Program-made: the position numbers and the translations under genes
Origin: Marsupella aquatica
Taxonomy: Eukaryota; Plantae; Marchantiophyta
Reading direction: 5' to 3'
Assembly (NCBI GenBank): GCA_973895155.1
Contig: OZ316894.1
Span: 2,558,457 to 2,622,456 of the forward strand
Length of the DNA stretch: 64,000 nt
The notes under the pieces: model-generated
Databases searched by the model: none
The model's input: the letters and a program-made list of their open reading frames with translations, nothing else
Told to the model about the DNA's origin: nothing
In this document: positions 1-64,000 of the stretch, piece by piece
How positions within the stretch are numbered: position 1 is the first letter of the stretch
How the letters are laid out: each line of letters begins with the position of its first letter

Positions 1-164
1 CGTGGCTGGTTCGTACATCCCGCAGAAGCATGACTGATGACTCCCTGTCTCCCCATATAATAATAAATAATAATAAATTGTCCTAAAGTCATTCCATGAG
101 ACTATGAGAGACATGCGTATTCCCGATATAGAAGAAGTCATTATTCGAAAGTCATTTGGAGGTA

Positions 165-395
165 GCGATCTGGTTGTCCACTCCAGATTGGTTAAATCGC
201 GGTTAAAGATCTGACGTGAGGGCGTGAATCCGATATCCCAATTGCTCTAAATTTAACTCACGTCAAAGACCTGACGTGCACCACTCCTGATTGGTTAACC
301 CGAGGTGAGGGGATACTCCCGATTGGTTCACCCTAACGTGAATCGAACTCCTGATTGCTCTAACTCGAAATCAAACACCTAATGTGAGGGCATGC
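165..395. repeat. Degenerate short direct repeats (CTCC.GATTGG/C.. and TGACGTG motifs)
   Basis: ctccagattggttaa, tcccaattgctctaa, ctcctgattggttaa, ctcccgattggttca and ctcctgattgctctaa recur at 30-60 bp spacing, with ctgacgtg interspersed. Confidence 0.5.
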
Positions 396-628
396 ATCAG
401 AGTATGTTTTAAGGATTTTTAACTTTTTCACCAGAATGGCGAATGTACAGAATATGAAGGACAAGATGTTCAAAAGATTCTTTATTCAATTATTTTCTTG
501 ACAGTCAGATCCCCTAAGATTTAAGGCTGGCTGTTAGATTCTGGCTAATGGGGCCTGCAATTAGGTGGAACAGTGGCTAATGAGACAGAAAACTAGTAGC
601 TAAGTTTTGCCAAAAGTGGCGAAAGATT

Positions 629-850
629 ATTATTTTTATTTTTTAAAAAACTTGAACGGAATACTTTACTTATATGTCAAGTAAAACCCAATAAAACTGG
701 GAGTAAAACAGGTCTGTCAGACCCAAAACCAGGTCAAAGACCAAACGCCACACAAAGACCAAACACATTCAGTCCAGTGACACAGGCTAAAAAGGTAAAA
801 AAAAAAGAGGCAAAAGCAGCTAAACCTGCCATACCAAAAAAAACAATAAT
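629..850 (-). mobile_element. Distal 3' UTR and A-rich tail of the LINE at 10690-15010, separated from it by the Gypsy insertion
   Basis: Same A/C-rich (+ strand) composition as 10690-10876; T-rich tract at ~629-644 reads as an A tail on the minus strand; TSD TAAT joins 850 to 10686. Confidence 0.55.
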
Positions 851-1026
851 TGTCGTGACATATAGTATCGTAGCCATAGTGTATCGAAAACATACAAGTC
901 ACTGGCAAGGCATATGTGCAAGCTGCTAGCAACCAACATGCATAGAAAAAGTCCAATCACATTCACAAGTGCCAAGAAAAAGCAAATGAAGTGGTATGTA
1001 CATAGTGGAGGTGTAAACCTCTGTAT
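851..1026 (-). repeat. Terminal repeat b2 (176 bp)
   Basis: Near-identical to 1388-1563 (differences seen: tgtcgtg/tgttgtg, actggc/accggc). Confidence 0.95.
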
Positions 1027-1027
1027 G

Positions 1028-1385
1028 ATAAAAGACGTGATAGAAACAAGTGTACTGAAATTGAATCAAAAACCGGCGGGATGCCAAGATCGGCTGGGAG
1101 CATCTAACGAATCACTGTGTGAATCCCGTGTACGGAACCGACGAGCACTGTCTGAGCTCTGTCGACAGCGATTCAAGAAGAACTAAAAACCCACAAAGAA
1201 AGACATGCCCTAAGCAAGCAAAGTCCTGGCGTCACACTAACAAACACATTTGCTTCAAGAACGGCCCAGACTTGCTACAAGAACATGTCGCTAACTCAGG
1301 TAGTACACTAGCCCTAACTACATACCTAGCGGGCAGGCGAGGGACATGCCGATGTGCATAAGAGGCACTATCCCTCGACATGACA
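1028..1385 (-). repeat. Repeat a2 (~358 bp)
   Basis: Near-identical to 10329-10685 and similar to 15981-16339. Confidence 0.95.
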
Positions 1386-1387
1386 TC

Positions 1388-1563
1388 TGTTGTGACATAT
1401 AGTATCGTAGCCATAGTGTATCGAAAACATACAAGTCACCGGCAAGGCATATGTGCAAGCTGCTAGCAACCAACATGCATAGAAAAAGTCCAATCACATT
1501 CACAAGTGCCAAGAAAAAGCAAATGAAGTGGTATGTACATAGTGGAGGTGTAAACCTCTGTAT
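1388..1563 (-). repeat. Repeat b1 (176 bp)
   Basis: Copy of 851-1026; separated from a2 by 2 nt (tc, 1386-1387). Confidence 0.95.
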
Positions 1564-1570
1564 CCCCCCC
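1564..1570 (-). other. Polypurine tract (G7) abutting b1
   Basis: ccccccc on + strand between the pol stop (1603) and repeat b1; an equivalent G-run lies at 62345-62350 in the second family. Confidence 0.75.
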
Positions 1571-1602
1571 AGACCACAGCCAAAAGGAGGGCTGAAGAAA
1601 AT

Positions 1603-4600
1603 TCAGGTAGCACGTGGAGCACAAGAAGGGCAAAACCATAACCCTTCTGGCACCTGGATAAGTTCAGGCCGAAGGCAGAAAAGATGGTACCCTCCATTGC
1701 AATTGTCACACAGCAGCATCTGGTCAGCATCATCAATTCGCAACCACACCTTGCAAGGGTAGTCCACAGGTGGAATCCAAGTAGAAGTCACAATGGTGGG
1801 ATCTAGGTTAGGCAGATGACAAGGGGCGCAATTCTTGGCATTGTCAGCAATTGTGCGCCCATCTGCCCCTTGTAACTCTAGTACTCTAGATGGTCGAATA
1901 GCTTTAACCCTGAGAATAGTACGACTGGTAGAGGTGTCCAGGGTGTCGTTAGCTTGCCGCTGCAAGTACACAAAATCTCCCACATCAAACTTCCTGACCT
2001 TGGGTTGAAAAGTGCCCCCTCGTGTGTGTGCATAACGCAGTGTGTCCCTGTGCTGTGCAATGGCCAAATTCTCCATGGCCATGGGCATAACCCTCCTGAA
2101 TAGGGCAGCCCTCTCAGAGATCACATCAGACCAAGTCACAGCTGAATCCAAGTCCACCACCTGAAGCATGTGAGCAGCAATAGCAGAAGGTGGAACTGGG
2201 TGACGACCAAACAACAAGAAGTAGGGAGAAAAGTTAGACAGTGATGCATGTCTGGACATCCTATACCCCATGGCAATGTAGGGTAAGGCCAGGTCCCAAT
2301 CCTCCTTGTTTTTGGTGAGGCAGATCTTCCGGAGGCCCTTCTTGCATGTCTGAACCATGCGCTCTGCCAAGCCATCTGCCTGTGGGTGATCTCGTGATGT
2401 GCGGCGATGATCAATGAGGGCCTGATCAAGCAGCTCCTGGAACTCTCCTCTAAACTCTGAGCCCTGGTCAGTGAGACATTCTGCACAAGCTCCAAAGCGG
2501 CTGAGAACTTGTTGTAGGAATGCCTGGCTGGTGCTACGGGAGGTCTTATCCGGCAATGCCACAAGTTCTATCCACTTGGAGAAATGCTCTATCATGATCA
2601 TGATGTAGAGATTACCCCGAGATGTGAGGGGTAATTCTCCAGCCAAATCACATGACCAACGATAAAACATGCCCTGAATAGGGAGTGGGTGAAGTGTGGG
2701 TTGCCGAGACGTGAAAGAAGTCCTTACCCTATCACACTGCTCACACCGGGCAATAACATCTCGAACCTGGCCATGCATGCCTCTCCAATGATAATGAGGG
2801 ACCAAGAGGCTGTAAGTCCTCTTAACGCCAAAATGACCAAGCTCAGAATGTACCTTACGAATAAGGCCAACCCTCTCATGAATGGGTGGAACCACCACTT
2901 CCCTGTTTGGCAAGCAGTGCACGAGATGATCTCCCTTCCACAAGTAGCGCTTGGACCTTTGCTGAATTTGGTCTCTCTGGGCAGTAGTAACATGTGTGGG
3001 GTACTCCCCATGCTGCAGAAATCTTAGAGTGTCGTTGTCCTCCCATATGTCCACCACAGGTTGGTCAATAACATAGCATGGCAGCAAAGCAAGATAGGTC
3101 GATGCATGAAATGTAGGCAGGATGGAAACCTGGTCAAAATCTTGCCGTGCATCTGAGGAATCATCAGAGGTAATCAAAGGGCTGCGGGACATAGTGTCAG
3201 CATTCTGATGTGTCAAACCAGGCCTATGAATTACCTCAAAGTCATACTCCTGGAGGATGAGTGCCCAACGAGCAAGCTTGCCAGTAAGCTTGTCGTTAGT
3301 CATCAACCACTTCAAGGGCTGGTGGTCGGTGTAGAGAGTAAACCTGGTCCCATAGAGGTAGGGCCTGTAATGTATGACAGCCCACACAACAGCAAGGCAT
3401 TCACCCTCATAAGAAGAATAATGACTCTCTGCCTGATTGTTGCTCTTGGATGCATAGGCAATGACGTACTCTTTACCTTCCTCATCATGCTGGCCCAGAA
3501 TGGCACCAATCCCAAGGGCACTCCAATCTGTGTGTAGCACAAAGACCTTGCTGAAATCAGGTCTTCTCAGCACCGGGTATTCTGAGAGCTTCTCCTTCAA
3601 AGTGGCAAATGCTGCCTCAGCATCTGTACTCCATGTCCAAGTCACATTCTTTTTCAACAAAGAGTACAATGGATGTGCAATGGTACTAAAATCTTTGATG
3701 TAGATCCGGTAGTAATTGCACAACCCAATAAAGCTCCTAAGAGTGTGAACATCAATCGGAGTGGGCATTTCCAAGATGGATACCACCTTGGCCCAGTGAG
3801 CCATGGTTCTATTTGGAAGAATGCGGTGCCCAAGGTATACTACTGATCTGACAGCAAATTCACACTTCTTGGGGTGTATCTTTAGGTTCACCTTCTTAAG
3901 CCTCATGAATAGCTCCTCAAGGTCAAGTAGATGCTGGTCAAATCCTTTGCTGTGGACCAACACATCATCAATATAGCATTTCAGAAACTCAGCACCTTGA
4001 AGAACCTGGTCCATGACTCTTTGAAAGAATATGGGCGCATTCTTCAAGCCAAATGGCATCACCAACCACTCCCATAGTTGGTTACTACCATGGAAAGCTG
4101 TTTTCTTGTGGTCCTTTGCAAGCAGCAAAATCTGGTTAAAGCCTTGCCTTAGATCCACAAGAGTGAAGATGTCTGAGTCTCCAATGCTGTCAAATAGCTC
4201 CTATGGCTGTGGCATGGGGTACCTGTCCTGGGGTGTGACCAGGTTCAATGGCCTGTAGTCCCCGCACATGCGCTTCTCTGTCCACAATCCACTGGAATCC
4301 TTCTTTGCTGGCATCATTGTAGCTGCTGCAAAATCTGATGTAGAGGGCTGAATAAGACCAGCTTCATAGAGCTCTTGGCATCTCTCATCCACCAGCTGCC
4401 ACTCATGCTTACTCAAGCGGTGTCTCCGCCTGAAGATAGGTGTTTCATCAGCCAACTCAATGGAGAACTGCATAGTCTTGCACTTACCCAAGTCCTTCAT
4501 AGAGAAAGCAAACACATTCTCATGCTTGAGGAGCAAATTCAGCAGCTGGTCCTTCTGTCTTTTACTCAGGTGGTTGCCCATGATGAATGTGTAGTTGGCA

Positions 4601-7098
4601 ACACTAGGAATAGGACCTGATGTACTCGTGCTTGAAGAACCAGAAGTGCCAGCCTCTCCACTGTCCAAGCTGCTAGCATGCTGCTGATAAGGTGATGAGG
4701 CCTCTCCAAGACCTGTTGTATGTGTTGCTCTGGTCTGATCCACACCATGAAACTCAGAAATAATGTCAGCCACATTACAAGGGACCTCCTCCCCCCCAAC
4801 ACTTGGACTGAAGTGGTGAGTGTTGGACAGAGGTAAGTGCACCTGGTCTGGATGCCATGTAGCAGCACCATGGAGTGGTAGGGCTAGAACTCCTAATGCT
4901 GGATGAATGTACATCTGAAAAAGGATGCAAGTGACCAGAAGCCAAGTGAGAGCATTAAGATCCATTACCCTGCCAAGTAAAGCATTCCTAGCCAGCCTGG
5001 TGATTTTGGTGTGACCTGTAGTACCGGGTTGGAAGCCCATAGCCCGTTCTCTCTCCTCAGGACTAGGTTCATCCCATGTACCGGTAGAATGTCGATAAAC
5101 CAGGCCAGGACCATCACCCTGAAAAGCATGTGCACCTAGAAAGGACACAAATGTAGGCCAAGCAGCATGGGGCTGTCCAATGGTATTAGCTAGATACCAA
5201 GGTGCTGGCTCTTGCCGTGTAACCGGTTGGCAAGAACTGTCAGGATCCAAAATTTGGTCCACTGTGAGGTTAGTGTCCCTGGATGTGTGGTGAAGAGCTA
5301 ACTCCAACAAGGAAGGTGGTGCAAGGTTAGTCCAAAAGTTACGAAGACGATGTGCATAAGAATCACAGTGCACTACATCAATGAGAAGGGGTGGTCCCAA
5401 GTAGTGCTGGACCACACTGAAATCCTCTTTGACCTGTGGACGCTGGTCAAACTGAGATGGAGTATTCTCAATGATATAACCAACAGCAGGATAAAGGGAT
5501 TGAGCCCAGGTGAGAATCTAAACCAATGCTGTGAAAAGGCCAGAACGAGAATCATGCAGTCCAGCACCGTGACCAGCAACTGAAAACCCTTGGCATTCCC
5601 AACCAGCTATGATCAAATCAAGGGAGCCAAGAAGGGTTAAGTGCCGGTGCTGGACAAGCTGGATATCTGGAGGAAAGAAAGAAAATGCAGACTTCCATGC
5701 ACTGTGTGGAAACTGCTGAGGAAATCGCTCTGAAAATTCCAGCAGACGGGATTCTACCACTTGCCTTGCACCTGGATCAATATCCACATAGATGTACTGC
5801 TTCACCACCATGCCAGACTGTAGGAGAGCTTCCAGGCCTGTAGAAATGCCACCAAAAAGCTCAAGCAATGTAAGGCCATCCGGAGCAGGAGTCCATGTAA
5901 TTGGTGCGCTCAAGATTGGGGCTATTGGTTGGCCATTGTGCTGCCCAAGATCCTCAAATTTGCGCAATGCAGCCACCAAAGGTCCATGGGCTGCTTGGAG
6001 CCGTTGTACCACCTCTGGTTGATGATCCACATTGCTGGAAAGTGCTGCTATACGTGCAGCAGCATGTGCAGTAGCCACCTCATCATCATCCTCCTCAATC
6101 CAATCCTGCAATGGGTGGTTGACATAGGTAGCTGTGTGCACTGCTTGCAACACACAGTGGTGAGCCATAGGTGTATGGGCACCATGCAAATCAAGTGGAA
6201 TGTAGCCCAAGTGTGAGCCATCCATATGCCAATCAACTCTGTAGTATGCATGCTCATGCCAATTGTCAATGGTAAAACCTGGTGGGAACAAAGCCTCCTG
6301 GCCAATGAGCACATCATACGTAGTGGCATTGGTAACCAAACATCTTACTGGGAAATGCAATTCCTGATCTGTACCTCCATTAAAAGTGAGAGTGAGTAAA
6401 GTAGAACTCTCACCCAGCACATCCTCCACAGTGCCACTAGCAGTCCGAATGTGCCACCTGGATTGTTGTAAATGATCAGTCAGCAGTCCCATCTTCTTGG
6501 CAAATTGAATGCCCAATATCACTGGTTGAGTGCCTGTGTCCAGCATGACCACCTGAGGAGTGTGACCCTCCAACTTGACCGCTGAATTCTTGTTGTCAAC
6601 AATGGCAATGGTGGTGGAAACTAAAGTCCTGTCGCTAGGCACCACTTTTGGCAAATGATGAGGTACCTTGTGAAGGGAGTTAGTGTCCACGGTCTTTCCA
6701 CTCAACAGCATAGTCAGGAAAGATGGAGCAGCATGACCAGAATCCAGTGTAGCTCTGGTCACACAATCTGCAGCAATACTGTCATCTCTACCTCTGGAAA
6801 TTGGTACTGGGATAGCCAAACCAGTGGAAGCATGTAATGGAGAAGAAGAAGATCCAGTATGTACATGAGATTGGACCTCCAAAACCGGTGTCACAGGGGC
6901 TGATGAAGAATGCAGTGAGCCCTCTAGCGCTCTGATGACAGCTCTAGCATCCAGCTGTAAATCATGGCAACTGAAAAGTGGAGTGGTAAGAATCCTTTGT
7001 GCCATACCGGAGGTGAAATGCTCAAGCAGCACCTGGTGGTGGAATGGATGTAGCTGCAGCTCCCTCCCCCCTCGCCAACAAGGTGCGCTCTTCAGCAA
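1603..7098 (-). pseudogene. Gypsy pol: aspartic protease, C5-MTase, RT, RNase H, DDE integrase, C-terminal PHD finger; two in-frame TAG stops
   Basis: Protease LDTG (~6540); RT RMCGDYRPLN, MPFGLKNAP, YIDD; RNase H LHTDWS, YTDH; integrase HSELGH..C..C, CDLAG, TDQGSEF, AERMV; PHD CDNC..H..C..WFCPSC. ORFs 5518-7098, 4201-5415 and 1603-4158 share one frame, broken by TAG at 5518-5520 and 4201-4203. Confidence 0.95.
4925..5880 (-). other. DNMT3-like DNA (cytosine-5) methyltransferase domain inside pol
   Basis: Motif I LELFGGISTGL; IV IAGWECQGFS..DSRSGLF; VI YIIENT (read past the TAG at 5518); VIII AHRLRNFWTNL; IX EERERAMGF; X RLARNALLGR. Confidence 0.9.
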
Positions 7099-8955
7099 GT
7101 GTGAGTGGCTGAAAAGATTGGGGCATGACAGCCCGAGCTCCCCTGGCTCTAGTCATAGGACCAGCAGCAAGACCATCAGCCTGTACAATGCAGCGTGTGG
7201 GAGCAATACGGGAGGCAGCACTGGCCTGCTGGTAAGCAAAATAGGAAGGACAGAATGAATCTGAAAATTCTGCTGTAAGGCCAGGCTGTGTAGCAGAGGA
7301 CAGCACACACTCACCCATATGAGCATCAAATGGCAAGCCATAGAAAGAGCGGGGTAGAGGTGCTGAACTGTCAGTGGTGCCTGGGCCAGGGATGAGTTGC
7401 ACGTGACCAGCCGGTTGAGAAGGACCAGCAGAGGCAGTGGACTTGCCTTTGATGTTGGCAAGTTGGGCACGTAAGGACTCAACCTCATGAGTCAGAGACT
7501 GGAGTTGAGTTGCCTGTGCGTTGTGAGCCTCCTTCTGAGCTGGTTGCTTCTGTTGCTGCTTGGGCAATTTGTTAGCACTGGATGCTTTGCCACTGGAAGG
7601 AGGAGCAACTGATGCAGTAGGAGCCCTCCTAGCTGGTGGGGGAGTGGAAGCAGGAGTAGGATGAGGGGTCTACTGTCGTAGCTGCTTCCTCTCTGGGAAT
7701 TTGGCAAAACAAACTGCCCCCAAGTGGCCCACTTTTCCGCAAAAATCACAAGACAGGTCCTCAGCAACAATATCACATTCATTAGCCTTGTGATTGGGGT
7801 TACCACAATAGTTGCAAGATGGCAGCATGAAAGCAGCATGTGCTGGCTTGGTCTTGGAACCATACTGTGGCACACGGGAAGGGGTGGTCAGTGTAGGGGC
7901 AGCAGCCTGGTACCTGGATCGCGGTGGACGCGCAATACTGGCCTCATAATGTGCATGGGCCAACTCAAGTTTCTCAGCAATGTCATAGATATTGAGCAGG
8001 GTGTAGCTGTCTCCAAACTCTGAGAATACTTGCTGCAACACTTGCAAATGGAGAGCTGGTGTGCCCTCCAATGCGCAAAGATAGCGATGAGCAGCTTCCA
8101 GGTCAATGATGCTCTGGGTGTCTTCCTTCAGCTTGAGAAGCCGGCGATACAACATCTTCAATGTTTCATCGCGCTGCCTCACAAAGGTGGCCAACTGCAT
8201 GATTTTTTCAGCACTCTTGATTGGGAATTCCAATTCAAGAACCTGGAAAAGCTCAGCCACTGGATCAGCAAATGCAGGGGAATCAATGGTGGGAGAAATG
8301 CCTGATGTAGCTTGTGCCAAGATAGTGGGAGTAACTGGTGCAGTGGTGGGAACTAGAGTAGGAGGAGAAGTGGCAGGAGTAGTAGCATGGGCTGCAATGG
8401 CATTCTGTAATGCCAATTGTGAGGCAACCGCAATTGCAGTGGCATAGGCAGGGTAGGCAATTGTGTGACAGTAAGCAGCCATTGAGAATGCTACTCATAC
8501 ACATCCAAAGCCTCATGGTGCACATACCTGGCTAGCTGCTTAAATGCAAAAGCATTTGTGAAGTTGCTGCCATACTTCAACTCCAATTCGTAAACGATAG
8601 TGTAGAAAGTAGATTTGAACTCATGCAAAGAAACAGTGCCTGGCTGCCCACTGAAGCGCTCAATGCGGCCAGATGAGTGACTGGCATCCATGCTGTATGT
8701 TGGTGAAGCTGGAACAATCACTGATGCAGAAGGAGTAAAGGGCAGAGAAGCGATAGCAAGCTTCAAGGTAGTGGTGAAGCGACCGCCAAATGTAGCAGAA
8801 GGATTGCGTGGTGTGGGTGCTGTTGCTGTCTGCTGACGTCGTCGAAATTGCCGAGACTCCAATGAAACTGGCACCAATGGTCGTGGATCACTCCGTAAAT
8901 GGTACCTGGGTGTCGGTGGCAATGTGCTGCTACCTCCTGGCTCATCGGCTAACAT
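7022..8955 (-). pseudogene. Gag with two CCHC zinc knuckles (disrupted)
   Basis: CNYCGNPNHKANEC and CDFCGKVGHLGAVC; TAG stops at 8491-8493 and 7670-7672; frameshift near 8455-8490; overlaps pol in a different frame around 7022-7098. Confidence 0.85.
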
Positions 8956-10315
8956 GCTGCATGCTCACCTAGGTGCCAACGGGAAAGAAACTGACAAGAA
9001 AAAGAAATGGCAGCCCCAAGGCTAGGAAATAAACGGTGCGAGGCAGAAATGTGTCGAATGTGTAAACACACAGAAAAACCATCGGCAAAGAAAAGACCCT
9101 TAAAAACTCCAATTGTACTGGTGTTGTGCTTGCTGGATTGACTGTCTGATGAATATGCCGGGCCCTTAGCTTTATGCAGATGACACGTGGCGGCAGCAAA
9201 GAAATCCAGAAAAATGGACCCTTAAAAACGTAAATCTGGGCCCCTTTAAGTGTATACATCGGCCTTCTCAAATGTATAAACATGGGGCCCGGTTAAGTGT
9301 ATACATCGGGCCCCGATGTGGACCCGGGAACTGGCAGCAGGTCGATCGTCGCACGGCGAAAAAGTGAGAAAGGCCGAAAAAGGGGAAAATAGCCGAGGCA
9401 AGCTCGCAGGTGGCCGGAAAGAGGAGAAAAGACGTCGCGAGGCAGGGCAAAAGAAACGGGGCCCTCTTAATGGCATGAGCCCTCCATAGGGCTTCGTGCC
9501 CCACCTTATGTGCTCCCGAAAAGGGGCTACGAACTCCCCCCCCCCCTCCTCTCCTTCAATGCAATTTGGGCCTCGTGCCCTGGCAAAAGACTCTCGTGAG
9601 AGGAGTCAAGTGTACTCCTCCCCCTCCCTGCTTTAATTACTCCATAGGGCCTCGTGCCCTGGTGACAGTATGCCCGAAGGCAAGGGAGTCGAGTGTACTC
9701 CCCTCCCCTGCTTCAATGTTGCTTAGGGCCTTGTGCCCTCTCCTGGCACCCTCGCTCCCCCTCCTTCTTTAATGCAGCATAGGGCTTCGCGCCCTCCTTG
9801 CGCTTCCCCCTCCCCTCCGTGGCTGGTGCTCGGCTCCCCCCTCCCTCCTTAATTAAATGCTGGTAGTGGGAGACATGATGCCCTGTACGCACAGCCTGCG
9901 AGATAAAGGCAGGAAAACAAACGGAGGGAGGAACTTCGAGGCTTGGCAAGGCAAAAGAAAAGGGGCGCGCGGTGGCCGAGGCAGTCGTGGCTGGTAAACG
10001 AAAAAGGGCCCCAAAGAAGTCGTTAAAAACAGGAGCGCGGGTGCGCCCTGTGCAATCGGCGTCGATGCAGCAGTCAACGTAGATGCGGCAATCGATAACA
10101 GCAAGTCGCGAAATAGGTTGCGGTCGGAAAAGAAAAGCCTGGGCAAAAAATGCAAAGGAAAACGAGGGAGGGGGGCTTGTTTGACTTAAGTGTATACACT
10201 TAAAGTCATAACTTCCACCCCATCGCTCAGCGTTTTTCCATAGAAATTGCACCGGCTTCACCAGAAATTGTCAAAATCGCCACGAGCAATCTTCTTCTCC
10301 TCACCGCTAACTCGG

Positions 10316-10330
10316 CAGTTCTTCTTGAAT
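10316..10330 (-). other. Putative self-priming primer-binding site
   Basis: cagttcttcttgaat (10316-10330) is the exact reverse complement of attcaagaagaactg (10472-10486) inside a1; no TGG-type tRNA PBS follows a1. Confidence 0.7.
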
Positions 10331-10685
10331 AAAAGGCGTGATAGAAACAAGTGTACTGAAATCGAATAAAAAACCGGCGGGATGCCAAGATCGGCTGGGA
10401 GCATGTAACGAATCACTGTGTGAATCCCGTGTACGGAACCGACGAGCACTGTCTGAGCTCTATCGACAGCGATTCAAGAAGAACTGAAAACCCACAAAGA
10501 AAGACATGCCCTAAGCAAGCAAAGTCCTGGCGTCACACTAACAAGCACATTTGCTTCAAGAACGGCCAGACTTGCTACAAGAACATGTCGCTAACTCAGG
10601 TAGTACACTAGCCCTAACTACATACCTAGCGGGCAGGCGAGGGACATGCCGATGTGCATAAGAGGCACTGTCCCTCGGCATGACA
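10329..10685 (-). repeat. 5' terminal repeat a1 (357 bp)
   Basis: Matches 1028-1385 and is not followed by a b copy. Confidence 0.95.
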
Positions 10686-10689
10686 TAAT

Positions 10690-13600
10690 CCTAAAACACA
10701 CGACGAGCAAAACTGAGGGCCAAACTCAAACTGAAGAACAGGGAGAGAAGCAGTAAGAACCAACTTCTGACACACTGAAACCCCAGCGAAAATCCCAATA
10801 TTTACAAAAGGATTCGCCAACTGCTAACCACTAAATGACGAAAAAAAACACAAACATGACTAAAACTGCCGGAACTTCAAGGTGGATCAAAAAGCCACAA
10901 TGGAGTGAATTCTATGATGAAAAGACCATCCTCCATACGGAACAAGCCACCATCATGACCAAAGTCCCGGATCATCTTTCCACACAAGTCTTGCCTTCCA
11001 CTGTCATTGAGTCGTAGTCGATCCTTCCCTTGCTTCCAAGCAATTTTCATATTCAATCTGAGCTCTCTCCAAATCTTAATCTTAATCCCCACCAGACTGA
11101 TCCGCACCTTCTCCTTTTCCCATGTGCATCGAGCCTTCCATAAATGCCAAATCGTAATTCCTCGGATTAAATGCCAAAGTTTAATTGGAGTATCACGAAT
11201 AGAACAATCCAAAGGAGCACCCATGATCACATGAACTGCAGAAAATGAAAAAATTTGTGAGACCCTCGATCCTGCTCTCTGCGTAATCCTATGTACCCAA
11301 CTCCAAATGTATCGTGATTCACAGCATCCCCATAAACAATGAAGAAAGTCTTCGTGCCAGTTACCCTCACATTGTCCGCACCACCATGCAGCATCGTTAC
11401 GAGAAAAAGGGATTAACACTCCAGCCTCATCCTTCCAAATCGAATGCCTGCCAATGTAATGTTTAGTCGCGAAGATTCTATGAGCGACTTGCCATAAGAA
11501 GAAATTAGTCTTCATCTCTCTGAATGGTTTCCAGATATTCCTCCAAATATCTTTATCCAACGGAACAGCATGCAACTCCTCTCTCCATTTCTGCACCCCT
11601 ACCATGTGCACTGCATCTCTGTTTTGTAATAATTTCCGAATGCTAGCAGTAGTAGCATGGAAGAAACTCAAACCATCTTTCCATAGGAATTGATCTGAGA
11701 TTCCAACAATCTCATCATCATGCCCTTTCAATCCAATGGCTTTCTTCTGTGAGAACCAATTCTTGACTTTCCCAGTAATCATCATATGTAAACTCACATT
11801 GGTTGTTGGAAGAGGACTCATAGCAATCCTTAGAAGAATTCCATCTTTGACAGAAAAGGTGCCTTTAATGCTTCCGACCACCTCTCCTGGATTCCAGAAG
11901 TATTTCAAATCTTGATTCAACATCATCACCTCCCATACCAGATTACCTTCCAGAATAGGTATCTGAGAAACCATAACAGTGACTTCTGCATTGTGTATTC
12001 CGAACTGTGGCATACTCAACCTAGAATTATTTAGAAGGGCCAGAAACGCTCGATGTCCACTGTTCTATACTCCCTTGCTGAGCATTTCGTTGCAGGAAAA
12101 AGGTGACCCATCCGAAGAACAAACATTTTGCCATTTCTGCATACCACATTGTCCCAACAGCTTTTGTTGATTTGACTTGCATCCCACCTTGCTAATCGCC
12201 ACATGAAGACTAGATGGAGACCACAATGGTAACTGTAAAGCCATTTGCAAATTAGCCGGTATCGAGAACTGCAACAGAGTTTTAACCTTATTCCATGATC
12301 TGCAAATTCCTTTCCACAAATTAGAACCATTTGACGGCAGTGTTCGACATGTGTTGAACACCCATGAGTAGTCATCAGATCCCCATTTTTTAACTGATAG
12401 ATCCCGAATACGGGATTGTAAGAGAGTCTGAAGAGGATGGTCTCCAGAAGAAACGGCAAACATCATAAATCTTGCTGCCAGTGCTACTACTTGATGTTCA
12501 ATCGCAATTAAGCCAACACCACCTAGCTTCTTTCTTAGATCAAGAGTGAGTGTGAAAATTAATCCGGTGCTGTGCTGAACTTTCTTGCCCTGCCCATAGA
12601 AAATCAATCAGCCCCATCTTAATAGCATGTAACTCCCGATCTGATCCACACCACAACGTAAGTGTAAACCACAGAGAACCCATCAGAATATGGTTGACTA
12701 CCAAAACCCGTGCGCGCCATAAAAGAATGTGGTCTCAACCTAGCCTGTATCAATTTCTTTTCCATGATCCCCTTGATCGATTGAAGTATATTTCCACTAT
12801 CAATCCCTTCCACACCAAAGAGAAAACCTAGTAGTTTTGAATAATCCTCTGAACTTTCCCAACGCCAATTTAAGTCGGATAGATCTCTTGGTAAAGGGTT
12901 CTTGCTTAGTAGAATAGCCGTCGCCTTATCCCAATTGCATCTCAAACCAGATGCCTTGGCAAAAATCTCAAAGAACTCCTTACAGTTATCAATATTCTCT
13001 TGTACTCCCTTGATAATAATTGTCATATTATCGGCATATATAGAACTGTTGCGCAAGGTGTAAACCTTCTTTCTCAAATTTAATGCCCTTCAACCTTCCC
13101 GATGATAACTTCTCCGTCAACAAGCTATCTAGCCCCTGAATCGCAATGATAAAAAATAACGGTCAAATAGGGCATCCCTGCCTTACCGATCTTGTAATTC
13201 TGAAAGTGGAAGAAACCTTTCCATTTATCAAAATCACAGATGAAGCATTCTTCGTAATTGCATTGAAGAATTTGATGAAAATATCTCCAAATCCTAACCT
13301 CTCCAGCATCTTTTCAATAAAGATCCATTCCACGCCGTCGAATGCCTTTATTACATCCAGCTTCAAGCATACAAAAGGATCCGGCTCTCTCATAGCCTGA
13401 GCCATCATTTCATTTGTAAGCAGTAACGTATGATGAATAGACCTTCCCGACAAATATGCATATTGTTGTGACGAAATGATCTTGATCAGCACTCTGATTA
13501 ATCGTAATTGAAAAGCTTTGGTACCAATCTTATAACTCATAGTCAATAGCGATATCGGTCGCTTATTTTCAATTTGACATTCATCCCCTTTCTTAGCCAG

Positions 13601-15010
13601 AAGAATGATAATTCCTTTGAGGAACTTAGGATCAAAAGAACCTTTATCAATACCGTATTGCAATGCTTGCAACAGAATAGGGCCCAATTCATTCCAAAAC
13701 GCTATGAAGAATTCCGCTGGCACTCCATCATGCCCAGGAGCCTTAAGTTTCCCTAAAGCCTTTGTAGCCGCCTGAATTTCTTCTAACGACAAATCCTGTT
13801 CCAATAAAATTTTATCTTCCCTCGAGATACGAATCTTTACCTTCTCCAGAATCCGTTCCAACTCCTCTTCTGATGGCTTGTATTTTGATGAAAGGAGGTT
13901 AGAATAGAATGTAGTGGCTATCTGCGCCATGTCCGACCATTCGCCCTGCACCTTATCCTCATGATCATATAGCCCTTTCAATTCTAAAGCAATCGCTTTA
14001 GGTTTGAATGATGTGAATTGTAATTGAGAACACTTATCCCCGTGTTGAATCCACTTCATCCTCATCGCTTCCTTAATCCATTTTAGCTTGTTTTCATCCA
14101 ACCTCTATAAGTTTCCTTGGCATTCCAACAAAGCTTCCTGCCTCTCAGTATTATGTGGCTCTTCTTCTAGATTGAACTGCGCTAGCGATAACTTATCTTG
14201 AAGCTCTTTGCATTTTAAAGCTTGCAGCATTGCCTGTCTTTTGCCCCATGCCCTATCCATGTTGGTCGCTCTTTTAAGGCAGCCGTCCAACAATTTATCA
14301 GGGGGAACCTTTTTACGAATCATCTTTGCTATCTCCATTCGTAGCAACTCTTCCATCTTTCGTCTGAATGAATCATCACAAAAATGAGCAGAATTCATTT
14401 TGAACCGTGACGGCAGAAATTGGTTAACTCCATTGGTACAATGAATACTCAGGGGATGATGGTCTGACATGTATTGTGCAAAGATAATCCTCGACTCAAT
14501 GGAACAATTGAACTGCTGCGACCTCTCTGGCGCATAACATCTATCCAAACGTCGATAGATTCTATCTGTGACAAGCATATGTCCCCCTATTCTCATATTA
14601 CACCATGAGAATCTAAGTTGACCCGGAAGTCTTTTGAATGTATCACACGATTTCATCTTCCTCAAGAGATGTTCCCACACCCTTTTTTCACGCCCAGCTA
14701 CTACATGAGGACGACCACCAATCTGATCCTCCAGATTTTCCACCATATTAAAATCTCCCAGCATGATCCATGCAATATCATTTCGTATCTCCTGGAACAC
14801 TTCTGCCCAAAGACCATCTCTCTCTCTTTCTCCATCTATCCCTTTTTGGGGAGGTGGAAGGCTTGCATCCTCCCTATTTCTCTAACTGGATGTCAAAGAG
14901 TTGGCGTGATGAGGTTTTGTCTTACTTTGTTTCTTTTGAATTAGAAGCTAGGACAGACACGATCTGCTAATGTCAGAGAAGAAGGCATAATAGTCTTCAC
15001 CTAGTTTTAT
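10690..15010 (-). mobile_element. Decayed L1/Tx1-like LINE ORF2 (APE endonuclease, RT, zf-RVT), 5'-truncated
   Basis: WIMLGDFN, RLDRCY, SDHHP (endonuclease); KAPGHDG, RPISLL, KLDVIKAFD, VRQGCP, YADN (RT); FFLWQVAH..CGQC..HCLWGC; split by stops and frameshifts. Confidence 0.92.
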
Positions 15011-15019
15011 CAGATTAAG

Positions 15020-16339
15020 TCTCCCCCCTCCTCTCCTTTAATGCAATTTAGGCCTAGTGCCCTGGCAAAAGACTCCCGTGAGAGGAGTCGAGTGTACTCC
15101 CCTCCCCTACTTCAATGTTGCTTAGGGCCTTGTGCCCTCTCTTGGCACTCGCTCCCCCTCCCCCTGATTTAATGCTTCATAGGTCTCCGTGCTTGACTGC
15201 CTGGCAAAAGGACTCCTGAGGGAAGGAGTCGTATGTACTCCCCCCCTCCATTTAATGTAGCATAGGGCCTCGTGCCCACTCCTTGCGCTGCTGCCTTGGC
15301 TCTATCTCCCCCCTATGAATGCTGGCAACGGAAGGTCGAGGCCTGGAACGAGGTCTGGAGGAGGCAAAAGAAAACCGGGACCCCCCTTTAAGACAAGGCA
15401 CGATGTCCTATGTGCGGGAGGACTGGAAGAGAGAAGCTCGAAAGGGTGGGCGTGCGGCCCTATGCGCGCCCAGGGGCAATTTAATGAATGTCGTATTTGT
15501 ATACACAGGCAGGACTGAGCTCACAATAATAATTGCAAGGGAAGGCGAGAAGAAACAACGGCCGGGAAGAAAAATTGGGTGGCAGCAGGTCACGATCGGA
15601 AAAAGGCAAAGCAAACGGACCCGTGGCTCTGTGCGCTCGGGAGGTAGTCGCGAGGTGATCGCACGGTAGTCGAGGGAAACTCGCCGGCAGCCATGGCCGG
15701 GAATGCAAAAACAACCCCAAAAGCAGTCGAGGCAGCAAGCGGCCGTGACAATAAGAAGGAGCAAAGGGGTCACGGATGCAACCAGAAAATGAAATCCAGA
15801 CCTCCTCGAGAGCATTGATATGTGTATACACTTAAGTATACACATAACAACATAAACCCACAACTTCCAACTCGTCGCTCCGATGTTCGTTGAAGAAATT
15901 GCAATGATTTCACCAGAAATTATCAAAACCGCCACAAGCAATCTTCTTCCCCTCACTGCTATCTCAAGAGTTCTTCTTGAATAAAAGGCGTAAGAGAAAT
16001 AAGTGTACTGAAATCAAATCAAAAACTGGCAAGATGCCAAGATCGGCCGGGAGCATCTAACGAATCACTGTGTGAATCCCGTGTACGGAACCGACAAGCA
16101 TTGTTTGAGCTCTGTCAATAGCGATTCAAGAAGAACTGAAAAATGGCAAAGAAAAACATGCCCTAAGTAGGACCGGGTCTAGGCATCACACTAACAAACA
16201 CCTTTGCTTCAAGAACGGCCCAGACTCGCTACAAGAACATGACACTAACTCAAGTAGTACACTAGCCCTAACTACATACCTGGCAGGCATGCAAGGGACA
16301 TGCCGATGTGCACAAGAGGCATTGTCCCTCGGCATGACA
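15020..16339 (-). mobile_element. Second, truncated copy of the split-LTR Gypsy family (a1 plus 5' UTR only)
   Basis: 15981-16339 is repeat a ending ..gcatgaca; parts of 15020-15980 resemble 9535-10328; the self-priming inverted repeat is retained (15969-15982 / 16124-16137). Confidence 0.88.
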
Positions 16340-18670
16340 CTGCCCAATTGTGCCCATTTTATGAGCTGTCCTGGCAGCTGATTGGTGACTTAATTTACAA
16401 ATGCTCCCCATCATGCAACCTCTATATATATGCAGCTCCCTAAATTTCTCAGCTGCCTCAACCAATACTTCCAGAAATGGCATGATGGTTGGAGCTAGAT
16501 GTTGTAATAGGGCATCACAATATATTATTCCCATTTTTCCATTCAGTTGCTAAATTGTATGGGAAATTTAATTCTACAAGCATGACCAAAACCCAACTTT
16601 AGAGAAAACTTAATCCATCGCTTTTGGTTTGAGATGGTACAACATGCTCCTACAAGTCCCGTCAACATCATCATTTTTTCAATGGGCAGTGACAATTCTT
16701 GAAGGGCATTGACACGTTTTTTAGCAAGTGACTTTAGGTGCAGATGCCAATGCACCGCCCGAGCTGGTGACATACAGATTTTGTAGACCTGGCCCATCGG
16801 TAGCATTTTGGTCTTGTAGTCCTCCAGGAAACAATTTTGTTGAGATGTCCTAATAAGGACTTCCGGTCAAGTTATAGGTCAGCACCCAAGGCGTGAAGAG
16901 GTGGACGTGCGGCCCCAGTCAGGGACACTGTGTGTTAAATCCATACACGAGAACATAAACTAGTACACTATATTTATGATCTACAAACCAAGTGATTTGA
17001 GCGACATGTGTCTTGGTTTGTGTTTTGGTTGCACGTCTGACGTAGATTTAACGCGCGGTGTCAAAGACCAAACTTGGAGACGGCCTTCACTCACAATTGG
17101 GGACAGGCAACAGTTTATTCTTGTGGCAAAGGATCTCACCGGTCAGGTAAAACACTGTCATACCATTGGCAATTAGTTCCCTGTTTCCGACAGGGTTTCC
17201 AAGGAGCAAATCTTCATCAAGATCTTAGAAGGGAATAATCCAGATCAAGGGATGTTGGCAAGATTCTTAATGAGGACCATTGGGAATGTTACAACAATAC
17301 AAAGTTCTTTTGAAGCAAAGGTGTGGGTGTAGTCGCCACTGACTAAGAGGATATTCACTGAAAGAGCCGGCATCATTTGCCCACAAGTCCTAGGCAAGGT
17401 ATTGGTTGTTTGCCCACAGCTCATTACCATGCAATGTACCCAATTGCCAGTTGTTGATAGTTGCCTAACACCACTAACCAGTTGCCACAAGTCCATCTAT
17501 TGGGCTTGTTTGACACCCTATCTGTGCTTGTTCCCAAGAATATTTGCAGCTCCTTTCCGTGGTCACAACTGTACATTTAAACTGTGGGGTTCAATTATGG
17601 ATTTAATAGAGGAAATTATGTTTCACTTCATTACAAAGAGCAACTGTTCAAGATACCAGTTGCCAACTGAATGCACTGCTAAACTTTTGGAATTAGTCAG
17701 TGAACTTACTCCTAACTAGAGACTGTTTTCCAGCTGGCTACAGCCAACCCAGATGTACTAACCAACTTTTCTTACTCCTACTGTCTTCAAATATGGTCAA
17801 AACAGGGACTTTATGCAAAAAAGACGTTTTCACTCAAACACAGCGCCATATTAACACAGCGCCTGGATCTGACTATTCATTAAAAGTGGACAAAAACTAG
17901 TTATTTGGACATTTGGGCAATAAAATTTGGACCTTTGAGGCTGAAAAGTGTACATTTGGAGATCATAAAGTGTACATTTGGGGAAGAGAATTGGACATTT
18001 GGGAGAAAAAAATGGACATATTAATAAAATTTATTAAGGGCCCAAACAATAAAATATTAATAAAATTGAATGAACCCAACCAAAATAAAATGCCTATGTT
18101 TTCAAGATTATATTAACAATCTATGACTCCAAGGTTATGTTAGTAACTAGAGTGACCAAAAATATTGCCTAAAGTGTACACAAATAGCTTCTCAATTTCT
18201 CACATTCATACACAAAATAGGAGCGTTCGTATGGTTGTCACCCTTAGTCGCAACTTTCACCCCAAAAAAGATAAGAACACACTTAGCAACTAAGTTCAAA
18301 ATCTGGAATGGATGGGTGAACTCAAAGCACACAGTTTTGCAACAACTCTCAAACATTTATACCCAAGGGTTGATCCAATATAAACCCACAATCTCTCCAC
18401 CAGAATTCACTTTCCTTTGAGTTAGTGCATGGACAGTAGAGCATAAAGGGAGGATGGGGGGGCAACCTCGGGTTTAGGGAGAAAGGGTATACACAAGAGG
18501 GACGGAGAGAGGGACCGAGATCTTTGATGCCTTTACTAAAATCCTCAGCCCCTCCTTTGCTTGCAAACAAACTCCATACAATAAAAAATCTCTCTCCATG
18601 GTTGGAAGTCTAAATTACATAGTCCCATTTACTAATATCCAAACTACATTGAACATCAATTTCTTGGCCA

Positions 18671-21600
18671 TCACGGAGGGAAAGTGTCAATTTTGTGCCA
18701 ACCTCCTAGAGAGATTGAAATTAATGCATTGTAATAAAATGATAGTATCAAAGTTTGTGAATATACTCCTGGACAGATTTGAGTACGTATCTTAGGAGGA
18801 ATTTTCAATCCTCGATCTATAATGTTCTTTTCTTTCATACCCGATTTAAATCCATACATTGCAGACGAAGCATATTGCCATGCAATGTAGTCATTATCAA
18901 AATTTGGGTTGCGTTCCCAAATTTTGCTCGCCATGAAACACGTACGGTATCAGACTCCTTCGTCTGCATCAAGTTTTCCATGCTTTGGCCTCCACCATTG
19001 AAGCGGAAACATTGGAGCAACTCTATCCACAGAATTTTCATGAGGAAGTGAAGTTGATGTTGAAGTAACATCAGTGATTTTGTGCTTTGGGTCTATTTCT
19101 CCCACAGCTCGAACCAACCAACACAAACCTTTCCCGTACTTCTGTTCCCAATCATCTTCAGGACGAAGGAACACAAAATGTCCCTCCCAAATATCCTCAA
19201 GAGGATTCCAATGACACTTCTCTCTTTCAGAACGAGACCCCACAAAGGGTGTTGTACGATCCTCCATCTCCTTGTTATACTCATTTTGAAGTCCTGTCAT
19301 TTCTTGATTCTCCTCCTCCTCCACTGGTTCGAAAGGAACATCAAATTCTTCAGAGATTCCTCCATTAGACTTGTAGCCTGTGCCATGATTTGTCTTAGGC
19401 CAAAACCCAAATTGTAGCAACAAAATATTAATGTCCTCCCCATCCAATTTAAGGGATCCTGATAGCTGCTCCTTCACATTCTCCCAATATTTGATTAATG
19501 GTGATCGCTCACGATACATGGCAGATGTTGGATCAGTACAACTACTCTTGAGATGCTCAATAAATTTTCCAATAAATTTAAGCACATCATCTGATTCCTT
19601 ATGGAGGTCAACAATCCGTTTGGAAAAAGGTTGTCCATCAGGAATGCTCAGATTTTGAGTGATAGAATCTCTTTCCCAAATACACCTTCCATCCGTGGGA
19701 AGCCATGGTTGCTTCATATGTGTTTTGTATTGCCATATTGGTAAGTTCCTAGCTTTTCATGGAGAAAAGAAATGCAATTGGTTGTGATTGACCTGAGATA
19801 TCCTTTACATGCGATCACAAGTAGTCTTTGTATGCTGCAACCTCTTGAATCAACCTTGGAACAGGGTGGATGCTCTCGCATTCCCAGACTTCCGCCATGA
19901 GTGCCAACAAAGTTGAAACTTCTCGATTTTGAACTTGCTTTGCTACCTTTGAAAAAAGTGCGTCCACGTCCTCGTGTGTATGTCCAACCATGAGAAAGGA
20001 CATTTGCACCGTTTCAAAAACCCCTCTAGCAACAAGTTGGCTACAAAAGGCCATCACAGTTTGATTTTTATTATCCTTTCCGGAGTTGTCCATTTGTAGA
20101 GTAAGGTGACGCGGCAAGGGTTTGAAAGCGGACCTTGATTCTTTCCCTCTTGAAGCATCTCCTTGAGTCTGGGTTGATCCTAGATCAATCCCATCCTCCT
20201 CAATACCTTGATATCTAGTAACATCAAGCTTCTTTGGTTGTAAATATCCTTGTAGAAAAGCATCAAAATCAAGTAGCTTTTGAAATATCATCCGGGTGGT
20301 TTCCCAATAAAGCCCTACAACAATATCTCCAGTCTTGTCTCCATCATACTCTTCAAGATCACGGAGGCATTTGGCTAGCGAAGAAACAGTAAAATCTGAG
20401 TCTCCGGGCCATAGACCCGTAACACTAAAATGCGCATATACTCCTGGATCCCTACTGTGAGTCAACACTCCTGTGAGAGCTACAGGAAGTGGAATTCCCT
20501 GACCCGAAAGTGATTTTGGAAGGCTAGCCAATCTTGGTATCCATGTTTTGGCCTGATCCATCTTATCATGAATGATACAAAGATAATTATCAGGGTCTTT
20601 TTTGGCAAAAACCTGTGAGCATAATATTGGTACCTCTTGGACATCTGCTCCCTCAAGTGCCTTGATCTACTTTCTTCAATTTCTCCCCTTTCTTTCTTTC
20701 TTCTCTCCTTCATCAAACTCTCTTTGAATGTAATGCAAAGATTACACTTTGCAAAAGGTCCCTCCTTGTGAAAAGTGTAGTTATCAAACGATTTGTTCCA
20801 TGTAGTGTACATGGTATTGATCAAAACTGGTTCAACGCCATCTACTTGCATCTTTGATTTCACCTCCTCATAGATGTTCTTTTTGTTGAAGCATGAAGGA
20901 AGTTTGTACTCAATTCAATCTGTTCCACACATACCCGTATATGAAAGATGGGGCATCGGCTCTCCATATTCAATCAAGATGGCCTCAAGGTAAGCACGTC
21001 CAATCAATGTGCTTGATCTTGTTTTTGACACTCCAGTGTTTCCGTGGAAACCAATTTGACAACCATCCTCATACTGGCTTTTGTAACTGTAAAATTGGGA
21101 TCTACTAAACCCATGAATGGTATAAAAAGCCTCTCGACAAACTATCTGTCCATTGAGTACAAAATATCCTTTCTTCACCACCGAGTCCTCTCTGCAATGG
21201 AAAAGGTTAAGGATGTAACTTGTTTTGTTGTTGCAAGACATCCCATGGTACTCGCTTCTTCTTTCTTCCATCTCATCCCGTGAAATATTAAGGGTACACT
21301 TCAGTTTGCAACATTGTTCTCGTTTGATGGCATCAATGGACTCTTCAGTTATTTTTGTCACCACCCGAGATTGAAGATGTCTTCTCCGTCTTTCTTCAGG
21401 ACCAACCTTCATTCTCTTGATACAATTATATGGTCGTTTTGCTGCAGGAATGCTGAGAGTCTCCGGAGGGTCAACATCATATTTACCCTCTATTGCCCAT
21501 TTGTCAGAATACTTGTCCACAATATCTCCAAGAAAGCACCCATTAGCCTCAAGCTTCAAAGAATGAATGGCCCCACCTAATGAGGCCAGGAACACCCTTT

Positions 21601-22461
21601 TGTTCCAATGGGAAGAATGAAGTTTCAAAAATATCCAAAATTGCAACTCCAACGTTGTTTGGGCCAAGGGGTTCCCCGTCAACAACCCCTCCTTCATAAG
21701 GAACAGAAATCACACCTCGAGCAAGGAGATCTTGGCGATCTTTGGAGAATAACTCGACGTGCTCACCCATCCAGTCTGAACGAAGGACAAAATCCTTTTG
21801 CTTTTTGTTTGTAGATCCTGACAACAATTCTTTATTGAGTGACTTTGGCCCTCTGGGTTTGTGCCCCTCCTTCTAACATTAACTAAATCCCAAATCACCC
21901 ACGTGTCCTTTGCCTCAGCAACGGTTTCAGCTCCATCATGGATATAGGGCAAAGGGGCGGATCCATCATAGATCTCATTTATTCGAACACTAATCCGACC
22001 TTCTCCAAGAATGTCATTGTGACAATGATCAGTTGGGGACATCTTGAAAACAAATCCATTGGAGACATGCCGACCTGAAATGAGCATCTCCACCACATCC
22101 CCTTCCAAAAGTCTGGATCTATCTGTAATAGCTGTTGTATCAGTTACTGATGTTTGCCAATTGTCTACTATTGGATATGCAAAACCTGCAACATCTTCCC
22201 TGTTTGGACTAGTGTCACCATGTAGCAAAATAGATGACCTCTCCCATAAAACACAACATCAATTGCATCGTCAAGCTTGGTTGCCATTGGTGTTGGAACG
22301 GGAAGGGTGCGAGACCCCTCAATGGTCTTGAGAATCAAAACACCAATTCTTGATTCTCCAATCGTAATCTTATGCACAATATCAGCTGGATCCGTTTTCT
22401 GAACAATTCCAATTCCAACTTCATATCCATCAATTGTTAACATGACTTTGTCCCCACGCAA
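18671..22461 (-). pseudogene. Sola-like DDD transposase with three N-terminal repeats, fragmented
   Basis: CCKLKC..VCREAFYTIHGFS; FAKCNLC; CIIHDKMDQAK; LQMDNSGKDNKN; FLMVGHTHEDVDALFS; several frameshifts and stops. Confidence 0.8.
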
Positions 22462-23091
22462 AAAGTCACAAAACTTGAAAGAGTCAAAACCTAGGCATAA
22501 AGGAAATCATTTTGTTTCAAACAGCTGTGTCAAGCTGTACAAATTTTTATGGGGTACACAACATCATCAGTTATCTCACAAATTTTAGAATCTCAGCTGA
22601 GGAGTTGAGATGGGGCCTTCGAACTTCCGCTCATCTCAGCTGGGCAGTCAAGGTTGATTCAATCTCGGCTGACCTTGCCGAGATGGGCGTGCGGACCGAA
22701 AAAAACAAAAAAAATCAAAACCAAAAATTTTCCCAAAAACAAATTTTGAAAAAAAAAATTTCGGAAATTTTTTTCCCATCTCGGCTGGGCTCGCCAAGAT
22801 AGGTGTCCGTACGGTACGGACGCCTCCTGGCAAATTTTTTTAAAAAAAAAAAAGTTAAAAAAAATTCAAGAATTGTTTTTTTCTTCATTTTTTTCTTTTT
22901 CGCATCGCAACTTGGCGGCCTCTCTGAGATGAGGTGGCAGCTGATATCAGGTACACTGATGAAAGTGACTGATAACTGATGAGATTACTTATCTCAATTT
23001 TTATTCACTGTTGAGTGGGTCTTCACAAAACAAACCTTGATCATGCAGCCTCCATCAAAGGGGTCCAACCTGGATTTGGCTTATGCTAAAA

Positions 23092-23740
23092 CATCTCAAA
23101 ACTAAATTAAATTGAAAGTGCTCCCTTCAGCAAAATAATCTGATGGACATCTCCAAGCCTTGGATCGGAACTGAAGGTCAATACAAGATTGACCTTCCCC
23201 ATTTCATGATTGAGGCTTACGGTTAATATGAGTGATCACCCGAGTGATTCTACTTGATTTGAAGAGGAGGGTCTATACGAGATCAACCCACCTTTTAAAT
23301 GAAGAGTTTAGCATGCATACAAGACCAACAATCTTGCAAGTTTTGAGTGTTGAACCTAATAGTTGCAAGAGGGGGCTTGGGAGGATTCTCATTAATTCCA
23401 ATGATTTGATAATTGGATGAATGCGAGTTAAATTTATATAGTCTGATTCTACCATGATGGCTTAATTAAACTAAAATCTCAAAACTAAATTAAATGAAAC
23501 ATTGGTGCTTCCAATGTTAGGAACATAATCTGAGGAGCTGAGGGTCAATACAAGATCAACCCTCCGCATTTCACGGTTGAGGCCTAAGGTTGATAGGAGG
23601 GTGATTCTACGTGGTTTGAAGAGAGCCTGGGTTTATACAAGACCATCCCTCATTCTCATTTCAAGAGAGTTTGGAATACATATGAGACCAACCATCTAGC
23701 AAGTTTCCAAGGTTGATCCTAACAACTGCAAGAGGGAGAA
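23092..23740. repeat. Diverged tandem duplication (~380 bp period)
   Basis: atctcaaaactaaattaaat..ctga.ggtcaatacaagat..ttgaggc..cctaa..tgcaagaggg occurs at ~23092-23380 and ~23476-23740. Confidence 0.7.
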
Positions 23741-24116
23741 AGGAACTTCCACACAATTCCATACAAACATGAATACCATTTCATGATCTAAATGTGAATT
23801 GTGAAACCACTAGTTTTCATAACAAATGCAATTCAAATGAATTTGTTTAAAGATTACCTTCTGGTTGCTATGTAGTGGAACTCAAGGGCTTCTATAACAT
23901 TGTTTGACAGTTATTCAAGATTGAAAAGGCAATACAAGATGATAATTGGTCTTGTATTGAGAAGAAACTATATAGAGCCTAAATTTAGAAGCCTATGGTA
24001 GCTCCCAGAATTTAATGAAAATAAGTGTATCAAAATATTTTTTGAAAATGAAGATGACAAGACCCAAGAATTAGAATCAAAGTAAGAAGAACCTTCAATC
24101 ATGGACATAGAGGAGC

Positions 24117-24120
<4 letters not shown>

Positions 24121-24162
<42 letters not shown>
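24121..24162. repeat. (AG)n microsatellite
   Basis: Directly visible. Confidence 0.95.
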
Positions 24163-24167
<5 letters not shown>

Positions 24168-26768
24168 CTGTAGAGGCAAGTGACAAATGACTCGAATGAG
24201 CTCCAACTAGGAGCTTTATGCACTTGCCTCACAACAATCGATCAAGATTAGATGATAAGGGAAATCAGCTCGCAATCAACCTCTTGGACCATTCTAACTA
24301 AATGCGCCATTTTTCTGACAAGCTAGCGATCACCATTATTCAAACTCATGCATTTTATTGGAATGCTTACCACCACCGGGGCCGAAGGCATCGGAACATC
24401 ACTGGAATTTTTAAATCTCCAACTAGCTAGCTAAATATTGGGCCACCAAGCCAACTGTCACCTGCTTATCAAACGATTTACACGACAAATACATATTTAC
24501 TTCTACTAAAATTGTTTGTTATCGTATGACGGGAACGTGGAGGGACGCTATTAGGATTCTAGTGCATGTAGAATGAGTATGTTTATTTCCGCTCCCAGAA
24601 ATGTAGTTTTTGATCAAGTCTACCGACTAGCCGCTCTGCTTTTGATCAAGTCCCATGGACTACGCCACACACACACTCCTATTGGTCGCTGGTGGAGTGC
24701 TGTCACCACCCCCCTACTCACATGGTCGACCAATCCGTGCAAGTATTCTTTAGACACTTCTTGGGGAAAGAACACAATCGTGAACCAGAAAAGATAACGC
24801 CACACCAAAACTTGAGGAATCAAACCAAATCCATAGATATCTTTTGGCAAAACGTCGTAACATATTGCAAGGACAACCCGGCCTCTTGCCGTCTGCTGTC
24901 ACGCGATTGACATGGGTCTTAACACCAAAAATGTCACTATGGGTGCCAAAACCATCTCTTTGTACCTGAGGATCACGAAGGGATGTTGTAAAGGCCGGTG
25001 AACACCAATTTATGCCCTTAACACCAGACTATCATAACAAGACTCCGTCACACATCACCCAAGCTCAATCCCTAAGAACCAAGGTTGGGAATCAGATCTG
25101 CGCTCATGATAGTTCTGGTGAGAAGGGGCCTTCATATCGGGCCCGTACACACAGGGCCTAGCGCTATGGTGTGCATAGGTCTATACGTATGCTTACTGTC
25201 ATAAGGATGTTTCTATTCCGCCGCCGGAATATACCCATAAACCAGTGACTCCTGACTGATTCCCGACTTAGGGACTTCTACGCCATTGCCCCACCACTCT
25301 GCCATTCCACTCTCAGCAATCAGAGCTATGACAGTCCTCACCTAGCCCGCTTCAATGCACCCTGTACACCTCTCAGTGGTGCTGCTAGTCCCATCATACA
25401 CTCAGATTGCCTCACACACACACACATCCATGAGAGAAATGAGGCCTAAGAGGAAAACTCAATTAGATTCAACGATGTGCACAATAGTTCACTGAGAACA
25501 CTTGATCCGAACAATAGGCCCGAAGGCTCTCTACTCCAGATTGCGACGTGCTTGCCATGCAAGCTCAATCCTGAACCTGAGCCCGGCTCACTCCAGATTG
25601 TGACGGCAGATTGGACTCGAACCAATCCTGTACTTGCCTTGCAAACTCAATCCTGAACTTAACCTCCTTCACTGCACTTCATTCTTGGGGGCACATACAG
25701 ATCTCACACCTCCAATTCAGAACGTCAAGTTATGCATGCACAGTTGACTCGACTTCAAAGCTGGTACCAGGCCTAACAACGATCTATCCCAGACTGCAAT
25801 GAGGCCCGGCCTCACGCTTGCCCTGCAAGCTCCGCTCTGGCCATAGATCCCTTAGTGCTCTCCACCAGACAAAGGCCGGGACTTCCCATGGATCACGTAG
25901 CCTTGCCAGACTGAACTGTAAATGCTCCTCTTGCTGCCCCTCAATCAGTGTCTCAGCCTCCCTAATGTGCTCACCACAAATCAAATTGACATCCTCCCCA
26001 CAGTTTACAATCGCCAATACATCACCTATCACCAAGGCTCTGTATCGGGGGAAAAGAACCCAGTTGTGCTGCCCACTAGAAAGAGCCACAATCCAACTCG
26101 CAAACCTAGCAACTCGTTGCTATGAAGCTTGGCTGATTACTCCCTAAGTAATAGCACAACCAAGCTCTCCCCAACACGCAGTGTCCAAGTCCAGCCTTGC
26201 TTGCACAGAGCTCCTCCCTGCTGCTCAATCTAATTGAGATCACACAACTGAAGTCCCCCTGCCTCTACCAGGGGCTGCTCTATATACTCTCATACTGAGC
26301 CCAAATGGGTGGATACTACGCTGCTGGAGCCCCATCCCAGCCCTAACAGAGTCGCCACTATCTCTAACTACTGAACCCTAACTCGCAACTTTATTTCTAT
26401 CTCGAATTGGCTATGTACTTCGGATTCGACCCTCCTCCATGGTTTTTGCGAGCTTGCGCCTCCTCTCCCGATTTCTCTATTCAACCATTTGCTGCGTGGA
26501 TAGCAGCGTTGGAAGCGGCTTGAGCTCCTCTTTCCAACGAGGTCAATTATAGCCGATTTGGTCAAATACATAGAGAGTTATGCCCCCGCAACCGAGAGGG
26601 GGTACTCACTGCTGCGCTAACCCGAGTTTGGCTAACCTAGCTATCCTATCTAACCCGAGTAGAGCTAACCCGTGGTCTCGGGTTAGGCCGCTACCCGCTA
26701 TCCGCTATCCGCTAACCTAGCCTAAGCTGAGCCCGAATCCAAGCTTACCTATGCTAACCTGAGGCCGC

Positions 26769-26915
26769 GCTGACCTGAGCTAAGCTGAAGCCGTGCTGAC
26801 CTGAGCTAAGCTGAAGCCGTTCTTACCTGAGCTAAGCTGAAGCCGTGCTTACCTAAGCTAAGCTGAAGCCGTGCTGACCTGAGCTAAGCTGAAGCCGTGC
26901 TCACATAAGCTAAGC
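26769..26915 (+). repeat. 26-bp tandem repeat (~5.5 copies)
   Basis: gctgacctgagctaagctgaagccgt units start at 26769, 26795, 26821, 26847, 26873 and 26899 (partial). Confidence 0.9.
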
Positions 26916-28075
26916 CGTGGTCGAGCTTGGGTTAACCCGAAACTGAAGCCGAATCCGCTAATTCCGGTCACAAGTTAACCCGTCACACTAATCAGGCCGT
27001 ATCTTTCTTAATACACCTCCGTTTCTCGAGTGTTTTATATCGATTTTATTCGCCTTGACCAGATCTTTCCAATGCTCTTTACAGATCCGGATTTGGTGAC
27101 ATATTGAAAGAGATATGGTCATCGACCACCCGCGATATAGCTTTTATTTCCCTACTCTTAACGTCATGATTGCCCTTATTCTTGCCATCTTGCTAATTGT
27201 TATGCAATATCAATAACTACTCCTTGCATACAGCGACCTACTTAATCAGATTACAAAATAAGGACCATGTCATTGGCGTCACAACTGCCCAACTACTGCC
27301 TCACTAGGGCAAGTGCTACACCTCTACCTCACTACTCTGGCTTGATTCCCTCTTCTGGCTATGAGCTAACTTCCCTAAGCAAACACTAGACTGAGTTCCC
27401 CCCCTCATTACTCCGGGGCTCTCCCCCTAGATACCAAGAAAACACACCAAAGCACCCCTCACGGGGCCACAACGATGGCGGCTTACCCTAGCGGCGCCGC
27501 TAAACCCTTCACTAAGAAGCCCCCAAACTAAAAGCATGCGGCACACACATGCTTCTAAAACCCTAAACCCTAAACTAACAATGGGGCCGACGGTGCCTTC
27601 GACGGCACCCAACATTACTCCGTGAACCGTGAAATTGCAAGGAACCCCGCAATGGCCGAAACTAGGCGCCCATCCACTTGCACTTCTGAGTTCACCCCTG
27701 GATAGCTCTCCTCCTCCTGAACATGACGCACTCAACCGCTCTTGAAACGGACATCGGACGACCAAGTTATGGTCGTTTCAGTATCCCGTAAACCCAACTT
27801 CGTCGGGCCCTAACCTGCTCATCCTGGCTCTGTTTGAGGAGCGCTGCCTCTTGTTGGAATCAGCTCCGCGAGCCCTTTCCAACAAGCCCATGAGTGACCC
27901 CTCAAAAAAAAGTTGGAAAGTTAAGGGGCCGTACAACCACGTCCTCCTCTTCACTCACGGTGCCCTAGCTTGAGCCCCGTGAGTGGGCCTCCTCATCACT
28001 CCACTGGAGTGAGTGCCACCTCACTCCTCTTCTTCTTTACCGGGGTACTCCTTGTGCTAGTGCTCCCCTGCTTCC

Positions 28076-29395
28076 TCAAATTGGCCAAGGCCTGCCACGC
28101 CTTAATGTACCCCTCACCAATAGTGTCCTTCCATAAGGCCGCCTCTTCACCGGACCGCAACTCCAACGGTAAAACCTGCTCGGTGGCCATGGGAGTCCCA
28201 GGGGTGACAAGGCTCCCTTCAAGTTGGAGATCTCCACGTGAGCTGCTTGGAGAAGTTTAACCTTCTCATGAATGGCCTCCTCCTTGGCCTTGATCACCTC
28301 CTTCATAGACAGGGCACTCTGCTCCAAAGTCGCTACTCTGGCGATGGCCTCCTTGAGAGAATCTCTCAATGCGTGGACTAGCTTGAGTCCCTCATGGACT
28401 CCCTCCCAGAATTCCCGTAACTCCGCCAGGTAGACATCAGGAATGTCGTAGACCAGGGGCTCCTCCAGATCTCCCACAAGTGATTCAAGCCACTCCAATG
28501 TGGAGTCCTCATCCTGGTTTTCTTCCTCTCTATTATCATCCCCAACCGCCGACGATGATCCCTCCGTTAGTTTCCCCAAGATGGTAGTGGCAATACTCCT
28601 TATTTCCGTGGTAAGGGATGATCTAGAGTCTTCCTGTCCCGGGCAAACAATCCACCCTTCTACTCTGGCCAGCAAAAATGACCCCATCAAATGTATAGCC
28701 CCACCTGGTTTCACACTCCAGGGATCCGCGTCCAATAGCTTCTTCAACCCGTAGTACCACCATCCGTACACATGGGCTGGATAGTTCTTGATGTCCATAG
28801 CTACCACGAAATGCTCTCCATTCACCACCCCGGATTGCACGTTACCAAGGACCCGTTGATGAACCTTGGCCAGAAATCCTTTGTGCTCAGCATCCTTGAC
28901 GGCGGAAAGAGGAATGGAAGTAGTGGAGGTGGGATTAATCACCCAACCGGCCACCATTGTCAACGTGAGCTCTCCCCTTATGTTCCGAGGTGTGAATGAG
29001 AATTGTTGGTTCTCCAGGAACAGAAGCTTAGCTAACTCCATATGGGGCACTACCCGTTGGAGACATTCAAAGTAGATTCCTTCCGTACGTAACTCCATCT
29101 CGGCCCCAATGTTCCAACTCTTCCCCGAAGGGATTGTAATCTCCACCTTCATGAACTCCGTGAGCCCGGCGGCTTGAAAAATATTCCTACAATCCTCCAT
29201 CACCTTGGCGGAGGTTTTGGGATAAATTCGACGAAAAACCTTCCTCATAACCGGTGCTGGACTTGCTGCCGGTCCAGTACTCATCGTAGCGTCTCTCTCT
29301 TCTCTCTCTCTTGCAATCAATGTCTCAACGTAGTCACGGTAAGCAGCCTTGTATCTCCGAATGCGTGCCGCACTAAACTCCGGTTGATCCAGCAT
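28076..29395 (-). CDS. Unknown 439-aa protein with C-terminal coiled coil, likely a retroelement accessory ORF
   Basis: Long uninterrupted ORF; acidic linker and heptad-like LRDSLKEAIARVATLEQSALSMKEVIKAKEEAI; family not recognised. Confidence 0.45.
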   Translation of the reverse strand: MLDQPEFSAARIRRYKAAYRDYVETLIAREREERDATMSTGPAASPAPVMRKVFRRIYPKTSAKVMEDCRNIFQAAGLTEFMKVEITIPSGKSWNIGAEMELRTEGIYFECLQRVVPHMELAKLLFLENQQFSFTPRNIRGELTLTMVAGWVINPTSTTSIPLSAVKDAEHKGFLAKVHQRVLGNVQSGVVNGEHFVVAMDIKNYPAHVYGWWYYGLKKLLDADPWSVKPGGAIHLMGSFLLARVEGWIVCPGQEDSRSSLTTEIRSIATTILGKLTEGSSSAVGDDNREEENQDEDSTLEWLESLVGDLEEPLVYDIPDVYLAELREFWEGVHEGLKLVHALRDSLKEAIARVATLEQSALSMKEVIKAKEEAIHEKVKLLQAAHVEISNLKGALSPLGLPWPPSRFYRWSCGPVKRRPYGRTLLVRGTLRRGRPWPI

Positions 29396-31418
29396 CCATG
29401 CCTCCAGAAATCAAATCCTCAATCACCAAATCCCATCACCCGTAGCAATGTCAATCCCTGGCCCGAAACGGCCCTCGTATCCCGATCAATCAATTACCCT
29501 CCTCAATTCCCTCAGAAGCCACTCCATGCTGCTGCCGCTAATGCCCGGAAGAATCATGCCAACAAGCCCCAACAATTGACCAAGAGAAAGAGCTTCCAGA
29601 ATAATTGTAAAATGTGGAGAGAGCTTGGCAATGAGAGAACTTGCTTTCGGCAGAGTAAGAAGTCCCAAAGAGAAGGGAGGGAGAGAGAAAAAAACAAATA
29701 CAAAGGAAAGGGAAGTAAACCCCTTTCTTCACCCTCCTCATCGATTTTTTCTCCCGGCTCCCCTCACGCCATGCGCCCCGGCTCGCGGCCCTATGAAGGG
29801 CTTGCGTATGCCGACACGCGGCCCTCCTCACCTACCGTCCCCGCACCTCGCTGCAGGTGCCCAGTCCTCCAAGGCTGGGGGAATTTAATTTCCCCCCCCC
29901 CACTCGCAGCCCCTCATGCGGGCCCTTCCCACGGGAGATTAATTGCTCCCCCCCACTCCGCGATCTTCTCCTCCCGGCGCCGGCTGCGGCCCGGTTGCGC
30001 TAAGCCCCGGCTCGCCTCTCGCCCCAGCTCGCCTTGTGCCCCGGCTTGCCTCTTGCCCCAGCTTGCCTCGTGCCCTCGCTCGACTCGCCTGGGCTTGCCC
30101 ACTCGCGGGCTCCTCCTGGCTCTCGCACCCCGCCCGGTACCTCCCGGCTCCCCACAAGCCATGCGCCCCGGCTCGCGCCCTCTGGCTTGCGGCACCCTCT
30201 GCCTCGGGTTCTGCTGGTGGGCTCGCGGCCCTATGCAGGGCTCGCTCCCTCCTTGCGGTACCCCCTTTACTCGCGGAGCCCCGCTTAGCGCCCTCGTCCC
30301 GGCTGCACCTTGCTTTCTCCCCCTCGCTGTTGCGTCTACTTGCGGCTGCGGCTGGTGGGCTCGTGGCCCTATGCAGGGCTCGCGGCCCTCTCCTTTGTTC
30401 ACTCGCGGGGCCCCTTTTAAGAGGGCTCCTTGAGAGGGGTTTAATTCCCCCCAACTCCTTCTCGCCATGCGCCCCGGCTGACCTCGTGACCCGACTCGCC
30501 TTATGGAGATGCCAGGTGGCGTCCACAGGGGCTGCCCCTTATGGACCCCCTATTTCTCTCCCCTTTACCCCAACAACTGTTAACCTCTCAAAAGAACTCA
30601 TTCTCTTCTTTTGGCCCCTGTTGTGGTTATACCCATTTAACCCCAAAAAGAAAAGTTAACCTCTTGGACTTATAGGGGGAACTTGTCAATGGTTCAAGCG
30701 AAATGGCCAGGCCACCTATTTGCCCCCCAGGTTGTCGTGACCGTTTAGAACAATTCTGAGAAGGACATAAAGTAAAGTCCTCCTGCAACACCTACTTGAA
30801 AGGACGAAATTAACGCGAAAAAATTAAAAAACGGCTTATTTACAATGATTATTTACATGGCACAATCCAGTAAACAATTATTGAGGATTTTATGTGACGG
30901 GAGCCCTGTCACACCAACCACGCCAGCTAGGCCAGGCTATACTGTCTGACAATGACCAGGGCCAGTGGGCCGTACAATCAACCTTCATCCCTGTTTCAAG
31001 AGCGAGCCAGGCAAGGGGTATAGGGAGGAGGAGGGGGGCTGGGGAGCTCATTTGCTCCTCTCTCTTTTTGTGAATTTTCTCTCCTGCGCTCTCTTCTCTT
31101 CCTCTCTTGCTCTCCTCTCTTAGTCTGGCAGCGCTACCTCCTTCTCATTGCATGTAGCTGGCTGCAATTTAGGGTTTGGAGTGGATTGCGGTTGCCTACG
31201 TGTTTGAGTCTCCTACTGCCATGTGGCACCATCGTACAACTGACATTATGTCTGAGCTGGAGGTGAACTTTATCTACGACGATGATTACACTGAGGACGG
31301 CGGTGGTCCAAATGTCAAGGCCCTTCTTGAGGAGGCATTGAAAGATGGCAACAAGTTCAGAAAACATCTCCATGGTGCACACTTTTGACTCGCATACATT
31401 CCGCTTTTGTATTGAGAT

Positions 31419-31895
31419 GGTTGATCCCGGATCAACCCTCTTTTGATATGGATTCGTTGAAACCATCAATTATATTTGTGTCTCACTATGTGGTTAGACA
31501 TTCTTGATCTCTATGAATCCATAATTGTAGTGTGAAATGCAATAAATACTCTTTTCACAGGCATCGGGTTGATCCAAGATCAACCCTCACTATACACTTA
31601 AATTGTGTTGATCCGACATCACTCGGACTCCTATACACATGAATTCTTTCACTCAATCTGCACGGGTTGATTCTGGATCTACCTCCGCACAAATTAGGTT
31701 GATAAACTATTCCTCCACACAAACTAGGTTGATCCGGGATCAACCCTCTCTTGACACGGAGCTGGTTGATCCCAAATGAACCTTTGCTTTGCACATACAT
31801 TTGGTTGAATTTGGATCAGTCCTCCTCTTGTAATACAGATTGGGATGATCCGGGATCAATCCTCTTCTAGAGAAATTGTTGAATCCAGGATCAAT
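31419..31895. repeat. Array of GGTTGATC-N3-GATCAACC palindromes
   Basis: Perfect-armed copies at 31419, 31567 and 31727; variants at 31665, 31764, 31803, 31843 and ~31878. Confidence 0.85.
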
Positions 31896-31945
31896 GCTAG
31901 TTCATTTGAATTTCATGATCCAAGAGAGGATGCTAGGTTGGAAGA

Positions 31946-34900
31946 ATGTATTATTGTCACAGTGTCTTTTGGTTGTCAATGTTTTCTAAACTATTTGTGA
32001 CACAATGTGATTCTATTTCAAACAAAAAGTGGAGACACATCAAAGTGTCGGAACCGGTGACGGAGACAGTCAAGATTCTTGGAGTGCGTGAGAATAGCTT
32101 CGAATGGGCGTTGGAATTCATGACAGACGTGAGCTCTGGCCTTCAAATTCTTTGTGCAAAGTTGAAATCTCCCGGGCTTGATCCTCTTATTCCGGTTGGT
32201 CTTGGTCCGGTGGTCCGAGTCTCAATCCCAAATGGCAATGAGATTCATTGTACAGCAGAGAGTCAAGAGAATAAGAAGTGGATTTCTTTTACGCTACCAA
32301 TGAAGAAATACTCTTACAGCTTGAATGCTGATTGGGTTGGTCGTGGAGGAATCAGTGTGGTTGGGATGGGTTTATTTTCGGATGTCTGTACTGCTAAATC
32401 AATGTTAGAAGGAAATTGCATGATACAAACTGCGGCCGACATAGTTCTTGGATTTGACTTCCTGGCGTACTTTATCCAATCAAATCCTAATATTGTAACA
32501 AATCCAAACACTTGGCGGCTGGAGAAGTTGGTGAATAGCGCTGGTCTTGCTGACCGTGCTTTCAAGGTTTTTCTCAAGGGTGACTTGGTTTTTTGTGGTT
32601 GGGATGACAAGAAGGCTCGACGTTGGATTTCTACTTTGAAGAGCACACAGGTCGTGGATAAGCCAGGAAGTAGTTCAATCCCAAACCGGAGAACACTGAA
32701 ATTGTCAGGTGGAACCAATCCTTCTTCTCCGGAAAGATCTAAACCAGAGGAACTTAGGCCCATCCATTCCACTGTACCCGATCACAAGAAGTCTACGGTT
32801 AATTTGGTTCTTGGGAAAGGGAAGAGCATTCGATCAACTGAACCAAAAATTATTTTGAGTTCATCTAATGAGACCAATTCAGATGGTGGCAGTCTCAACG
32901 AATCGGATGAGAATAACGATGACACATCTGAGGAAGATGATTCAGACACTGAGGCAAGTGAAGATAATGGTAAAGTTACTACAAAATGCAAAGCAAAGCG
33001 AGCGAGGTCAGATTACTCAGAGGAGGAGGATGAAGTCAACACAAAGAAAAAGAAGAAAAATAGTCAACCCTCCACAAGAGTTTCGCGGCCTGCAAAAGAG
33101 AAGCGGCCAGCAACAGAGAAGAAGGCACGGGAGCCAAAGCCAAAGATGCCAAGGAAGAAGCGAGAGCCAAAGGTCAAGAACCCAACTAAAAAACAATCTT
33201 CACTTGAGAAGATGGCCAAAAAGAGGAAATCAGAGAAGGAGAACGCTTTCTGTAATTACCGCTACAAAAGGGATGATTGTGACGTATGAGGGGATGAAGG
33301 GCCAGCAGCAGCGCCTTTGGAGTCAAAGGTTAGAGAGTGTAGAGAGGTTTTGGATACGCTTGAAAAATACTACACATTTGGTATGGATGAGATTTTTCAA
33401 GGACCTGTGGATCTTATTGTCCCTCCACCAGCTCGACTTTGCTATTGAATGATAAATAGGGAGCACGTGAAACAGATTGCCGACTCCATGGTGGAGAAGC
33501 CAGGGCATCAACCGCATGTTGCTGATTTGATTGCCTTCTCACCAACAACAAAGAAGTTGGTTCATTTTGAGAACACTAAGGCAGATAGGAATGATTTTTT
33601 AGGAGCCATTGCAAAAAAGGAGATTATGTTCTTTGCAATTAGTGGGCAGCATTCAGCACGGGCGGCTCAATGGATTCAAGGCTGGGCTAAAACTGACGCA
33701 AAGCTCACAAATATTGCAAAGAATCTCATGCTAAGGAAAGCAAGGATTTTGTCGGACACTACGCCATCAGCAATACTTGCTGAGCATTCAAGCAGATCCA
33801 ATGCAATCAATGAGGCCATGGAGTTCAAGTCGTGTTTCCTAGAGACTGTCTTACATGCAAGAAGACAGTTTGTGGAGATGGGTCGTCCTCCAAAGCCCAT
33901 TGTTGGTTCCAATCAGAAAACTCATAACACACGATTTAATGTGAGTTTTCATACCCTTCTTGAGGTCAAAAACAATGTTTTAGACCTGAATGTTTCTATT
34001 GATCTCCATATTTTCATCAATCTTGGTGGGAGGGGCTATACGGGATCAACCCTCTTTGTTTGTGATCTATCTAGTTGTCAACTCTAACAATCCAATTTGT
34101 TGTGTTTCTAGGAATGGGCAAAAGTCGCAATGCACACACTGAACCGAGCATCATTGAAACAGATGTATTGGTTGATTCTTGCTGATGACAATCTTTTCAT
34201 TCTTTGGAAGAAGGTATGTCAAATGTGGCTTGACGGAATCCTTCCAGATGGTGCTGGTGAGACTGGGAACAAAAGAGCAGGGAAGACAATTACTCCTGCC
34301 CCTTTCCGTTGTTTTGAAGGAGATGTGAGTGCATAGGAAATTATTTCAATTTTAAACTCTGTGGCGAGTGGACACTTGCTTCTCAAAAAAGATGCGACTA
34401 ACAAAAGTTTCATTTCCACAATGGGAGAGAAGGCACATACAATAAAGATATTGAGAAAGTTGAAGCTGCACATTATCCAGATCCTTGTGGATAAACACCC
34501 TGAGACCTTTGCACCGACGGCCACATGGGGCTCTGCAATTAGCATTTTGCCAGCTTTGGAAAAGCCAGGTGAGTTGGATCGATTGTGGTGGGCGGCTGGA
34601 GAAGTATTTCTACAAGGGTTGTTAAAGAAGGGTGCTGCAAAGGAGGATGTTCCTCAAAGTCTTGTGTTAAGACTTGAAACCCTCTATTGTGCACGGTTTG
34701 GTGGAATTGCCCGAAAGCGAACAGAGCCTTTGTTGCTTTTTGGAGTGAGAACTTGATGAAGACCATCAAGCCAGATGTCTTTGAGGAGATTTCTCCACAA
34801 TGTCCTCTTGCAATAGTGGATTTTAGTCGAGAAAGGCAAAGGGACTGGACTGATTCCGAGCTTTTGGTTTTCTTCAACTATATTTTGGAGTAGTCTAGAA

Positions 34901-36740
34901 ATTCGACAATTGTTGTAGTGCTGATAGCCCTACCTGGTATGCTTTGCACAAATATTGTGCTTGCACTCAACATGCTTCGAAGGGAGAAGAAAGTGAGTGT
35001 CCACTACGAGTATGGCAGCTATTCCACGGCACAGGGGCCCCAGCCGAAGGGAACATTTTGGGATGGTGCCCAAGAGCAAGTGATATTTGCTGGGCTTTCA
35101 AGTGATGAGCAAGTTTGGTGGTGAGATATTTTCAAGCCGCAAGCACTTGTGCCCACTTTTTACTATAGTGAGAGTCAAGACTGTGATTTTCTTATTCGGG
35201 ATAACAAGTGTCACAAGTCAGGAGGGGAGGAGGAGAATGTCGCAGCAAACGCTGTTCAAGGGCAAAACAAAATGTCACCGTCTAATGTGCTCAAGATTAT
35301 TGAGAGTGCACCAACCTATGAAATGGTTGGTCATAAAGGAGGTTTTGTGAATCCGACTGGCAAGCCCCAACGGATGATTAATGAGATCTTGAAGGCACTC
35401 TCCGTGCCAGGTGATACAATTCTTGATTTTTTTCTGGAGGCCAAGTTCTTAAATGTTGTTTACTGTCTGCAAGAGAGTGTTTTGTATATTCGGACACACA
35501 AGCAGAGTTTGATTTCACGCAAGCATATGCAAGGATGATATATGAAGACGTTCCATCAATCAAAGCTTCATTTTGTTTGCTTCCATCAAATGATGATAGT
35601 TTACGTCATGAAGATCTTGGGCAAGATTATAATCTTGCTACTTCAATTCTTCCTGCTCGACCGAGCGTTGGTGCTTTGGTTTCACAAATTGCAGATTACA
35701 CAAAGACTCTGGTTGAGAGAGAGACTATCGATGGAGAGGTGATGGAGTCATGGGATGATGCAAATGCTTTTTGCTTGAACGGTGCACAAACAACTCCTAC
35801 TGCCCCATGCCCACCAAGTGCACGAAGCAGTCACGGAACAGGAGGCCTTGGGGCTGATCTATTGGTGGAGCAAATTCCCAAAAATGTTCTTGGAGGAACG
35901 CTTTCGTCAACGGCGGATGCAGGGTGGGAATCTTCTAATCCACTTTTGAGTGGTGAGTATCCTGGACGTGAAAAGACTGTTGGAGGTCCCATTAGTGGAC
36001 TTCAAGGGGATACTCAGGAGAGACATCCGGAACATAATCAAGATGTCGAAGGAAATGTTACATCTCCAGTTGTCGATGGATTTGGTACAATAAGAGGACA
36101 ATTGGAAGAAGGGGAGATTGGAAACCGAGTGCATCATTTGAGTGATGATCTCCTAACTCCAACAGGCCCACGGGATTGTCCACAGATTCAAGCTATGGTG
36201 GAACAAGTGCATGTGAAGGAGAACAAAGCACCAAAAGTCCCACCAACAAAATTGGTAGAGATGGGAACGACTCAAGGAGAGAAGAAAGTACCACCAGTGA
36301 TTGCAAAAGGTGGCCCGATGGATGCTAAGACGTCCAAGAGTGGCACTCTTCAGGCAGGTGCATCCATTTCTTCCACGTCTCCTAGTTATTGTTCTTCAAA
36401 TGACAAATTGGTTTTCATGTCTAGCTCTACGGGCAGCCCTGTGGTCCTACTACGATCAAAAAATCCTGGAAAGACTCTAGGAAAGACAGGGTGGGTCCGT
36501 GAACAGGCCGAGTGCACACATTTCATCTGGATAGATGGACCTAAAAAAGGAGAGATTGTTTCAAAAAAAGATGCTACTGGAATATTGATTGATCCTGAGT
36601 ACTTAAGGAAAGGGAACAAGTTGCAACCAGTCTTTTCAAAGCCAACTTATGTTAATGAAGCTCCCTCAGATGTCAACTATGAGCTTCAGAATATGCTAGG
36701 TGAAGCAACCATCGATGAGTATGGGTCTTTTAGCATGTAA
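31946..36740 (+). pseudogene. Multidomain ParB/Srx-like + beta-class N4/N6 DNA-methyltransferase-fold protein (disrupted)
   Basis: PVDLIVP..CY(R)MINREHVKQIADSM..FAISGQHSARAA (ParB-like); NPTGKPQRMINEILKALSVPGDTILDFF[SGG] (motifs X-I after restoring one T in T7 at 35427-35433); intron GT 33941 to AG 34111; five in-frame TGA/TAG stops. Confidence 0.72.
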
Positions 36741-36988
36741 ATGTACACTTGTACATCCTCTAAAATCCATTTTGAACTCATTCGTTAACAGAGGTAGATG
36801 AAGAGATATCAAGTGTGAAGAAGCAGTCACGGCCAAAACTATGCAATTCAGAAGGTATTTGGTGTGGTCATTTATTGTTTTGTCTGTTTTTTTGATGAGT
36901 TTGTCGATGGCGTCGGCTCATGACCCTCTTTGGTTCTTTATTGGTTATTCGGTTTGATTTTGATATCAAGTGATTTGACATCTTACAG

Positions 36989-37764
36989 AACTTGATTGGG
37001 ATCGCATTTCCAAAATATCTCCCTCTCCGATCAAGCGAAAGCTACTAATATTGGACCTGAACAAAGTATTGTGTGACACCACAATTCTTTGGCAGCAAGA
37101 CCATCCACCATTTGATGTCAAGGCTGGTGACCATGTGGATAGGCGAAAGGGTGGTACCTATGTTTATACAGAACGCCCCGGACTTCATGCATTTTTGGAG
37201 TTTGTTTTTGAAAAATATGATGTAGGCATTTGGACTTCTGCGAGCAAATCTCGTGCATCTCGGATGATGAAGATTTTGTTCACTACTCAAGAGAGGCGTC
37301 AATTGAGATTTATTTTTTGTCAAGAAGATACAACTGACGCATGCATCTTAAGACCAGATGGGAGATGTAATATTTTTATGAAGGATTTTCAGAAGGTGTG
37401 GAGAAAGTTTGGAAGTTTGTATGACGGTTCAAACACCATTCTCATTAATGACTCCCGATGGAAGGGATTTCTTAATCCCAGTTGGACTCAGTTAATCCCT
37501 AGTGCATTCACGCGAGAAGAAAAGTTTGACAATTTTCTCATGGTAGTTTTGGCACCATATCTTCACAAGTTGACACTGGCTTTCGACGTTCGACTTTTTT
37601 TGTTTGAGAATCTTCCAAAGTGGTCGTATTTTGAGACGGTCTGCGTTGTCCTTATTTTGCTCGGGAGAGGAGAGGCAGGCGCGGGGAGGGAGGCAAGGCA
37701 AGTCGTGACTAAACGGCTGCCAAACGGTCATGGGATAACGTTGGCTCCCTGGCCGGATGTGTGA
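36989..37764 (+). CDS. HAD-superfamily NIF/FCP1-type phosphatase domain
   Basis: KRKLLILDLNKVL, ERPGLHAFLEFVFEKYDVGIWTSA, KDFQKVW, NTILINDS; starts after the acceptor ttacag at 36988. Confidence 0.85.
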
Positions 37765-40700
37765 CGACCAGGGTTTCGGACGTCCGCACACTTTTGGTGG
37801 ACGACCATTTTGGGCCTTAACCAGGCAGCCCGTATGGGCACGCAGGCAAATAATTGAGACCCCTTAATGTAAAAAACAATATTCATGGCAGGAAAGAGAC
37901 AATTAGAATATTCATAAAAGTAATTGAAAGTGTTTCTGGTTTTGGAAATGATTCCAATATGTATGATATAGTGCCACTCACATTTTTAATTAATTTTACT
38001 TTTAATTTTAATAAATTAAATATATTGATGTAAAGTGTGTACTATTGGAGGGAAAAAAATGGACATTTGGGTCCAAAAAGTGTACATGTGAAGAGAATTG
38101 TATGGATATTTTGATCCAAAAAGTGTACTTTTGGGACTCAACTTTTGGATTTTCAATTGTTCACTTTTAATGAATAGTCTGATCTGGGTGCTGGGTTTGA
38201 AATTGACTTTGTGTTCAAAAATGTACACAAATGACTATAGGAGAAAGGTAACCGGGTTGCAACTACAATACATTACTTAAAATTGTCTGACACATCCGCT
38301 CTTTCAACTTAAGAAATCCATCGCCCTTTGAGAAATGTAAGCTAATTTCAAAATCCTTCATCCTCCGAGAAGTGTGCGCTGTTTCCAAAATGTTAGGCAG
38401 CAATCCGGAAGTATCAATATATTGTTCTGCTGTGTGAACTTTTGATGGACTTTCACATCAACCTCTGACTGACACCATGGCGTCTCATCAAAGAAACCCA
38501 TAGTACCTATGTGCATAATTAGGTCTGACGACTCACTTTCTCTATTTCTAATTTTCCATTGCCCTCAAGATCAAGGCAGTCCAATAGAAACAAAGCAATC
38601 TCACGAACATTCCAGATTGCATGCAGAAAGATTAAATAATAGAAATGACCAAATTGGCCACAATCAACCGAACAACAGTGAAAGTGGACAAATATGTTTT
38701 ACTAAGTGATAATAGTACACTTGGTAAGCATGGTTTGTCACGTTTTGTTTTCTATTGCAAATTTGATTTCTCCCCTTGTGTAATTCTAGTGGTTCAATTA
38801 TTTAGCTAGACATCATTTGACTGAGCAAATATTGTTGGGAAGTTGTAAAACCTAAACTTGAACACACTCCTCTCTACTACACATGACTTCTATGTCTATC
38901 ATTCCTACTTAGACCCTACATGCATCTCACAATGCCAAAATTCAAGCAGATTACCTTAAATTTGAACACAATGCCACATTTTGAACACAACGCCACATTT
39001 CTAACACAGGGCCCAAGTCCAAAAAATGAAAACATTGACTTCAGACTCAAACACAGCGCCCACCTTGGCTCACTATTTGAATATAGTGCCCGGGCCTTGT
39101 GTTCAGGGGAAGATGGTAGGCCAGTAGGGAGCCACCTTGGCTAATTTTGAAATACAGAAAACATGGCTGGTTGGGACCTTTCTATTTTATCTAGAGTAAT
39201 TTATATCTGTGCATGTATGGACAACAAAACTGAAACTCCCTAGACCATGTTTGACAAACTGCTCAGATGGACCATTGAAACTGGAAGGAGTGGTCTTGAA
39301 ATGGTATTTTCGCTCAGACAACTTGATTTTTTCTTTCTATCAATGCTCACTTCTTGGCATCAAGAAGTGCTCAGTTATTCCTTATCCTTAGATCAAAGTT
39401 GGTGGTCCAGCCAAGCATCAACTTGATAGAGGAACTCTTGTCACCACATACCAAATTATAATAGGACCTTAAGCGACTTGGGAATGATTCACAAGACAAA
39501 GTTGGAGTTGGAAGCTTGATAGTGTTTGTGGTGTAATATTTTAAGGAAAAAGTGAAAGCCTCCTCCCCACTAAGTTTAGGTATGTGAACTCAGTGTGCAA
39601 AAACTCTAGAACTCAACACTTCTAGATCAGGCATGAAGGAAGAAATATATGAAGGGCTTTAAAAGAAAGTTTGTGGAAAAAGAATTCCTTGTGAACCAGT
39701 CATAGATCAAGTTGCCGAGGTCCATAATCCAAGTTCTTGAGCTGTGCCATGTGGATTTAAACTAACAATCCACTTATTTCATGAACTCAGTTGCAAGGCG
39801 CATAATCTCAGTAAGACATTGATGTATCTACAGCAAAACCTTGTGACCATCACTAGATGTAATCCATTAGTACAGGTTTTTTTCCCATTTAGCTTGTAAA
39901 GCTTTTGACTTAGACACAAAAACATTTCAGTATCACTAGGTTTAAAGGAGAACTATTGCATTGGGCAACTAAACCTTTTAATTAGATAAGACTTGGCAAA
40001 TGAAAGGTGAAAATCTCAATATTTTTCTTCATATGAAGGAGCCACGGCATGTTCCAAGTACGGTTTAGGCAAGACTTTACCTAACAAATGGCTGGTGTGA
40101 ATACAACTTTTCAGGACCAATTTCCATGGACTGAAAACTTCTTTGATTCTTAGTCAGTCAAAGCAAGATTACTCATGAATCGAAATCAATACTGTATGGA
40201 TAACTTTGTGAACTGCTTCAACAATGGACTTTAGTGATCATATATTTGACAGACAGCGGCCTAACTACTGGTGTCAGCATTTGTGACACACCACTGGGTA
40301 TTCAGGCTGGTAGTTCTGCCATCTGTATAGGCTTCATTGCCGTGCCACAGGAACTGATCAGAAAGTTTCCAATGGCTGGCCAGAAGCTCTAGTTATGAAG
40401 ACAATTTGTACATGGATGCAACTGAATGTTTGAATGCTGTGTGGAAACACTAGGCTCATAGGAACAGTTTGGAGATGCATGCTAATGAATTTTTTTCAGT
40501 CTGCCTGGAAACTCTAGTCTTGAGTTTTTATTTTAAGCATTGTGCATAAATTTATCTTTGGCATTTCCTGGCAATACTCATAGTTAGTTACTACTTTCCT
40601 TGAAGGCTCATAGAATTTTGAGTCTCATTTGAGTGTCTTGTCTGGACAGCAAATTTTAACCATGTGAGGACGTTTCAGTGTTGAAATGTAGTGTTTCATA

Positions 40701-41245
40701 GACATTGAGCATTGAACCAAGAATACTTTTAAGGGGTGGGGTTATGTCTTTCCAAGCGTTACTAAAAGTTCTGTTGCAACCATTTTCTTCGTCAGATAGG
40801 AAACAGACATTACTATCCAAAATTCCTAGTCAAGAGGTCAAACTGCAAACTTGTCAGCAGAAATATCCACGTCCAAAGACTCTATGGAGATGAGTGAGCC
40901 AGTGGAAGAAAGTAAAATGTCTCCAAGGACTGTTATTCTTTCGAGTCTTTTTTAATTCGAGCGACCACCTTCGCTTCTCAGAAATGTGCAATGAGAAACA
41001 ATAACCGCGAATTGTCCCAAAATTGGCTCTCGAGTGTTTTATCTGTGTGTGTGTGTGTGTCTCTATATCTCGAGTAGCTGACAGAAGAGCCCTCCAGTTT
41101 ACTGTGAAGGGGGGCAGTTGATCAGCGACTTTCCCTTTTAAGACTAGCATCTATGACATAAAGGATTGAATGACTAAACTTGTAAAGCTTTTTCACTCCT
41201 TGCTTAGAATATCATTCTATATTACATCAACTTAGCTAAGAAAAA

Positions 41246-43374
41246 TCATAGCACCAGCTGAAAGCAATCACAAACAGAGCACTGCATGTACAAAGCACCA
41301 ATGCCAAAGCGCCGTTGTATAGAAAAAGTGCCTTGTCCACGACATCCGGAATCAATATGTTCCTGAAGAACTTCAGCGAGGCGTCTTTGTAAGAATTCTA
41401 ACCCAACCTGCAAGACCACACAATCATAGAATCCTGTGGTGAGGGGCTAGCCGAAGCTCCTGGAGGATGACAAGCCTGTTCCAACAATGTAACGTACCCA
41501 GATAGTTCTCCAATATACCGTGTTGCAGAACGTAAGAGACCCAATGTTCTCCCAGAAATTTTAAACCACAAGCTCTACTGAGGTCAGTCAAAATACCTGA
41601 TCATGCTGGGTGTCAAGCTGGAAACGCCCACATCCACAAAAAATGGAGCGCTGAGACTGTTGCAAGCGTCTTGTCCGACAGAGAGGACAAAGCAGTCCTC
41701 CCTCCTGCACCATCCATACACTTCCTACTTAGGTTTTGAAATCGCACATTAACTTCCGAAATCTATAATGGTCACAAACTAGGGTCATCAACGAGCAGTT
41801 AACAACTCGCACAAATATCACAGCTATTTGCACTGTTCTCAAAAATGAGCTACAATGATATCCATGAGCACTACTGCAATGGCATGCACCAAATGTTAGG
41901 AACTTTGAATCATCTTGTGTAGAAGACCTTTTCAATGCGGGGAATTAGGCAATTCAAGAAGATGAAGTGCTGATGGGGACCACAGAGCAGAATAGTTTTT
42001 GAAGTGTAGGAAGTTGCCCAGAATCACGATTCCATAAGCAGTCAAGTCCACCAGCAGAGAATGATTTCAAAGCACCTCATGTTCTTGCCAATGTTCGACA
42101 ACTGCAGCCAAGGACTCATCCTCAAGTGAATGCACGGTTTCATACTCCTCCACAAGAGCCGCATCTGCATGTCATCAGGCAGTTCAGTACAAGAGGTTCA
42201 GAGATAACTGCTTTGACCACTATCGTAGGTCAAATGACAGATCTATCTTCAACCTTTCCTGTGTTCATGCTCTTTAAGCCAAAATATGCACTGATCGCAC
42301 TTCCAAGCGTTAATGCCTTCATGCTCTTCATGCAAGATACTCGATAAGGAAACTAAATACCTCTGCCCTCAAGCTCCGCGTGCATATCTTCATAAAGTGC
42401 ATGCTCCATAGCAAGCATGAGTGCCTCGTACTCTTCATCCCCAAGTTCAGTTGGTGCATCTGGAGTCTCATGCTCCCAGATCATGTCATGACTGTCCTTT
42501 TCCTCCATGTCCTGAACTTGTCCATCCTTTAAGTCTGGCTCCTGGATAACTCCAATTTGATACTTTACTTTTTGCAGCTCATCGGCAACAATGTGTCCAA
42601 ACGCTGATCCCACAGAATCCTGCATCAAGCCAACAAAGTTCTGACTACACTTTGCAGCCGTAGAGGAAACTGATCTTCGACCTTCCGTAGGTTTCTTGTC
42701 CCTTACACTAGACACTAGCACTTTAAACATGAAGAGGATCCCATACACTAGCAAGACTTAGCGCTGCCGTCCAGAATATTAAGTAATTTTCTGTGGAGGC
42801 AGATCCTTCGTGTGTAATTCTATGAAGTAGAGAACTCACATTGGTGGGACTGGTTGCTGACGCCGGTTTATTGGTTAAGCGAATGTCCCAAAGTAGCTTG
42901 CTCCTCTCCTTTCTCACTCTCTGCAAGCAGATCTCCTTCAACTGCAGCCAAGTACAGTCGGAACGTCAACTCATTGGTTCAAAATGCTAGCTTACTGCTT
43001 ATCAAAGAATCGACCTAGTCACACCAAGGTCACTATACCTTCATGGCGTAGCGAGACAGATAGTTTCGATGAAACAGATCGCCAACTTTCCCACAACACC
43101 ACCGCTAATAAAAGAATTACAGGTTCTTGATCTAGCAGAGTTGTGACCTAGATACTATCTGATAGAGCTTTGCAGAAGTTCATCTTATTACAACCATGAC
43201 ACAACCACGTAACAGATCATTTATTCTTACAATCCTGTCATAGAAGAATACGGTCAAGCAGAGCAAATCTCCAGGAATGTTATAGGAAAGAGATCGAGAG
43301 AGAACTAGAACCTTGTCTTTCCATTGAGGTTTCCATGCCTTGACATTACTGCGCTTGTGGACCTCATCGTCCAT
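41246..43374 (-). CDS. RPAIN: RPA-interacting protein (RIP/RPAIN), 6 exons
   Basis: GT-AG exons 43374-43312, 42941-42840, 42619-42361, 42164-42076, 41704-41597, 41407-41246; WKDKLKEICLQRVRKERSKLLW, EEYEALMLAMEHALYED, CPLC..C.C, EH...C...C..CDCFQLVL. Confidence 0.9.
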
Positions 43375-46300
43375 GATACTCATTGTATTAAAGCATGCAC
43401 GAGTGTACCATGCGAGCCCATCCTTTCAGCAGCAGGCCAGGGATCTGGTGAATGGACCACAATGAAGAAACCATACGAGTCACAATGTGCAGAGAAACGT
43501 CCAAAGTTCAGATGACATTGGAGGGGACCTTGCGAAGATGAAGAGCAGTCGAACTGAATGTGCTTCCTCGCAGTATCGTTCATACAGTACACCAACTAAC
43601 AATTTTCAAAGTGGAAAGCATCGAGATGACTCCATCCAGCTCCAGCTGTTGTAGTTCTTAGACACTAATGAATACATCTCGCCTTCAAACTAGCTGGTGT
43701 AATCGTCCGCGTTAGGCAGCTTCGGAAAGAAATATGGGAACCAAGACGAGATGCAAGATTTGGAACTTAAGAACACCAGTATGAAGCAGTGGAATGAGTC
43801 TCTGGGTCGAGGTCCTTCGACCGTCCAAACTGAAGCTCCAAACCTCAGAAGAAATCTAATCGATGACAGCATGCTAAATACTACGCACGGCCACGGCCAC
43901 CCATGATCCCATCGAAATGTGGACCCCAAAAGCGAATCGTCACGTTAGAACAGGTCTGACTTTCACTCTCAGGCCTACAGTTGTCTGCTTATCAAGGGCG
44001 ACGGCAAGGTCGGCTTCAGCCCTGAGAGTTGAACTGATCGAGAGAGAGAGAGACGCAGGATCTAACAAGTTTTGTGGACCCTCACAACCATAACGAGTGA
44101 TCTACCAGACTTTTCAAGAGATGGTTCAACCACGTCAAGATCGACAATTTAGAAGAACCCAAAGGTCCAGGTTTTGAGCCGGGTCGTGCTCTTCCCAGGA
44201 AAAGAGTTTCAAGCCTCTGGTGAGCTTCACTATAACAGGAAAAGCTCAGACTTCCTTCCCTCTAGGAAATCATTCGTAAGCAAAAGAAGAATCCTTAGCA
44301 CCTTTGAGGAGTTCTGTCTACGAGCCAGCTTAGTTGACATCTCTGTTCCTCTCCTGCCACAAAATTCCACTCTGGTCTAGTCTGTCTCTCGCTTGGTGTC
44401 TTGGTTTCCACTTACACAGAGGGACCGGCGCAAGATTCTCTTGTGGAGAATCATGATCAGACAATGTGAACATTTGAACTGTACATGAAATTGCTTCAGG
44501 TCAAAACGAAGGGCCTACGGGAACAATCGCCTCCTCCGAATTCCATAATACCCATTTCAGTAGCTCGACGCCCAATTCCCCACTCAAATTTCCGACCCCT
44601 CCGGCAGAGCTGAATCCTTCCGGCCCTTCCCTCCCCCCCTCCCTCCCTCCTTCCTTCCTAGACTCCTTCCCTCGTAGGTAAGGCAAAACTCTCACCCAGT
44701 CTAATAAGCAGAGCAGATAGCAGAAGCGTGTGGGTGTGGGTGTGGGTTCGGAAATTCACCTGGGGCCTCCTACTCTTCCATCCAGAGATGATTAGCTCCT
44801 TTCGTGCAATTCAGATGAAGTAGAGACGACAAGACGAGGACAATTCACAGGACGGATGCAATTCTTCATCAACAGAAGCCCATTGAAAAGCACGACAAAT
44901 GCACCGGAGCTGCGAGATCGACTGTCAGTCAGAATAGCCTGGTGAGCAGGGCCGGCTCCTTAAATTGCCAGCTTTGACAAGAGCAGTGCGCATCATCACC
45001 GAGCCGGGAGGGCGGAGGAGCCATTGCAGTTGGTGAGCGCGAGGGCGCAATCGATCCCGAGAAGAGAAGAGAAGCAAGAGCATAAAACGAGAGAGAAACC
45101 AGAGAGAGGGGCATCAAAGACGAGAGAGGGGTGAGCTCGAGAGACGTAGGGAGGGAGCTGCAAAGAGGGCAAGAAAACTAAAATTGCCAAGAATGAATTG
45201 TACCGGGAATGAAAACAGGATCATTCGGTTACTCGCTTGTAGTCGTAGGAAGACCAGGAGCATCATTCGCCGCATCATTCGCCGCATTTAGTATGCACGC
45301 TTGGTCGCGCCCTCTGAGAATCCCCCGAATATTCTCAATTGTTCCATCCTCTCCAGTGCAATTCTACCTGCAATCCCCAACTTCCGTGTTCTTTCTTGAC
45401 TCAATAAAGAATTACTTAACGAGCTATAAAGCAATCCCCAATGCTTCTTGCAAAGTGCCAACCCACTCAGGCCACAAATGGCTCCCTTGCTGCTCCCCTT
45501 TGCGGCAACAATTCGTACTCCCTTCCGACTTATGACGAGTCTGCCATGCATCCAAACATATCCCCCTGGTCAGTCAGTCAGACCACCAAGGTCAGCTACT
45601 TATTAGCCCTTACCTATCTCTGCTTACTATATGATTTCTTCTTTCCCCATGCAGAGTTCACAATCTCTTATTCTCACGGGACTTCTCTTTCGGTGTTTCC
45701 ACTGTGCTTTTCAGCTACGTGTCCGCAGGATTGTCCACTTTACAGGCATATCGATTTTCTTTCTCATTGTTCATATCAAGTGTGCGGCATGCCCCTTGCT
45801 TCCTGTGTGCTGTACCCAGCGGTTCCTGAGAAGGAAAGGCAGAAACGAAAGTATTTCAGACCGTGAGATCGCTTTTCTGTTCGGCTCTGATCCCATTGTC
45901 CGATTGGGTCCGTGTGGATATTCACTTAATTCGTTCAGTCCTTCTGTCATTCGATCGATCTCTCATTATAAAATCCAAGTTCTATCTCGTACATTCGTGC
46001 TTTCCGACCTCGGAAGAGCTGCTTGGTCTCGCTGAGTTCCCTCCATCCCCAATCTCAAATCTCAGTTGCTGAAGGTCTCTGGTATTCACTAAGTTTGATT
46101 CATCATTCTCTCTTGTTCACTGATAGAAAACTCCAATTTATCTTGTATGGGAATACTGTCCAACGTAGGAACTTCCCTGGATCCCCACTTCAAATCTCAG
46201 TTCCTGAAATGCTCAGAAAAGCAACTTGCCACTTGATTTTAGGTTAAATTAGTCACATTCACACTTTCACTTCAAATTTTGTTTCTTTCTTTCCTCGGAC

Positions 46301-49300
46301 AAGATGCTGCACCCCTAAACCCTACATAAAACCTAGTTCTGGTCCAATCATTCCATCCCAGTAAGAAGAGTTGGTTTCCCGCTTGAAGCTCCTTCCCATT
46401 CAACTTCTAAAGACTTATTGCATGATGTATGCAAAAGGAGTTTGGATTCTCGTCCCTCTCAAATGTAGGGTACTCATGAATTCAGGTATATTGTTTCTAC
46501 TCCGACTTCGTTCATGAATTTGCATCTGCACTACCTCACTTTGGACCTCCAGCTTCCCGTGGTCTGAATAGCTCCCGTCGGCAGGGAACTGTCATGTTCG
46601 CACTCCAATACTTCTATTTCCGTGACTCCTGTTCTTCGTGAGGTAGATTTCCTTCATTCTCTAATACTTCTATGTCTTTCCGTGACTTCTCGTCTTTGTG
46701 AGGTAGGTTTTTCTCGATGGCTTGATTAGGTCCGCATTCACATGTAAATTCTCAGCAATGTTTTCTAGATTGCCCAACTGAACGCTCCCATCTTTCCTTC
46801 ATTGTCCATTACATCTCTCTCTTTTTCACGAGATACATTTGCACTCCATAGTTTGATTTTGGTCCCCCACGTACAATCTCAGCATTGTTATCTCTCTCTA
46901 TCTGCCCTTCCCTCCCTCTTCTTCACGACCTTCTACTCCATGGTTCGATTGGTCCTCATTCATAATTAAATTCTCAGCATTGTGTGCTCTCTCTCTCTCG
47001 CTCTCTCTTCACAACCTTCTGCTACATTGCCAACACCAAGCCAATTGCTGTATCCCTTAATTTCTAGGCTTCTAAACCTTGTCAATCAGCAACCGCGCAC
47101 ACGCAACAAGAAAAACCAAATCGCTTGAAGGTATATAATTGTTTCCTTTTCGTTCGATACTTTATTCGGCCCTTCGTACCTGACCGCATAAATGGTGAGA
47201 TTTCTCAGCCACTTCTCGATCATTCTGTCCCGATGCTGATCTGGCCGATGAGGATTTAGCTGCTTGTCCGCCCAAAAGGAGAGAGAGAGTGGAGAGAGAG
47301 AGAATCAAGTACCTCTCTTTCGGTAGAATAGTCGTTACGCCATCGCTTTCGTGCTTCAGGCTTCTTGCCTTGAGATTGTGTGTTGAAAATCGTCATCCGT
47401 TACGTTCATGTGACTCGATTTGATTAAAGAGATAGAATGATGGGCTACAATAAAATTGACGTGCCATGAAAACGTGGCTAGTTGTGCCATTTTTTATGAA
47501 TATGTTGGTATTATTGAAAGCAATGCTAAAAAGGTTTTGGTAGAACTTTTAGTCACCTAGTGAACATTCGTCACTACTGTTGAGATTTTGCTTATCTTTT
47601 GAAAATATCCATTAGTCTGCCTCGAAACCTGGATGTATTCTTTTGGTGCACTTTTTAAAGGTCTATAATGCCTCACAGGTCATTGTTGAAAACGGGGCTA
47701 TTTGCCAATTTTTTTATTTTGCACCCTGTCATGTCTACTAGGTCATTATGGTGCACGAGCCCTATGCCAGTGCGTTGCACTGTGCAAGGAGGACCGGTCC
47801 CATAGGGAGAAAGTGCATGGAATGTAAACGTGGGTCGCGAAGCCCTGTGCGGAGGTCCTTGCTGCGGGTGGGGATGGAGGGGCATAATGAGTGCACGGGG
47901 GTGCACGGAAGGGAGCATAATCTGATGCATGTCTCGTTTCACGATTGGATGGATACAAAAAAAGAGATGCTTTAATCTGACGGTTCAGTTTCATTCCCGC
48001 TGATATTCAAATTCGTAACGGGACGACGGACGAAAGTGGCCAAATGGGTGGGATTGCCTATTATAGTGTTAGATGTCGAATCTAGTTAACCTTAAACATC
48101 TCAGCATAAGGGGTACTTTACTTAGTGGGGAAGGTAGCAATTTGAGAGAGTTTTGTTGTTCCATTAAATCTTGTCAGTCCATTACCAACATGGAAGCATC
48201 TCTCTACACAAAAAATGAGGGAGACACTTCAGGCTTGTGAGTCCCAATCCTACCTGGGATTGAGTAGGACCCAGCTTTAAGCTGGAGGATTAGATTTGCA
48301 GCCTCTAGAGGAGGGCCAAAGTTCTGTCCAATTGACCATGTAAGCATGCTGCTCAAATCAGCCCCATACAAATTCAGACTGGTTTTAGTCCCCCCAAAAT
48401 GGGCACTGGGTTAGGTTTGGAGACTTTGGCTCCAACTGCCTCCGTGTTATGTAAAGTGCCTCTAACTTGAGGGAGGAAATTGGCATGAGCTGTTATGTGA
48501 GCTTTTCACCTGTCCCAGAGTGTCCTGTAAAACTCCGTAGGAGAAAGCATTTTGTATGTTCTAATTTTCAGATTTGCATATTGCTTTGAAAACAATCTTT
48601 CCTATGTCTGTGGTCCCCTACAAATGTTCATCGTCTATAAGTTTGAAGTTGGATTTGGTATAACCAACTTCTTTGTTTTTGCTCCCCTTTCCTGATTCCT
48701 TTCTTCTTATGTAGCTTAGGGCAAATTTTGAGGAGATGTTTGTCATAGTTTTGCTTGACATGCCCCCTTTTTTGTCTTTTGCTCTCCATCCACCATTTAC
48801 TCTTTGAGTGGGTCCCTCCAGCTTTTATAAAATGGAAGGCTTTGTCGCTCTTGAGGTTCAAATTGCATGCAGGTTTTTTAATTCTTTAAAGCATAACATT
48901 ATTCCCCTTTATTAATTTGATCTCAAAAGGAATTGAAAAATAGCATTCACAAATAGAAAACAGCTACCTAACCAAAGCCTCTTTGAAAGGAAATATAAGT
49001 AAACTAAGGTCTAGTACAGGTCTCTAAGTCCAATATGGATTGAGTTTCAATTTGTGTGACTAGCTTTAATCTCATTAAACCCGCACTAGCCATGACAAAA
49101 CCTGAATCCACCAAGTTTCACCTTAATAGTACCCTTTCCAGAAATTGTCGAGCAAAATGGCACGGGAGAGGATATTTAAAGAATAAGGAGGCTTTTGTTT
49201 GGGCATTGAATATCTACTGTCCCAGGCTTGAGACCCAACAAAGCATTCAATCCTCATAGCTTATTTGCAATACAGAATGGGCATTGGTGAACATTTGACA

Positions 49301-50280
49301 TGTAGGTTTGTTTCTAACCCAACTCCTTCAGTTGAATGAGAACAAAGGCTGCTAAATGAACATTACTCCAGGAATCCACTGAATTCTTTCTATTGTAAGC
49401 CAAATGCATGTTTACATGTCATCTCATCTCTGGAACAAACGTGTTAAACAGGTCTTGAGACTAACCTTCAATTTGTCAGTTGAGGTGGATATGCTCATCC
49501 AAGTTTCCATTTTTGGTTGGCAGGCTATCAAATTTGCCATTTGTTTTTCAACGTTCAGATCAGTCTTTCTTACTCACCCAGAACGCAAAGATAACCTCAT
49601 GGTTCGAGAATTGGACAGCATTTTTGGAGCTGTATTGAGTTCTGCGTTTTGTGCTTCACGTACCTTTCAGCACTTGATCTCTCATTGTGTTGGATCATTG
49701 TTGGCAAGTACTTGTTGGCTCAAAACTCTTTTTTCTTATACCACTTCTGAATATCATGCTGCACCATATAGAACTCTATGGACGTAATGCTCTAGCATTG
49801 AACCTGATCACGCTATCTACATTCAAAGATAATTTGTCTCGTGTGTGGAATTTTCGCATCTATCAATCCCTTGCTATGGCTTTTACGGGGAATCTCGATG
49901 ACAGCAGTAGCAGGGGTTCAACTTGTAGGATTTCTAAAGTAGAATATGGTGAGCGATGAGCTCGGTGCCCGATCGGGGGTGGGTACCCTGGATCAGGCCT
50001 GTTGAGCATAATCTCACTCACTTGGATTGTGATTTGGAACAGGACAATGCCGCATGGCTTAAAGGGTGTTGCTCGCTAGCTGGCGGGCAGTTTCTTTGGA
50101 GAAGATGCAAGGTCGGATGGGTTTTGGCTTTTGTCAGATATTTGTCGACATCTCATGTAAGGGACAGCCTATGTAGCATAGTCGTGAACGCAGTCCTTAT
50201 TTGCTTCAACCAAATTTGGGTATGATTGAACAAAGTGCGAGCTTGAATACTGTATGTTGTGTTTCACGTTTACCACTTGA

Positions 50281-50403
50281 AAAACAACTGATTAGGATTG
50301 CTGCTGAGAAAGCAAAACAATAAGTCCGTGTTGGCCTAAGAGAATCTCATTGGCAAAGCTCATGATAGCAACCCAGATGACAGGGGCAACATCTACTACT
50401 CCG
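50281..50403 (-). repeat. Tandem duplicate of the CCB3 3' coding end
   Basis: Encodes VDVAPVIWVAIMSFANEILLGQHGLIVLLSQQQS* versus the gene's ..LGKQGLLVLLSQQQS*. Confidence 0.9.
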
Positions 50404-50415
50404 AGAAACAACTGA

Positions 50416-51551
50416 TTAGGATTGCTGCTGAGAAAGCAAAACAAGAAGTCCCTGTTTGCCTAACAGAATCTCATTGGCAAAGCTCATTATAGCAACCCAA
50501 ATCACAGGGGCAACATCTACTCCCCCGACGGGTGGTATCAGTCTCCTTGTAGGCCCAAGCACCGGCTCAGTGGGAATATAAGCCAGAAAAAAAGGGAATT
50601 TCTTGACCGGAATTCCTGGGTACCACGACATCACAATTCGGAAAATGAACAAAAGGTTGAAGATGGTGATAAAAGGACCAGCCAAACTGGTAGCTAGCTG
50701 AGCCGTCCCTGGATCTAAGTCACCGAGAATCGACACAAAGCGGGGGAGCATCTCCATAGATAATGAATGAGAAGGGATGGGATCCAACTCCGTAGCAGAT
50801 GCACTCGAATCAAATATCGACAGTCCAAAAGCTGCGCAACCAGCACTAAATCCAATTCGTGTAAAGCTATCGTTACCAAGGTCTTCCCCATCTGGCTTGA
50901 CAGTGCAATTACACCTCTGAAGCATTTTTCCAGAATCAGTCCTCCCGAGTGATCCACCATGGCGAACAGCTACTCCATCCTCAACCCTCATCCCATGCGC
51001 TACAGGAGGATGGGTTGTTTTTCTCCTCGTGGACCCTAGAGTGGACACTCTGCAGGAGTACATACAAAATGATAAGCCATTGCAATTTGAACAGGACTTA
51101 GGGTTTGCCAGAGGACCTATTAGTTCTTTGCTATTGCTTGAGTAGGAGAGCAAGAAGAAAGGGGCCAACTTGTAAGATTCCTCGATCAGGATAAGGAGCG
51201 TGATATGTGTGCTCAGAAGTTGGTATACAAAAAACAGGAAAGGTTGCTCTGCTACCTCACGGAACTACTTCCAACCTTCTCACCTGATTACTCCATGATT
51301 ACTGACTCAACTAGACAGTCCACACTCATGACGCACCTTGGAGACTTGAACGAGGAGGACTCCCCTCCAGTGAACCCTTCGCTTTCCAGGGCAGCTGAAG
51401 TTCCGGAGGAACGCCGTGATTGCCGCAGATGAAGAGAATGCCATTTCAAGGTCCGTGAGTTCAACCCGGATTTCTTCAATGACGGGGCCCCCAACCCATT
51501 CCTACAGAATAATTCCGCTCCCATGCAAGCGCAAAGCAATTGAGTCGCCAT
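50416..51551 (-). CDS. CCB3: Chloroplast cytochrome b6 heme-attachment factor CCB3 (YGGT family), 2 exons
   Basis: Exons 51551-51337 (transit-peptide-like) and 51049-50416; DLDPGTA..LFIFRIVMSWYP..PTEPVLGPTRRLIPPVGGVDVAPVIW. Confidence 0.9.
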
Positions 51552-52129
51552 CCCAGTGTCTGAGATCACCTGGCCTCCTCCGTCGTGCAAGTTTTGGCCA
51601 GTCAGCCGGGGCCCCTTCTCAATCACCTTCCACTCACAACACCATCATCGTCAAACCTCGTGTATAAATTTGCTGCTACAATAGTCGAAGCTGGCCTGTC
51701 TGAGAATGGATTCTCCTGTCTGAGAATTCGACCGCTCCAGAGTCTCCAATCTGAGAATAGATTCTCCTGTCTGAGAATTCGTTCTGGCTGCAATTGCAAT
51801 TGCTCTGGGGATGCTCTGCTCCTTCGCCCTGTCTCATACGTAGAGCCTCGTTGTCCTAGAGTCTTCACCTTTGAATAAACAGTGCTGGACGGGGGACAGA
51901 AAACCCACTCACCAATCGATGATGTTGAGCAACTACGCCATACCTCGCCTCATCTCCGTTGTTCTCCTCCCTCTCCCGAATCCCAACACTGTTGATCAAT
52001 CCGCCAATCAATCACTCACTCACTCTCTGGCTATGGTACCAGTCCAATCATCCACTCTCTCGCTATGGTATTACATGCGAGAGTCCATTCAGATTTCCGA
52101 AGGAGAAGGTCGGCCCAGCCCCTTAGTGT

Positions 52130-52710
52130 AAGTTTAGAATGAATGAGCTTCAATAAGGTCAAAATTTAAAATGAAGGGCCTACAGTAAGTGTAGAGTGAA
52201 TGAGCTTCAATAAGGTCAAAATTTAAAATGAAGGGCCTACAGTAAGCGTAGAGTGAACGAGGTTCAATAAGGTCAAAAATTAAAATGAAGGGCCTACAGT
52301 AAGTGTAGAGTGAATGAGGTTCAATAAGGTCAAAATTTTAAATGAAGGGCCTACAGTAAGTGTAGAGTGAATGAGATTCAATAAGGTCAAAATTTTAAAT
52401 GAAGGGCCTACAGTAAGTGTAGAGTGGATGAGGTTCAATAAGGTCAAAATTTAAAATGAAGGGCCTACATTAGGTGTAGAGTGAATGAGGTCAAAATTTA
52501 AAACTAAGGGCCTTCAATAGGTCTAGAGTGAATGAGGTTCAATAAGGTCAAAATTTAAAACTAAAGGTCTACAATAGGTCTAGAGTGAATGAAGTTCAAT
52601 AAGGTCAAAGAGCAGGTGTAGAGTGAATGAGATCTAGAGTGAATGAGATTTCATAAGGGTCAAAGAGTAGTTCTAGAGTGAATGAGGTTCAATAAAGTCA
52701 GAATTTTAAA
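52130..52710 (+). repeat. 57-bp tandem repeat (~6 good copies, then decaying)
   Basis: gtagagtgaatgag.ttcaataaggtcaaaatttaaaatgaagggcctacagtaagt at 52191, 52248, 52305 and onward. Confidence 0.92.
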
Positions 52711-53239
52711 CCAGGATAGACAAAAGTGACATTAACTCTAAGAAAACACAAAACTGAAATGAGGATGGAAAAAACATCTTAGTATGAAAGGGCAACCTGA
52801 AGCCTACTCTTAAGGGCCTAGGTCTAGAGTGAAGTCTCTAGACCTTAACTCCCAATACTGATAATAAAGGATAAATAAAGTCTTAATTTTAAAGGAGGAT
52901 GGACAAAAGTGACATTAACTCTAAAAAGTACAAAACTGAAATGAGTATGGACAAAAAACAAGGATGGGGCAAACATTAACCAAAATGGCATATAAATTGC
53001 TTCATATTTATTTACGTGCAAGGAAAGGGTCATGCGGCTAATCAGAGTTATAGCTATCTTGCATGTCAGTGTCGAAGGCTTCCCAAATTCCCAGTGCTCA
53101 CAACAGTAGGAGATACAGAGTAGTGCTCAACAATTAAGAATGCACACAACAAACAATTGCCATAAGATCTGTTGGGCGACCGTGATAGCCAACGCAATCA
53201 ATGGGTATCACCACATATCTAAACTATTCCATACTGTAT

Positions 53240-53560
53240 AATGAACTAGCTCAGATGGTGTGCCATAAAAGATGCCAATGCATAAGATGTTTTTATGCAA
53301 AGATTTCATTGCATAAAAGAAGTCGTTGTAAAAAATATATCACTAATGTTGTGGAAGTAAAGGTGTTACATAACAAAAGTTGTTTGGCGGAAGATACTTG
53401 TGTAAAACATGTCATTGCTTACAAAAGAGATAGTTCCACAAAGAGATGGTTGTGATTTGGAATTCATAGACTAAAACTGTTGCATAAAAGATGTAGTTGC
53501 ACTAAGATGTCATGAAAGTAAAGACACTGTTATCTAAACACAATTGTTACTAAAAGATAT
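53240..53560 (+). repeat. Degenerate AAAAGATGT..TTG short-period repeat
   Basis: Recurrent aaagatg/aaagatgtc motifs; same family as 58270-59230. Confidence 0.55.
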
Positions 53561-56500
53561 AAAAGGTAGGCACTCGGGCATCGGCTAATAAGAGGCTATA
53601 TTTGCCCAAAAAATACCCTTAATCGCGATACACGTGATAGCCAACGCGATTAACGAGTATCGTTTGTAAAATTCTCTCTAGTGTATTTGTCGAGGGCAGT
53701 CATACAAAAACCCAGCAATGCCTCACCGGGCACCAGTCCTGAGATTGAAATGCATGTCAATGATGTAGTGTAGATTCAAGCAAAGCCCTCACAGAATTTA
53801 CTAATTTATTCGCAAGCTGACAAATCAGGCTTAGATCTGTGTTCACACCCGAGCTGAAAAGTGAAGGGCAGGACATTGGTGGGCATTACAGTGATAAGCA
53901 GAATGCTCAATGGCTATGGCACGAACGAATCCCTTATCGCTTCATTCACTCCCCATGTGTAACATTGATGGCTGCACAACACCATCTCAATTGTTTCCAT
54001 TCTGGATGTTTCTTCTTCTGTCCATCGCCTTCTCAGCCTCTAGCAAAACCCAGTGTACTGTACATCCTTCACATTTCCAGCACAAACTATGAAGAACCTA
54101 CGAGCTAATTTCCGGGGTTCATACTACGAGGTCCTTTATACTTACTGCTCTTTAATGCTTTGTTTCTTAAAGGATCTAGATTTGCCACCGGAAGCGAAAT
54201 GAGATATTGGTGCAACGATATTCAATGCTCTGGTAGTTATTGTCGTGTTTGGTTTACCAAAATCCACAGTTTTTTATTCGCTTATTATATCCGTGATCTG
54301 CTGATTACCTGCAATCCTTCCTGGCCTTGTGATCGGTGGAAACACAACTGCAATTCGCCTTGCAGCCCCATTAATCCCTACGTCAGACCCAGACTCTTGC
54401 ATTAGAATTATTCTTACAGTCTGGATGCAGATCGACCCATTTTGGCGAAGCTGCAATCTAGTCTTGGGAGTTGTGTTCATCATCGTGGCATAGCTGCGCC
54501 AAAAGAATGTCACGCCAAACATATATCTTACGCAAGGATTGCATTTGGGCTACCTATGATACTCTCTATTCCTCGGAGTGTCTTACACCTGTTCCTGCTT
54601 TTCTACAAAGGCTCATTACTCGTTTCCTTAGGGAACCGCCCAAATCTCAGCTGACAATAATAGGCTCTGTGCAGAAGCCGGAGGAGCCCTGGAAGGTTTT
54701 TGCTTCAGCGTGGTTGGATCCTCTGAGTTTAACAACAGGTGACCACATTCTTTGTGGGATAAGCGATACACCCTTACAGTTTGTCCTCCAGGTTAAATGC
54801 TCCGCTGGAATAACCCGGTCATAGAACCCTGCTCGTGTTCTCTGCCCCAGTTAGGAGTGCTTGCAACAGAATCAACCTCAGCAACGTATAAAACCAGAAG
54901 AGTTTGCGGAGAGCGATGGTTTTCCGCAGCCAGCTCCCCCACGAAAGTCCATTCTAATTTTCTCAGAATCCAAGTCCACTTTGCAGCTGGTGCGGAACCC
55001 GGAAAGGAAGCAAATTAAGCAGTGGCTGTAAACCAGACGAGTTGTTGCTCTCCATTGCAATGTTGCTCTCCATTGCCTCAGACTAATCATTTGAGAGGAG
55101 GTCATGCCCCCTACTCTATCGAGTACAGAGAAGATGAAGAGCAATTCACTCATATCCGTTATTGCGCTCCACATCAGATTAATCAGTTGAGTGGAGATCA
55201 GCCCCCTACTGCGGTCGAGTTCAAGAGAAGATGAAGAGCACTTCACTAGATATCGCAGAAGGTAGAGCAGTAGTACAATCCACCCTTACACCAATAGGGA
55301 TTCAGGCTCCCAGCTTAGCCTATCCTTCCAATTTTTTTCCAGAATTCAGGCTTTCATAGGCGATGAAGAGACAGGGACATTATCGCGAGAGAGGTCAATA
55401 TTTTGCAGAATAGCAGCAACTGGCCAAGCCAAGGTTTCCAAAGCACCAGAGTAAATTTTAGGGTACCTTAGGAGGACAGATACGAAGCCCTTGTGGCCAA
55501 GTCTTGACGGACAACCAAAGGATGCTGACATTCCCGTTAGTTCCCTCTGCGGTAGAATGAGAACGGTCGACTTTCCAATCTCGCCTCAATTGCCGTTTTT
55601 CCCTGGTGCTCATCGGGACGACCACCCCGATTCGCCTGACTTGGGAACAATTGCTGTTTACTCATGCGTGCAGGATTGTGAAATCCAGGGTTAGTGTGAG
55701 GATTTTGCTTGGGTGCAGCCCAACTTCAGAACCTCCCGGAGTAATTCCAGTGGGGAAAGCCATGTTAACTGAACTGACCTTCAAATCGAGTCAAACGACG
55801 GAGAGTCATTGAACCCTAAATCACCTCGTGTAATTCTCACACAGGCGGGACTCTTAACCTTCCAGCATGCTACTAAACAGTGCTTACTATCTTCACCCGC
55901 CCCATCACATTAGCTCTATGCAACTTACCCTGTCTCATCAATGTATACTCTACCAAGCAGGCCATCTACCGTTTTAGTTAGAGCTCGCAGAGTCTCATAT
56001 CTTGGCCATCGAGACTGACAAGTGGCGGACATTATCTAAATAAAAAATGACTGTGTAGGCACTGCACTGATAAGCAACTGGATGATCACAAACACCTCCC
56101 ATTCGACTCTATGAAAGTGCAGTTCTAGGTCTGAATTCATACATCTCTTTGGTGAATCACGACAACACATCCATGATATTCTATCACTCAACCCTGATGA
56201 ACTTTGCGCAATGCACTGGACGCCTAGTTACATCTGAGAATTAGGTCTCCCACCTTCTGTGGAGTCTTCGCTGCCCATCGTCTGTGGACTTTTCTTTCAA
56301 ACTTGACTCGCAAGTCCTTGTACAGCGCAGGTTCATCGCATATTTCGGTCCCTGTGGACTTCTTACTTGCTCAATCATTATCTCTAACCCATGTTAGCAT
56401 AAATCAACTTCGCTACAATCCCTTCGTCCTCCATACAAAGAACAAGCTAACAGATAGAATTCGTGCACGGGATTAAAAAGTCTTTTTCACAAAGTATTGG

Positions 56501-56941
56501 AACTTGCCAGACTTCGACTATACAACAATTGGTACTGCTATGGCACATCATTGGATTCCGAATTGGCAAGGTGCAGCTCTGCATACGCTGATACAGTTGA
56601 GAAATGCTCCTTAAGAATAAAATCTTCGTTGGGCTGTCCCTCTGCAAAATTGCCAAAGGGAATTCCATATAGATTTCAAGGCCTTGGCATTCCAACATGA
56701 CACAGTTTTGGACAACCTCCTGGGAATTTTTCATTAAAATGAAACGCATGAGGTGTAACCTAACCAACCTCATATTGTAAGAACGCTGCCAGCATCTAGA
56801 CGTGCATATCATGGGTACCATACTCAGGCTCCTTCTCAATCACCCAGTTTTTAACAGTGACTAATAAGTTTCATTTACCACCTGATCCTACCAGTCCCGT
56901 TTCCTCACAAATGCATTTAACAATTGGATTAGGTCCAAACA

Positions 56942-57923
56942 CTACTTTTGCTCTACTCCCTCTTCAACGATGGTGGCCTTCTCGCTCACGTAAATACCAT
57001 CCAAAAACTTCCGGATATCCTTTTTCTTTACGTGACATTTCTGCATTAAGGGAAACAAACAAGAAACCAAACAGCAATTGAGAATCTAAACGGAGACGAT
57101 ACACGCTGTTACCCACATCGACCTAATGGACTGAAAGTAAACCAAAACTGAGAATATATAGTATGCACTGAATTGAGAAATCAAACTTCAGATTGTGACG
57201 AGGAAGCACCTGGTTAATTAAAGCTGCGGATCGAGAAACGAGCTCGATGTCATTACCCTCCAGCACAAGCTCATCCTTCACCTTCTCAGACCTCGTTACC
57301 GTCACATTGGAAAGCATATCCACCCTACGAACCTGACCACACCAACAGTAAAAAATGAACACAGATGCAACTTCGTTGTACGGTTCTTTTGACGCAAGAA
57401 CAAGCTCCACAACTTTTGAGTTGCCATGCTTCAAAATATGCACCACTGCTTTTGCTACAGAGGAGACCGACTCGACACTGTCGTCATGGCCCTATTTCTG
57501 TAGTTGGGCGAAACTTGAAGTCAATAAAACAGGAAAAAACCGCGTGCTACCCACGCATACCTTCTTCTCGCCCAGAAAGTTGCGAATTTCAATGCTGTTC
57601 TTCTCGTTCGAGATAGAAGCGTTGATGGGAAAATGAGCATACACGAATCTCATCTTGTAGCGATAACCCTTGGTCACGCCCGTGATAAGATTGTTGACAT
57701 GGCTGATAGCGGTGCGAATCGCAGCAATTGTCTTCCTCGACCCGAACCAGGCATCCACCTTCAATACCTTGCCGCCTTCGATCAGCTGGAAATCAAGGTT
57801 GAGATGTTTGAAATTCCTCTTCAGTACCCCGCGGGGCCCTGTTACACGAATTTGCTTCGCCTTGATCTCTAACTTGACATTTTCGGGAATGTCCATAGTC
57901 TCGGTTGACAAAATCACCTTCAT
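56942..57923 (-). CDS. RPL9: 60S ribosomal protein L9 (uL6), 3 coding exons
   Basis: [38 protein letters not shown] (57923-57561), [16 protein letters not shown] (57332-57210), [21 protein letters not shown] (57040-56942). Confidence 0.97.
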
Positions 57924-58269
57924 CTTGGCTGCTGCTGCTGCCCGATTCCTGCCTGGAAATCGAAAGTCGGGTTCAAGTCCTGATGGACTTGCCTGCCTCA
58001 GCACAGGCAACGAGGTTCGAGGCGATGGTGGTCGAACGAGGAGAGGAGATCAGAAAGGCAGTGTGAAAGAGTCGAAAAAGGGAGAGACGCGAGCAATGTC
58101 TCGACTCAAACCCTAGAATAGAGTACCCTAACCCCAACGGCCCAGATCATTCCTGATACGGACGCCCCAGATCACATTTGCCATGTTCTCCAGCGATTAT
58201 ACAGCGGACATATAGATGAATCCTGTGGACTGGTAATAACGTCTGTTTACTGGGTATTAGCTCAATACC

Positions 58270-59230
58270 CGTGCATTGCACTAGATGTAGTGACAAAAAA
58301 ATGATGTGTGTCTCACAAAGATGTAGTGTTGCCCAAGGTGTGGTTATGAAAAAAAATGTTGTGTCACCCAAGATGTTGTTTAAAAAACATATATGTTGTG
58401 TTTATGTGAAAGACACCTCTATGTGTGCGTTGCACAAACTACGTTGTTATGCAAAACAATGTCAATGTGTAAAAGATGTCATATGTGTAAAAGATGTTGT
58501 CTGTGGAAAAGATGTGGTTGCGTAGAACATATTGCTGTGGAAAAGATGTCGTCTGCAAAAGGTGTCATTTGCCAAAAAGATAATGTTGCAAAAAAGGTGT
58601 TGTGTAAAAACTGTTCTTGTGTAAATGATTTAATTGTAGAAAATATGTAGTTGCAAAAAAGAAGTTGATGCAGAAGTGATGTTGTTTGCCAAAACGATGA
58701 CGTTGTGCAAAATACGTCATTGTGTTAAAAATGTCATTGCGGGAAAGATGTTTTGTAAAAGATGTCAGGTTGTAGGGAAGATGTCATTGTCAAAAGATGA
58801 TATTGTGTAACAGATTATGTTTGTGGAAAAGTTATCATCTACAATAGCTCAATACCTTGCTCAATCCCCATGTGCTGCACAAAAGATGTTGTTGGGGAAG
58901 AGATTTTGTTTGCAGGAAAAAATATCATAGTGTAAAACAATCATTTGCAAAAAAGATGTTACATAAGGGATATTGATAGATGTTGTTGTGCAAAAGATTT
59001 TGTTTGCATGAAGTCATTGTGTAGATGATGTTATTGGAAAACAAGATGTTACATAAAAGTATGTCGATGCATAAAATATGTAGATGCATATATATTGTTG
59101 TGTAAAGATGTCGTTACGGGAAAGATATCATGAAATTACAAAAAAGGCCATTGCAAATAATATATTATTGTTGTCATTGTAAAATAATGTTGCTGTATAA
59201 AAGCTGTAGTTGTGACAAAGACATTGTTTT
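58270..59230 (+). repeat. Long degenerate ~17-bp-period AAAAGATGTYRTTG satellite upstream of RPL9
   Basis: Many copies of aaaagatgtc/aaaagatgtt..tgt. Confidence 0.7.
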
Positions 59231-60664
59231 TGAGTTTTCAAGGCACAACGTGTGTGCCCAAGGCAAGAGAAAAAGATACATAGATGTGCCAAGGTCTGTA
59301 ATTTTTTATTTTGAGGGAAGGAGGTGTGTGCCCAAGAAAGAGAGAAAGATGGGCAGTGGTAGGCAAAGGGCAAGTGCATTCCCTTGGGCAAATGCTAATA
59401 AGTGATTCTATTTGAGCTTTAAAAAAAATGGTGGAATGGCTCACCTGATAGTCTAATAAACAAGTTTAGTTTTGGCTTGTAGTCCCTGAAAAATATTACA
59501 CTTATAAAACTGAGGAATTGAGATGTAGACCATATGTTCTATGTTTGGACTTTGTGCCATTGTCCTCAGTTTTATAAGTGTGACATGTAGTAGCAATTCT
59601 ATGTTTGGACTTTTTGCCATTGTTTGCATAAAGCATTCATTTGTGTTGGAGGTGAATCCTAAGAAGGATAAATCTTCTCTCCTCTATTTCCTGGATTTCT
59701 TCCTTTTTTCTGTATCTTATCTCTATTTTCTCATATCAAAAGACCTTCTTTTTGTTAGTTGCTTTCTTATTTATTACTTTTGGCACTGCAACCATTAGAT
59801 TTTGAATGATGGCCACTCCAAAAATTGGTTGGATCTTGTATGATAGGTTTTAATTGTGAGCCATAATGCCCTCCCAAAAGACCCCATTTGAGGGGTCACT
59901 ATTGCTTATAATGAACCCTTTGTCATGACAAATCTATTCTAAATTTAGTGGCTTATGGTTGTGCTATGTCAGCAATTTCTAGCACCAATATAAATAGAGA
60001 TGCTTGTGGCGACAAACAAACACAATTGTTTGTATATTTTGCAACTCCAGCAAAACTAATTAGATCCATGAATGGTAAAAACTTAAGGAAATTGAACAAA
60101 CATGCCAAATACCAAAGAATGTAATAGCTTAACCATTTTATTTAATTTTTGGATTATAATATTTTATTGAATTTATTTTGTTAAAACTTACCAAGGACTA
60201 ACTTTAGCCATTAGATCTGATTGATGGAGGCATTTGAATGGTCATTGGCTAATAAAGATGATGCTGGAAAATATCATACAAATGGTCACCAAAAAAATCA
60301 TAGATCATTGAAGTTTTTAGATACAAATGAGATTAAATGTTTCTAATTAATTGTTACTGTGTACACTATTATCATGCTATTTATGTGTTATTAGGATAGG
60401 TTAGCATCCTAAGATGCATCAAAAGAATTTTCAGCCATAATTTTCTTGTCTTTAGTTTGGTTGGGGTTGAGATTTTTTATTTTTATCCAGCTTGGAGACC
60501 TACTTACTAAATGAATATCCCCAAAATCCCAATATAGATAAATCTAAATTTTTTGGGGGAAAAAATTGGATTTCTTCAAATATGATTAAATCAAATGAGT
60601 ACAAGTTCAAGCACAATAATATTGTGTTGATCAATAAATCACATAAGTCTAGATAACATATCCC

Positions 60665-60742
60665 ATGTCACACACATCCAATCACATACACAACACCTAT
60701 AAGAGAATAAGATACAAGTCTAACTCATGTCTACACATGTCT
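60665..60742 (-). repeat. Diverged relic of the second family's b repeat
   Basis: tgtcacacacatccaa..aagagaat..atacaagt..aactcatgtc.acacatgtc resembles 62244-62330. Confidence 0.65.
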
Positions 60743-61737
60743 AGTTCAGTTCTATTTTTGAGGGATAGTTATCCTTTTGTGATGACTCAAAGGATTTCAA
60801 TTAAGGATTTGATTACTTGTGAACAACCATCTCGAGGTTGGGCACTGTAATTTGGCAAGCAAACAAGGTAGGCCGCAGAATAATGCTTTACCCTACAAAA
60901 AAACTTAGAATTTAGGAGAACTTGAATCTAAACTTTTATAATTTCATAATAAATTATTTAAATATTTATTTGTTGATAACGTGAGACGTGACTTTTTAAA
61001 TTTTATTTTGAATGTAAAGTATATAGAATTTATATGTATGTAAATCTATATAAATTTGCTAAATGTTTTTGTATAAATTTCATATTACTATTCACAAAAT
61101 ATTCAGAATAAAAGCCAATTATTCGGGATACTTTCTGTAATCCTACTCCAAATATATGAAAACAATATTCCCACCATTGAAGGCCAGAACTAACATCCCA
61201 CAATTGAATCCAAGGTGGCTGAATTATTGTTCAAGCCATGGAGAGGCATGCCAACCAATCAGCCATTGTGGAAGCTAACATTGGGAGACTGGACCAAGTT
61301 GTGAAGCTTCCCAAATTCCTTAAACCCATTATCTCACTAACGTTGCTACGAAGGATGAGTTTACTAAGAAGTGACCTCATGTGAAAGGTTGGGTGGAAAG
61401 ACCTTTCATTCCGATGTCCTAGGAGAATAATAGGTGCAAGAGCTTGCTCCTAAGCACAATTTGTTGCCTTGACATTTGACAATAATTTTGGGTCATCTGA
61501 TTCCTGTGTCTATATGAGACTTCACAAAAATTTCCATGGAAAAACAAATCATAAAGACAAATGCAATCCCACATGTGAAAGCAGAGTTGTAAAAGCACAA
61601 TGAGAAATTCAATTTGATTGAACCTGTCATATACTTCATTTGTCCGTATTAAATTCTCTTTCAGCAGCCCAAAGACGCATGACTTTGTGGTAGTTCACTT
61701 GAATTAAGACTAATAGGTTTTGGGTTTAACTATTGTG

Positions 61738-64000
61738 TGTCGTGCGCATACATATCGCTACACAACATACATCGCTTGTCACATACATCCAAACATAGTC
61801 ACGCTGCCACATCACAAACACAAGAGAATGGAATACAAGTGGAACTCATGTCCACACATATCCAAAACCCACAATAATCTCCATACAATCGGCACAACGA
61901 TCCCGGTCAACAATACCCCATCGATCCCGCACCGATCCGATCACACACGTATGTCAAGCCAACACACCTTGCACTACTCAAGGAATCCACGTTACACAAG
62001 CGGAGCTCACAGCCACCATAGCCACTCAAGCTCCTCTCTCTCCAAGGCTCAACATTGAAAGATGACCTTTCAATGCCTCACAAGTGAGAAGTACCCTCTC
62101 ACACAAACCTGACGGAACCTTATCAGCTCCAATAGCACTCATACCAAACGTACATACTCTAATAGCACGATATACTACTATACTAATCAGAATGGTGTGA
62201 CAGCTGTCGTGCGCATACATATCGCTACACAACATACATTGCTTGTCACATACATCCAAACATAGTCACGCTGCCACATCACAAACACAAGAGAATGGAA
62301 TACAAGTGGAACTCATGTCCACACATGTCCAAAACCCACAATCGCCCCCCTAGCTGGGAGTAAGGTCCCCTAACTCTAGCTAGCCATGAGTTCTACAAGG
62401 TTGATATACACCTTTTTAGGTGTGAAGATCAGGAGGTCGGGTGCAAGTGAGCCCCATCGATCACCTACCTGCAATCCATATCTGCCAAGAGAACACAAAT
62501 GATAACTAGTCGGCTTCACCGACATTGAGGACACAACCATGATCCACTAGGAATCACCTGCAATGGTGGTGTCAAACATGACATGTGCCATCCTCTAGAA
62601 CACTTATCACAAATCAACATAGTAGCTGCTCCCTGAGCAGATCCACACAACATACATTTCAAGCCAGCACGAACATGTGCCAAGCTTGGATCTACTGTAC
62701 CATCAATGTTGGGAAGGTGACATGGTGCACAGTTGCGCACATGATCCTTCCAAACCATACCATCGCGTCCCTCCAACATCAGGACACTAGAAGGCAACAC
62801 TTCACGCACACGTAAGATTGTTCGGCCTGCGGTCACATCAAGTGTCGTGGGTGCTGTCTGCTGCAAATAAACATAATCACCATGATGAAATCGTCGAATG
62901 CTTGCACGGTAACCTCCTCCACGAATAGTGGCATACCTCAAAGTATCACGATGTTGGGCAATGGCAAGGTTATCAAAAGCCATGGGCATCACTCTCTAAA
63001 ATACCCGTGCTCTCTTTGAACACACCTTGACCCAAACATCAGGATCATCCAAGTTCACAACTGGTGCAGCATCACGACGAATAGCTGCTGGCAAATCTGG
63101 CTCTCTACCATAGAGCAAAAAGTAGGGTGAGAAGGATGCAAGTGATGCTTGCCGACTGAAACGGTAGCCCATAGCTAACCAAGGTAGTTGGAGATCCCAA
63201 TCTCCTAGATGACCAACCTGCAAGCCATACTTACGCAATCCTCTCTTCACAGTTTGCACAACTCTCTCAGCTAATCCATCTGCCTCAGGATGATCACGAG
63301 AGGTAGTACGATGATCAATCAGAGCTTGTTCACACAAACTCTCAAACTCTCCACGGAACTCAGTTCCCTGATCAGTCAACACCTCAGCTGGTGCTCCAAA
63401 ATGATTGAGTACACGATCCAAAAATGTAGCAGCAACTCCTCCACTGGCTTTATCTGGCAACACCACGAGCTCAATCCACTTGGAGAAGTGTTCTACCATG
63501 ACCAAAATATACCGATTATGGCGTTGGGTAAGAGGTAATGGACCAGCAAAATCCAAACTCCAACGATATCCCAAACCCATGATCGGTAACGGGTGCAACT
63601 GGGGAGTGGGAGCATTAAATGATGCTCTCACTCTATCACTTACCACAAACTTAGCTATCAACTGCTGGACATGAGTGTGCATATCACGCCACCAATATTG
63701 TGTCTGCATCAAGCTGTAAGTGCGCTTCACACCAAAGTGACCCAACTCCTCGTGCGCATGTCGCACCAAATGTACTCGTTGTGATGGTTTTGGTACCACC
63801 AACATCCTACCATCATGCAATACTCTTAAAAGATGGTTTCCCTCCCATCGAAACCTCTTGGCTCTCTGTAGAACCCTGTCACGTTCCTTGGCATCAACAC
63901 TGCCAATAATAGAATTACTGCGCAGATATTCCAACACTCTCACATCATTGTGAATATCTTGCTGTCCAGAAGTTACCTCACCAACATCCACATCTGAAGA
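61738..64000 (-). mobile_element. 3' part of a second Gypsy family with the same split-LTR end (b-a-b) and PHD-integrase
   Basis: b copies 61738-61875 and 62205-62342; intervening segment ends ..GTGTGACA at 62202, then gc; G-rich PPT 62343-62350. Confidence 0.9.
62516..63991 (-). pseudogene. Gypsy integrase plus intact C4HC3 PHD finger (one in-frame TAG)
   Basis: HEELGH, WSLDFAG, TDQGTEF, AERVV; CMLC..CDKC..H..C..WLCPQC; TAG at 62996-62998. Confidence 0.93.

Follow-up and report, generated by a model that had tools for sequence, protein, structure and literature searches.

Canonical Ty3/Gypsy retrotransposons (Metaviridae) encode PR-RT-RH-INT with a DDE integrase, use a polypurine tract (PPT), and carry TG...CA integrated ends inside a short target-site duplication (TSD; 4–6 bp in the group). 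They have two complete LTRs, with the PPT at the TG of the 3′ LTR and the primer-binding site (PBS) at the CA of the 5′ LTR. The LTR ends of Tf1 are in register with its priming sites. Whether LTR circles can serve as integration precursors has been debated for retroviruses from the 1980s onwards; the usual view is that they are dead ends. The PAT and Ngaro elements (DIRS order) have split direct repeats, A-coding-B-A-B, a tyrosine recombinase and a presumed joined-end intermediate. In the parts available of two reports on Tf1/sushi elements, a segment of the 5′ repeat is complementary to the PBS (PMC7175516; PMC6317226). Foamy virus and HIV-1 integrases can cut the palindromic CA..TG sequence of the 2-LTR junction on both strands to give processed ends, a side route in which the palindrome is created by joining of the ends made by reverse transcription (PMC1180852; PMC4372172, in part). 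Gypsy-7a_cRei of Chlamydomonas, which carries a PHD and is active in laboratory strains, has a left LTR without the final 8 bp of its right LTR. The closest layout is that of KnitGypsy-Dnmt3 from Klebsormidium nitens, for which a figure legend gives DIRS-type repeats (A-coding-B-A-B) with Gypsy domains (de Mendoza et al., 2018; PMC5890265).

The Marsupella aquatica element described here resembles KnitGypsy-Dnmt3 in having a Gypsy Pol with a Dnmt3-like methyltransferase and A-coding-B-A-B repeats. The first-pass annotation knew of no description of this layout for DDE LTR elements; the KnitGypsy-Dnmt3 legend provides one. Termini, TSD, PPT/PBS register, palindrome, short form and integration mechanism are all absent from the available parts of that description. 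Publications on split direct repeats dealt, judged by title and abstract, with tyrosine-recombinase elements, Penelope-like elements or transposable elements in general. The literature search found the layout in this one legend, with no mechanism; Repbase, REXdb, GyDB and most subscription papers lay outside the search, and a fuller description may exist. The available parts of PMC6317226, PMC12344493 and bioRxiv 10.64898/2026.05.21.726589 contain no account of a mechanism, and those of PMC6317226 mention neither PHD, methyltransferase nor Klebsormidium. The self-complementary PBS in three families, the variable a/b joints and the recopying of b2 from b1 are new here.

Results

Structure of the element

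The element lies on the reverse strand of the window, that is, the whole 64,000-nt stretch that was analysed, with the following features.

847..850, no strand: left TSD copy, TAAT (sequence comparison)
851..1026, minus: b2, terminal b copy, 174/176 identical to b1; ...GACA is the element's 3′ integrase end
1026..1028, minus: a2/b2 joint, PBS-defined a end plus PPT-defined b start (joint variants in runs X1–X4 and related loci)
1028..1385, minus: a2, second a copy, start TGTCATG (repeat comparison)
1378..1395, no strand: internal att-like palindrome ...GACA-NN-TGTC..., 2-nt spacer at 1386–1387
1388..1563, minus: b1, first b copy, start ATACA, directly after the PPT
1564..1570, minus: polypurine tract G7, directly before b1
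1603..7152, minus: pol frame, with aspartic protease, Dnmt3-like cytosine methyltransferase, RT, RNase H, H2C2 zinc finger, DDE integrase and PHD finger
2362..2649, minus: integrase catalytic triad, intact (D518, D578 and E613 of the last ORF)
4201–4203 and 5518–5520, minus: in-frame TAG stops in pol
about 4918–5880, minus: Dnmt3-like cytosine methyltransferase part of pol
7022..8964, minus: gag region, fragmented across several frames; a CCHC zinc knuckle is matched weakly (E 0.0012, short of the Pfam cut-off)
10316..10330, minus: self-complementary PBS of 15 nt; a Tf1-type core of 11 nt would span 10317–10327
10329..10685, minus: a1, terminal a copy; TGTCATG is the element's 5′ integrase end (repeat comparison)
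10472..10486, minus: PBS partner inside a1, perfect 15-nt complement; the transcript 5′ end would lie near 10485
10686..10689, no strand: right TSD copy, TAAT (sequence comparison)

A base-by-base check showed that the repeat order on the element strand is a1-[gag-pol]-PPT-b1-2 nt-a2-b2 with a 4-bp TSD, exactly as the first-pass annotation had read it. The element starts with TGTCATG and ends with CACGACA; b1 and b2 differ at 2 of 176 positions, and a1 and a2 are 97.2% alike over 359 columns (E 3e-172). The extra base of the a2/b2 joint, at 1027, is a C on the element strand and corresponds to a T in a1. The TG...CA ends and the 4-bp TSD are those of Ty3/Gypsy elements. Unlike in canonical members, there is no complete LTR pair with the PPT at a 3′ TG and the PBS at a 5′ CA: the integrated ends are off the PPT- and PBS-defined ends, the PPT adjoining the ATACA of b and the PBS the end of a, and the att sequences point towards one another within the LTR. 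ATACA, not TG, follows the window PPT, and a G run plus ATACA is likewise found in most related loci. The palindrome of the window copy has decayed to ACAACA-GA-TGTCAT, with the spacer GA (element strand) between ...ACA and TGT..., the commonest spacer in the family being GC.

The best solved-structure match of the window Pol was Ty3 Gag-Pol (E 4.5e-79), with a Gypsy-type RT and the order PR-RT-RH-INT, and the Dnmt3-like domain inside Pol best matched DNMT3A (E 1.8e-07); of 16 related loci tested for such a methyltransferase, 15 have it. The triad D and E are separated by 34 residues, as they are in 87 of the 88 pattern-matching homologues among 120 examined. A Pfam scan of the element's ORFs on both strands (100 aa or longer, less a few short alternative frames) found no tyrosine recombinase, and a tyrosine-recombinase element was rejected. 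Unlike PAT/Ngaro, the window element has a DDE integrase and a 4-bp TSD. Pfam found no chromodomain on the integrase and a PHD finger instead, so that PHD and DNMT stand in place of the chromodomain of Tf1/sushi. Among named proteins, those of Calypogeia fissa are closest (79–82% identity), and three K. nitens proteins, not labelled KnitGypsy-Dnmt3, are 49–55% identical over RT-RNase H in pairwise comparison only. The window copy is dead, with two in-frame TAG codons in pol and gag split over frames. Taken together, the element is Gypsy by protein and non-canonical by structure.

A second, older family member is present at 15023..16339 (minus strand). It consists of the 5′ end only (a plus leader), is ~85–88% alike, has the same TGTCATG start in another flank with no b upstream, and is cut off by a LINE.

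Complementarity between the PBS and a

The first-pass annotation noted a PBS-like site abutting a1. Its position held, and its nature could be refined: 10316–10330 is a perfect 15-nt complement of 10472–10486 inside a1, a length reached by 0 of 2000 mononucleotide shuffles (maximum 13). The self-complementary PBS was found in three families with differing sequences; two compensatory changes separate the window from the L007-type family, and in L015 the complementarity extends to 16 of 16 pairs. A TATA box lies ~30 nt upstream of the site equivalent to the PBS partner in 4 of 4 related a1 copies, none being evident in the window copy. The longest a/b joint (L064) ends exactly at the point that an 11-nt self-primer predicts. 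These features suggest possible Tf1-like self-priming, with the PBS complementary to a putative transcript start inside a. They also support b-NN-a as the LTR that reverse transcription would define, with the PPT before b, the TATA box, self-primer and PBS in and after a, and the integrase ends inside, in line with the b-a reading of the first-pass annotation.

Long and short forms of related insertions

Since the window's a and b had no blastn match in the related loci except one 22-nt end match, family-specific a/b references were drawn from those loci. The loci are metagenome contigs, in which repeats are open to misassembly, and this counts against the explanation preferred below. The 3′ end could be read in 41 distinct related insertions, of which 23 finish in b-NN-a-b (long form) and 18 stop after the first b (short form), both forms with 4-bp TSDs. 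The layout thus extends family-wide to other copies, where the first-pass annotation had proposed to look for it. In 8 related long copies with both ends, the 4-bp TSD is exact in 5, has one mismatch in 2 and is missing in 1; its absence from L007 (long) and L016 (short) also speaks against the preferred explanation. Ordinary a-b...a-b pairs, named in the first-pass annotation as evidence against its reading, were not found, b lying upstream of a at 0 of 20 distinct 5′ ends. Chance repeats and an ordinary LTR pair with local duplication were both rejected as the source of the layout.

The internal junction has a 2-nt spacer in 27 of 27 cases (GC 9, AC 8, AT 4, GT 3, other 3), the variants being for the most part C-to-T decay of CAGCTG. 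Two further families, L053 and L015, at 49–52% protein identity, retain the palindrome, and the layout is common to three families at 49–80%. A 15-bp repeat was observed at the end of b in related loci. A scan of viral contigs found no relative.

The short form might arise after insertion by b1 × b2 recombination, or from assembly collapse, and would then be uninformative on integration. The 176-bp direct repeats b1 and b2 lie ~360 bp apart, and the TSD would survive such an event. However, long and short copies are interspersed, not separated, in a tree built from the 3′-terminal 1.5 kb of pol, and their median terminal branches are 0.056 (short) and 0.054 (long; p 0.62 for 18 short vs. 22 long copies, a comparison of low power), so that short copies show neither the greater age expected if recombination accumulates nor the lesser age expected from collapse. 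Furthermore, no solo a-b unit was recognised in 80 related loci. We consider this origin of the short form somewhat unlikely.

The a/b joint varies and b2 resembles its own b1

Of 24 long copies, 10 had a joint whose length, counted by eye, departed from the mode (−2, −1, +1 and one loss of most of b), as compared with 0 of 15 a1 ends (Fisher p 0.006). This agrees with the variable a2/b2 joint sought in the first-pass annotation. The copy whose joint lost most of b (L046) retains its TSD. The a/b joints of the window's family were likewise found in contigs of 4 of 4 sequencing runs compared (X1–X4; two studies). No RNA data set with the sequence was among 13 runs listed, which has no bearing on expression. 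For the window's own family, the joint spectrum comes from the best-supported contig rows only, and contig depth gives no copy ratios and cannot phase long and mirror forms. The findings support the view that the a/b joints vary as joined cDNA ends would, although the modal length in 14 of 24 joints is tighter than classical NHEJ scars and counts against this view.

In 21 elements, b1 and b2 of the same element shared 27 rare column states (shuffled mean 6.2, maximum 19), and mean b1–b2 identity was 0.920 within and 0.887 between elements. Between elements, the b1–b1, b2–b2 and b1–b2 identities are equal (0.890, 0.887 and 0.887), implying that b2 is no separate lineage. The shared rare states support regeneration of b2 from b1; b2 has its own b1 as nearest neighbour in only 7 of 21 elements, which argues against it.

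Discussion

Judged from sequence comparison, the integrase of these Dnmt3/PHD Ty3/Gypsy elements probably inserts DNA at the CA-NN-TG palindrome within the LTR, and the ends made by reverse transcription are probably joined, most plausibly in a 2-LTR circle. Transcription would start inside a1 and end in a2, and the first 11–12 bases of the RNA would pair with the complementary PBS to start minus-strand synthesis, as happens in Tf1. The PPT would then prime the plus strand. As standard reverse transcription acts on such PPT and PBS signals, the product should be linear b-NN-a-internal-b-NN-a, with ends lacking TG...CA. Joining of these ends would create the variable a/b joint observed. At the upstream palindrome, the integrase would nick each strand behind its CA. 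Given the 2-nt spacer, both resulting ends would carry a 2-nt 5′ overhang, as ends do after ordinary 3′ processing; strand transfer would yield the observed a-internal-b-NN-a-b with a 4-bp TSD. MLV junctions or internal attachment sites were reportedly poor substrates in two papers of 1989, which weighs against such a step. A precedent is provided by foamy-virus integrase, which in vitro cut the palindromic LTR–LTR junction into ends indistinguishable from 3′-processed ones (PMC1180852, as far as available). Unlike in foamy virus and HIV-1, the palindrome here is encoded inside the LTR and is apparently the only att site.

The first-pass annotation proposed a 2-LTR circle opened within one LTR, with a-internal-b-a-b as the exact product. 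That product was found, but the nearly equally common a-internal-b form was not foreseen. Short copies may derive from 1-LTR circles, or from linear DNA in which both palindromes were cut, and are expected to be dead on arrival because the second R is missing. Moreover, a 2-LTR circle has two equivalent palindromes, and random cutting therefore predicts equal numbers of long and mirror (a-b-NN-a-internal-b) copies, whereas the copies with both ends comprise 9 long, 5 short and 0 mirror (long vs. mirror, binomial p 0.004). The simple circle model thus needs a bias to the upstream site, which may be preferred perhaps because it is double-stranded first, or else the cut precedes the joining.

In the latter case, the integrase would act on the upstream palindrome of linear b-NN-a-internal-b-NN-a, both halves would be inserted and the break between a end and b start would be repaired in the chromosome, with no free circle. 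Product and variable joint would be the same as from a circle, and cutting both palindromes of the linear DNA would give the 18 short copies directly, without 1-LTR circles, in keeping with their interspersion among long copies and the equal terminal branch lengths. On the other hand, the intasome must hold the severed fragment, the host must repair a break at each insertion, and the missing mirror form is not explained by this order of events either. We regard it as unlikely.

Still less probable is a joint made by reverse transcriptase, not ligase, the plus strand jumping from the a end to the b start to give a nicked circle or short concatemer that is then cut at palindromes. The joints are near-precise, a 2-nt AT microhomology fits 5 of 23, and a plus strand finishing last could bias extension rightward and so account for the missing mirror form; an intramolecular jump, however, would still yield a circle with two palindromes, and the L046 joint lost most of b. 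Inherited or accidental rearrangement, in which b2 and the joint were copied from a parent transcript or an ordinary LTR element was locally duplicated or misassembled, fits the rarer joint shared by sister copies L003 and L010, the collapse of repeats possible in metagenome contigs and L015, which runs b-NN-a directly into the PBS, but it is largely refuted and very improbable, given the layout in three protein-divergent families and in Klebsormidium, the equal between-element b identities, the rare states shared within elements, the recurrence of the rarer joint in separate parts of the tree and the lack of an ordinary LTR pair among the 5′ ends.

Programs that look for a pair of full LTRs should overlook or misparse these copies, which in their short form lack repeats altogether, and the copies are therefore probably under-annotated in bryophyte and algal genomes. 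Returning to the circle model, we tentatively suggest, at slightly short of even confidence, an old Gypsy clade, whose protein relatives range from green algae to bryophytes, in which integration ends are uncoupled from reverse-transcription ends: the RNA would self-prime, the cDNA ends would be joined into a circle, and the DDE integrase would linearise and insert this circle at a hard-coded palindrome, making 1- and 2-LTR circles obligatory precursors; a strand-history or methylation mark may distinguish the palindromes. As the whole clade apparently has no att site at the ends made by reverse transcription, the internal junction would be needed in every cycle. With a defined 16–18 bp palindrome and predicted products, the clade would offer a natural test system for the question of circles as integration precursors.

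Structure of the element

All coordinates given for the parts of the element by the first-pass annotation were borne out when rechecked base by base. The minus-strand order is TSD, a1, internal region, PPT, b1, GA, a2, one base, b2 and TSD, a1/a2 and b1/b2 being the copies of a split repeat.

10685-10329, minus strand, a1
1570-1564, minus strand, PPT (G7)
1563-1388, minus strand, b1
1385-1028, minus strand, a2
1026-851, minus strand, b2

The two a copies are 97.2% alike and the two b copies differ at 2 of 176 bases. The element starts with TGTCATG and ends with CACGACA, and both termini also meet head-on inside it, 2 nt apart (1386-1387), as an att-like GACA-NN-TGTC palindrome that has decayed in this copy to ACAACA-GA-TGTCAT. 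An older second family member (15023-16339) has the same TGTCATG start and a different flank. The a-internal-b-NN-a-b arrangement is genuine, is shared across the family and does not follow the canonical LTR scheme in its structure. Roughly 30 bases that the window copy lacks are present at window 7025-7030 in many contigs of the family.

The element probably lies nested within a broken LINE, in its 3′-UTR (window 47-75 and 10690-15026; minus-strand RT frames at 10877-14881; TTA-type tail near 55-75), and this LINE probably splits the older family copy in its leader. The sequence GTCTCCCC flanks the LINE on either side, perhaps as a TSD. Three ORFs (19815-20666, 36979-37764 and 50416-51264) gave Pfam matches to DUF7869, NIF phosphatase and YGGT, and the window holds two tandem arrays.

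52071-52710, tandem array, 57 bp unit
26709-26928, tandem array, 26 bp unit

Coding content

The pol frame, scanned with X at its two in-frame stops, contains aspartic protease, C5 DNA methylase, RT, RNase H, H2C2, rve integrase and PHD domains; no tyrosine recombinase was found in the domain scan of the element. The best solved-structure relatives are DNMT3A for the methylase and Ty3 Gag-Pol for RT-integrase. The integrase DDE triad is intact in the window copy; the copy is dead. Named protein relatives come from Calypogeia fissa (79-82%), Riccia, Klebsormidium, Closterium and Tetraselmis, which makes a bryophyte the probable host. The D(2)-to-E gap of the integrase is 34 residues, not 35, in 87 of 88 matching homologues (ORF at window 1606-4200 and homologues), a spacing that might be linked to junction cleavage. 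Another Gypsy element's integrase (rve, H2C2), at window 62996-64000 and running past the window edge, shows 67% DNA-level likeness to the integrase core of the window element.

Reverse-transcription signals

ATACA, the first bases of b, stands directly behind the PPT, and behind a1 lies a 15-nt sequence that is perfectly complementary to part of a1 itself (0 of 2000 shuffles as good). A related family has the same self-complementary stem with two compensatory changes. Of 14 related a1 copies, 8 have the stem with 13-15 pairs when G-U is permitted; the best stretch in the remaining 6 is 10-12 pairs, at a different site in 4 of them. In L015, a locus of a third family (52% protein identity), a 16-nt stem of different sequence is present (0 of 100 shuffles above 10). 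Because the PPT adjoins b and a self-complementary PBS follows a1, the LTR defined by reverse transcription is b-NN-a, with TG or CA at neither end. In all 4 related copies inspected, a TATA box stands some 30 nt upstream of the a1 stretch complementary to the PBS; none was evident at the equivalent place in the window copy.

Long and short copies in the family

A metagenome scan gave 521 related stretches, the best 80 of which were used. The integrase C-terminus was reached in 70 of the 80 loci, and b lay behind the integrase in 58, 2 of which end within b. Merging loci that share a right flank left 41 distinct related insertions ending in b. Of these, 23 are long (b-NN-a-b) and 18 are short, with flanking DNA after the first b. 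Three further loci (L011, L046 and L049) have b-NN-a without a full b2; L046 retains only the last ~29 bases of b2, with an exact TSD. Among long copies with both ends (n = 8), TSDs were exact 4-bp repeats in 5, had one mismatch in 2 and were missing in 1; among short copies (n = 5), 2 were exact, 1 had one mismatch, 1 had none and 1 had an unresolved start. The split ends and TSDs that the first-pass annotation proposed to look for in other copies recur, and the ordinary a-b...a-b pairs it had named as a refutation were not seen: among 20 distinct 5′ ends, 2 of them in the window and 18 in related loci (from the best 80 of 521), none has b upstream of a1. All 27 junctions have a 2-nt spacer, which decays from GC; in the distant families L053 and L015, GACA-NN-TGTC is retained behind the PPT-b of each.

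At L015 8545-9317, PPT-b-GT-a runs directly into PBS and leader with no exact terminal overlap, the reading expected if the assembly had collapsed or if the locus were a tandem or a 1-LTR circle. L058 2740-5520 holds two b-NN-a-b blocks within a segmentally duplicated integrase region. The b end of related loci (e.g., L003, L005, L037 and L048) consists of 2-3 tandem 15-bp units, each ending GTCACGACA, and these elements terminate with the final unit. Only a single unit is clear in the window's family. The units may be integrase-binding repeats.

The a/b joint and the origin of b2

The a2/b2 joint is variable: its length was off the mode in 10 of 24 joints, compared with none of the a1 ends (n = 15; counted by eye; p 0.006). 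The longest joint stops where an 11-nt primer predicts, and the mode is one base less. In contigs of four runs (two studies, the source sample possibly among them), window-family joints 1563 to 10328 were present in 4/4 runs and 1563 to 10329 in 3/4, with deleted joints rarer; the b-NN-a junction was present in 4/4, GC being the deepest spacer where letters were listed. These patterns suggest that the joint is made anew.

In the b1/b2 comparison, between-element identities were 0.890, 0.887 and 0.887 versus 0.920 within elements, and rare states common to b1 and b2 of the same element numbered 27 versus 6.2 after shuffling (max 19), gap columns being counted and inflating the number. By these identities, b2 is not a lineage separate from b1. 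Its own b1 is the nearest neighbour of b2 in only 7 of 21 old copies, which counts against recopying; gene conversion could account for part of the sharing.

Mechanism of integration

The first-pass annotation proposed that the cDNA ends are joined into a circle and that integrase then cuts the palindrome inside the LTR. The only att-like ends in the cDNA would face each other within the LTR, and two nicks after CA across the 2-nt spacer would yield ends with the geometry of ordinary 3′-processed ends; the long form would need this cut plus joining of the RT ends. Layout, TSDs and variable joint fit the proposal, but the mirror copies (a-b-NN-a-internal-b), which random cutting of a 2-LTR circle predicts in equal number, are absent: two-ended copies comprise 9 long, 5 short and 0 mirror (p 0.004). 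Some asymmetry between the two palindromes is therefore required, and our guesses at its source are when the second strand is synthesised, or a mark set by the methylase that the element encodes.

Circularization first is the simplest order of events and is somewhat favoured. Cutting first, with the joint then repaired in the chromosome, would give the same product and seems rather unlikely; an RT template jump making the joint, again with the same product, is improbable. Short copies lie scattered among long copies of similar age (a low-powered test), a pattern that fits their having arisen as short forms, whether from 1-LTR circles or through cutting at both palindromes; b1-b2 recombination may also produce them.

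Relation to known systems

The first-pass annotation knew of no such layout in DDE LTR elements. That view has to be corrected, as a figure legend attributes to KnitGypsy-Dnmt3 both DIRS-like repeats and Gypsy domains (de Mendoza et al., 2018; PMC5890265, Figure 4c). Section 9, other passages and the supplement of PMC5890265 contained no integration mechanism for it, and the literature search yielded no second paper naming it. The claim that the mechanism is undescribed stands for the literature searched, with Repbase and most subscription papers outside it: no account of the internal-palindrome route was found. Passages on foamy-virus integrase report that the LTR-LTR junction is cut in vitro to ends like 3′-processed ones (PMC1180852), and HIV-1 2-LTR circles are proposed in PMC4372172 to be a reserve of integration precursors. 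The foamy-virus junction so cut is palindromic; the equivalent cut in the window element is proposed. In Gypsy-7a_cRei, an active PHD-bearing Chlamydomonas element, the left LTR is without 8 bp that stand at the end of the right LTR (bioRxiv 10.1101/2022.06.16.496473, Fig. 8 legend); this may be the same design with a small offset. The layout was already in print, in passing; what is added here is the priming-site register, the palindrome, the variation of the joint, the existence of short copies and the absence of mirror copies.

Follow-up and report, generated by a model that had tools for sequence, protein, structure and literature searches.

In the alga Klebsormidium nitens, the element KnitGypsy-Dnmt3 encodes a Gypsy Pol with a DNMT3-like domain, as set out in the accessible part of de Mendoza et al. 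2018 (PMC5890265). When the Klebsormidium enzyme was expressed in yeast no methylation resulted, an outcome that the authors there call inconclusive. SymbioDIRS-Dnmt3, covered in the same part, produced CG methylation in yeast (PMC5890265). What such retrotransposon-borne DNMTs do has been a question since 2018, in part owing to hosts that are hard to manipulate. The DNMT3s of the plant hosts themselves carry a DUF3444 domain; those of bryophytes include PpDNMT3a/b (Yaari et al. 2019, PMC6453930).

Retrotransposons of this kind have been described in an alga and apparently not yet in land plants; the literature searched, with most subscription papers outside its scope, held neither a land-plant report nor a circle model for them. 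The window (the whole stretch of 64,000 nucleotides analysed here), probably from a liverwort, contains one copy of a high-copy retrotransposon of the Ty3/Gypsy-PHD type, with a conserved DNMT3-fold cytosine methyltransferase in its Gag-Pol polyprotein. This copy is dead. On balance, working copies would seem to methylate their own new DNA, for which insertion from a circle is predicted.

A methyltransferase within a Ty3/Gypsy polyprotein

The element has the layout A1-gag-pol-B1-A2-B2. Its features are the following:

851..10685, minus strand: whole element, 9835 bp, TG...CA ends, A1-gag-pol-B1-A2-B2
847..850, no strand: target-site duplication (TSD) TAAT, 4 bp, left copy
10686..10689, no strand: target-site duplication TAAT, 4 bp, right copy
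10329..10685, minus strand: repeat A1, 357 bp, differing from A2 by 9 substitutions and one indel
10472..10486, minus strand: predicted RNA 5' end and self-primer, complementary to the PBS-like site (transcription start inferred)
10316..10330, minus strand: PBS-like site directly 3' of A1, a 15-nt complement of 10472-10486 (0/40 control windows reach 15 nt)
7025..8691, minus strand: gag, beginning with the start codon at 8691, with CCHC knuckles at 7724-7816, two stops and two frame changes
6289..6579, minus strand: aspartic protease, LDTG at 6532-6543 (PF13975, E 5.6e-6, just under the cut-off)
4906..5877, minus strand: DNMT3-like C5-cytosine methyltransferase domain of 324 codons, with motifs I to X unrearranged
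5518..5520, minus strand: stop codon within the DNMT domain of the window copy
3820..4593, minus strand: reverse transcriptase (RT), YIDD at 3964-3975, stop at 4201-4203
3244..3633, minus strand: RNase H (domain search)
2347..2886, minus strand: integrase, H2C2 finger and DDE core
1621..1752, minus strand: PHD finger at the C-terminus of the integrase (PF00628, E 2.7e-9)
1564..1570, minus strand: polypurine tract (PPT, G7) directly 5' of B1
1388..1563, minus strand: repeat B1, 176 bp, differing from B2 by 2 substitutions
1386..1387, minus strand: 2-nt spacer where B1 meets A2, in the CA-NN-TG junction that is the predicted integrase attachment site
1028..1385, minus strand: repeat A2
1027..1027, minus strand: additional base in the A2|B2 join, which is variable among copies
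851..1026, minus strand: repeat B2

The order of protease, RT, RNase H and integrase (PR-RT-RH-INT), the TG...CA ends, the PPT and the TSD, whose 4 bp fall within the range of 4-5 bp, are those of Ty3/Gypsy elements. Two whole terminal LTRs are not present: the repeats are split (A-coding-B-A-B), and split direct repeats are found in DIRS/Ngaro elements. A scan of 8 translated stretches from the ORFs of the element detected an rve integrase and no tyrosine recombinase.

The initial annotation had placed a full C5-MTase motif set in frame between protease and RT. This is correct, as one minus-strand frame holds the protease LDTG, the RT YIDD and all DNMT motifs, namely LELFGGISTGL (5833-5865), GWECQ (5590-5604), IENT (5461-5472), AHRLRNFWTNL (5323-5355), ERERAMGF (5032-5055) and RLARNALLGR (4969-4998). 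It had also counted a single stop, at 5518, which holds for the DNMT domain but not for the polyprotein: 4201-4203 is another stop in pol, and gag is broken by stops at 8491 and 7670 and by frame changes near 8452 and 7035. The 5518 stop is absent from the other copies in the contigs of three runs that cover the site. Among the 12 runs listed with the sequence none was of RNA, which has no bearing on expression. Intact natural reading frames occur in P0360 (from Calypogeia fissa, 78% identical to the window over the DNMT domain), P0001 and P0002; in P0002 and P0360, gag and pol form one ORF.

Fold, catalytic residues and selection of the DNMT3-like domain

The match of the domain to C5-MTases is far beyond chance. 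The Pfam profile PF00145 scored 29.1 bits against a curated cut-off of 22. An ESM Atlas search returned DNA_methylase clusters (0.94-0.96) that carry no taxa. The domain is closer to DNMT3 than to DRM, DNMT1, DNMT2 or the bacterial enzymes, and its motif order is unrearranged. A profile of 12 relatives matched DNMT3A with an E-value of 2.6e-18, versus 2e-12 to 4e-9 for DRM and 3e-7 for HhaI. The AlphaFold model (pLDDT 89.6) could be aligned with DNMT3B over 267 residues (Z 27.4, rmsd 2.6), and by Z the folds rank as DNMT3 (27), M.MpeI (24) and HhaI (22). The likeness to DNMT3 motifs that had been pointed out at the start is borne out by DNMT3A/B as best sequence and fold matches. For RLARNALLGR it is in part lineage-specific, with only the R and G of this stretch nearly invariant among the 12 aligned relatives.

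The SAM-binding motif I, the catalytic Cys, the motif VI Glu, the motif VIII RxR and motifs IX-X are present, in the usual motif numbering. The canonical Pro-Cys and ENV are absent from the window domain, which has WECQ and ENT instead. This substitution around a retained Cys, already noticed in the initial annotation, is a family trait: among 245 hits, motif IV reads WECQ in 134 and WPCQ in 42, and motif VI reads ENT in 118 and ENV in 60. Naturally intact domains exist for both motif types, for example NCBI CAM6101866.1 with WECQ/ENT and Mp_4g09160 with WPCQ/ENV. WECQ was considered as a mark of decay and rejected, with WECQ/ENT common across the family and the catalytic residues invariant.

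The exchange of the motif IV proline for glutamate in these 134 of the 245 hits may also be read as a sign that the DNMT serves as a DNA-binding module with little or no catalysis, perhaps one holding or protecting a CG-containing attachment site or aiding end-joining. The lack of methylation by the Klebsormidium enzyme in yeast, as given in the accessible part of PMC5890265, would fit, as would the CG of the terminal CACGACA: CpGs are lost elsewhere, yet three divergent families have retained this one. However, C95, E137, N138, R177 and R179 are invariant among 12 aligned proteins of 36-74% identity; the Cys, the motif VI Asn and both motif VIII Arg are kept in 42/42 distinct copies; and WPCQ/ENV lineages recur across the tree of element-borne DNMT domains. 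Such a binding role is considered improbable, and the DNMT domain is quite probably catalytically active in working copies.

The substitution pattern indicates purifying selection on the domain. Between the window and 41 distinct loci, the median dN is 0.25 and dS 2.2, giving an omega of 0.11, which is rough as dS is near saturation; the protease (0.10) and gag (0.11) have similar values. KnitGypsy-Dnmt3 was judged by a Ka/Ks under 0.2, and the 0.11 found here between families lies below this limit. The JGI loci give an omega of 0.38 among themselves, which reflects decay after insertion. Of the variant places listed for four runs, 27/37 are third codon positions (p 1e-6), and the RT and DNMT distances of 118 proteins correlate (Mantel r 0.71). 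That the DNMT3-like domain is real and under selection can be taken as nearly certain.

The relatives of the element occur in Calypogeia, Marchantia, Riccia, Sphagnum, Closterium and chlorophytes. The family spans the green lineage, is of the same kind as that published for Klebsormidium and has the same repeat layout; it is no isolated capture. None of the retrieved protein hits was named as Klebsormidium, look-ups of the names of 20 proteins included, and a scan of viral contigs returned no relative of the element. Because the nearest DNMT relatives are all element-borne (Closterium and chlorophytes; the DNMT trees comprised element-borne domains only), descent from algal elements appears likelier than capture of a bryophyte host DNMT3.

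A recent capture of this kind, or a passenger fragment that decays neutrally, would agree with DNMT3 as the best named match, with the retention of DNMT3 in bryophytes and with the presence of at least one stop within the DNMT domain in 40/42 distinct copies. In these same copies, however, RT, RNase H and integrase bear stops as well. The low omega, the element-borne nearest relatives and the absence of the DUF3444 of host plant DNMT3s from the listed hits of the domain also speak against it, and such an origin is very improbable. With the domain located in the polyprotein, present in other copies and under purifying selection rather than neutral decay, the earlier proposal of a land-plant instance of a retrotransposon-borne DNMT3-like C5-MTase is upheld, for the host as inferred.

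Split repeats and a possible circular intermediate

The predicted self-priming PBS, the PPT, the CA-NN-TG junction with its fixed spacer, the variable A|B join and the TSD together suggest integration from a 2-LTR circle. Transcription would begin inside A1, so that the RNA could pair by its first ~14 nt with the site after A1 and prime reverse transcription without a tRNA, as in Tf1. An LTR-type reverse transcription from the PBS-like site to the PPT would then yield a linear [B-A]-body-[B-A] DNA. Joining of the linear ends would generate a 2-LTR circle, the presumed source of the variable A|B join. Subsequently, the DDE integrase would open the internal CA-NN-TG of the upstream LTR, lose the 2-nt spacer and insert the DNA with a 4-bp TSD. 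Insertion after this opening would produce the A-body-B-A-B layout.

The PBS helix stays paired through two double-sided changes that separate the window family from that of JGI. In only 5/10 elements does the exact PBS complement exceed every control window, and the z-score of the RNA fold is only -1.96. At the junction, the 2-nt spacer is found in 20/21 pattern hits (0-4 nt allowed), and the 4-bp TSD is exact in 13/19 rows and one mismatch off in 3. The nearest repeat to A1 is its own A2 in 7/8 elements, while that to B2 is its own B1 in only 4/8. A second element within the window, with an integrase 57% identical, has the same layout and ends in PPT-B-CA-GC-TG-A-B.

A symmetric circle could be opened at two identical sites, yet only one form is seen; this asymmetry counts against the circle route. 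A template switching in the style of DIRS/Ngaro elements would copy the repeats with an inherited A|B join, and the integrase would act on linear A...B DNA without a 2-LTR circle. It would explain the sole A-body-B-A-B form, with B found upstream of A1 in 0/24 of the 5' ends examined, and this layout is described as typical of DIRS. In addition, the flush A2|B2 join is the commonest (11/20 rows). On the other hand, the PBS-like site and the PPT bracket exactly B-NN-A, the RT-defined LTR, and no tyrosine recombinase is found in the element ORFs. The join is non-flush in 9/20 rows, and like join variants are not sisters: they recur on separate branches (13 loci and the window, with partly weak support). 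Template switching is a doubtful but serious alternative, and a circle or an equivalent end-join route is the reading that we favour slightly.

Copies with the form A-coding-B were considered as proof of insertion from a one-LTR circle and rejected. L010 and L022 show a single insertion site in a long and a short form, and one-LTR-circle insertion is not needed because B-B recombination or assembly collapse suffices.

Candidate substrates and comparison with known systems

A co-packaged DNMT, freed by the protease or fused to RT, would methylate either the cDNA or the circle, with CG as the likeliest context, and new copies would therefore arrive pre-marked. That its own cDNA or circle is the main substrate of the DNMT is about an even bet. 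The CpG-depletion evidence is mixed. The pol of the window element has a CpG o/e of 0.23, and CWG is not depleted (1.51). In the homologous region, the CpG depletion of the window element does not significantly exceed that of the second Gypsy (28/79 versus 40/77, p 0.24), which may itself carry a DNMT and is thus no clean control. In five JGI copies, the CpG o/e is 0.32-0.37 in pol and 0.15-0.38 in the flanks, with pol higher in four and slightly lower in one. Because JGI pol is not generally lower than its flanks, host methylation can explain the CpG loss. CpG depletion was not accepted as proof of self-methylation, as it is non-significant against the second Gypsy and unseen against the JGI flanks.

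Alternatively, an active DNMT could act mainly on host DNA and, carried with the PHD-bearing integrase, methylate the target site or its flanks, thereby fixing the chromatin state at a new insertion. The DNMT is paired with a PHD-bearing integrase in nearly all full-length relatives and stands directly 5' of the integrase in most algal-type proteins. In heterochromatin, the host enzyme PpDNMT3b is active de novo on CG and CHH, according to the accessible part of the literature. In the streptophyte clade, however, the domain is located before RT and away from the integrase, and a main action on host DNA is regarded as unlikely. A broader version of the preferred self-methylation reading, put forward tentatively, would be a green-lineage-wide clade, abundant in bryophytes including Marchantia, with obligatory 2-LTR-circle integration, DDE cutting at CA-NN-TG inside the LTR, and an own DNMT3 that methylates the circle before insertion, possibly at the attachment-site CG.

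Should this reading of the repeat anatomy be right, these would be LTR retroelements with the 2-LTR circle as the normal substrate of a DDE integrase. The 2-LTR circle is usually treated as a dead end. The liverwort and moss relatives, six Marchantia polymorpha gene models among them, bring the question of what these DNMTs do into a genetic model that has DNA-methylation tools of its own. Element-borne domains of this sort may also inflate the DNMT inventories of bryophytes.

Compared by its accessible description only, KnitGypsy-Dnmt3 shares with the window element an intronless DNMT3-like domain with unrearranged motifs in a Gypsy Pol ORF, DIRS-like A-coding-B-A-B repeats and purifying selection. 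The window element differs in its presumed land-plant host and very high copy number; WECQ/ENT, a PHD-bearing integrase, self-priming, an internal CA-NN-TG and a TSD go unmentioned in that description. SymbioDIRS-Dnmt3, on the same partial source, also has a DNMT3 in its Pol polyprotein and A-coding-B-A-B repeats, but uses a tyrosine recombinase, whereas the window element encodes a DDE integrase and a protease, ends in TG...CA and is flanked by a 4-bp TSD.

The animal DNMT3A/3B are the best sequence and fold match to the window domain (TM 0.70-0.72, Z 27) and yet only 19-27% identical to it. The linear motif order is that of DNMT3, unlike DRM; the window domain lacks DUF3444, PWWP and ADD, and has WECQ in place of SPCN.

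Tf1/Sushi/Tcn1, in the portions available of PMC4600332 and PMC6317226, likewise have a PBS complementary to the RNA 5' end (here predicted), no tRNA, and the order PR-RT-RH-INT. They possess two whole LTRs, whereas the repeats of the window element are split and its polyprotein includes a PHD finger and a DNMT. The foamy-virus integrase is also a DDE enzyme that cuts a near-palindromic 2-LTR circle junction (PMC1180852, accessible part), as predicted for the window element. The foamy-virus site is the end-to-end join, while the predicted site in the window is hard-wired inside the LTR and separate from the join; a circle would therefore be obligatory in the window element. EpiLTRs and DAM-LTRs, as far as the available text of the preprint goes (bioRxiv 10.64898/2026.05.21.726589), are likewise LTR elements that combine DNA methyltransferases with a chromatin reader. 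Their DNMT is sister to DNMT4, occurs together with an adenine methylase and a chromodomain, and is stated by the authors of the preprint to be distinct from the streptophyte Gypsy-DNMT3.

The polyprotein and its methyltransferase

The Ty3/Gypsy-PHD element encodes protease, methyltransferase, reverse transcriptase (RT), RNase H, integrase and a PHD finger, in this order, in a single minus-strand frame from 7152 to 1603. The initial annotation had placed a methyltransferase in frame between protease and RT, which is indeed where it is seen:

4906-5877, minus strand: methyltransferase domain, same frame as protease and RT
5518-5520, minus strand: stop codon inside the methyltransferase domain, the only one there

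With the stop read as X, the domain exceeds the PF00145 cut-off (29.1 versus 22 bits), the profile check that had been proposed for it. The likeness to DNMT3, read at the time from the motifs, is borne out by sequence and structure. DNMT3A is the top solved-structure relative (E 2.4e-7), and a 12-sequence profile ranks DNMT3A (2.6e-18) before DRM-type entries (2e-12 to 4e-9) and HhaI (3e-7). The predicted structure (pLDDT 89.6, pTM 0.90) matches DNMT3A/B over the full length in Foldseek (TM 0.70-0.72); VIA gave Z 27.4 and rmsd 2.6 over 267 residues for DNMT3A/B, and 24.3 for M.MpeI. The WECQ reported for the canonical Pro-Cys is present too. Of 245 matches, 134 read WECQ and 42 WPCQ, so motif IV without the proline is a family state.

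The statement that the copy has one stop, at 5518, holds for the methyltransferase domain but not for the whole element. The window copy is a dead element because pol carries a further stop (4201-4203) and gag two stops and two frame changes. The earlier observation is real and its reading correct in outline.

Relatives, selection and origin

The domain is present in many other copies. Of 345 places in JGI metagenome contigs that match the pattern, 213 encode a relative, and the best 80 of these 213 were used. Wherever neighbouring domains are present the order is Gag-PR-DNMT-RT-RH-INT-PHD, the exceptions being deletions and nested insertions. Among these 80 and the window, 62 have a single frame spanning 85% or more of the domain; with a 98% identity limit, 42 distinct copies are left, the others being excluded before counting. 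All 42 keep the catalytic Cys, the Asn of motif VI and both Arg of motif VIII, and 40/42 contain at least one stop in the domain. In public sequencing runs, 10,550 (X1) and 6,051 (X2) contigs fall on the element, with the DNMT covered like the neighbouring parts. The base at the 5518-5520 stop differs in every covering contig (10 in X1, 8 in X2, 1 in X11; run X5 has no coverage there).

A profile search returned 515 clusters with E-values no higher than 1e-30. The nearest named relative, from Calypogeia fissa, is 78% identical over the domain and has one 1549-aa Gag-PR-DNMT-RT frame. Further bryophyte relatives come from Sphagnum compactum, S. troendelagicum, Riccia sorocarpa and Marchantia polymorpha, and algal ones from Closterium, Haematococcus, Chromochloris, Monoraphidium and Cymbomonas.

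A sister lineage with WPCQ/ENV motifs is represented by six M. polymorpha gene models, namely Mp_4g09160 and five MARPO models (P0224, P0233, P0236, P0238, P0239 and P0240). Each is a piece of the polyprotein, either protease-DNMT or Gag-protease-DNMT, and P0240 is without a clear WPCQ. The literature search found no publication that names these models. Some algal-type polyproteins (P0005, P0140, P0162, P0205) have an added G-patch (PF01585) or chromodomain (PF00385). Another full-length Gypsy-DNMT polyprotein of algal type, P0155, carries the label of a bacterial metagenome bin as its source, probably through eukaryotic contamination.

The dN/dS check over family copies gave an omega of 0.11 for the DNMT, window versus 41 loci (dN 0.25, dS 2.2; 38 finite values), next to 0.10 for protease, 0.11 for gag, 0.05-0.07 for RT and 0.07 for integrase. 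Between 5400 and 5890, 37 variant places are listed, and 27 of them lie at third codon positions (p 1e-6). Among the JGI loci themselves omega is 0.38 for the DNMT, inside the range of the other domains (0.32-0.56), which decay in place would lead one to expect.

The origin was approached with an unrooted tree of 36 domains, hand-chosen from stored matches and without host DNMT3 and Klebsormidium. Its 20 streptophyte-type rows form one side of a branch (99/99), the DNMT preceding RT in every row with visible neighbours, and larger FastTree runs give the same clade. The window, Calypogeia and JGI proteins form one group (100/100); another bryophyte lineage, with WPCQ/ENV, sits with Closterium. 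In the 118 proteins with both RT and DNMT, the DNMT lies between RNase H and integrase in 112 and before RT in six. These six form one clade in both the RT and the DNMT tree, and RT and DNMT distances correlate (r 0.71). Two more proteins, P0144 and P0234, also encode a protease ahead of the DNMT, yet fall outside this clade. In such unrooted trees, lacking host DNMT3 and Klebsormidium, the simplest reading is an old capture that was then carried into land plants.

The RNase H-DNMT-integrase position is that of most relatives (P0003-P0012 and most of P0137-P0351), including those named Haematococcus, Chromochloris and Monoraphidium. In a Cymbomonas protein the DNMT is directly before the integrase.

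Split repeats and the predicted integration route

The element (851-10685, minus strand) has TG...CA ends, a TAAT duplication and the repeats A1-body-B1-A2-B2. The PPT immediately precedes B1, and a PBS-like site immediately follows A1; therefore B-NN-A would be the LTR for reverse transcription. The PBS-like 15-mer can pair with a stretch of A that lies some 200 nt inside the repeat, a length reached in 0/40 control windows, although this partner was picked as the best among many possible positions in AT-rich DNA. The motif has 11-15 Watson-Crick pairs in 22 of 24 JGI 5' ends, 21 of them with a consistent position; two helix pairs are changed on both sides relative to the window. The exact-match complement exceeds all controls in only 5/10 elements.

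At the CA-NN-TG junction between B1 and A2, the spacer is exactly 2 nt long in 20 of the 21 hits to the pattern, and its letters vary; some of these rows are re-assemblies of one insertion. Of 20 rows, 11 have a flush A2/B2 join and nine an altered one, and variants of like type are not sisters. Of 19 rows, 13 show a perfect 4-bp TSD, three have one mismatch and three are unmatched.

The PPT/PBS placement, the PBS complement, CA-NN-TG and the variable A2/B2 join suggest a self-primed, circle-based integration. The PBS-like site would pair with the stretch inside A and prime reverse transcription, which would take B-NN-A as LTR, and a 2-LTR circle would be opened at the upstream CA-NN-TG to give A-body-B-A-B. 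Against this route, the mirror product of circle opening occurs in 0/24 5' ends, which a symmetric circle does not explain.

The window also contains:

10877-14881, minus strand: broken LINE-like element with an RVT_1 hit, between two A-bearing copies
15023-16339, minus strand: 5' end of a related copy, with repeat A and some of the leader, 85-88% identical
18950-22258, minus strand: probable DNA-transposon-like repeat whose broken ORFs match DUF7869 (E 1.6e-39)
28076-37764: possibly a large repeat element, with several long ORFs lacking a Pfam match, short tandem arrays and, at 36979-37764, an NIF-like phosphatase ORF
50416-51264 and 57555-57923, minus strand: host genes for a YGGT-family protein and for ribosomal protein L9
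52071-52710: tandem array of a 57-bp unit, about 11 copies
61738-64000, minus strand: second Gypsy-PHD element, 57% identical in integrase, its 5' part and any DNMT beyond the window; 3' layout PPT, B1 (62342-62205), CA-GC-TG, A (62202-61876), B2 (61875-61738)

The second, distant element has the same 3' repeat layout as the main one, and the fragment at 15023-16339 keeps a 14-nt PBS complement without the 15th pair. One insertion site occurs in two forms at JGI loci, A-body-B-A-B and A-body-B (L010:5262-14931, L022:536-9666). The terminal CACGACA (851-857, 61738-61744 and JGI loci) keeps its CG in three divergent families despite strong CpG depletion in pol. Against seven plant ribosome chains the L9 exon reaches 182-203 bits, and against the others at most 144. 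Together with Calypogeia as nearest named relative, this suggests that the host is a liverwort or another bryophyte.

Methylation and comparison with known systems

As part of Gag-Pol, the DNMT would be packaged with RT and integrase. In the window element, pol has a CpG o/e of 0.23 (0.11 at codon positions 2-3, 0.14 at 3-1) and a CWG of 1.51; CpG is retained in leader (0.74) and A (0.89). The depletion in pol with CWG kept is what CG methylation of the replicating lineage over a long time would leave. The CpG difference is significant between the element and the LINE (p 4e-8) and not between the element and the homologous part of the second Gypsy (p 0.24); four of five JGI copies are less CpG-depleted than their flanks. 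Self-methylation of the cDNA or circle is our best guess for the role of the enzyme, at roughly even odds; as rivals, the DNMT may methylate the target site or have a non-catalytic role. That circle and self-methylation hold together as one model we consider rather doubtful. In the available text of PMC5890265, SymbioDIRS-Dnmt3 gave CG methylation in yeast, and KnitGypsy-Dnmt3 gave none, an inconclusive result.

Related background appears in the accessible portions of PMC6453930 (PpDNMT3a/b), PMC4600332 (self-priming), PMC1180852 (integrase cleavage of 2-LTR circle junctions) and PMC11982613; in that of REXdb (PMC6317226) the terms 'methyltransferase' and 'PHD' do not occur. Excerpts of PMC12344493 and bioRxiv 10.64898/2026.05.21.726589 give 'streptophytes' as previously reported, and their trees may therefore already include land-plant sequences. 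In the literature searched we found neither a land-plant description nor a circle model for the Gypsy-DNMT3 family, nor the bryophyte range and green-lineage breadth with two domain positions, nor the predicted self-primed, circle-based integration. What is already published is the capture of a DNMT by a retrotransposon itself. PMC5890265, in its available text, describes no chlorophyte Gypsy-DNMT3 and has a Gypsy-borne DNMT3 of the same kind from Klebsormidium only, KnitGypsy-Dnmt3, for which the same repeat layout is described with no mechanism given.

Follow-up and report, generated by a model that had tools for sequence, protein, structure and literature searches.

The window, that is, the whole stretch of 64,000 nt that was analysed (Marsupella aquatica contig OZ316894.1 of assembly GCA_973895155.1, positions 2,558,457-2,622,456, forward strand), contains a complete copy of a cut-and-paste DNA transposon, in which a DUF7869 transposase gene and a cargo gene lie head-to-head on opposite strands (Table 1). 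Subtracting two nested insertions leaves an element of 14,419 bp; without the larger insertion, the 5' regions of the two genes become contiguous. Both ends of the element are flanked by TA (17779-17780 and 39117-39118). At the right end, 14, 20 and 21 contigs of runs X1, X2 and X4, respectively, diverge behind 39119 and others behind 39113, while the left end is placed by the reverse complement of the right terminus of other copies, which starts at 17778, and not by separate read mapping. The right terminus of the window copy itself (39109-39116) has two mismatches to the left 8-bp terminus. In six X1 contigs the left-flank sequence lies directly before 39117, as in an empty site, and because of these contigs a TA duplication is preferred over an 11-bp terminal inverted repeat without target-site duplication, which is disfavoured. 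The subterminal inverted repeat, the best arms of which are 41 nt long (17853-17893 and 38157-38197, 85%), was ruled out as the element ends, as read mapping puts the right end at 39116-39119. The transposon context proposed in an earlier reading of the sequence alone is borne out by the duplication, the termini, the empty site and the transposase.

Table 1. Features of the transposon copy (window coordinates).
Feature	Position	Strand	Remarks
Whole cut-and-paste DNA transposon copy	17781-39116		21,336 bp; from contig divergence, terminus match and empty site
Left 8-bp terminus	17781-17788	+	exact inverse of other copies' right terminus
Imperfect subterminal inverted repeat	17837-18072		pairs with 37975-38215
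Broken transposase gene	18950-22506	-	DUF7869 domain within 19818-20666, E 1.6e-39 (Pfam)
Nested 454-bp insertion	22544-22997		missing from contigs of 4/4 runs (joint 22543-22998)
Nested 6,463-bp insertion	24451-30913		high depth; 5-bp duplication; joint 24450-30914 in 4/4 runs
Possible first exon of cargo gene	31221-31388	+	ATG frame, 55 aa; splicing inferred
Palindrome cluster GGTTGATCCNGGATCAACC, 19 bp	31419-31896		9 copies at ≤5 mismatches, 2 perfect
Cargo N-terminal part	31937-33286	+	beta-rich domain, then acidic/basic low-complexity linker
Predicted ParB/Srx-fold domain	33290-33940	+	box II is GQHS, not GxxR; stop at 33446
Intron, 171 nt, phase 0	33941-34111	+	GT at 33941, AG at 34111; contains one palindrome (34033)
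Conserved helical region, ~210 aa	34112-34741	+	stop at 34334
Predicted beta-class amino-MTase-fold domain	34714-35600	+	motifs IV, X, I; stops at 34891, 35122
Conserved C-terminal domain	36297-36740	+	follows variable acidic linker; gene end 36740; fold unassigned
NIF/FCP1-like HAD phosphatase frame	36979-37764	+	Pfam E 4.1e-18; motif DLNKV

The transposase, putatively a DDE enzyme of the 'Sola-like' kind, probably has a further 5' exon near 24100. The NIF frame is fused to the methyltransferase (MTase) in two related gene models (P0065 and P0136). Read depth, which is not copy number and serves as a hint at most, is about 1.5-4.8 times that of the flank over the gene, about 11-22 times over a short stretch matching a related family and about 69 times at the right end in run X1, which may be the source sample. 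Dispersed copies in Calypogeia and Riccia also speak for mobility of the family.

The sequence-only reading had placed a gene with ParB-like and amino-MTase parts at 33290-35540. The gene is real, but this extent is too short: it spans about 31937-36740, with further conserved domains at 32051-32641 (weakly PH-like in a homologue model, with Z up to 6.5) and 36297-36734, and its N-terminal part continues in frame into the ParB part over a TGA at 33287. A direct check of the window found all the motifs named earlier where they had been reported: HVKQIADSM (33464-33490), ISGQHS (33638-33655), AIVDFSR (34810-34830), NPTGKP (35350-35367), ILDFF (35419-35433), FFSGG (35427-35441, in the next frame) and LLSARECF (35460-35483). 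As had also been noted, the gene can only be followed by skipping stops, one intron and two frameshifts; the intron junction is spanned by the Calypogeia protein P0002, and in seven N-half homologues the similarity stops at the intron position. With five stops (33287 and the four in Table 1) and frameshifts at about 34714-34741 and 35427-35433, the latter cutting motif I (DFFSGGQV, 35419-35450), the window copy of the cargo gene is dead.

Unbroken homologues of the window piece are 61% (E 1.9e-84) and 59% (E 1.4e-78) identical to it, and the named relatives are the liverworts Calypogeia and Riccia. In two homologues, P0118 and P0144, a single chain contains both the ParB box and motif I of the MTase. 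The cores of five compared homologues are 36-71% identical, and all five have the same motif I, DFFSGGQVL. Motifs were counted in 147 new representatives among the matches listed, many of them fragments or decayed copies, with 58 weaker matches of 208 lying outside the counts; 41 representatives cover motif IV and 45 cover motifs X, I and II.

Pfam at E up to 1 gives no ParB match for the window piece or for any of eight aligned N-halves, so the ParB call is one of predicted structure; there was likewise no ParB match in PHROGs at E up to 0.1, and a sequence search of the PDB with the N-half found nothing. The model of the unbroken homologue P0005 matches PadC (Z 8.3, near the tool's caution line; rmsd 3.3, 99 residues aligned), followed by KorB (Z 8.2), SerK (7.0) and Srx (6.0), over model residues of about 264-431; by family, six of its top seven structural matches are presumably ParB/Srx-fold proteins. 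Foldseek gives a probability of 1.00 for the ParB part, with best E values of 7.4e-3 and 3.2e-3 and none under 0.001. These moderate scores are in line with the ParB/Srx-like domain proposed earlier, a fold that is assigned more weakly than that of the MTase part. Box II, GxxR in other ParB folds, is replaced by GQHS, and ISGQHS is kept in nine of nine N-halves and three further homologues. In the available parts of a recent report, the box II arginine is required for nucleotide binding by ParB folds, and its replacement by alanine abolishes binding (10.1101/2025.10.10.680097).

As modelled, the MTase part is a class I fold in beta-class order, with motif IV before motifs X and I, in agreement with the earlier reading. 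Pfam N6_N4_Mtase (PF01555) matches the window piece with E=1.7e-4 and 22 bits, under the gathering cut-off of 26.7; among the homologues, P0013 scores above it (29.2) and the others listed score 17.5-25.9 or have no match. The P0020 model matches MboIIA (Z 14.8, rmsd 4.7, 163 residues aligned) and CcrM (E 1.2e-6). The fold models, built on 8 and 11 sequences, have mean pLDDT values of 50.5 and 52.3; around motif IV the pLDDT is near 56-69, and a poor loop precedes it. When the family profile was compared with that of six phage MTases, the alignment covered motifs X-I (47 columns, E 4.9e-7), but not motif IV. The spacing from IV to X is 160-181 residues in the family and 150-175 in the phage enzymes. 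Asp173 of P0020 falls on Asp31 of CcrM, Asp30 of MboIIA and Ser107 of N4CMT, a register obtained by ungapped counting from the first aligned residues and not by residue-level alignment.

The replacement of DPPY by a DFSR-type motif, reported earlier for the window, recurs in the homologues. The first residue is Asp in 37 of the 41 representatives covering motif IV, the second Phe or Leu in 38, and the fourth Arg, His or Lys in 35, Trp in one, and Tyr or Phe in none; a PP pair is found in none of the 41. The canonical [DNS]PP[YFW] is absent from all 147 new representatives among the matches listed and, upstream of motif X, from 12 earlier homologues. Since most relatives retain the Asp and the PP pair is lacking throughout, D-[FL]-x-[RHK] is, judged by sequence, a family-wide state and not decay of the window copy. 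The kept catalytic Asp and SAM motif are also compatible with an active enzyme.

The 19-bp palindromes, which contain GATC pairs, are clustered 5' of both genes. In addition to the cluster in Table 1, copies start at 18368, 20172, 23270, 23543, 23630 and 34033. With up to three mismatches there are eight matches, all inside the element (chance mean 0.10); with up to four, there are 11 in the 14.4-kb element, one in the nested inserts and none in the outer 42.7 kb, with a control mean of 0.08 and a control maximum of 2 (of 100). Eight metagenome loci match the palindrome exactly but have nothing else in common with the element, and are put down to chance. The palindromes, like the box II change, the element ends and the NIF gene, had not been part of the sequence-only reading.

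On balance, we lean towards reading the cargo gene as a defunct copy of a transposon accessory gene, the intact relatives of which encode a ParB plus beta-class MTase-fold protein that is likely a non-methylating, sequence-specific binder of the element's own palindromes. The earlier suggestion of a DNA or methyl-base binder stays a conjecture. Such a protein would dimerise on the palindromes, might still hold SAM or SAH without transferring a methyl group, and would no longer bind NTP. It could keep the two divergent promoters open or shield them from host silencing, in the manner of VANC, and the NIF phosphatase-like neighbour may add a further layer of regulation. The most likely line of descent passes through transposons of eukaryotes, such as those known from algae, the domains themselves being of older prokaryotic origin.

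Rather unlikely, in our judgement, is an active amino-MTase with a non-canonical motif IV, which would methylate the element that carries it, placing 4mC or 6mA at sites such as the GATC pairs of the palindromes. The retained Asp, with a basic residue where the stacking Tyr is expected, would suit it, and so would the conservation of motifs X and I, which exceeds that of any other region (55% identity; in five homologues, 26 of 75 columns do not vary), and the motif III Asp, which is present in four of the five. Eukaryotic clades with unusual strand-4 motifs exist (PMC4738411, section 8), and modification of their own DNA has been proposed for the algal counterparts (PMC12477816, as excerpted). 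Against activity, both prolines and the aromatic residue are absent from all examined members; in beta-class MTases, which are dimers, the motif IV aromatic residue stacks on the flipped base (PMC10406627, available text). Motif I, though nearly fixed, is one residue shorter than in the six phage enzymes. In that register, Ser or Ala stands where the ribose-binding acid is expected after strand 2, and a variable Asp adjoins it. METTL14 and the DIRS MTases are examples of such folds often being kept inactive.

The palindromes may instead be transposase sites. We think it improbable, however, that they serve the transposase while the ParB-MTase is a transpososome partner, a chromatin adaptor acting via the PH-like and the C-terminal domain, or an inert passenger. 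Palindromes do also occur 5' of and inside the transposase gene, and the cargo protein has additional conserved domains to which no role is assigned. Yet the densest cluster adjoins the cargo gene and not the termini, red-algal ParB genes likewise adjoin inverted-repeat arrays (10.1101/2025.02.11.637652, in part), and an inert passenger is disfavoured because the protein is conserved down to 36% identity.

Of the earlier proposal of a prokaryote-derived, intron-bearing gene, the intron is supported; its implication of a recent fusion from prokaryotes, without precedent in eukaryotes, is not. Direct transfer of a ready-made fusion from a phage or a bacterium to the plant lineage, with introns gained later, we hold to be more improbable still. 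Among predicted structures, those closest to the MTase part belong to phage or bacterial N6_N4 MTases, some of them ParB-fused (TM 0.54-0.57), and PHROG DNA-methyltransferase profiles match with E about 1e-4; nevertheless, none of 40 pattern matches in viral contigs and none of 328 in metagenome contigs was confirmed as a relative, and phage matches by tblastn are weak (best E 0.2 among the 15 listed of 19 matches). The two domains lie about 210 helical residues apart, the language-model features of the ParB part are nearest to eukaryotic (fungal) clusters including DUF3723 (0.95-0.96), and algal transposon genes of the same two-domain design are already published (PMC12477816, as excerpted). 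It is very improbable that the cargo gene is a domesticated host gene related to DN4MT1 of Marchantia: the named relatives are indeed liverworts, a group with a known 4mC writer, but MpDN4MT1 is a host gene in a tandem pair with TSPPY (10.1101/2021.02.12.428880, available part), whereas the cargo gene has DFSR, sits in a transposon, is broken in the window and is dispersed in many copies elsewhere.

The closest published design is that of Sola1-1_Ec32 from Ectocarpus, the accessory protein of which joins ParB to an N4C/N6A methyltransferase and is proposed to bind or modify its own element. According to the excerpted account (PMC12477816), each of the two has a single gene that combines a ParB-like with an amino-MTase part and lies on the other strand from the transposase, and each DNA transposon is longer than 10 kb. 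They differ in host (land plant versus alga), protein length (about 1,550 or more residues versus 1,104) and ends (TA duplication and 8-bp termini versus a 4-bp duplication and 282-bp terminal inverted repeats), and the NIF gene is extra here. The likeness is one of domain design and not of sequence comparison; motif IV and box II are replaced here, and Sola1-1_Ec32 was compared by its domain description. The Bostrychia Plavaka genes PAG2 (PF01555 and SET) and PAG3 (ParB and 2OG oxygenase) likewise provide transposon-borne ParB and N6_N4 MTase domains, with inverted-repeat arrays beside the ParB gene, but in separate genes, with other partners and in EnSpm/Plavaka elements (10.1101/2025.02.11.637652, in part). 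The available descriptions of M.MboIIA, CcrM, M.RsrI, rotifer N4CMT and DN4MT1 (PMC10406627, 10.1101/2021.02.12.428880) agree with the family in fold, in the order IV...X-I-II and in the register of the first motif IV residue; unlike those enzymes, the family has no (D/N/S)PP(Y/F), a shorter motif I and a multidomain transposon protein. The VANC protein of Arabidopsis VANDAL is similar only in its way of working, being an extra transposon-encoded protein associated with element-specific noncoding motif repeats (PMC5735166, as excerpted); anti-silencing is demonstrated for VANC and would be expected of the cargo protein, and no homology is claimed.

DUF3723 (PF12520) is a conserved cargo of fungal Starships in the accessible text of 10.1101/2021.12.13.472469. 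Its resemblance to the ParB-like part (language-model feature score 0.95, 12 of 30 matches) is a lead only, and Pfam at E up to 1 gives no DUF3723 match for any of eight family members. Among the papers listed by literature searches, none joins DUF3723 and ParB, and none deals with a land-plant ParB-MTase transposon gene. The design being known from algal transposons, what is new here is probably a land-plant, self-binding factor without catalysis. A wider and rather speculative conjecture is a parS-like self-recognition system of the liverwort lineage, in which a dimeric ParB/pseudo-MTase would read or shield its own GATC palindromes and counter silencing (or the D-x-x-R site would provide a new base chemistry), as the land-plant member of a cross-kingdom helper class with the algal proteins and Starship DUF3723.

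To our knowledge, few transposon-encoded anti-silencing or self-regulating proteins have been described in plants. The family offers a testable pair, a protein with unbroken homologues and a candidate 19-bp target, and it indicates that a ParB and 'methylase' annotation on eukaryotic transposons need not imply writing of 4mC or 6mA. It also gives liverwort genomes a second amino-MTase-fold family, unrelated to DN4MT1.

The cargo gene, a broken ParB and amino-methyltransferase (MTase) gene carried by a DNA transposon, is a real feature of the window, and this copy of it is dead. By six-frame translation, all the motifs named in the sequence-only reading were found where it had placed them. Its single intron (GT-AG, 33941-34111) and two frameshifts are also present, together with five in-frame stops. 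Contigs from three of the four sequencing-read sets (runs) contain an extra base at 34728; the first frameshift may therefore be private to the window copy or an assembly error. The gene extent first proposed, 33290..35540, proved too small: homologous proteins aligned to the window reach from 32051 to 36734. Between an N-terminal domain at 32051-32641 and a C-terminal domain that closes the match at 36734 lie, in 5'-to-3' order, the ParB part, a helical stretch and the MTase part; the full protein has about 1,550 residues or more. Pfam matches the window piece to N6_N4_Mtase (E 1.7e-4), confined to the motif X-I stretch, and finds no ParB match there.

Unbroken homologues were obtained for the MTase part (three) and the ParB part (seven), and a profile search added three more. 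One of the homologues, P0002, runs through the intron junction, and in two others, P0118 and P0144, a single chain contains MTase motif I as well as the ParB box. A 50%-identity library search gave 208 representatives at E ≤0.001, of which the best 150 are listed; the named members come from Calypogeia fissa, with 8 proteins spread over contigs of at least 6 different lengths, and from Riccia sorocarpa, with 7 proteins.

The predicted structure of homologue P0020, built from 11 sequences (mean pLDDT 52.3), matches beta-class amino-MTases, with a Foldseek E value of 1.2e-6 to CcrM and Z scores of 14.8 for MboIIA, 13.1 for rotifer N4CMT and 10.0 for METTL3; the Atlas model of P0002 is consistent with this match. 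The model of homologue P0005 (8 sequences, pLDDT 50.5) resembles ParB/Srx proteins with moderate strength: Z scores are 8.3 (PadC) and 8.2 (KorB), and the best Foldseek E values 7.4e-3 (Srx) and 3.2e-3 (phage ParB). Both folds first ascribed to the gene are thus matched by homologue models, the ParB/Srx one moderately.

The region of motifs X-I-II is the best conserved of the protein, although against six phage enzymes motif I lacks one residue and the acid of strand 2 is out of register. The flanks of motif IV agree by eye with the same enzymes, and hhalign left this part unaligned. Counting ungapped from the first aligned residue, Asp173 of P0020 is equivalent to Asp31 of CcrM, Asp30 of MboIIA and Ser107 of N4CMT. 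Replacement of DPPY in motif IV, which reads DFSR in the window, holds throughout the homologues: among the 41 new representatives covering the site, the aspartate is kept in 37, the next residue is Phe or Leu in 38, the tyrosine position is Arg, His or Lys in 35, and none has PP. A canonical motif IV is found nowhere in the 147 new representatives. In N4CMT, the motif IV tyrosine stacks the target base (PMC10406627). ParB box II reads GQHS in the window and in all 12 homologues examined, and NTP binding needs the box II arginine (10.1101/2025.10.10.680097). Judging from motif IV and box II, methyl transfer and NTP binding would both have been lost. Somewhat better than even is the prospect that the cargo protein would be the transposon's own non-methylating, self-binding helper; the main rival, that the MTase is active and its motif IV simply unusual, appears unlikely.

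The palindrome GGTTGATCCNGGATCAACC is naturally read as a candidate dimeric, parS-like target. Eight copies occur at up to 3 mismatches (chance 0.10), all within the element, and 11 at up to 4 mismatches versus 0 in the 42.7 kb outside it; they are grouped 5' of the transposase and cargo genes, with one inside the cargo intron.

At the right end of the transposon, contigs from three runs follow the window as far as 39113-39119 and then depart from it; their terminal sequence recurs in inverse form at 17778-17788, and in six contigs the left flank is linked directly to 39117. Together, these set the limits of the element at 17781 and 39116 and give it termini of 8 bp and a duplicated TA. It contains nested inserts of 454 and 6,463 bp, both missing from contigs in all four runs; without them, the cargo gene diverges from a transposase gene that lies on the minus strand and matches DUF7869 (E 1.6e-39). 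An NIF-phosphatase frame (E 4.1e-18) lies 3' of the cargo gene, and its presence in the same gene model in 2 of 10 long homologues scanned, one from Riccia, marks it as a stable companion.

The domains of the cargo gene are of prokaryotic type, as first read; viral and metagenome contigs and phage tblastn yielded no close relative from prokaryotes or viruses, and its lineage would likelier have come via eukaryotic transposons. An accessory gene uniting a ParB-like and an amino-MTase domain is already published for the algal transposon Sola1-1_Ec32 of Ectocarpus (PMC12477816). The Bostrychia preprint (10.1101/2025.02.11.637652) describes transposon accessory genes for ParB and for PF01555, the ParB gene being adjoined by arrays of inverted repeats. 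PMC4738411 reports chlorophyte Dams fused to ParB-HTH and inactive DIRS MTases, and in the parts covered, including section 8, no comparable family from land plants. MpDN4MT1, with motif TSPPY, is unlike the cargo gene and a different thing; VANC is an analogy only in how the protein may work. Fungal DUF3723, a Starship cargo (10.1101/2021.12.13.472469), is similar to the ParB part in language-model features, a match not confirmed by Pfam.

Elsewhere in the window, the C5 DNA-methyltransferase domain of a Ty3/Gypsy-type retrotransposon (PF00145, E 4.2e-6, above the cut-off) contains ELFGG, GWECQG and ENT, its motif IV being ECQ, not PCQ. KnitGypsy-Dnmt3 is described from Klebsormidium in PMC5890265, whose passages covered here include no land-plant case.

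Further features of the window
Feature	Position	Strand	Details
Ty3/Gypsy-type retrotransposon	1603-8494	-	C5 domain in pol, protease-RT interval; PHD finger at pol C-terminus
Decayed non-LTR-type element	10877-14881	-	RVT_1 E 2.1e-13; lies between three copies of a 270-500-bp repeat (~941, 10242, 15894)
11-nt motif	17837, 17853, 38984, 39003, 39050		Near both transposon ends; same orientation, not inverted
Nested insertion	24451-30913		6.5 kb; high depth; 5-bp duplication; no LTR pair found
26-nt tandem array	26709-26928		In nested insertion
444-aa frame	28076-29410	-	In nested insertion; no clear Pfam match
Short deep read matches	33633-33687, 35396-35432		Same runs; more distant ParB-MTase gene family, apparently more abundant
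Second retroelement end	62516-62995, ~63266-63568	- (first interval)	PHD; 67% like 2362-2664
YGGT family frame	50416-51063	-	Host-type gene; E 8.1e-15
Ribosomal L6 domain	57492-58049	-	Host-type gene; E 2.3e-12
57-nt tandem array	52071-52710		~11 copies

What the first reader, a model, noticed from the sequence alone, without database searches (positions are those of the whole stretch)
61738..62350. A second, sequence-unrelated family shows the same b-a-b end
Seen: b (138 bp) - 327 bp - CA-gc-TG - b - PPT. I see no nucleotide similarity to the first family's repeats beyond the TGTC termini, but the integrase-PHD is clearly homologous. Independent recurrence makes the architecture a lineage trait rather than a rearrangement. 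Prediction: beyond the window this element ends with a copy of ~61876-62202 followed by TGTG (left flank 61734-61737).
Basis: partly seen in the sequence, partly recalled or inferred. Interest (0 to 1): 0.85.

Follow-up and report, generated by a model that had tools for sequence, protein, structure and literature searches.

The report
Gypsy retrotransposon with permuted end repeats
This is the tail end of an old plant retrotransposon whose end repeats are cut and reshuffled (A...B-A-B), a layout shared by dozens of relatives and noted once before in an alga, and it likely arises because the element's integrase cuts a small palindrome inside the repeat instead of trimming the ends of its DNA copy.

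Summary
In detail: b (138 bp, 2 mismatches), 327 bp, CA-GC-TG, b, polypurine tract, then an integrase-PHD frame. The far end lies outside the window and no genome is held, so the prediction was tested on relatives only. Of 79 related loci, 23 distinct insertions end B-A-B. All 12 visible 5' ends (10 loci, 2 in the window) carry A alone. Five loci are complete A...B-A-B elements, four with an exact 4-bp target duplication, and the closest relatives carry the DNMT domain. So this is a lineage trait. It is not new: de Mendoza 2018 noted the same repeat layout in Klebsormidium KnitGypsy-Dnmt3, without a mechanism, and this scan reported it twice on other DNA. The priming sites flank a permuted repeat B-NN-A, while the inserted ends come from the internal CA-NN-TG site (spacer 2 nt in 27 of 27). 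The A|B joint varies in length, and 18 insertions end with a single B. Best reading (0.6, inferred): integrase cuts the internal palindrome, and the reverse-transcript ends are joined or recombined. New member of a known but unexplained kind.

The parts
61734..61737 (.). Left flank TGTG, predicted copy of the 4-bp target duplication
   Evidence: Sequence; 4-bp duplications in relatives; the second copy lies outside the window
61738..61875 (-). B2: terminal copy of repeat B, ends in CA (3' end of the element)
   Evidence: varied flanks at this end in public runs
61876..62202 (-). A2: 327-bp repeat A, starts with TG; a copy is predicted at the far end about 6.9 kb beyond the window
   Evidence: spacing taken from L003 and L007
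62024..62036 (-). Candidate RNA start / self-primer inside A (inferred by position only)
   Evidence: Same position as the self-primer of L003 (A nt 174 vs 175); its complement cannot be seen in the window
62199..62208 (.). B|A palindrome GACA-GC-TGTC, inferred integrase attachment site
   Evidence: spacer 2 nt in 27 of 27 related loci examined
62205..62342 (-). B1: internal copy of repeat B
62345..62351 (-). Polypurine tract, 2 nt before B1
   Evidence: conserved in relatives
62516..62995 (-). Integrase C-terminal part and PHD finger
   Evidence: Pfam PHD E 9.7e-12
62996..64000 (-). DDE integrase (zinc finger + core), runs off the window
   Evidence: Pfam rve E 1e-13, Integrase_H2C2 E 9.4e-12; D149, D209, E244 invariant in 30 aligned proteins
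851..1563 (-). Family 1 3' end: B1 1388-1563, spacer 1386-1387, A2 1028-1385, B2 851-1026; purine tract 1564-1570
1603..8964 (-). Family 1 gag and pol: CCHC knuckle, protease, C5 methyltransferase, RT, RNase H, integrase, PHD; interrupted by stops
10316..10685 (-). Family 1 5' end: A1 (about 10329-10685) followed at once by a 14-nt complement (10316-10329) of a site inside A; target duplication TAAT at 847-850 and 10686-10689
15981..16339 (-). 5' end of another, older family 1 copy: A alone, with the same complement after it

Best explanation
This is the 3' end of a Ty3/Gypsy-type retrotransposon with split repeats (A - gag-pol - B - A - B), whose inserted ends likely come from integrase cutting the internal palindrome CA-GC-TG rather than from trimming the ends of the reverse transcript. 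Shown: the purine tract abuts B, the self-priming complement abuts the inner end of A, and TG, CA and the 4-bp target duplication sit at the start of A and the end of B. Inferred steps: (1) RNA starts in the middle of A1 and primes itself, as in Tf1. (2) Standard strand transfers would give a DNA with permuted repeats, B-GC-A...B-GC-A. (3) Integrase makes a 2-nt staggered cut at the left B|A site, which yields two processed CA-3' ends at once. (4) The two ends left by reverse transcription (end of A2, start of the freed B) are joined, before insertion as a two-repeat circle or afterwards by repair, giving A...B-A-B. (5) Annealing of the two B copies, or insertion of a one-repeat circle, would give the short form A...B.
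For: Layout in 23 distinct insertions, 5 of them complete. Target duplication exact in 5 of 8 loci with both ends visible, one mismatch in 2, absent in 1, and exact in window family 1. Complement of an A-internal site directly after A1: reached by at most 5 of 500 shuffles in 8 of 12 5' ends, with a different sequence in each family. None of the 12 begins with the TGG of a tRNA-type site (criterion recalled). B|A spacer 2 nt in 27 of 27, with 26 being GC or its C/G-to-T/A variants. A|B2 joint in 18 distinct family-1-like copies: 7 blunt, 5 with a 2-nt overlap, 1 longer deletion, 2 one base short, 3 one base long (classed by eye). These classes do not cluster on the tree (8 changes, shuffled mean 9.3, 96 of 500 as low). 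B1/B2 and A1/A2 have diverged to similar degrees (87-96% and 88-92%), so both pairs are remade at each insertion. 18 distinct insertions end with a single B and are scattered over the tree (370 of 500 shuffles as low); L007 has an exact duplication. L065 and L042 stop at the end of A with no B2. No tyrosine recombinase was found. Precedent: foamy virus and HIV-1 integrases cleave palindromic LTR-LTR junctions (PMC1180852 and PMC1905944, abstracts).
Against: No intermediate, RNA end or enzyme activity was observed. A circle with two equal sites should also give A-B-A...B, yet there are 0 such 5' ends against 6 A...B-A-B; the asymmetry is unexplained. The joint variation lies in AT and TTCAA micro-repeats and could be slippage after insertion, and the tree is poorly resolved (16 of 27 forks open). 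In the family-2-like loci 4 of 5 joints have the same length, and no indel at this joint reached 5% in runs laid on the finding. The self-priming match was not significant in 4 of 12 (L007 has lost the site; L015, L045, L071). Single-B ends could come from later recombination or assembly collapse. The far end of this copy is unseen.
Confidence: 0.6

Rival explanations
1. Reverse transcriptase itself makes B2 by a third, end-to-end template jump from the end of A2 onto the start of B and stops at or near the B|A site. Integrase then finishes ends that are already defined, with no host ligation and no free circle.
For: Explains why A-B-A...B is never seen (0 of 12 5' ends). Blunt, 2-nt-overlap and +1 joints are what end-to-end jumps give (clamp and untemplated-addition activity of Tf1 RT recalled, not looked up).
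Against: The left end (TG-A) still needs an internal cut at the same palindrome, so this changes the joining step and not the cut. It does not by itself explain 18 single-B ends.
Confidence: 0.2
2. The element replicates like PAT/Ngaro/DIRS elements: the cDNA is copied without the usual priming sites, the internal B-A junction is only a template that restores the ends, and integrase processes ordinary linear ends.
For: The repeat geometry is the same as in split-repeat DIRS elements (PMC5890265).
Against: A conserved purine tract at B and a co-varying self-primer site at A would have no role. The A|B2 joint would be inherited unchanged. No tyrosine recombinase.
Confidence: 0.15
3. The b-a-b end is a local rearrangement, nested insertion or assembly error of an ordinary LTR element with two full A-B LTRs.
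For: The far end of this copy is not visible. The loci are metagenome assemblies.
Against: 23 distinct insertions in three repeat families share it. 0 of 12 5' ends have a full LTR. Exact target duplications flank the split form. The two B copies differ by 4-13% in complete loci, so they are separate genomic copies.
Confidence: 0.04

Closest known systems
KnitGypsy-Dnmt3 of Klebsormidium nitens (de Mendoza et al. 2018, PMC5890265; I read passages, parts 3 and 4 of 7 of the text, and searched 3 supplementary files)
   Same: Its Fig. 4c legend says the repeat structure is that of a DIRS element (defined there as A-coding region-B-A-B) with Gypsy domains and a Dnmt3 domain in Pol. A K. nitens protein with methylase, RT, RNase H and integrase (P0035, KFL_009030040) is 51% identical to the finding's integrase over 387 aa and 37% to family 1 Pol over about 1520 aa.
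   Different: The parts read give no termini, target duplication, priming sites or mechanism. Here the host is probably a bryophyte (inferred from Calypogeia proteins up to 73% identical), there is a C-terminal PHD, and short single-B forms occur. I could not see the figure or confirm that P0035 is one of the paper's named elements.
PAT-like / Ngaro / TOC1 split-direct-repeat tyrosine-recombinase retrotransposons
   Same: Same A...B-A-B geometry (for SymbioDIRS-Dnmt3; other names recalled).
   Different: DDE integrase, TG...CA ends, 4-bp target duplication and purine tract here; no recombinase found.
Self-priming Tf1/Sushi and Tcn1 chromoviruses (Neumann et al. 2019, PMC6317226, passages)
   Same: Primer site complementary to the element's own RNA start, directly after the repeat.
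   Different: Those have two full LTRs and a chromodomain. No chromodomain was found here. That survey required paired LTRs with TG/CA and a duplication, so it would miss split elements (inference); PHD occurs 0 times in its text.
Integrase cleavage of retroviral 2-LTR circle junctions (PMC1180852, PMC1905944; abstracts)
   Same: A DDE integrase cutting an internal palindromic CA...TG junction to give processed ends.
   Different: There the palindrome forms only when the cDNA ends ligate. Here it is hard-coded in the element, away from the predicted cDNA ends.
Chlamydomonas Gypsy-7a_cRei and REM1 (PMC9940879, PMC2774666; passages)
   Same: Green-lineage Gypsy elements; Gypsy-7a carries a PHD finger.
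   Different: Gypsy-7a has two near-complete LTRs by its figure legend. REM1 has a truncated, reversed integrase. Kinship was not tested.

Membership tests
Ty3/Gypsy (Metaviridae) | Domain order protease-RT-RNase H-integrase | tested here: met
   Window family 1 and family-2-like L003, L007, L027; only the integrase is visible in the finding's own copy
Ty3/Gypsy (Metaviridae) | DD(35)E integrase, TG...CA ends, 4-6 bp target duplication | tested here: met
Ty3/Gypsy (Metaviridae) | Two complete LTRs, purine tract next to the TG of the 3' LTR, primer site next to the CA of the 5' LTR | tested here: not met
   The tract abuts B and the primer site abuts A; 0 of 12 5' ends have A-B
Ty3/Gypsy (Metaviridae) | RT placed among reference Gypsy clades | not tested
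   No reference set at hand; only an integrase tree of 39 session sequences
KnitGypsy-Dnmt3-like split-repeat Gypsy | A-coding-B-A-B repeats | tested here: met
   Window family 1 and 5 complete loci; for the finding's copy only the B-A-B end
KnitGypsy-Dnmt3-like split-repeat Gypsy | C5 methyltransferase within Pol | tested here: met
   Family 1 (Pfam PF00145, E 3e-5); family-2-like L002, L003, L004, L005, L007, L010, L027. Outside the window for this copy; Dnmt3 subtype not tested
KnitGypsy-Dnmt3-like split-repeat Gypsy | One clade with the Klebsormidium elements | tested here: inconclusive
   The integrase tree puts both window families, P0035 and algal proteins apart from 3 long outgroups (support 92, unstarred, base unresolved)
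DIRS order (PAT/Ngaro) | Split direct repeats | tested here: met
DIRS order (PAT/Ngaro) | Tyrosine recombinase in place of a DDE integrase | tested here: not met
   No such Pfam hit in 22 frames of window family 1 (6, 16), 17 of 17 frames of L007 or 13 of 24 frames of L003; decayed frames under 90-100 aa were not scanned
Tcn1 / Tf1 chromoviruses | Self-priming site | tested here: met
   8 of 12 5' ends; sequence evidence only
Tcn1 / Tf1 chromoviruses | Chromodomain after the integrase | tested here: not met
   PHD instead; no Chromo hit
Troyka | CG...CG ends, 3-bp duplication, animal hosts | tested here: not met
   PMC12440569 parts 1-3 of 5

The most novel reading that the evidence does not exclude
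A whole clade of green-plant Gypsy elements has moved its integrase attachment site from the cDNA ends to a hard-coded internal palindrome. It integrates as a rule by a staggered cut of that site, with the reverse-transcript ends joined separately: DIRS-like logic run by a retroviral-type DDE integrase, in families that LTR finders miss.
Probability: 0.55. Interest if true: 0.8.

Novelty: new member of a known kind. Interest (0 to 1): 0.55.

Why it matters
Whether joined-end or circular cDNA can be a normal substrate for a retroviral-type integrase is an old question, and 2-LTR circles are mostly treated as dead ends. These elements appear to record such a route in their inserted copies, with a fixed cut site and a variable joint, so the question can be tested in algae or bryophytes. 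They also lack paired TG...CA LTRs with a flanking duplication, so structure-based LTR surveys should miss or misannotate an abundant, methyltransferase-carrying group (inference). This particular finding is a confirming instance, not the discovery.

Tried and rejected
No whole genome is held, so the far end could not be read. Reads laid on a did not show the A1 ends among the rows printed (945 and 236 loose-end rows not shown). One 97-nt contig leaves the window at 62202 and one stops there, a weak hint only. Summed depths were not used as copy numbers. No RNA holder was listed, which says nothing about expression. Viral contigs gave no hit and one distant 27% hit. Troyka was considered and rejected. 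L012 reads B-GT-A, primer site, 5' leader and seems to wrap round; this fits a one-repeat circle but equally an assembly-graph cycle, so it is not counted as evidence. Of the 79 loci, 22 were uninformative (contig too short or no repeat match) and 9 were partial or other (L012, L015, L016, L033, L042, L052, L054, L064, L065). The 28 B-A-B rows reduce to 23 and the 20 single-B rows to 18 after merging rows with the same flank. The copy tree used 30 family-1-like rows. Paper searches: 'split direct repeats'+gypsy+integrase, 8 papers, none on this by title or abstract; five-term search, 105 papers, 25 listed; 'knitgypsy', 1; dnmt3+gypsy+retrotransposon+klebsormidium, 1; 'split LTR', 0; 'circularly permuted', 6, unrelated by title. 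Subscription journals, Repbase and theses were not searched, and figures were not visible. The 2026 preprint 10.64898/2026.05.21.726589 (passages) mentions streptophyte Gypsy-DNMT3 but not the repeats in the passages shown; its supplements were not consulted.

Full report
Observation. The finding is accurate. Two 138-bp copies of b (61738-61875 and 62205-62342) differ at 2 positions and enclose 327 bp plus a GC spacer, reading GACA-GC-TGTC. A G-rich tract lies 2 nt inside the inner copy. A minus-strand frame with integrase zinc finger, core and PHD finger follows and runs off the window. In the element's sense the end reads purine tract - B1 - GC - A2 - B2 - flank. The repeats of the two window families are no more alike than shuffles, while their integrase-PHD proteins are 54.7% identical over 479 aa. 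Public runs show many unlike flanks at the outer end of b (19 and 26 contigs; 20, 41, 38, 44), so it is a real terminus of a multi-copy family. A 548-nt contig of another copy bridges the b|a joint (record 17).

The complete model in the window. Family 1 spans 851-10685 with a TAAT duplication: A1, then a 14-nt complement of a site inside A, gag, pol (protease, C5 methyltransferase, RT, RNase H, integrase, PHD), G7, B1, a 2-nt spacer, A2, B2. An older 5' end at 15981-16339 also has A alone.

Test of the prediction. No genome is held, and the loose-end tables did not show the far ends of a, so this copy is untested. I fetched 79 loci encoding related integrases. They give 23 distinct B-A-B ends, 18 distinct ends with a single B, 9 partial or other rows and 22 uninformative rows. 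Ten distinct 5' ends, plus two in the window, all have A with no B. Five loci are complete A...B-A-B elements: L003 and L027 group with the finding's family, and L040, L066 and L067 with family 1. Among 8 loci with both ends, the 4-bp duplication is exact in 5, has one mismatch in 2 and is absent in 1. The methyltransferase is present in seven family-2-like loci. By their spacing, a1 of the finding's copy should end about 6.9 kb beyond the window.

Anatomy that points to the mechanism. In an ordinary LTR element the purine tract sits before TG and the primer site after CA (established knowledge). Here the tract sits before B. The primer-like site, complementary to a site 163-203 nt into A, sits after A; it was significant in 8 of 12 5' ends and its sequence changes between families. 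Reverse transcription should therefore make B-NN-A at both ends, yet TG, CA and the duplication mark the start of A and the end of B. The B|A spacer is 2 nt in 27 of 27 loci, the overhang expected from a staggered cut. The A|B2 joint varies in length among 18 family-1-like copies (7 blunt, 5 two-base overlap, 1 longer deletion, 2 short, 3 long) and does not follow the tree, as expected of a joint made anew each time. Single-B ends are scattered across the tree, and two loci stop at the end of A. I conclude (0.6, all mechanistic steps inferred) that integrase cuts the left internal palindrome and that the reverse-transcript ends are joined, before or after insertion.

Against this reading. The mirror product A-B-A...B was not seen (0 against 6 complete long forms), so a symmetric circle with free choice of site is unlikely and the asymmetry is unexplained. 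The joint lies in micro-repeats that could slip. The family-2-like joints are mostly uniform (4 of 5), and no indel there reached 5%. The tree is weak. Single-B ends may reflect later recombination or assembly collapse. An extra template jump by RT (0.2) and a DIRS-like templated route (0.15) remain open.

What is known. De Mendoza et al. 2018 (PMC5890265; passages, parts 3-4 of 7, supplements searched) state in a figure legend that KnitGypsy-Dnmt3 has DIRS-type repeats (A-coding-B-A-B) with Gypsy domains, and give no mechanism in what I read. A Klebsormidium methylase-RT-integrase protein is 51% identical to the finding's integrase. My searches found no other paper on this layout (limits under Tried and rejected). 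Integrase cleavage of palindromic LTR-LTR junctions is reported for foamy virus and HIV-1 (abstracts). No tyrosine recombinase or chromodomain was found. Two earlier notes of this scan on other genomes reach the same reading. I had written mine down before seeing them (notes), and they are not counted as evidence.

Verdict. A real feature and a lineage trait. It is a new land-plant-type member (host inferred) of a kind noted once in print and still unexplained. Interest 0.55; 0.8 if integration through an internal palindrome is shown.

Noticed in passing
window 60641-60741: Decayed remnant similar to b of family 2, same orientation, 1 kb left of the insertion (local score 60, best of 300 shuffles 30).
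   Followed up: partly
window 10877-14881 and 15023-16339: A LINE-like element (RT hit) lies between the complete family 1 copy and the 5' end of an older family 1 copy; probably nested insertions.
   Followed up: no
window 18950-22258 and 31937-37764: Broken long frames, one with DUF7869 (E 1.6e-39) and one with an NIF phosphatase domain (E 4e-18), within a 41-nt inverted pair at 17853-17893 / 38157-38197; possibly a large DNA transposon.
   Followed up: no
window 52071-52710; 26709-26928; 50279-50526: Tandem arrays with units of 57, 26 and 124 bp.
   Followed up: no
window 50416-51264 and 57492-58049: Host genes, by recall from their translations a YGGT/YlmG-like membrane protein and ribosomal protein L9; not scanned.
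   Followed up: no
L012:8545-9317: Third lineage: purine tract, B, GT, A, self-priming complement and a 5'-leader-like stretch that seems to wrap to the contig start; one-repeat circle or assembly cycle.
   Followed up: partly
L065:3510-3985; L042:4373-4840: Ends reading tract-B-NN-A, then unrelated DNA, stopping at the predicted end of the reverse transcript.
   Followed up: partly
L067, L070, L022, L066 (ends of B): B ends in a 15-nt tandem unit; in some copies B2 has one unit fewer than B1, in others the reverse.
   Followed up: no
L003 and L007 repeat A, nt about 135-185: A TATA-like box about 30 nt before the self-primer and, in L003, a short inverted repeat around the predicted RNA start; L007 has lost the self-primer arm (read by eye).
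   Followed up: partly
window 61670-61737: The left flank is itself matched by multi-copy contigs in the public runs, so the element may sit in another repeat.
   Followed up: no
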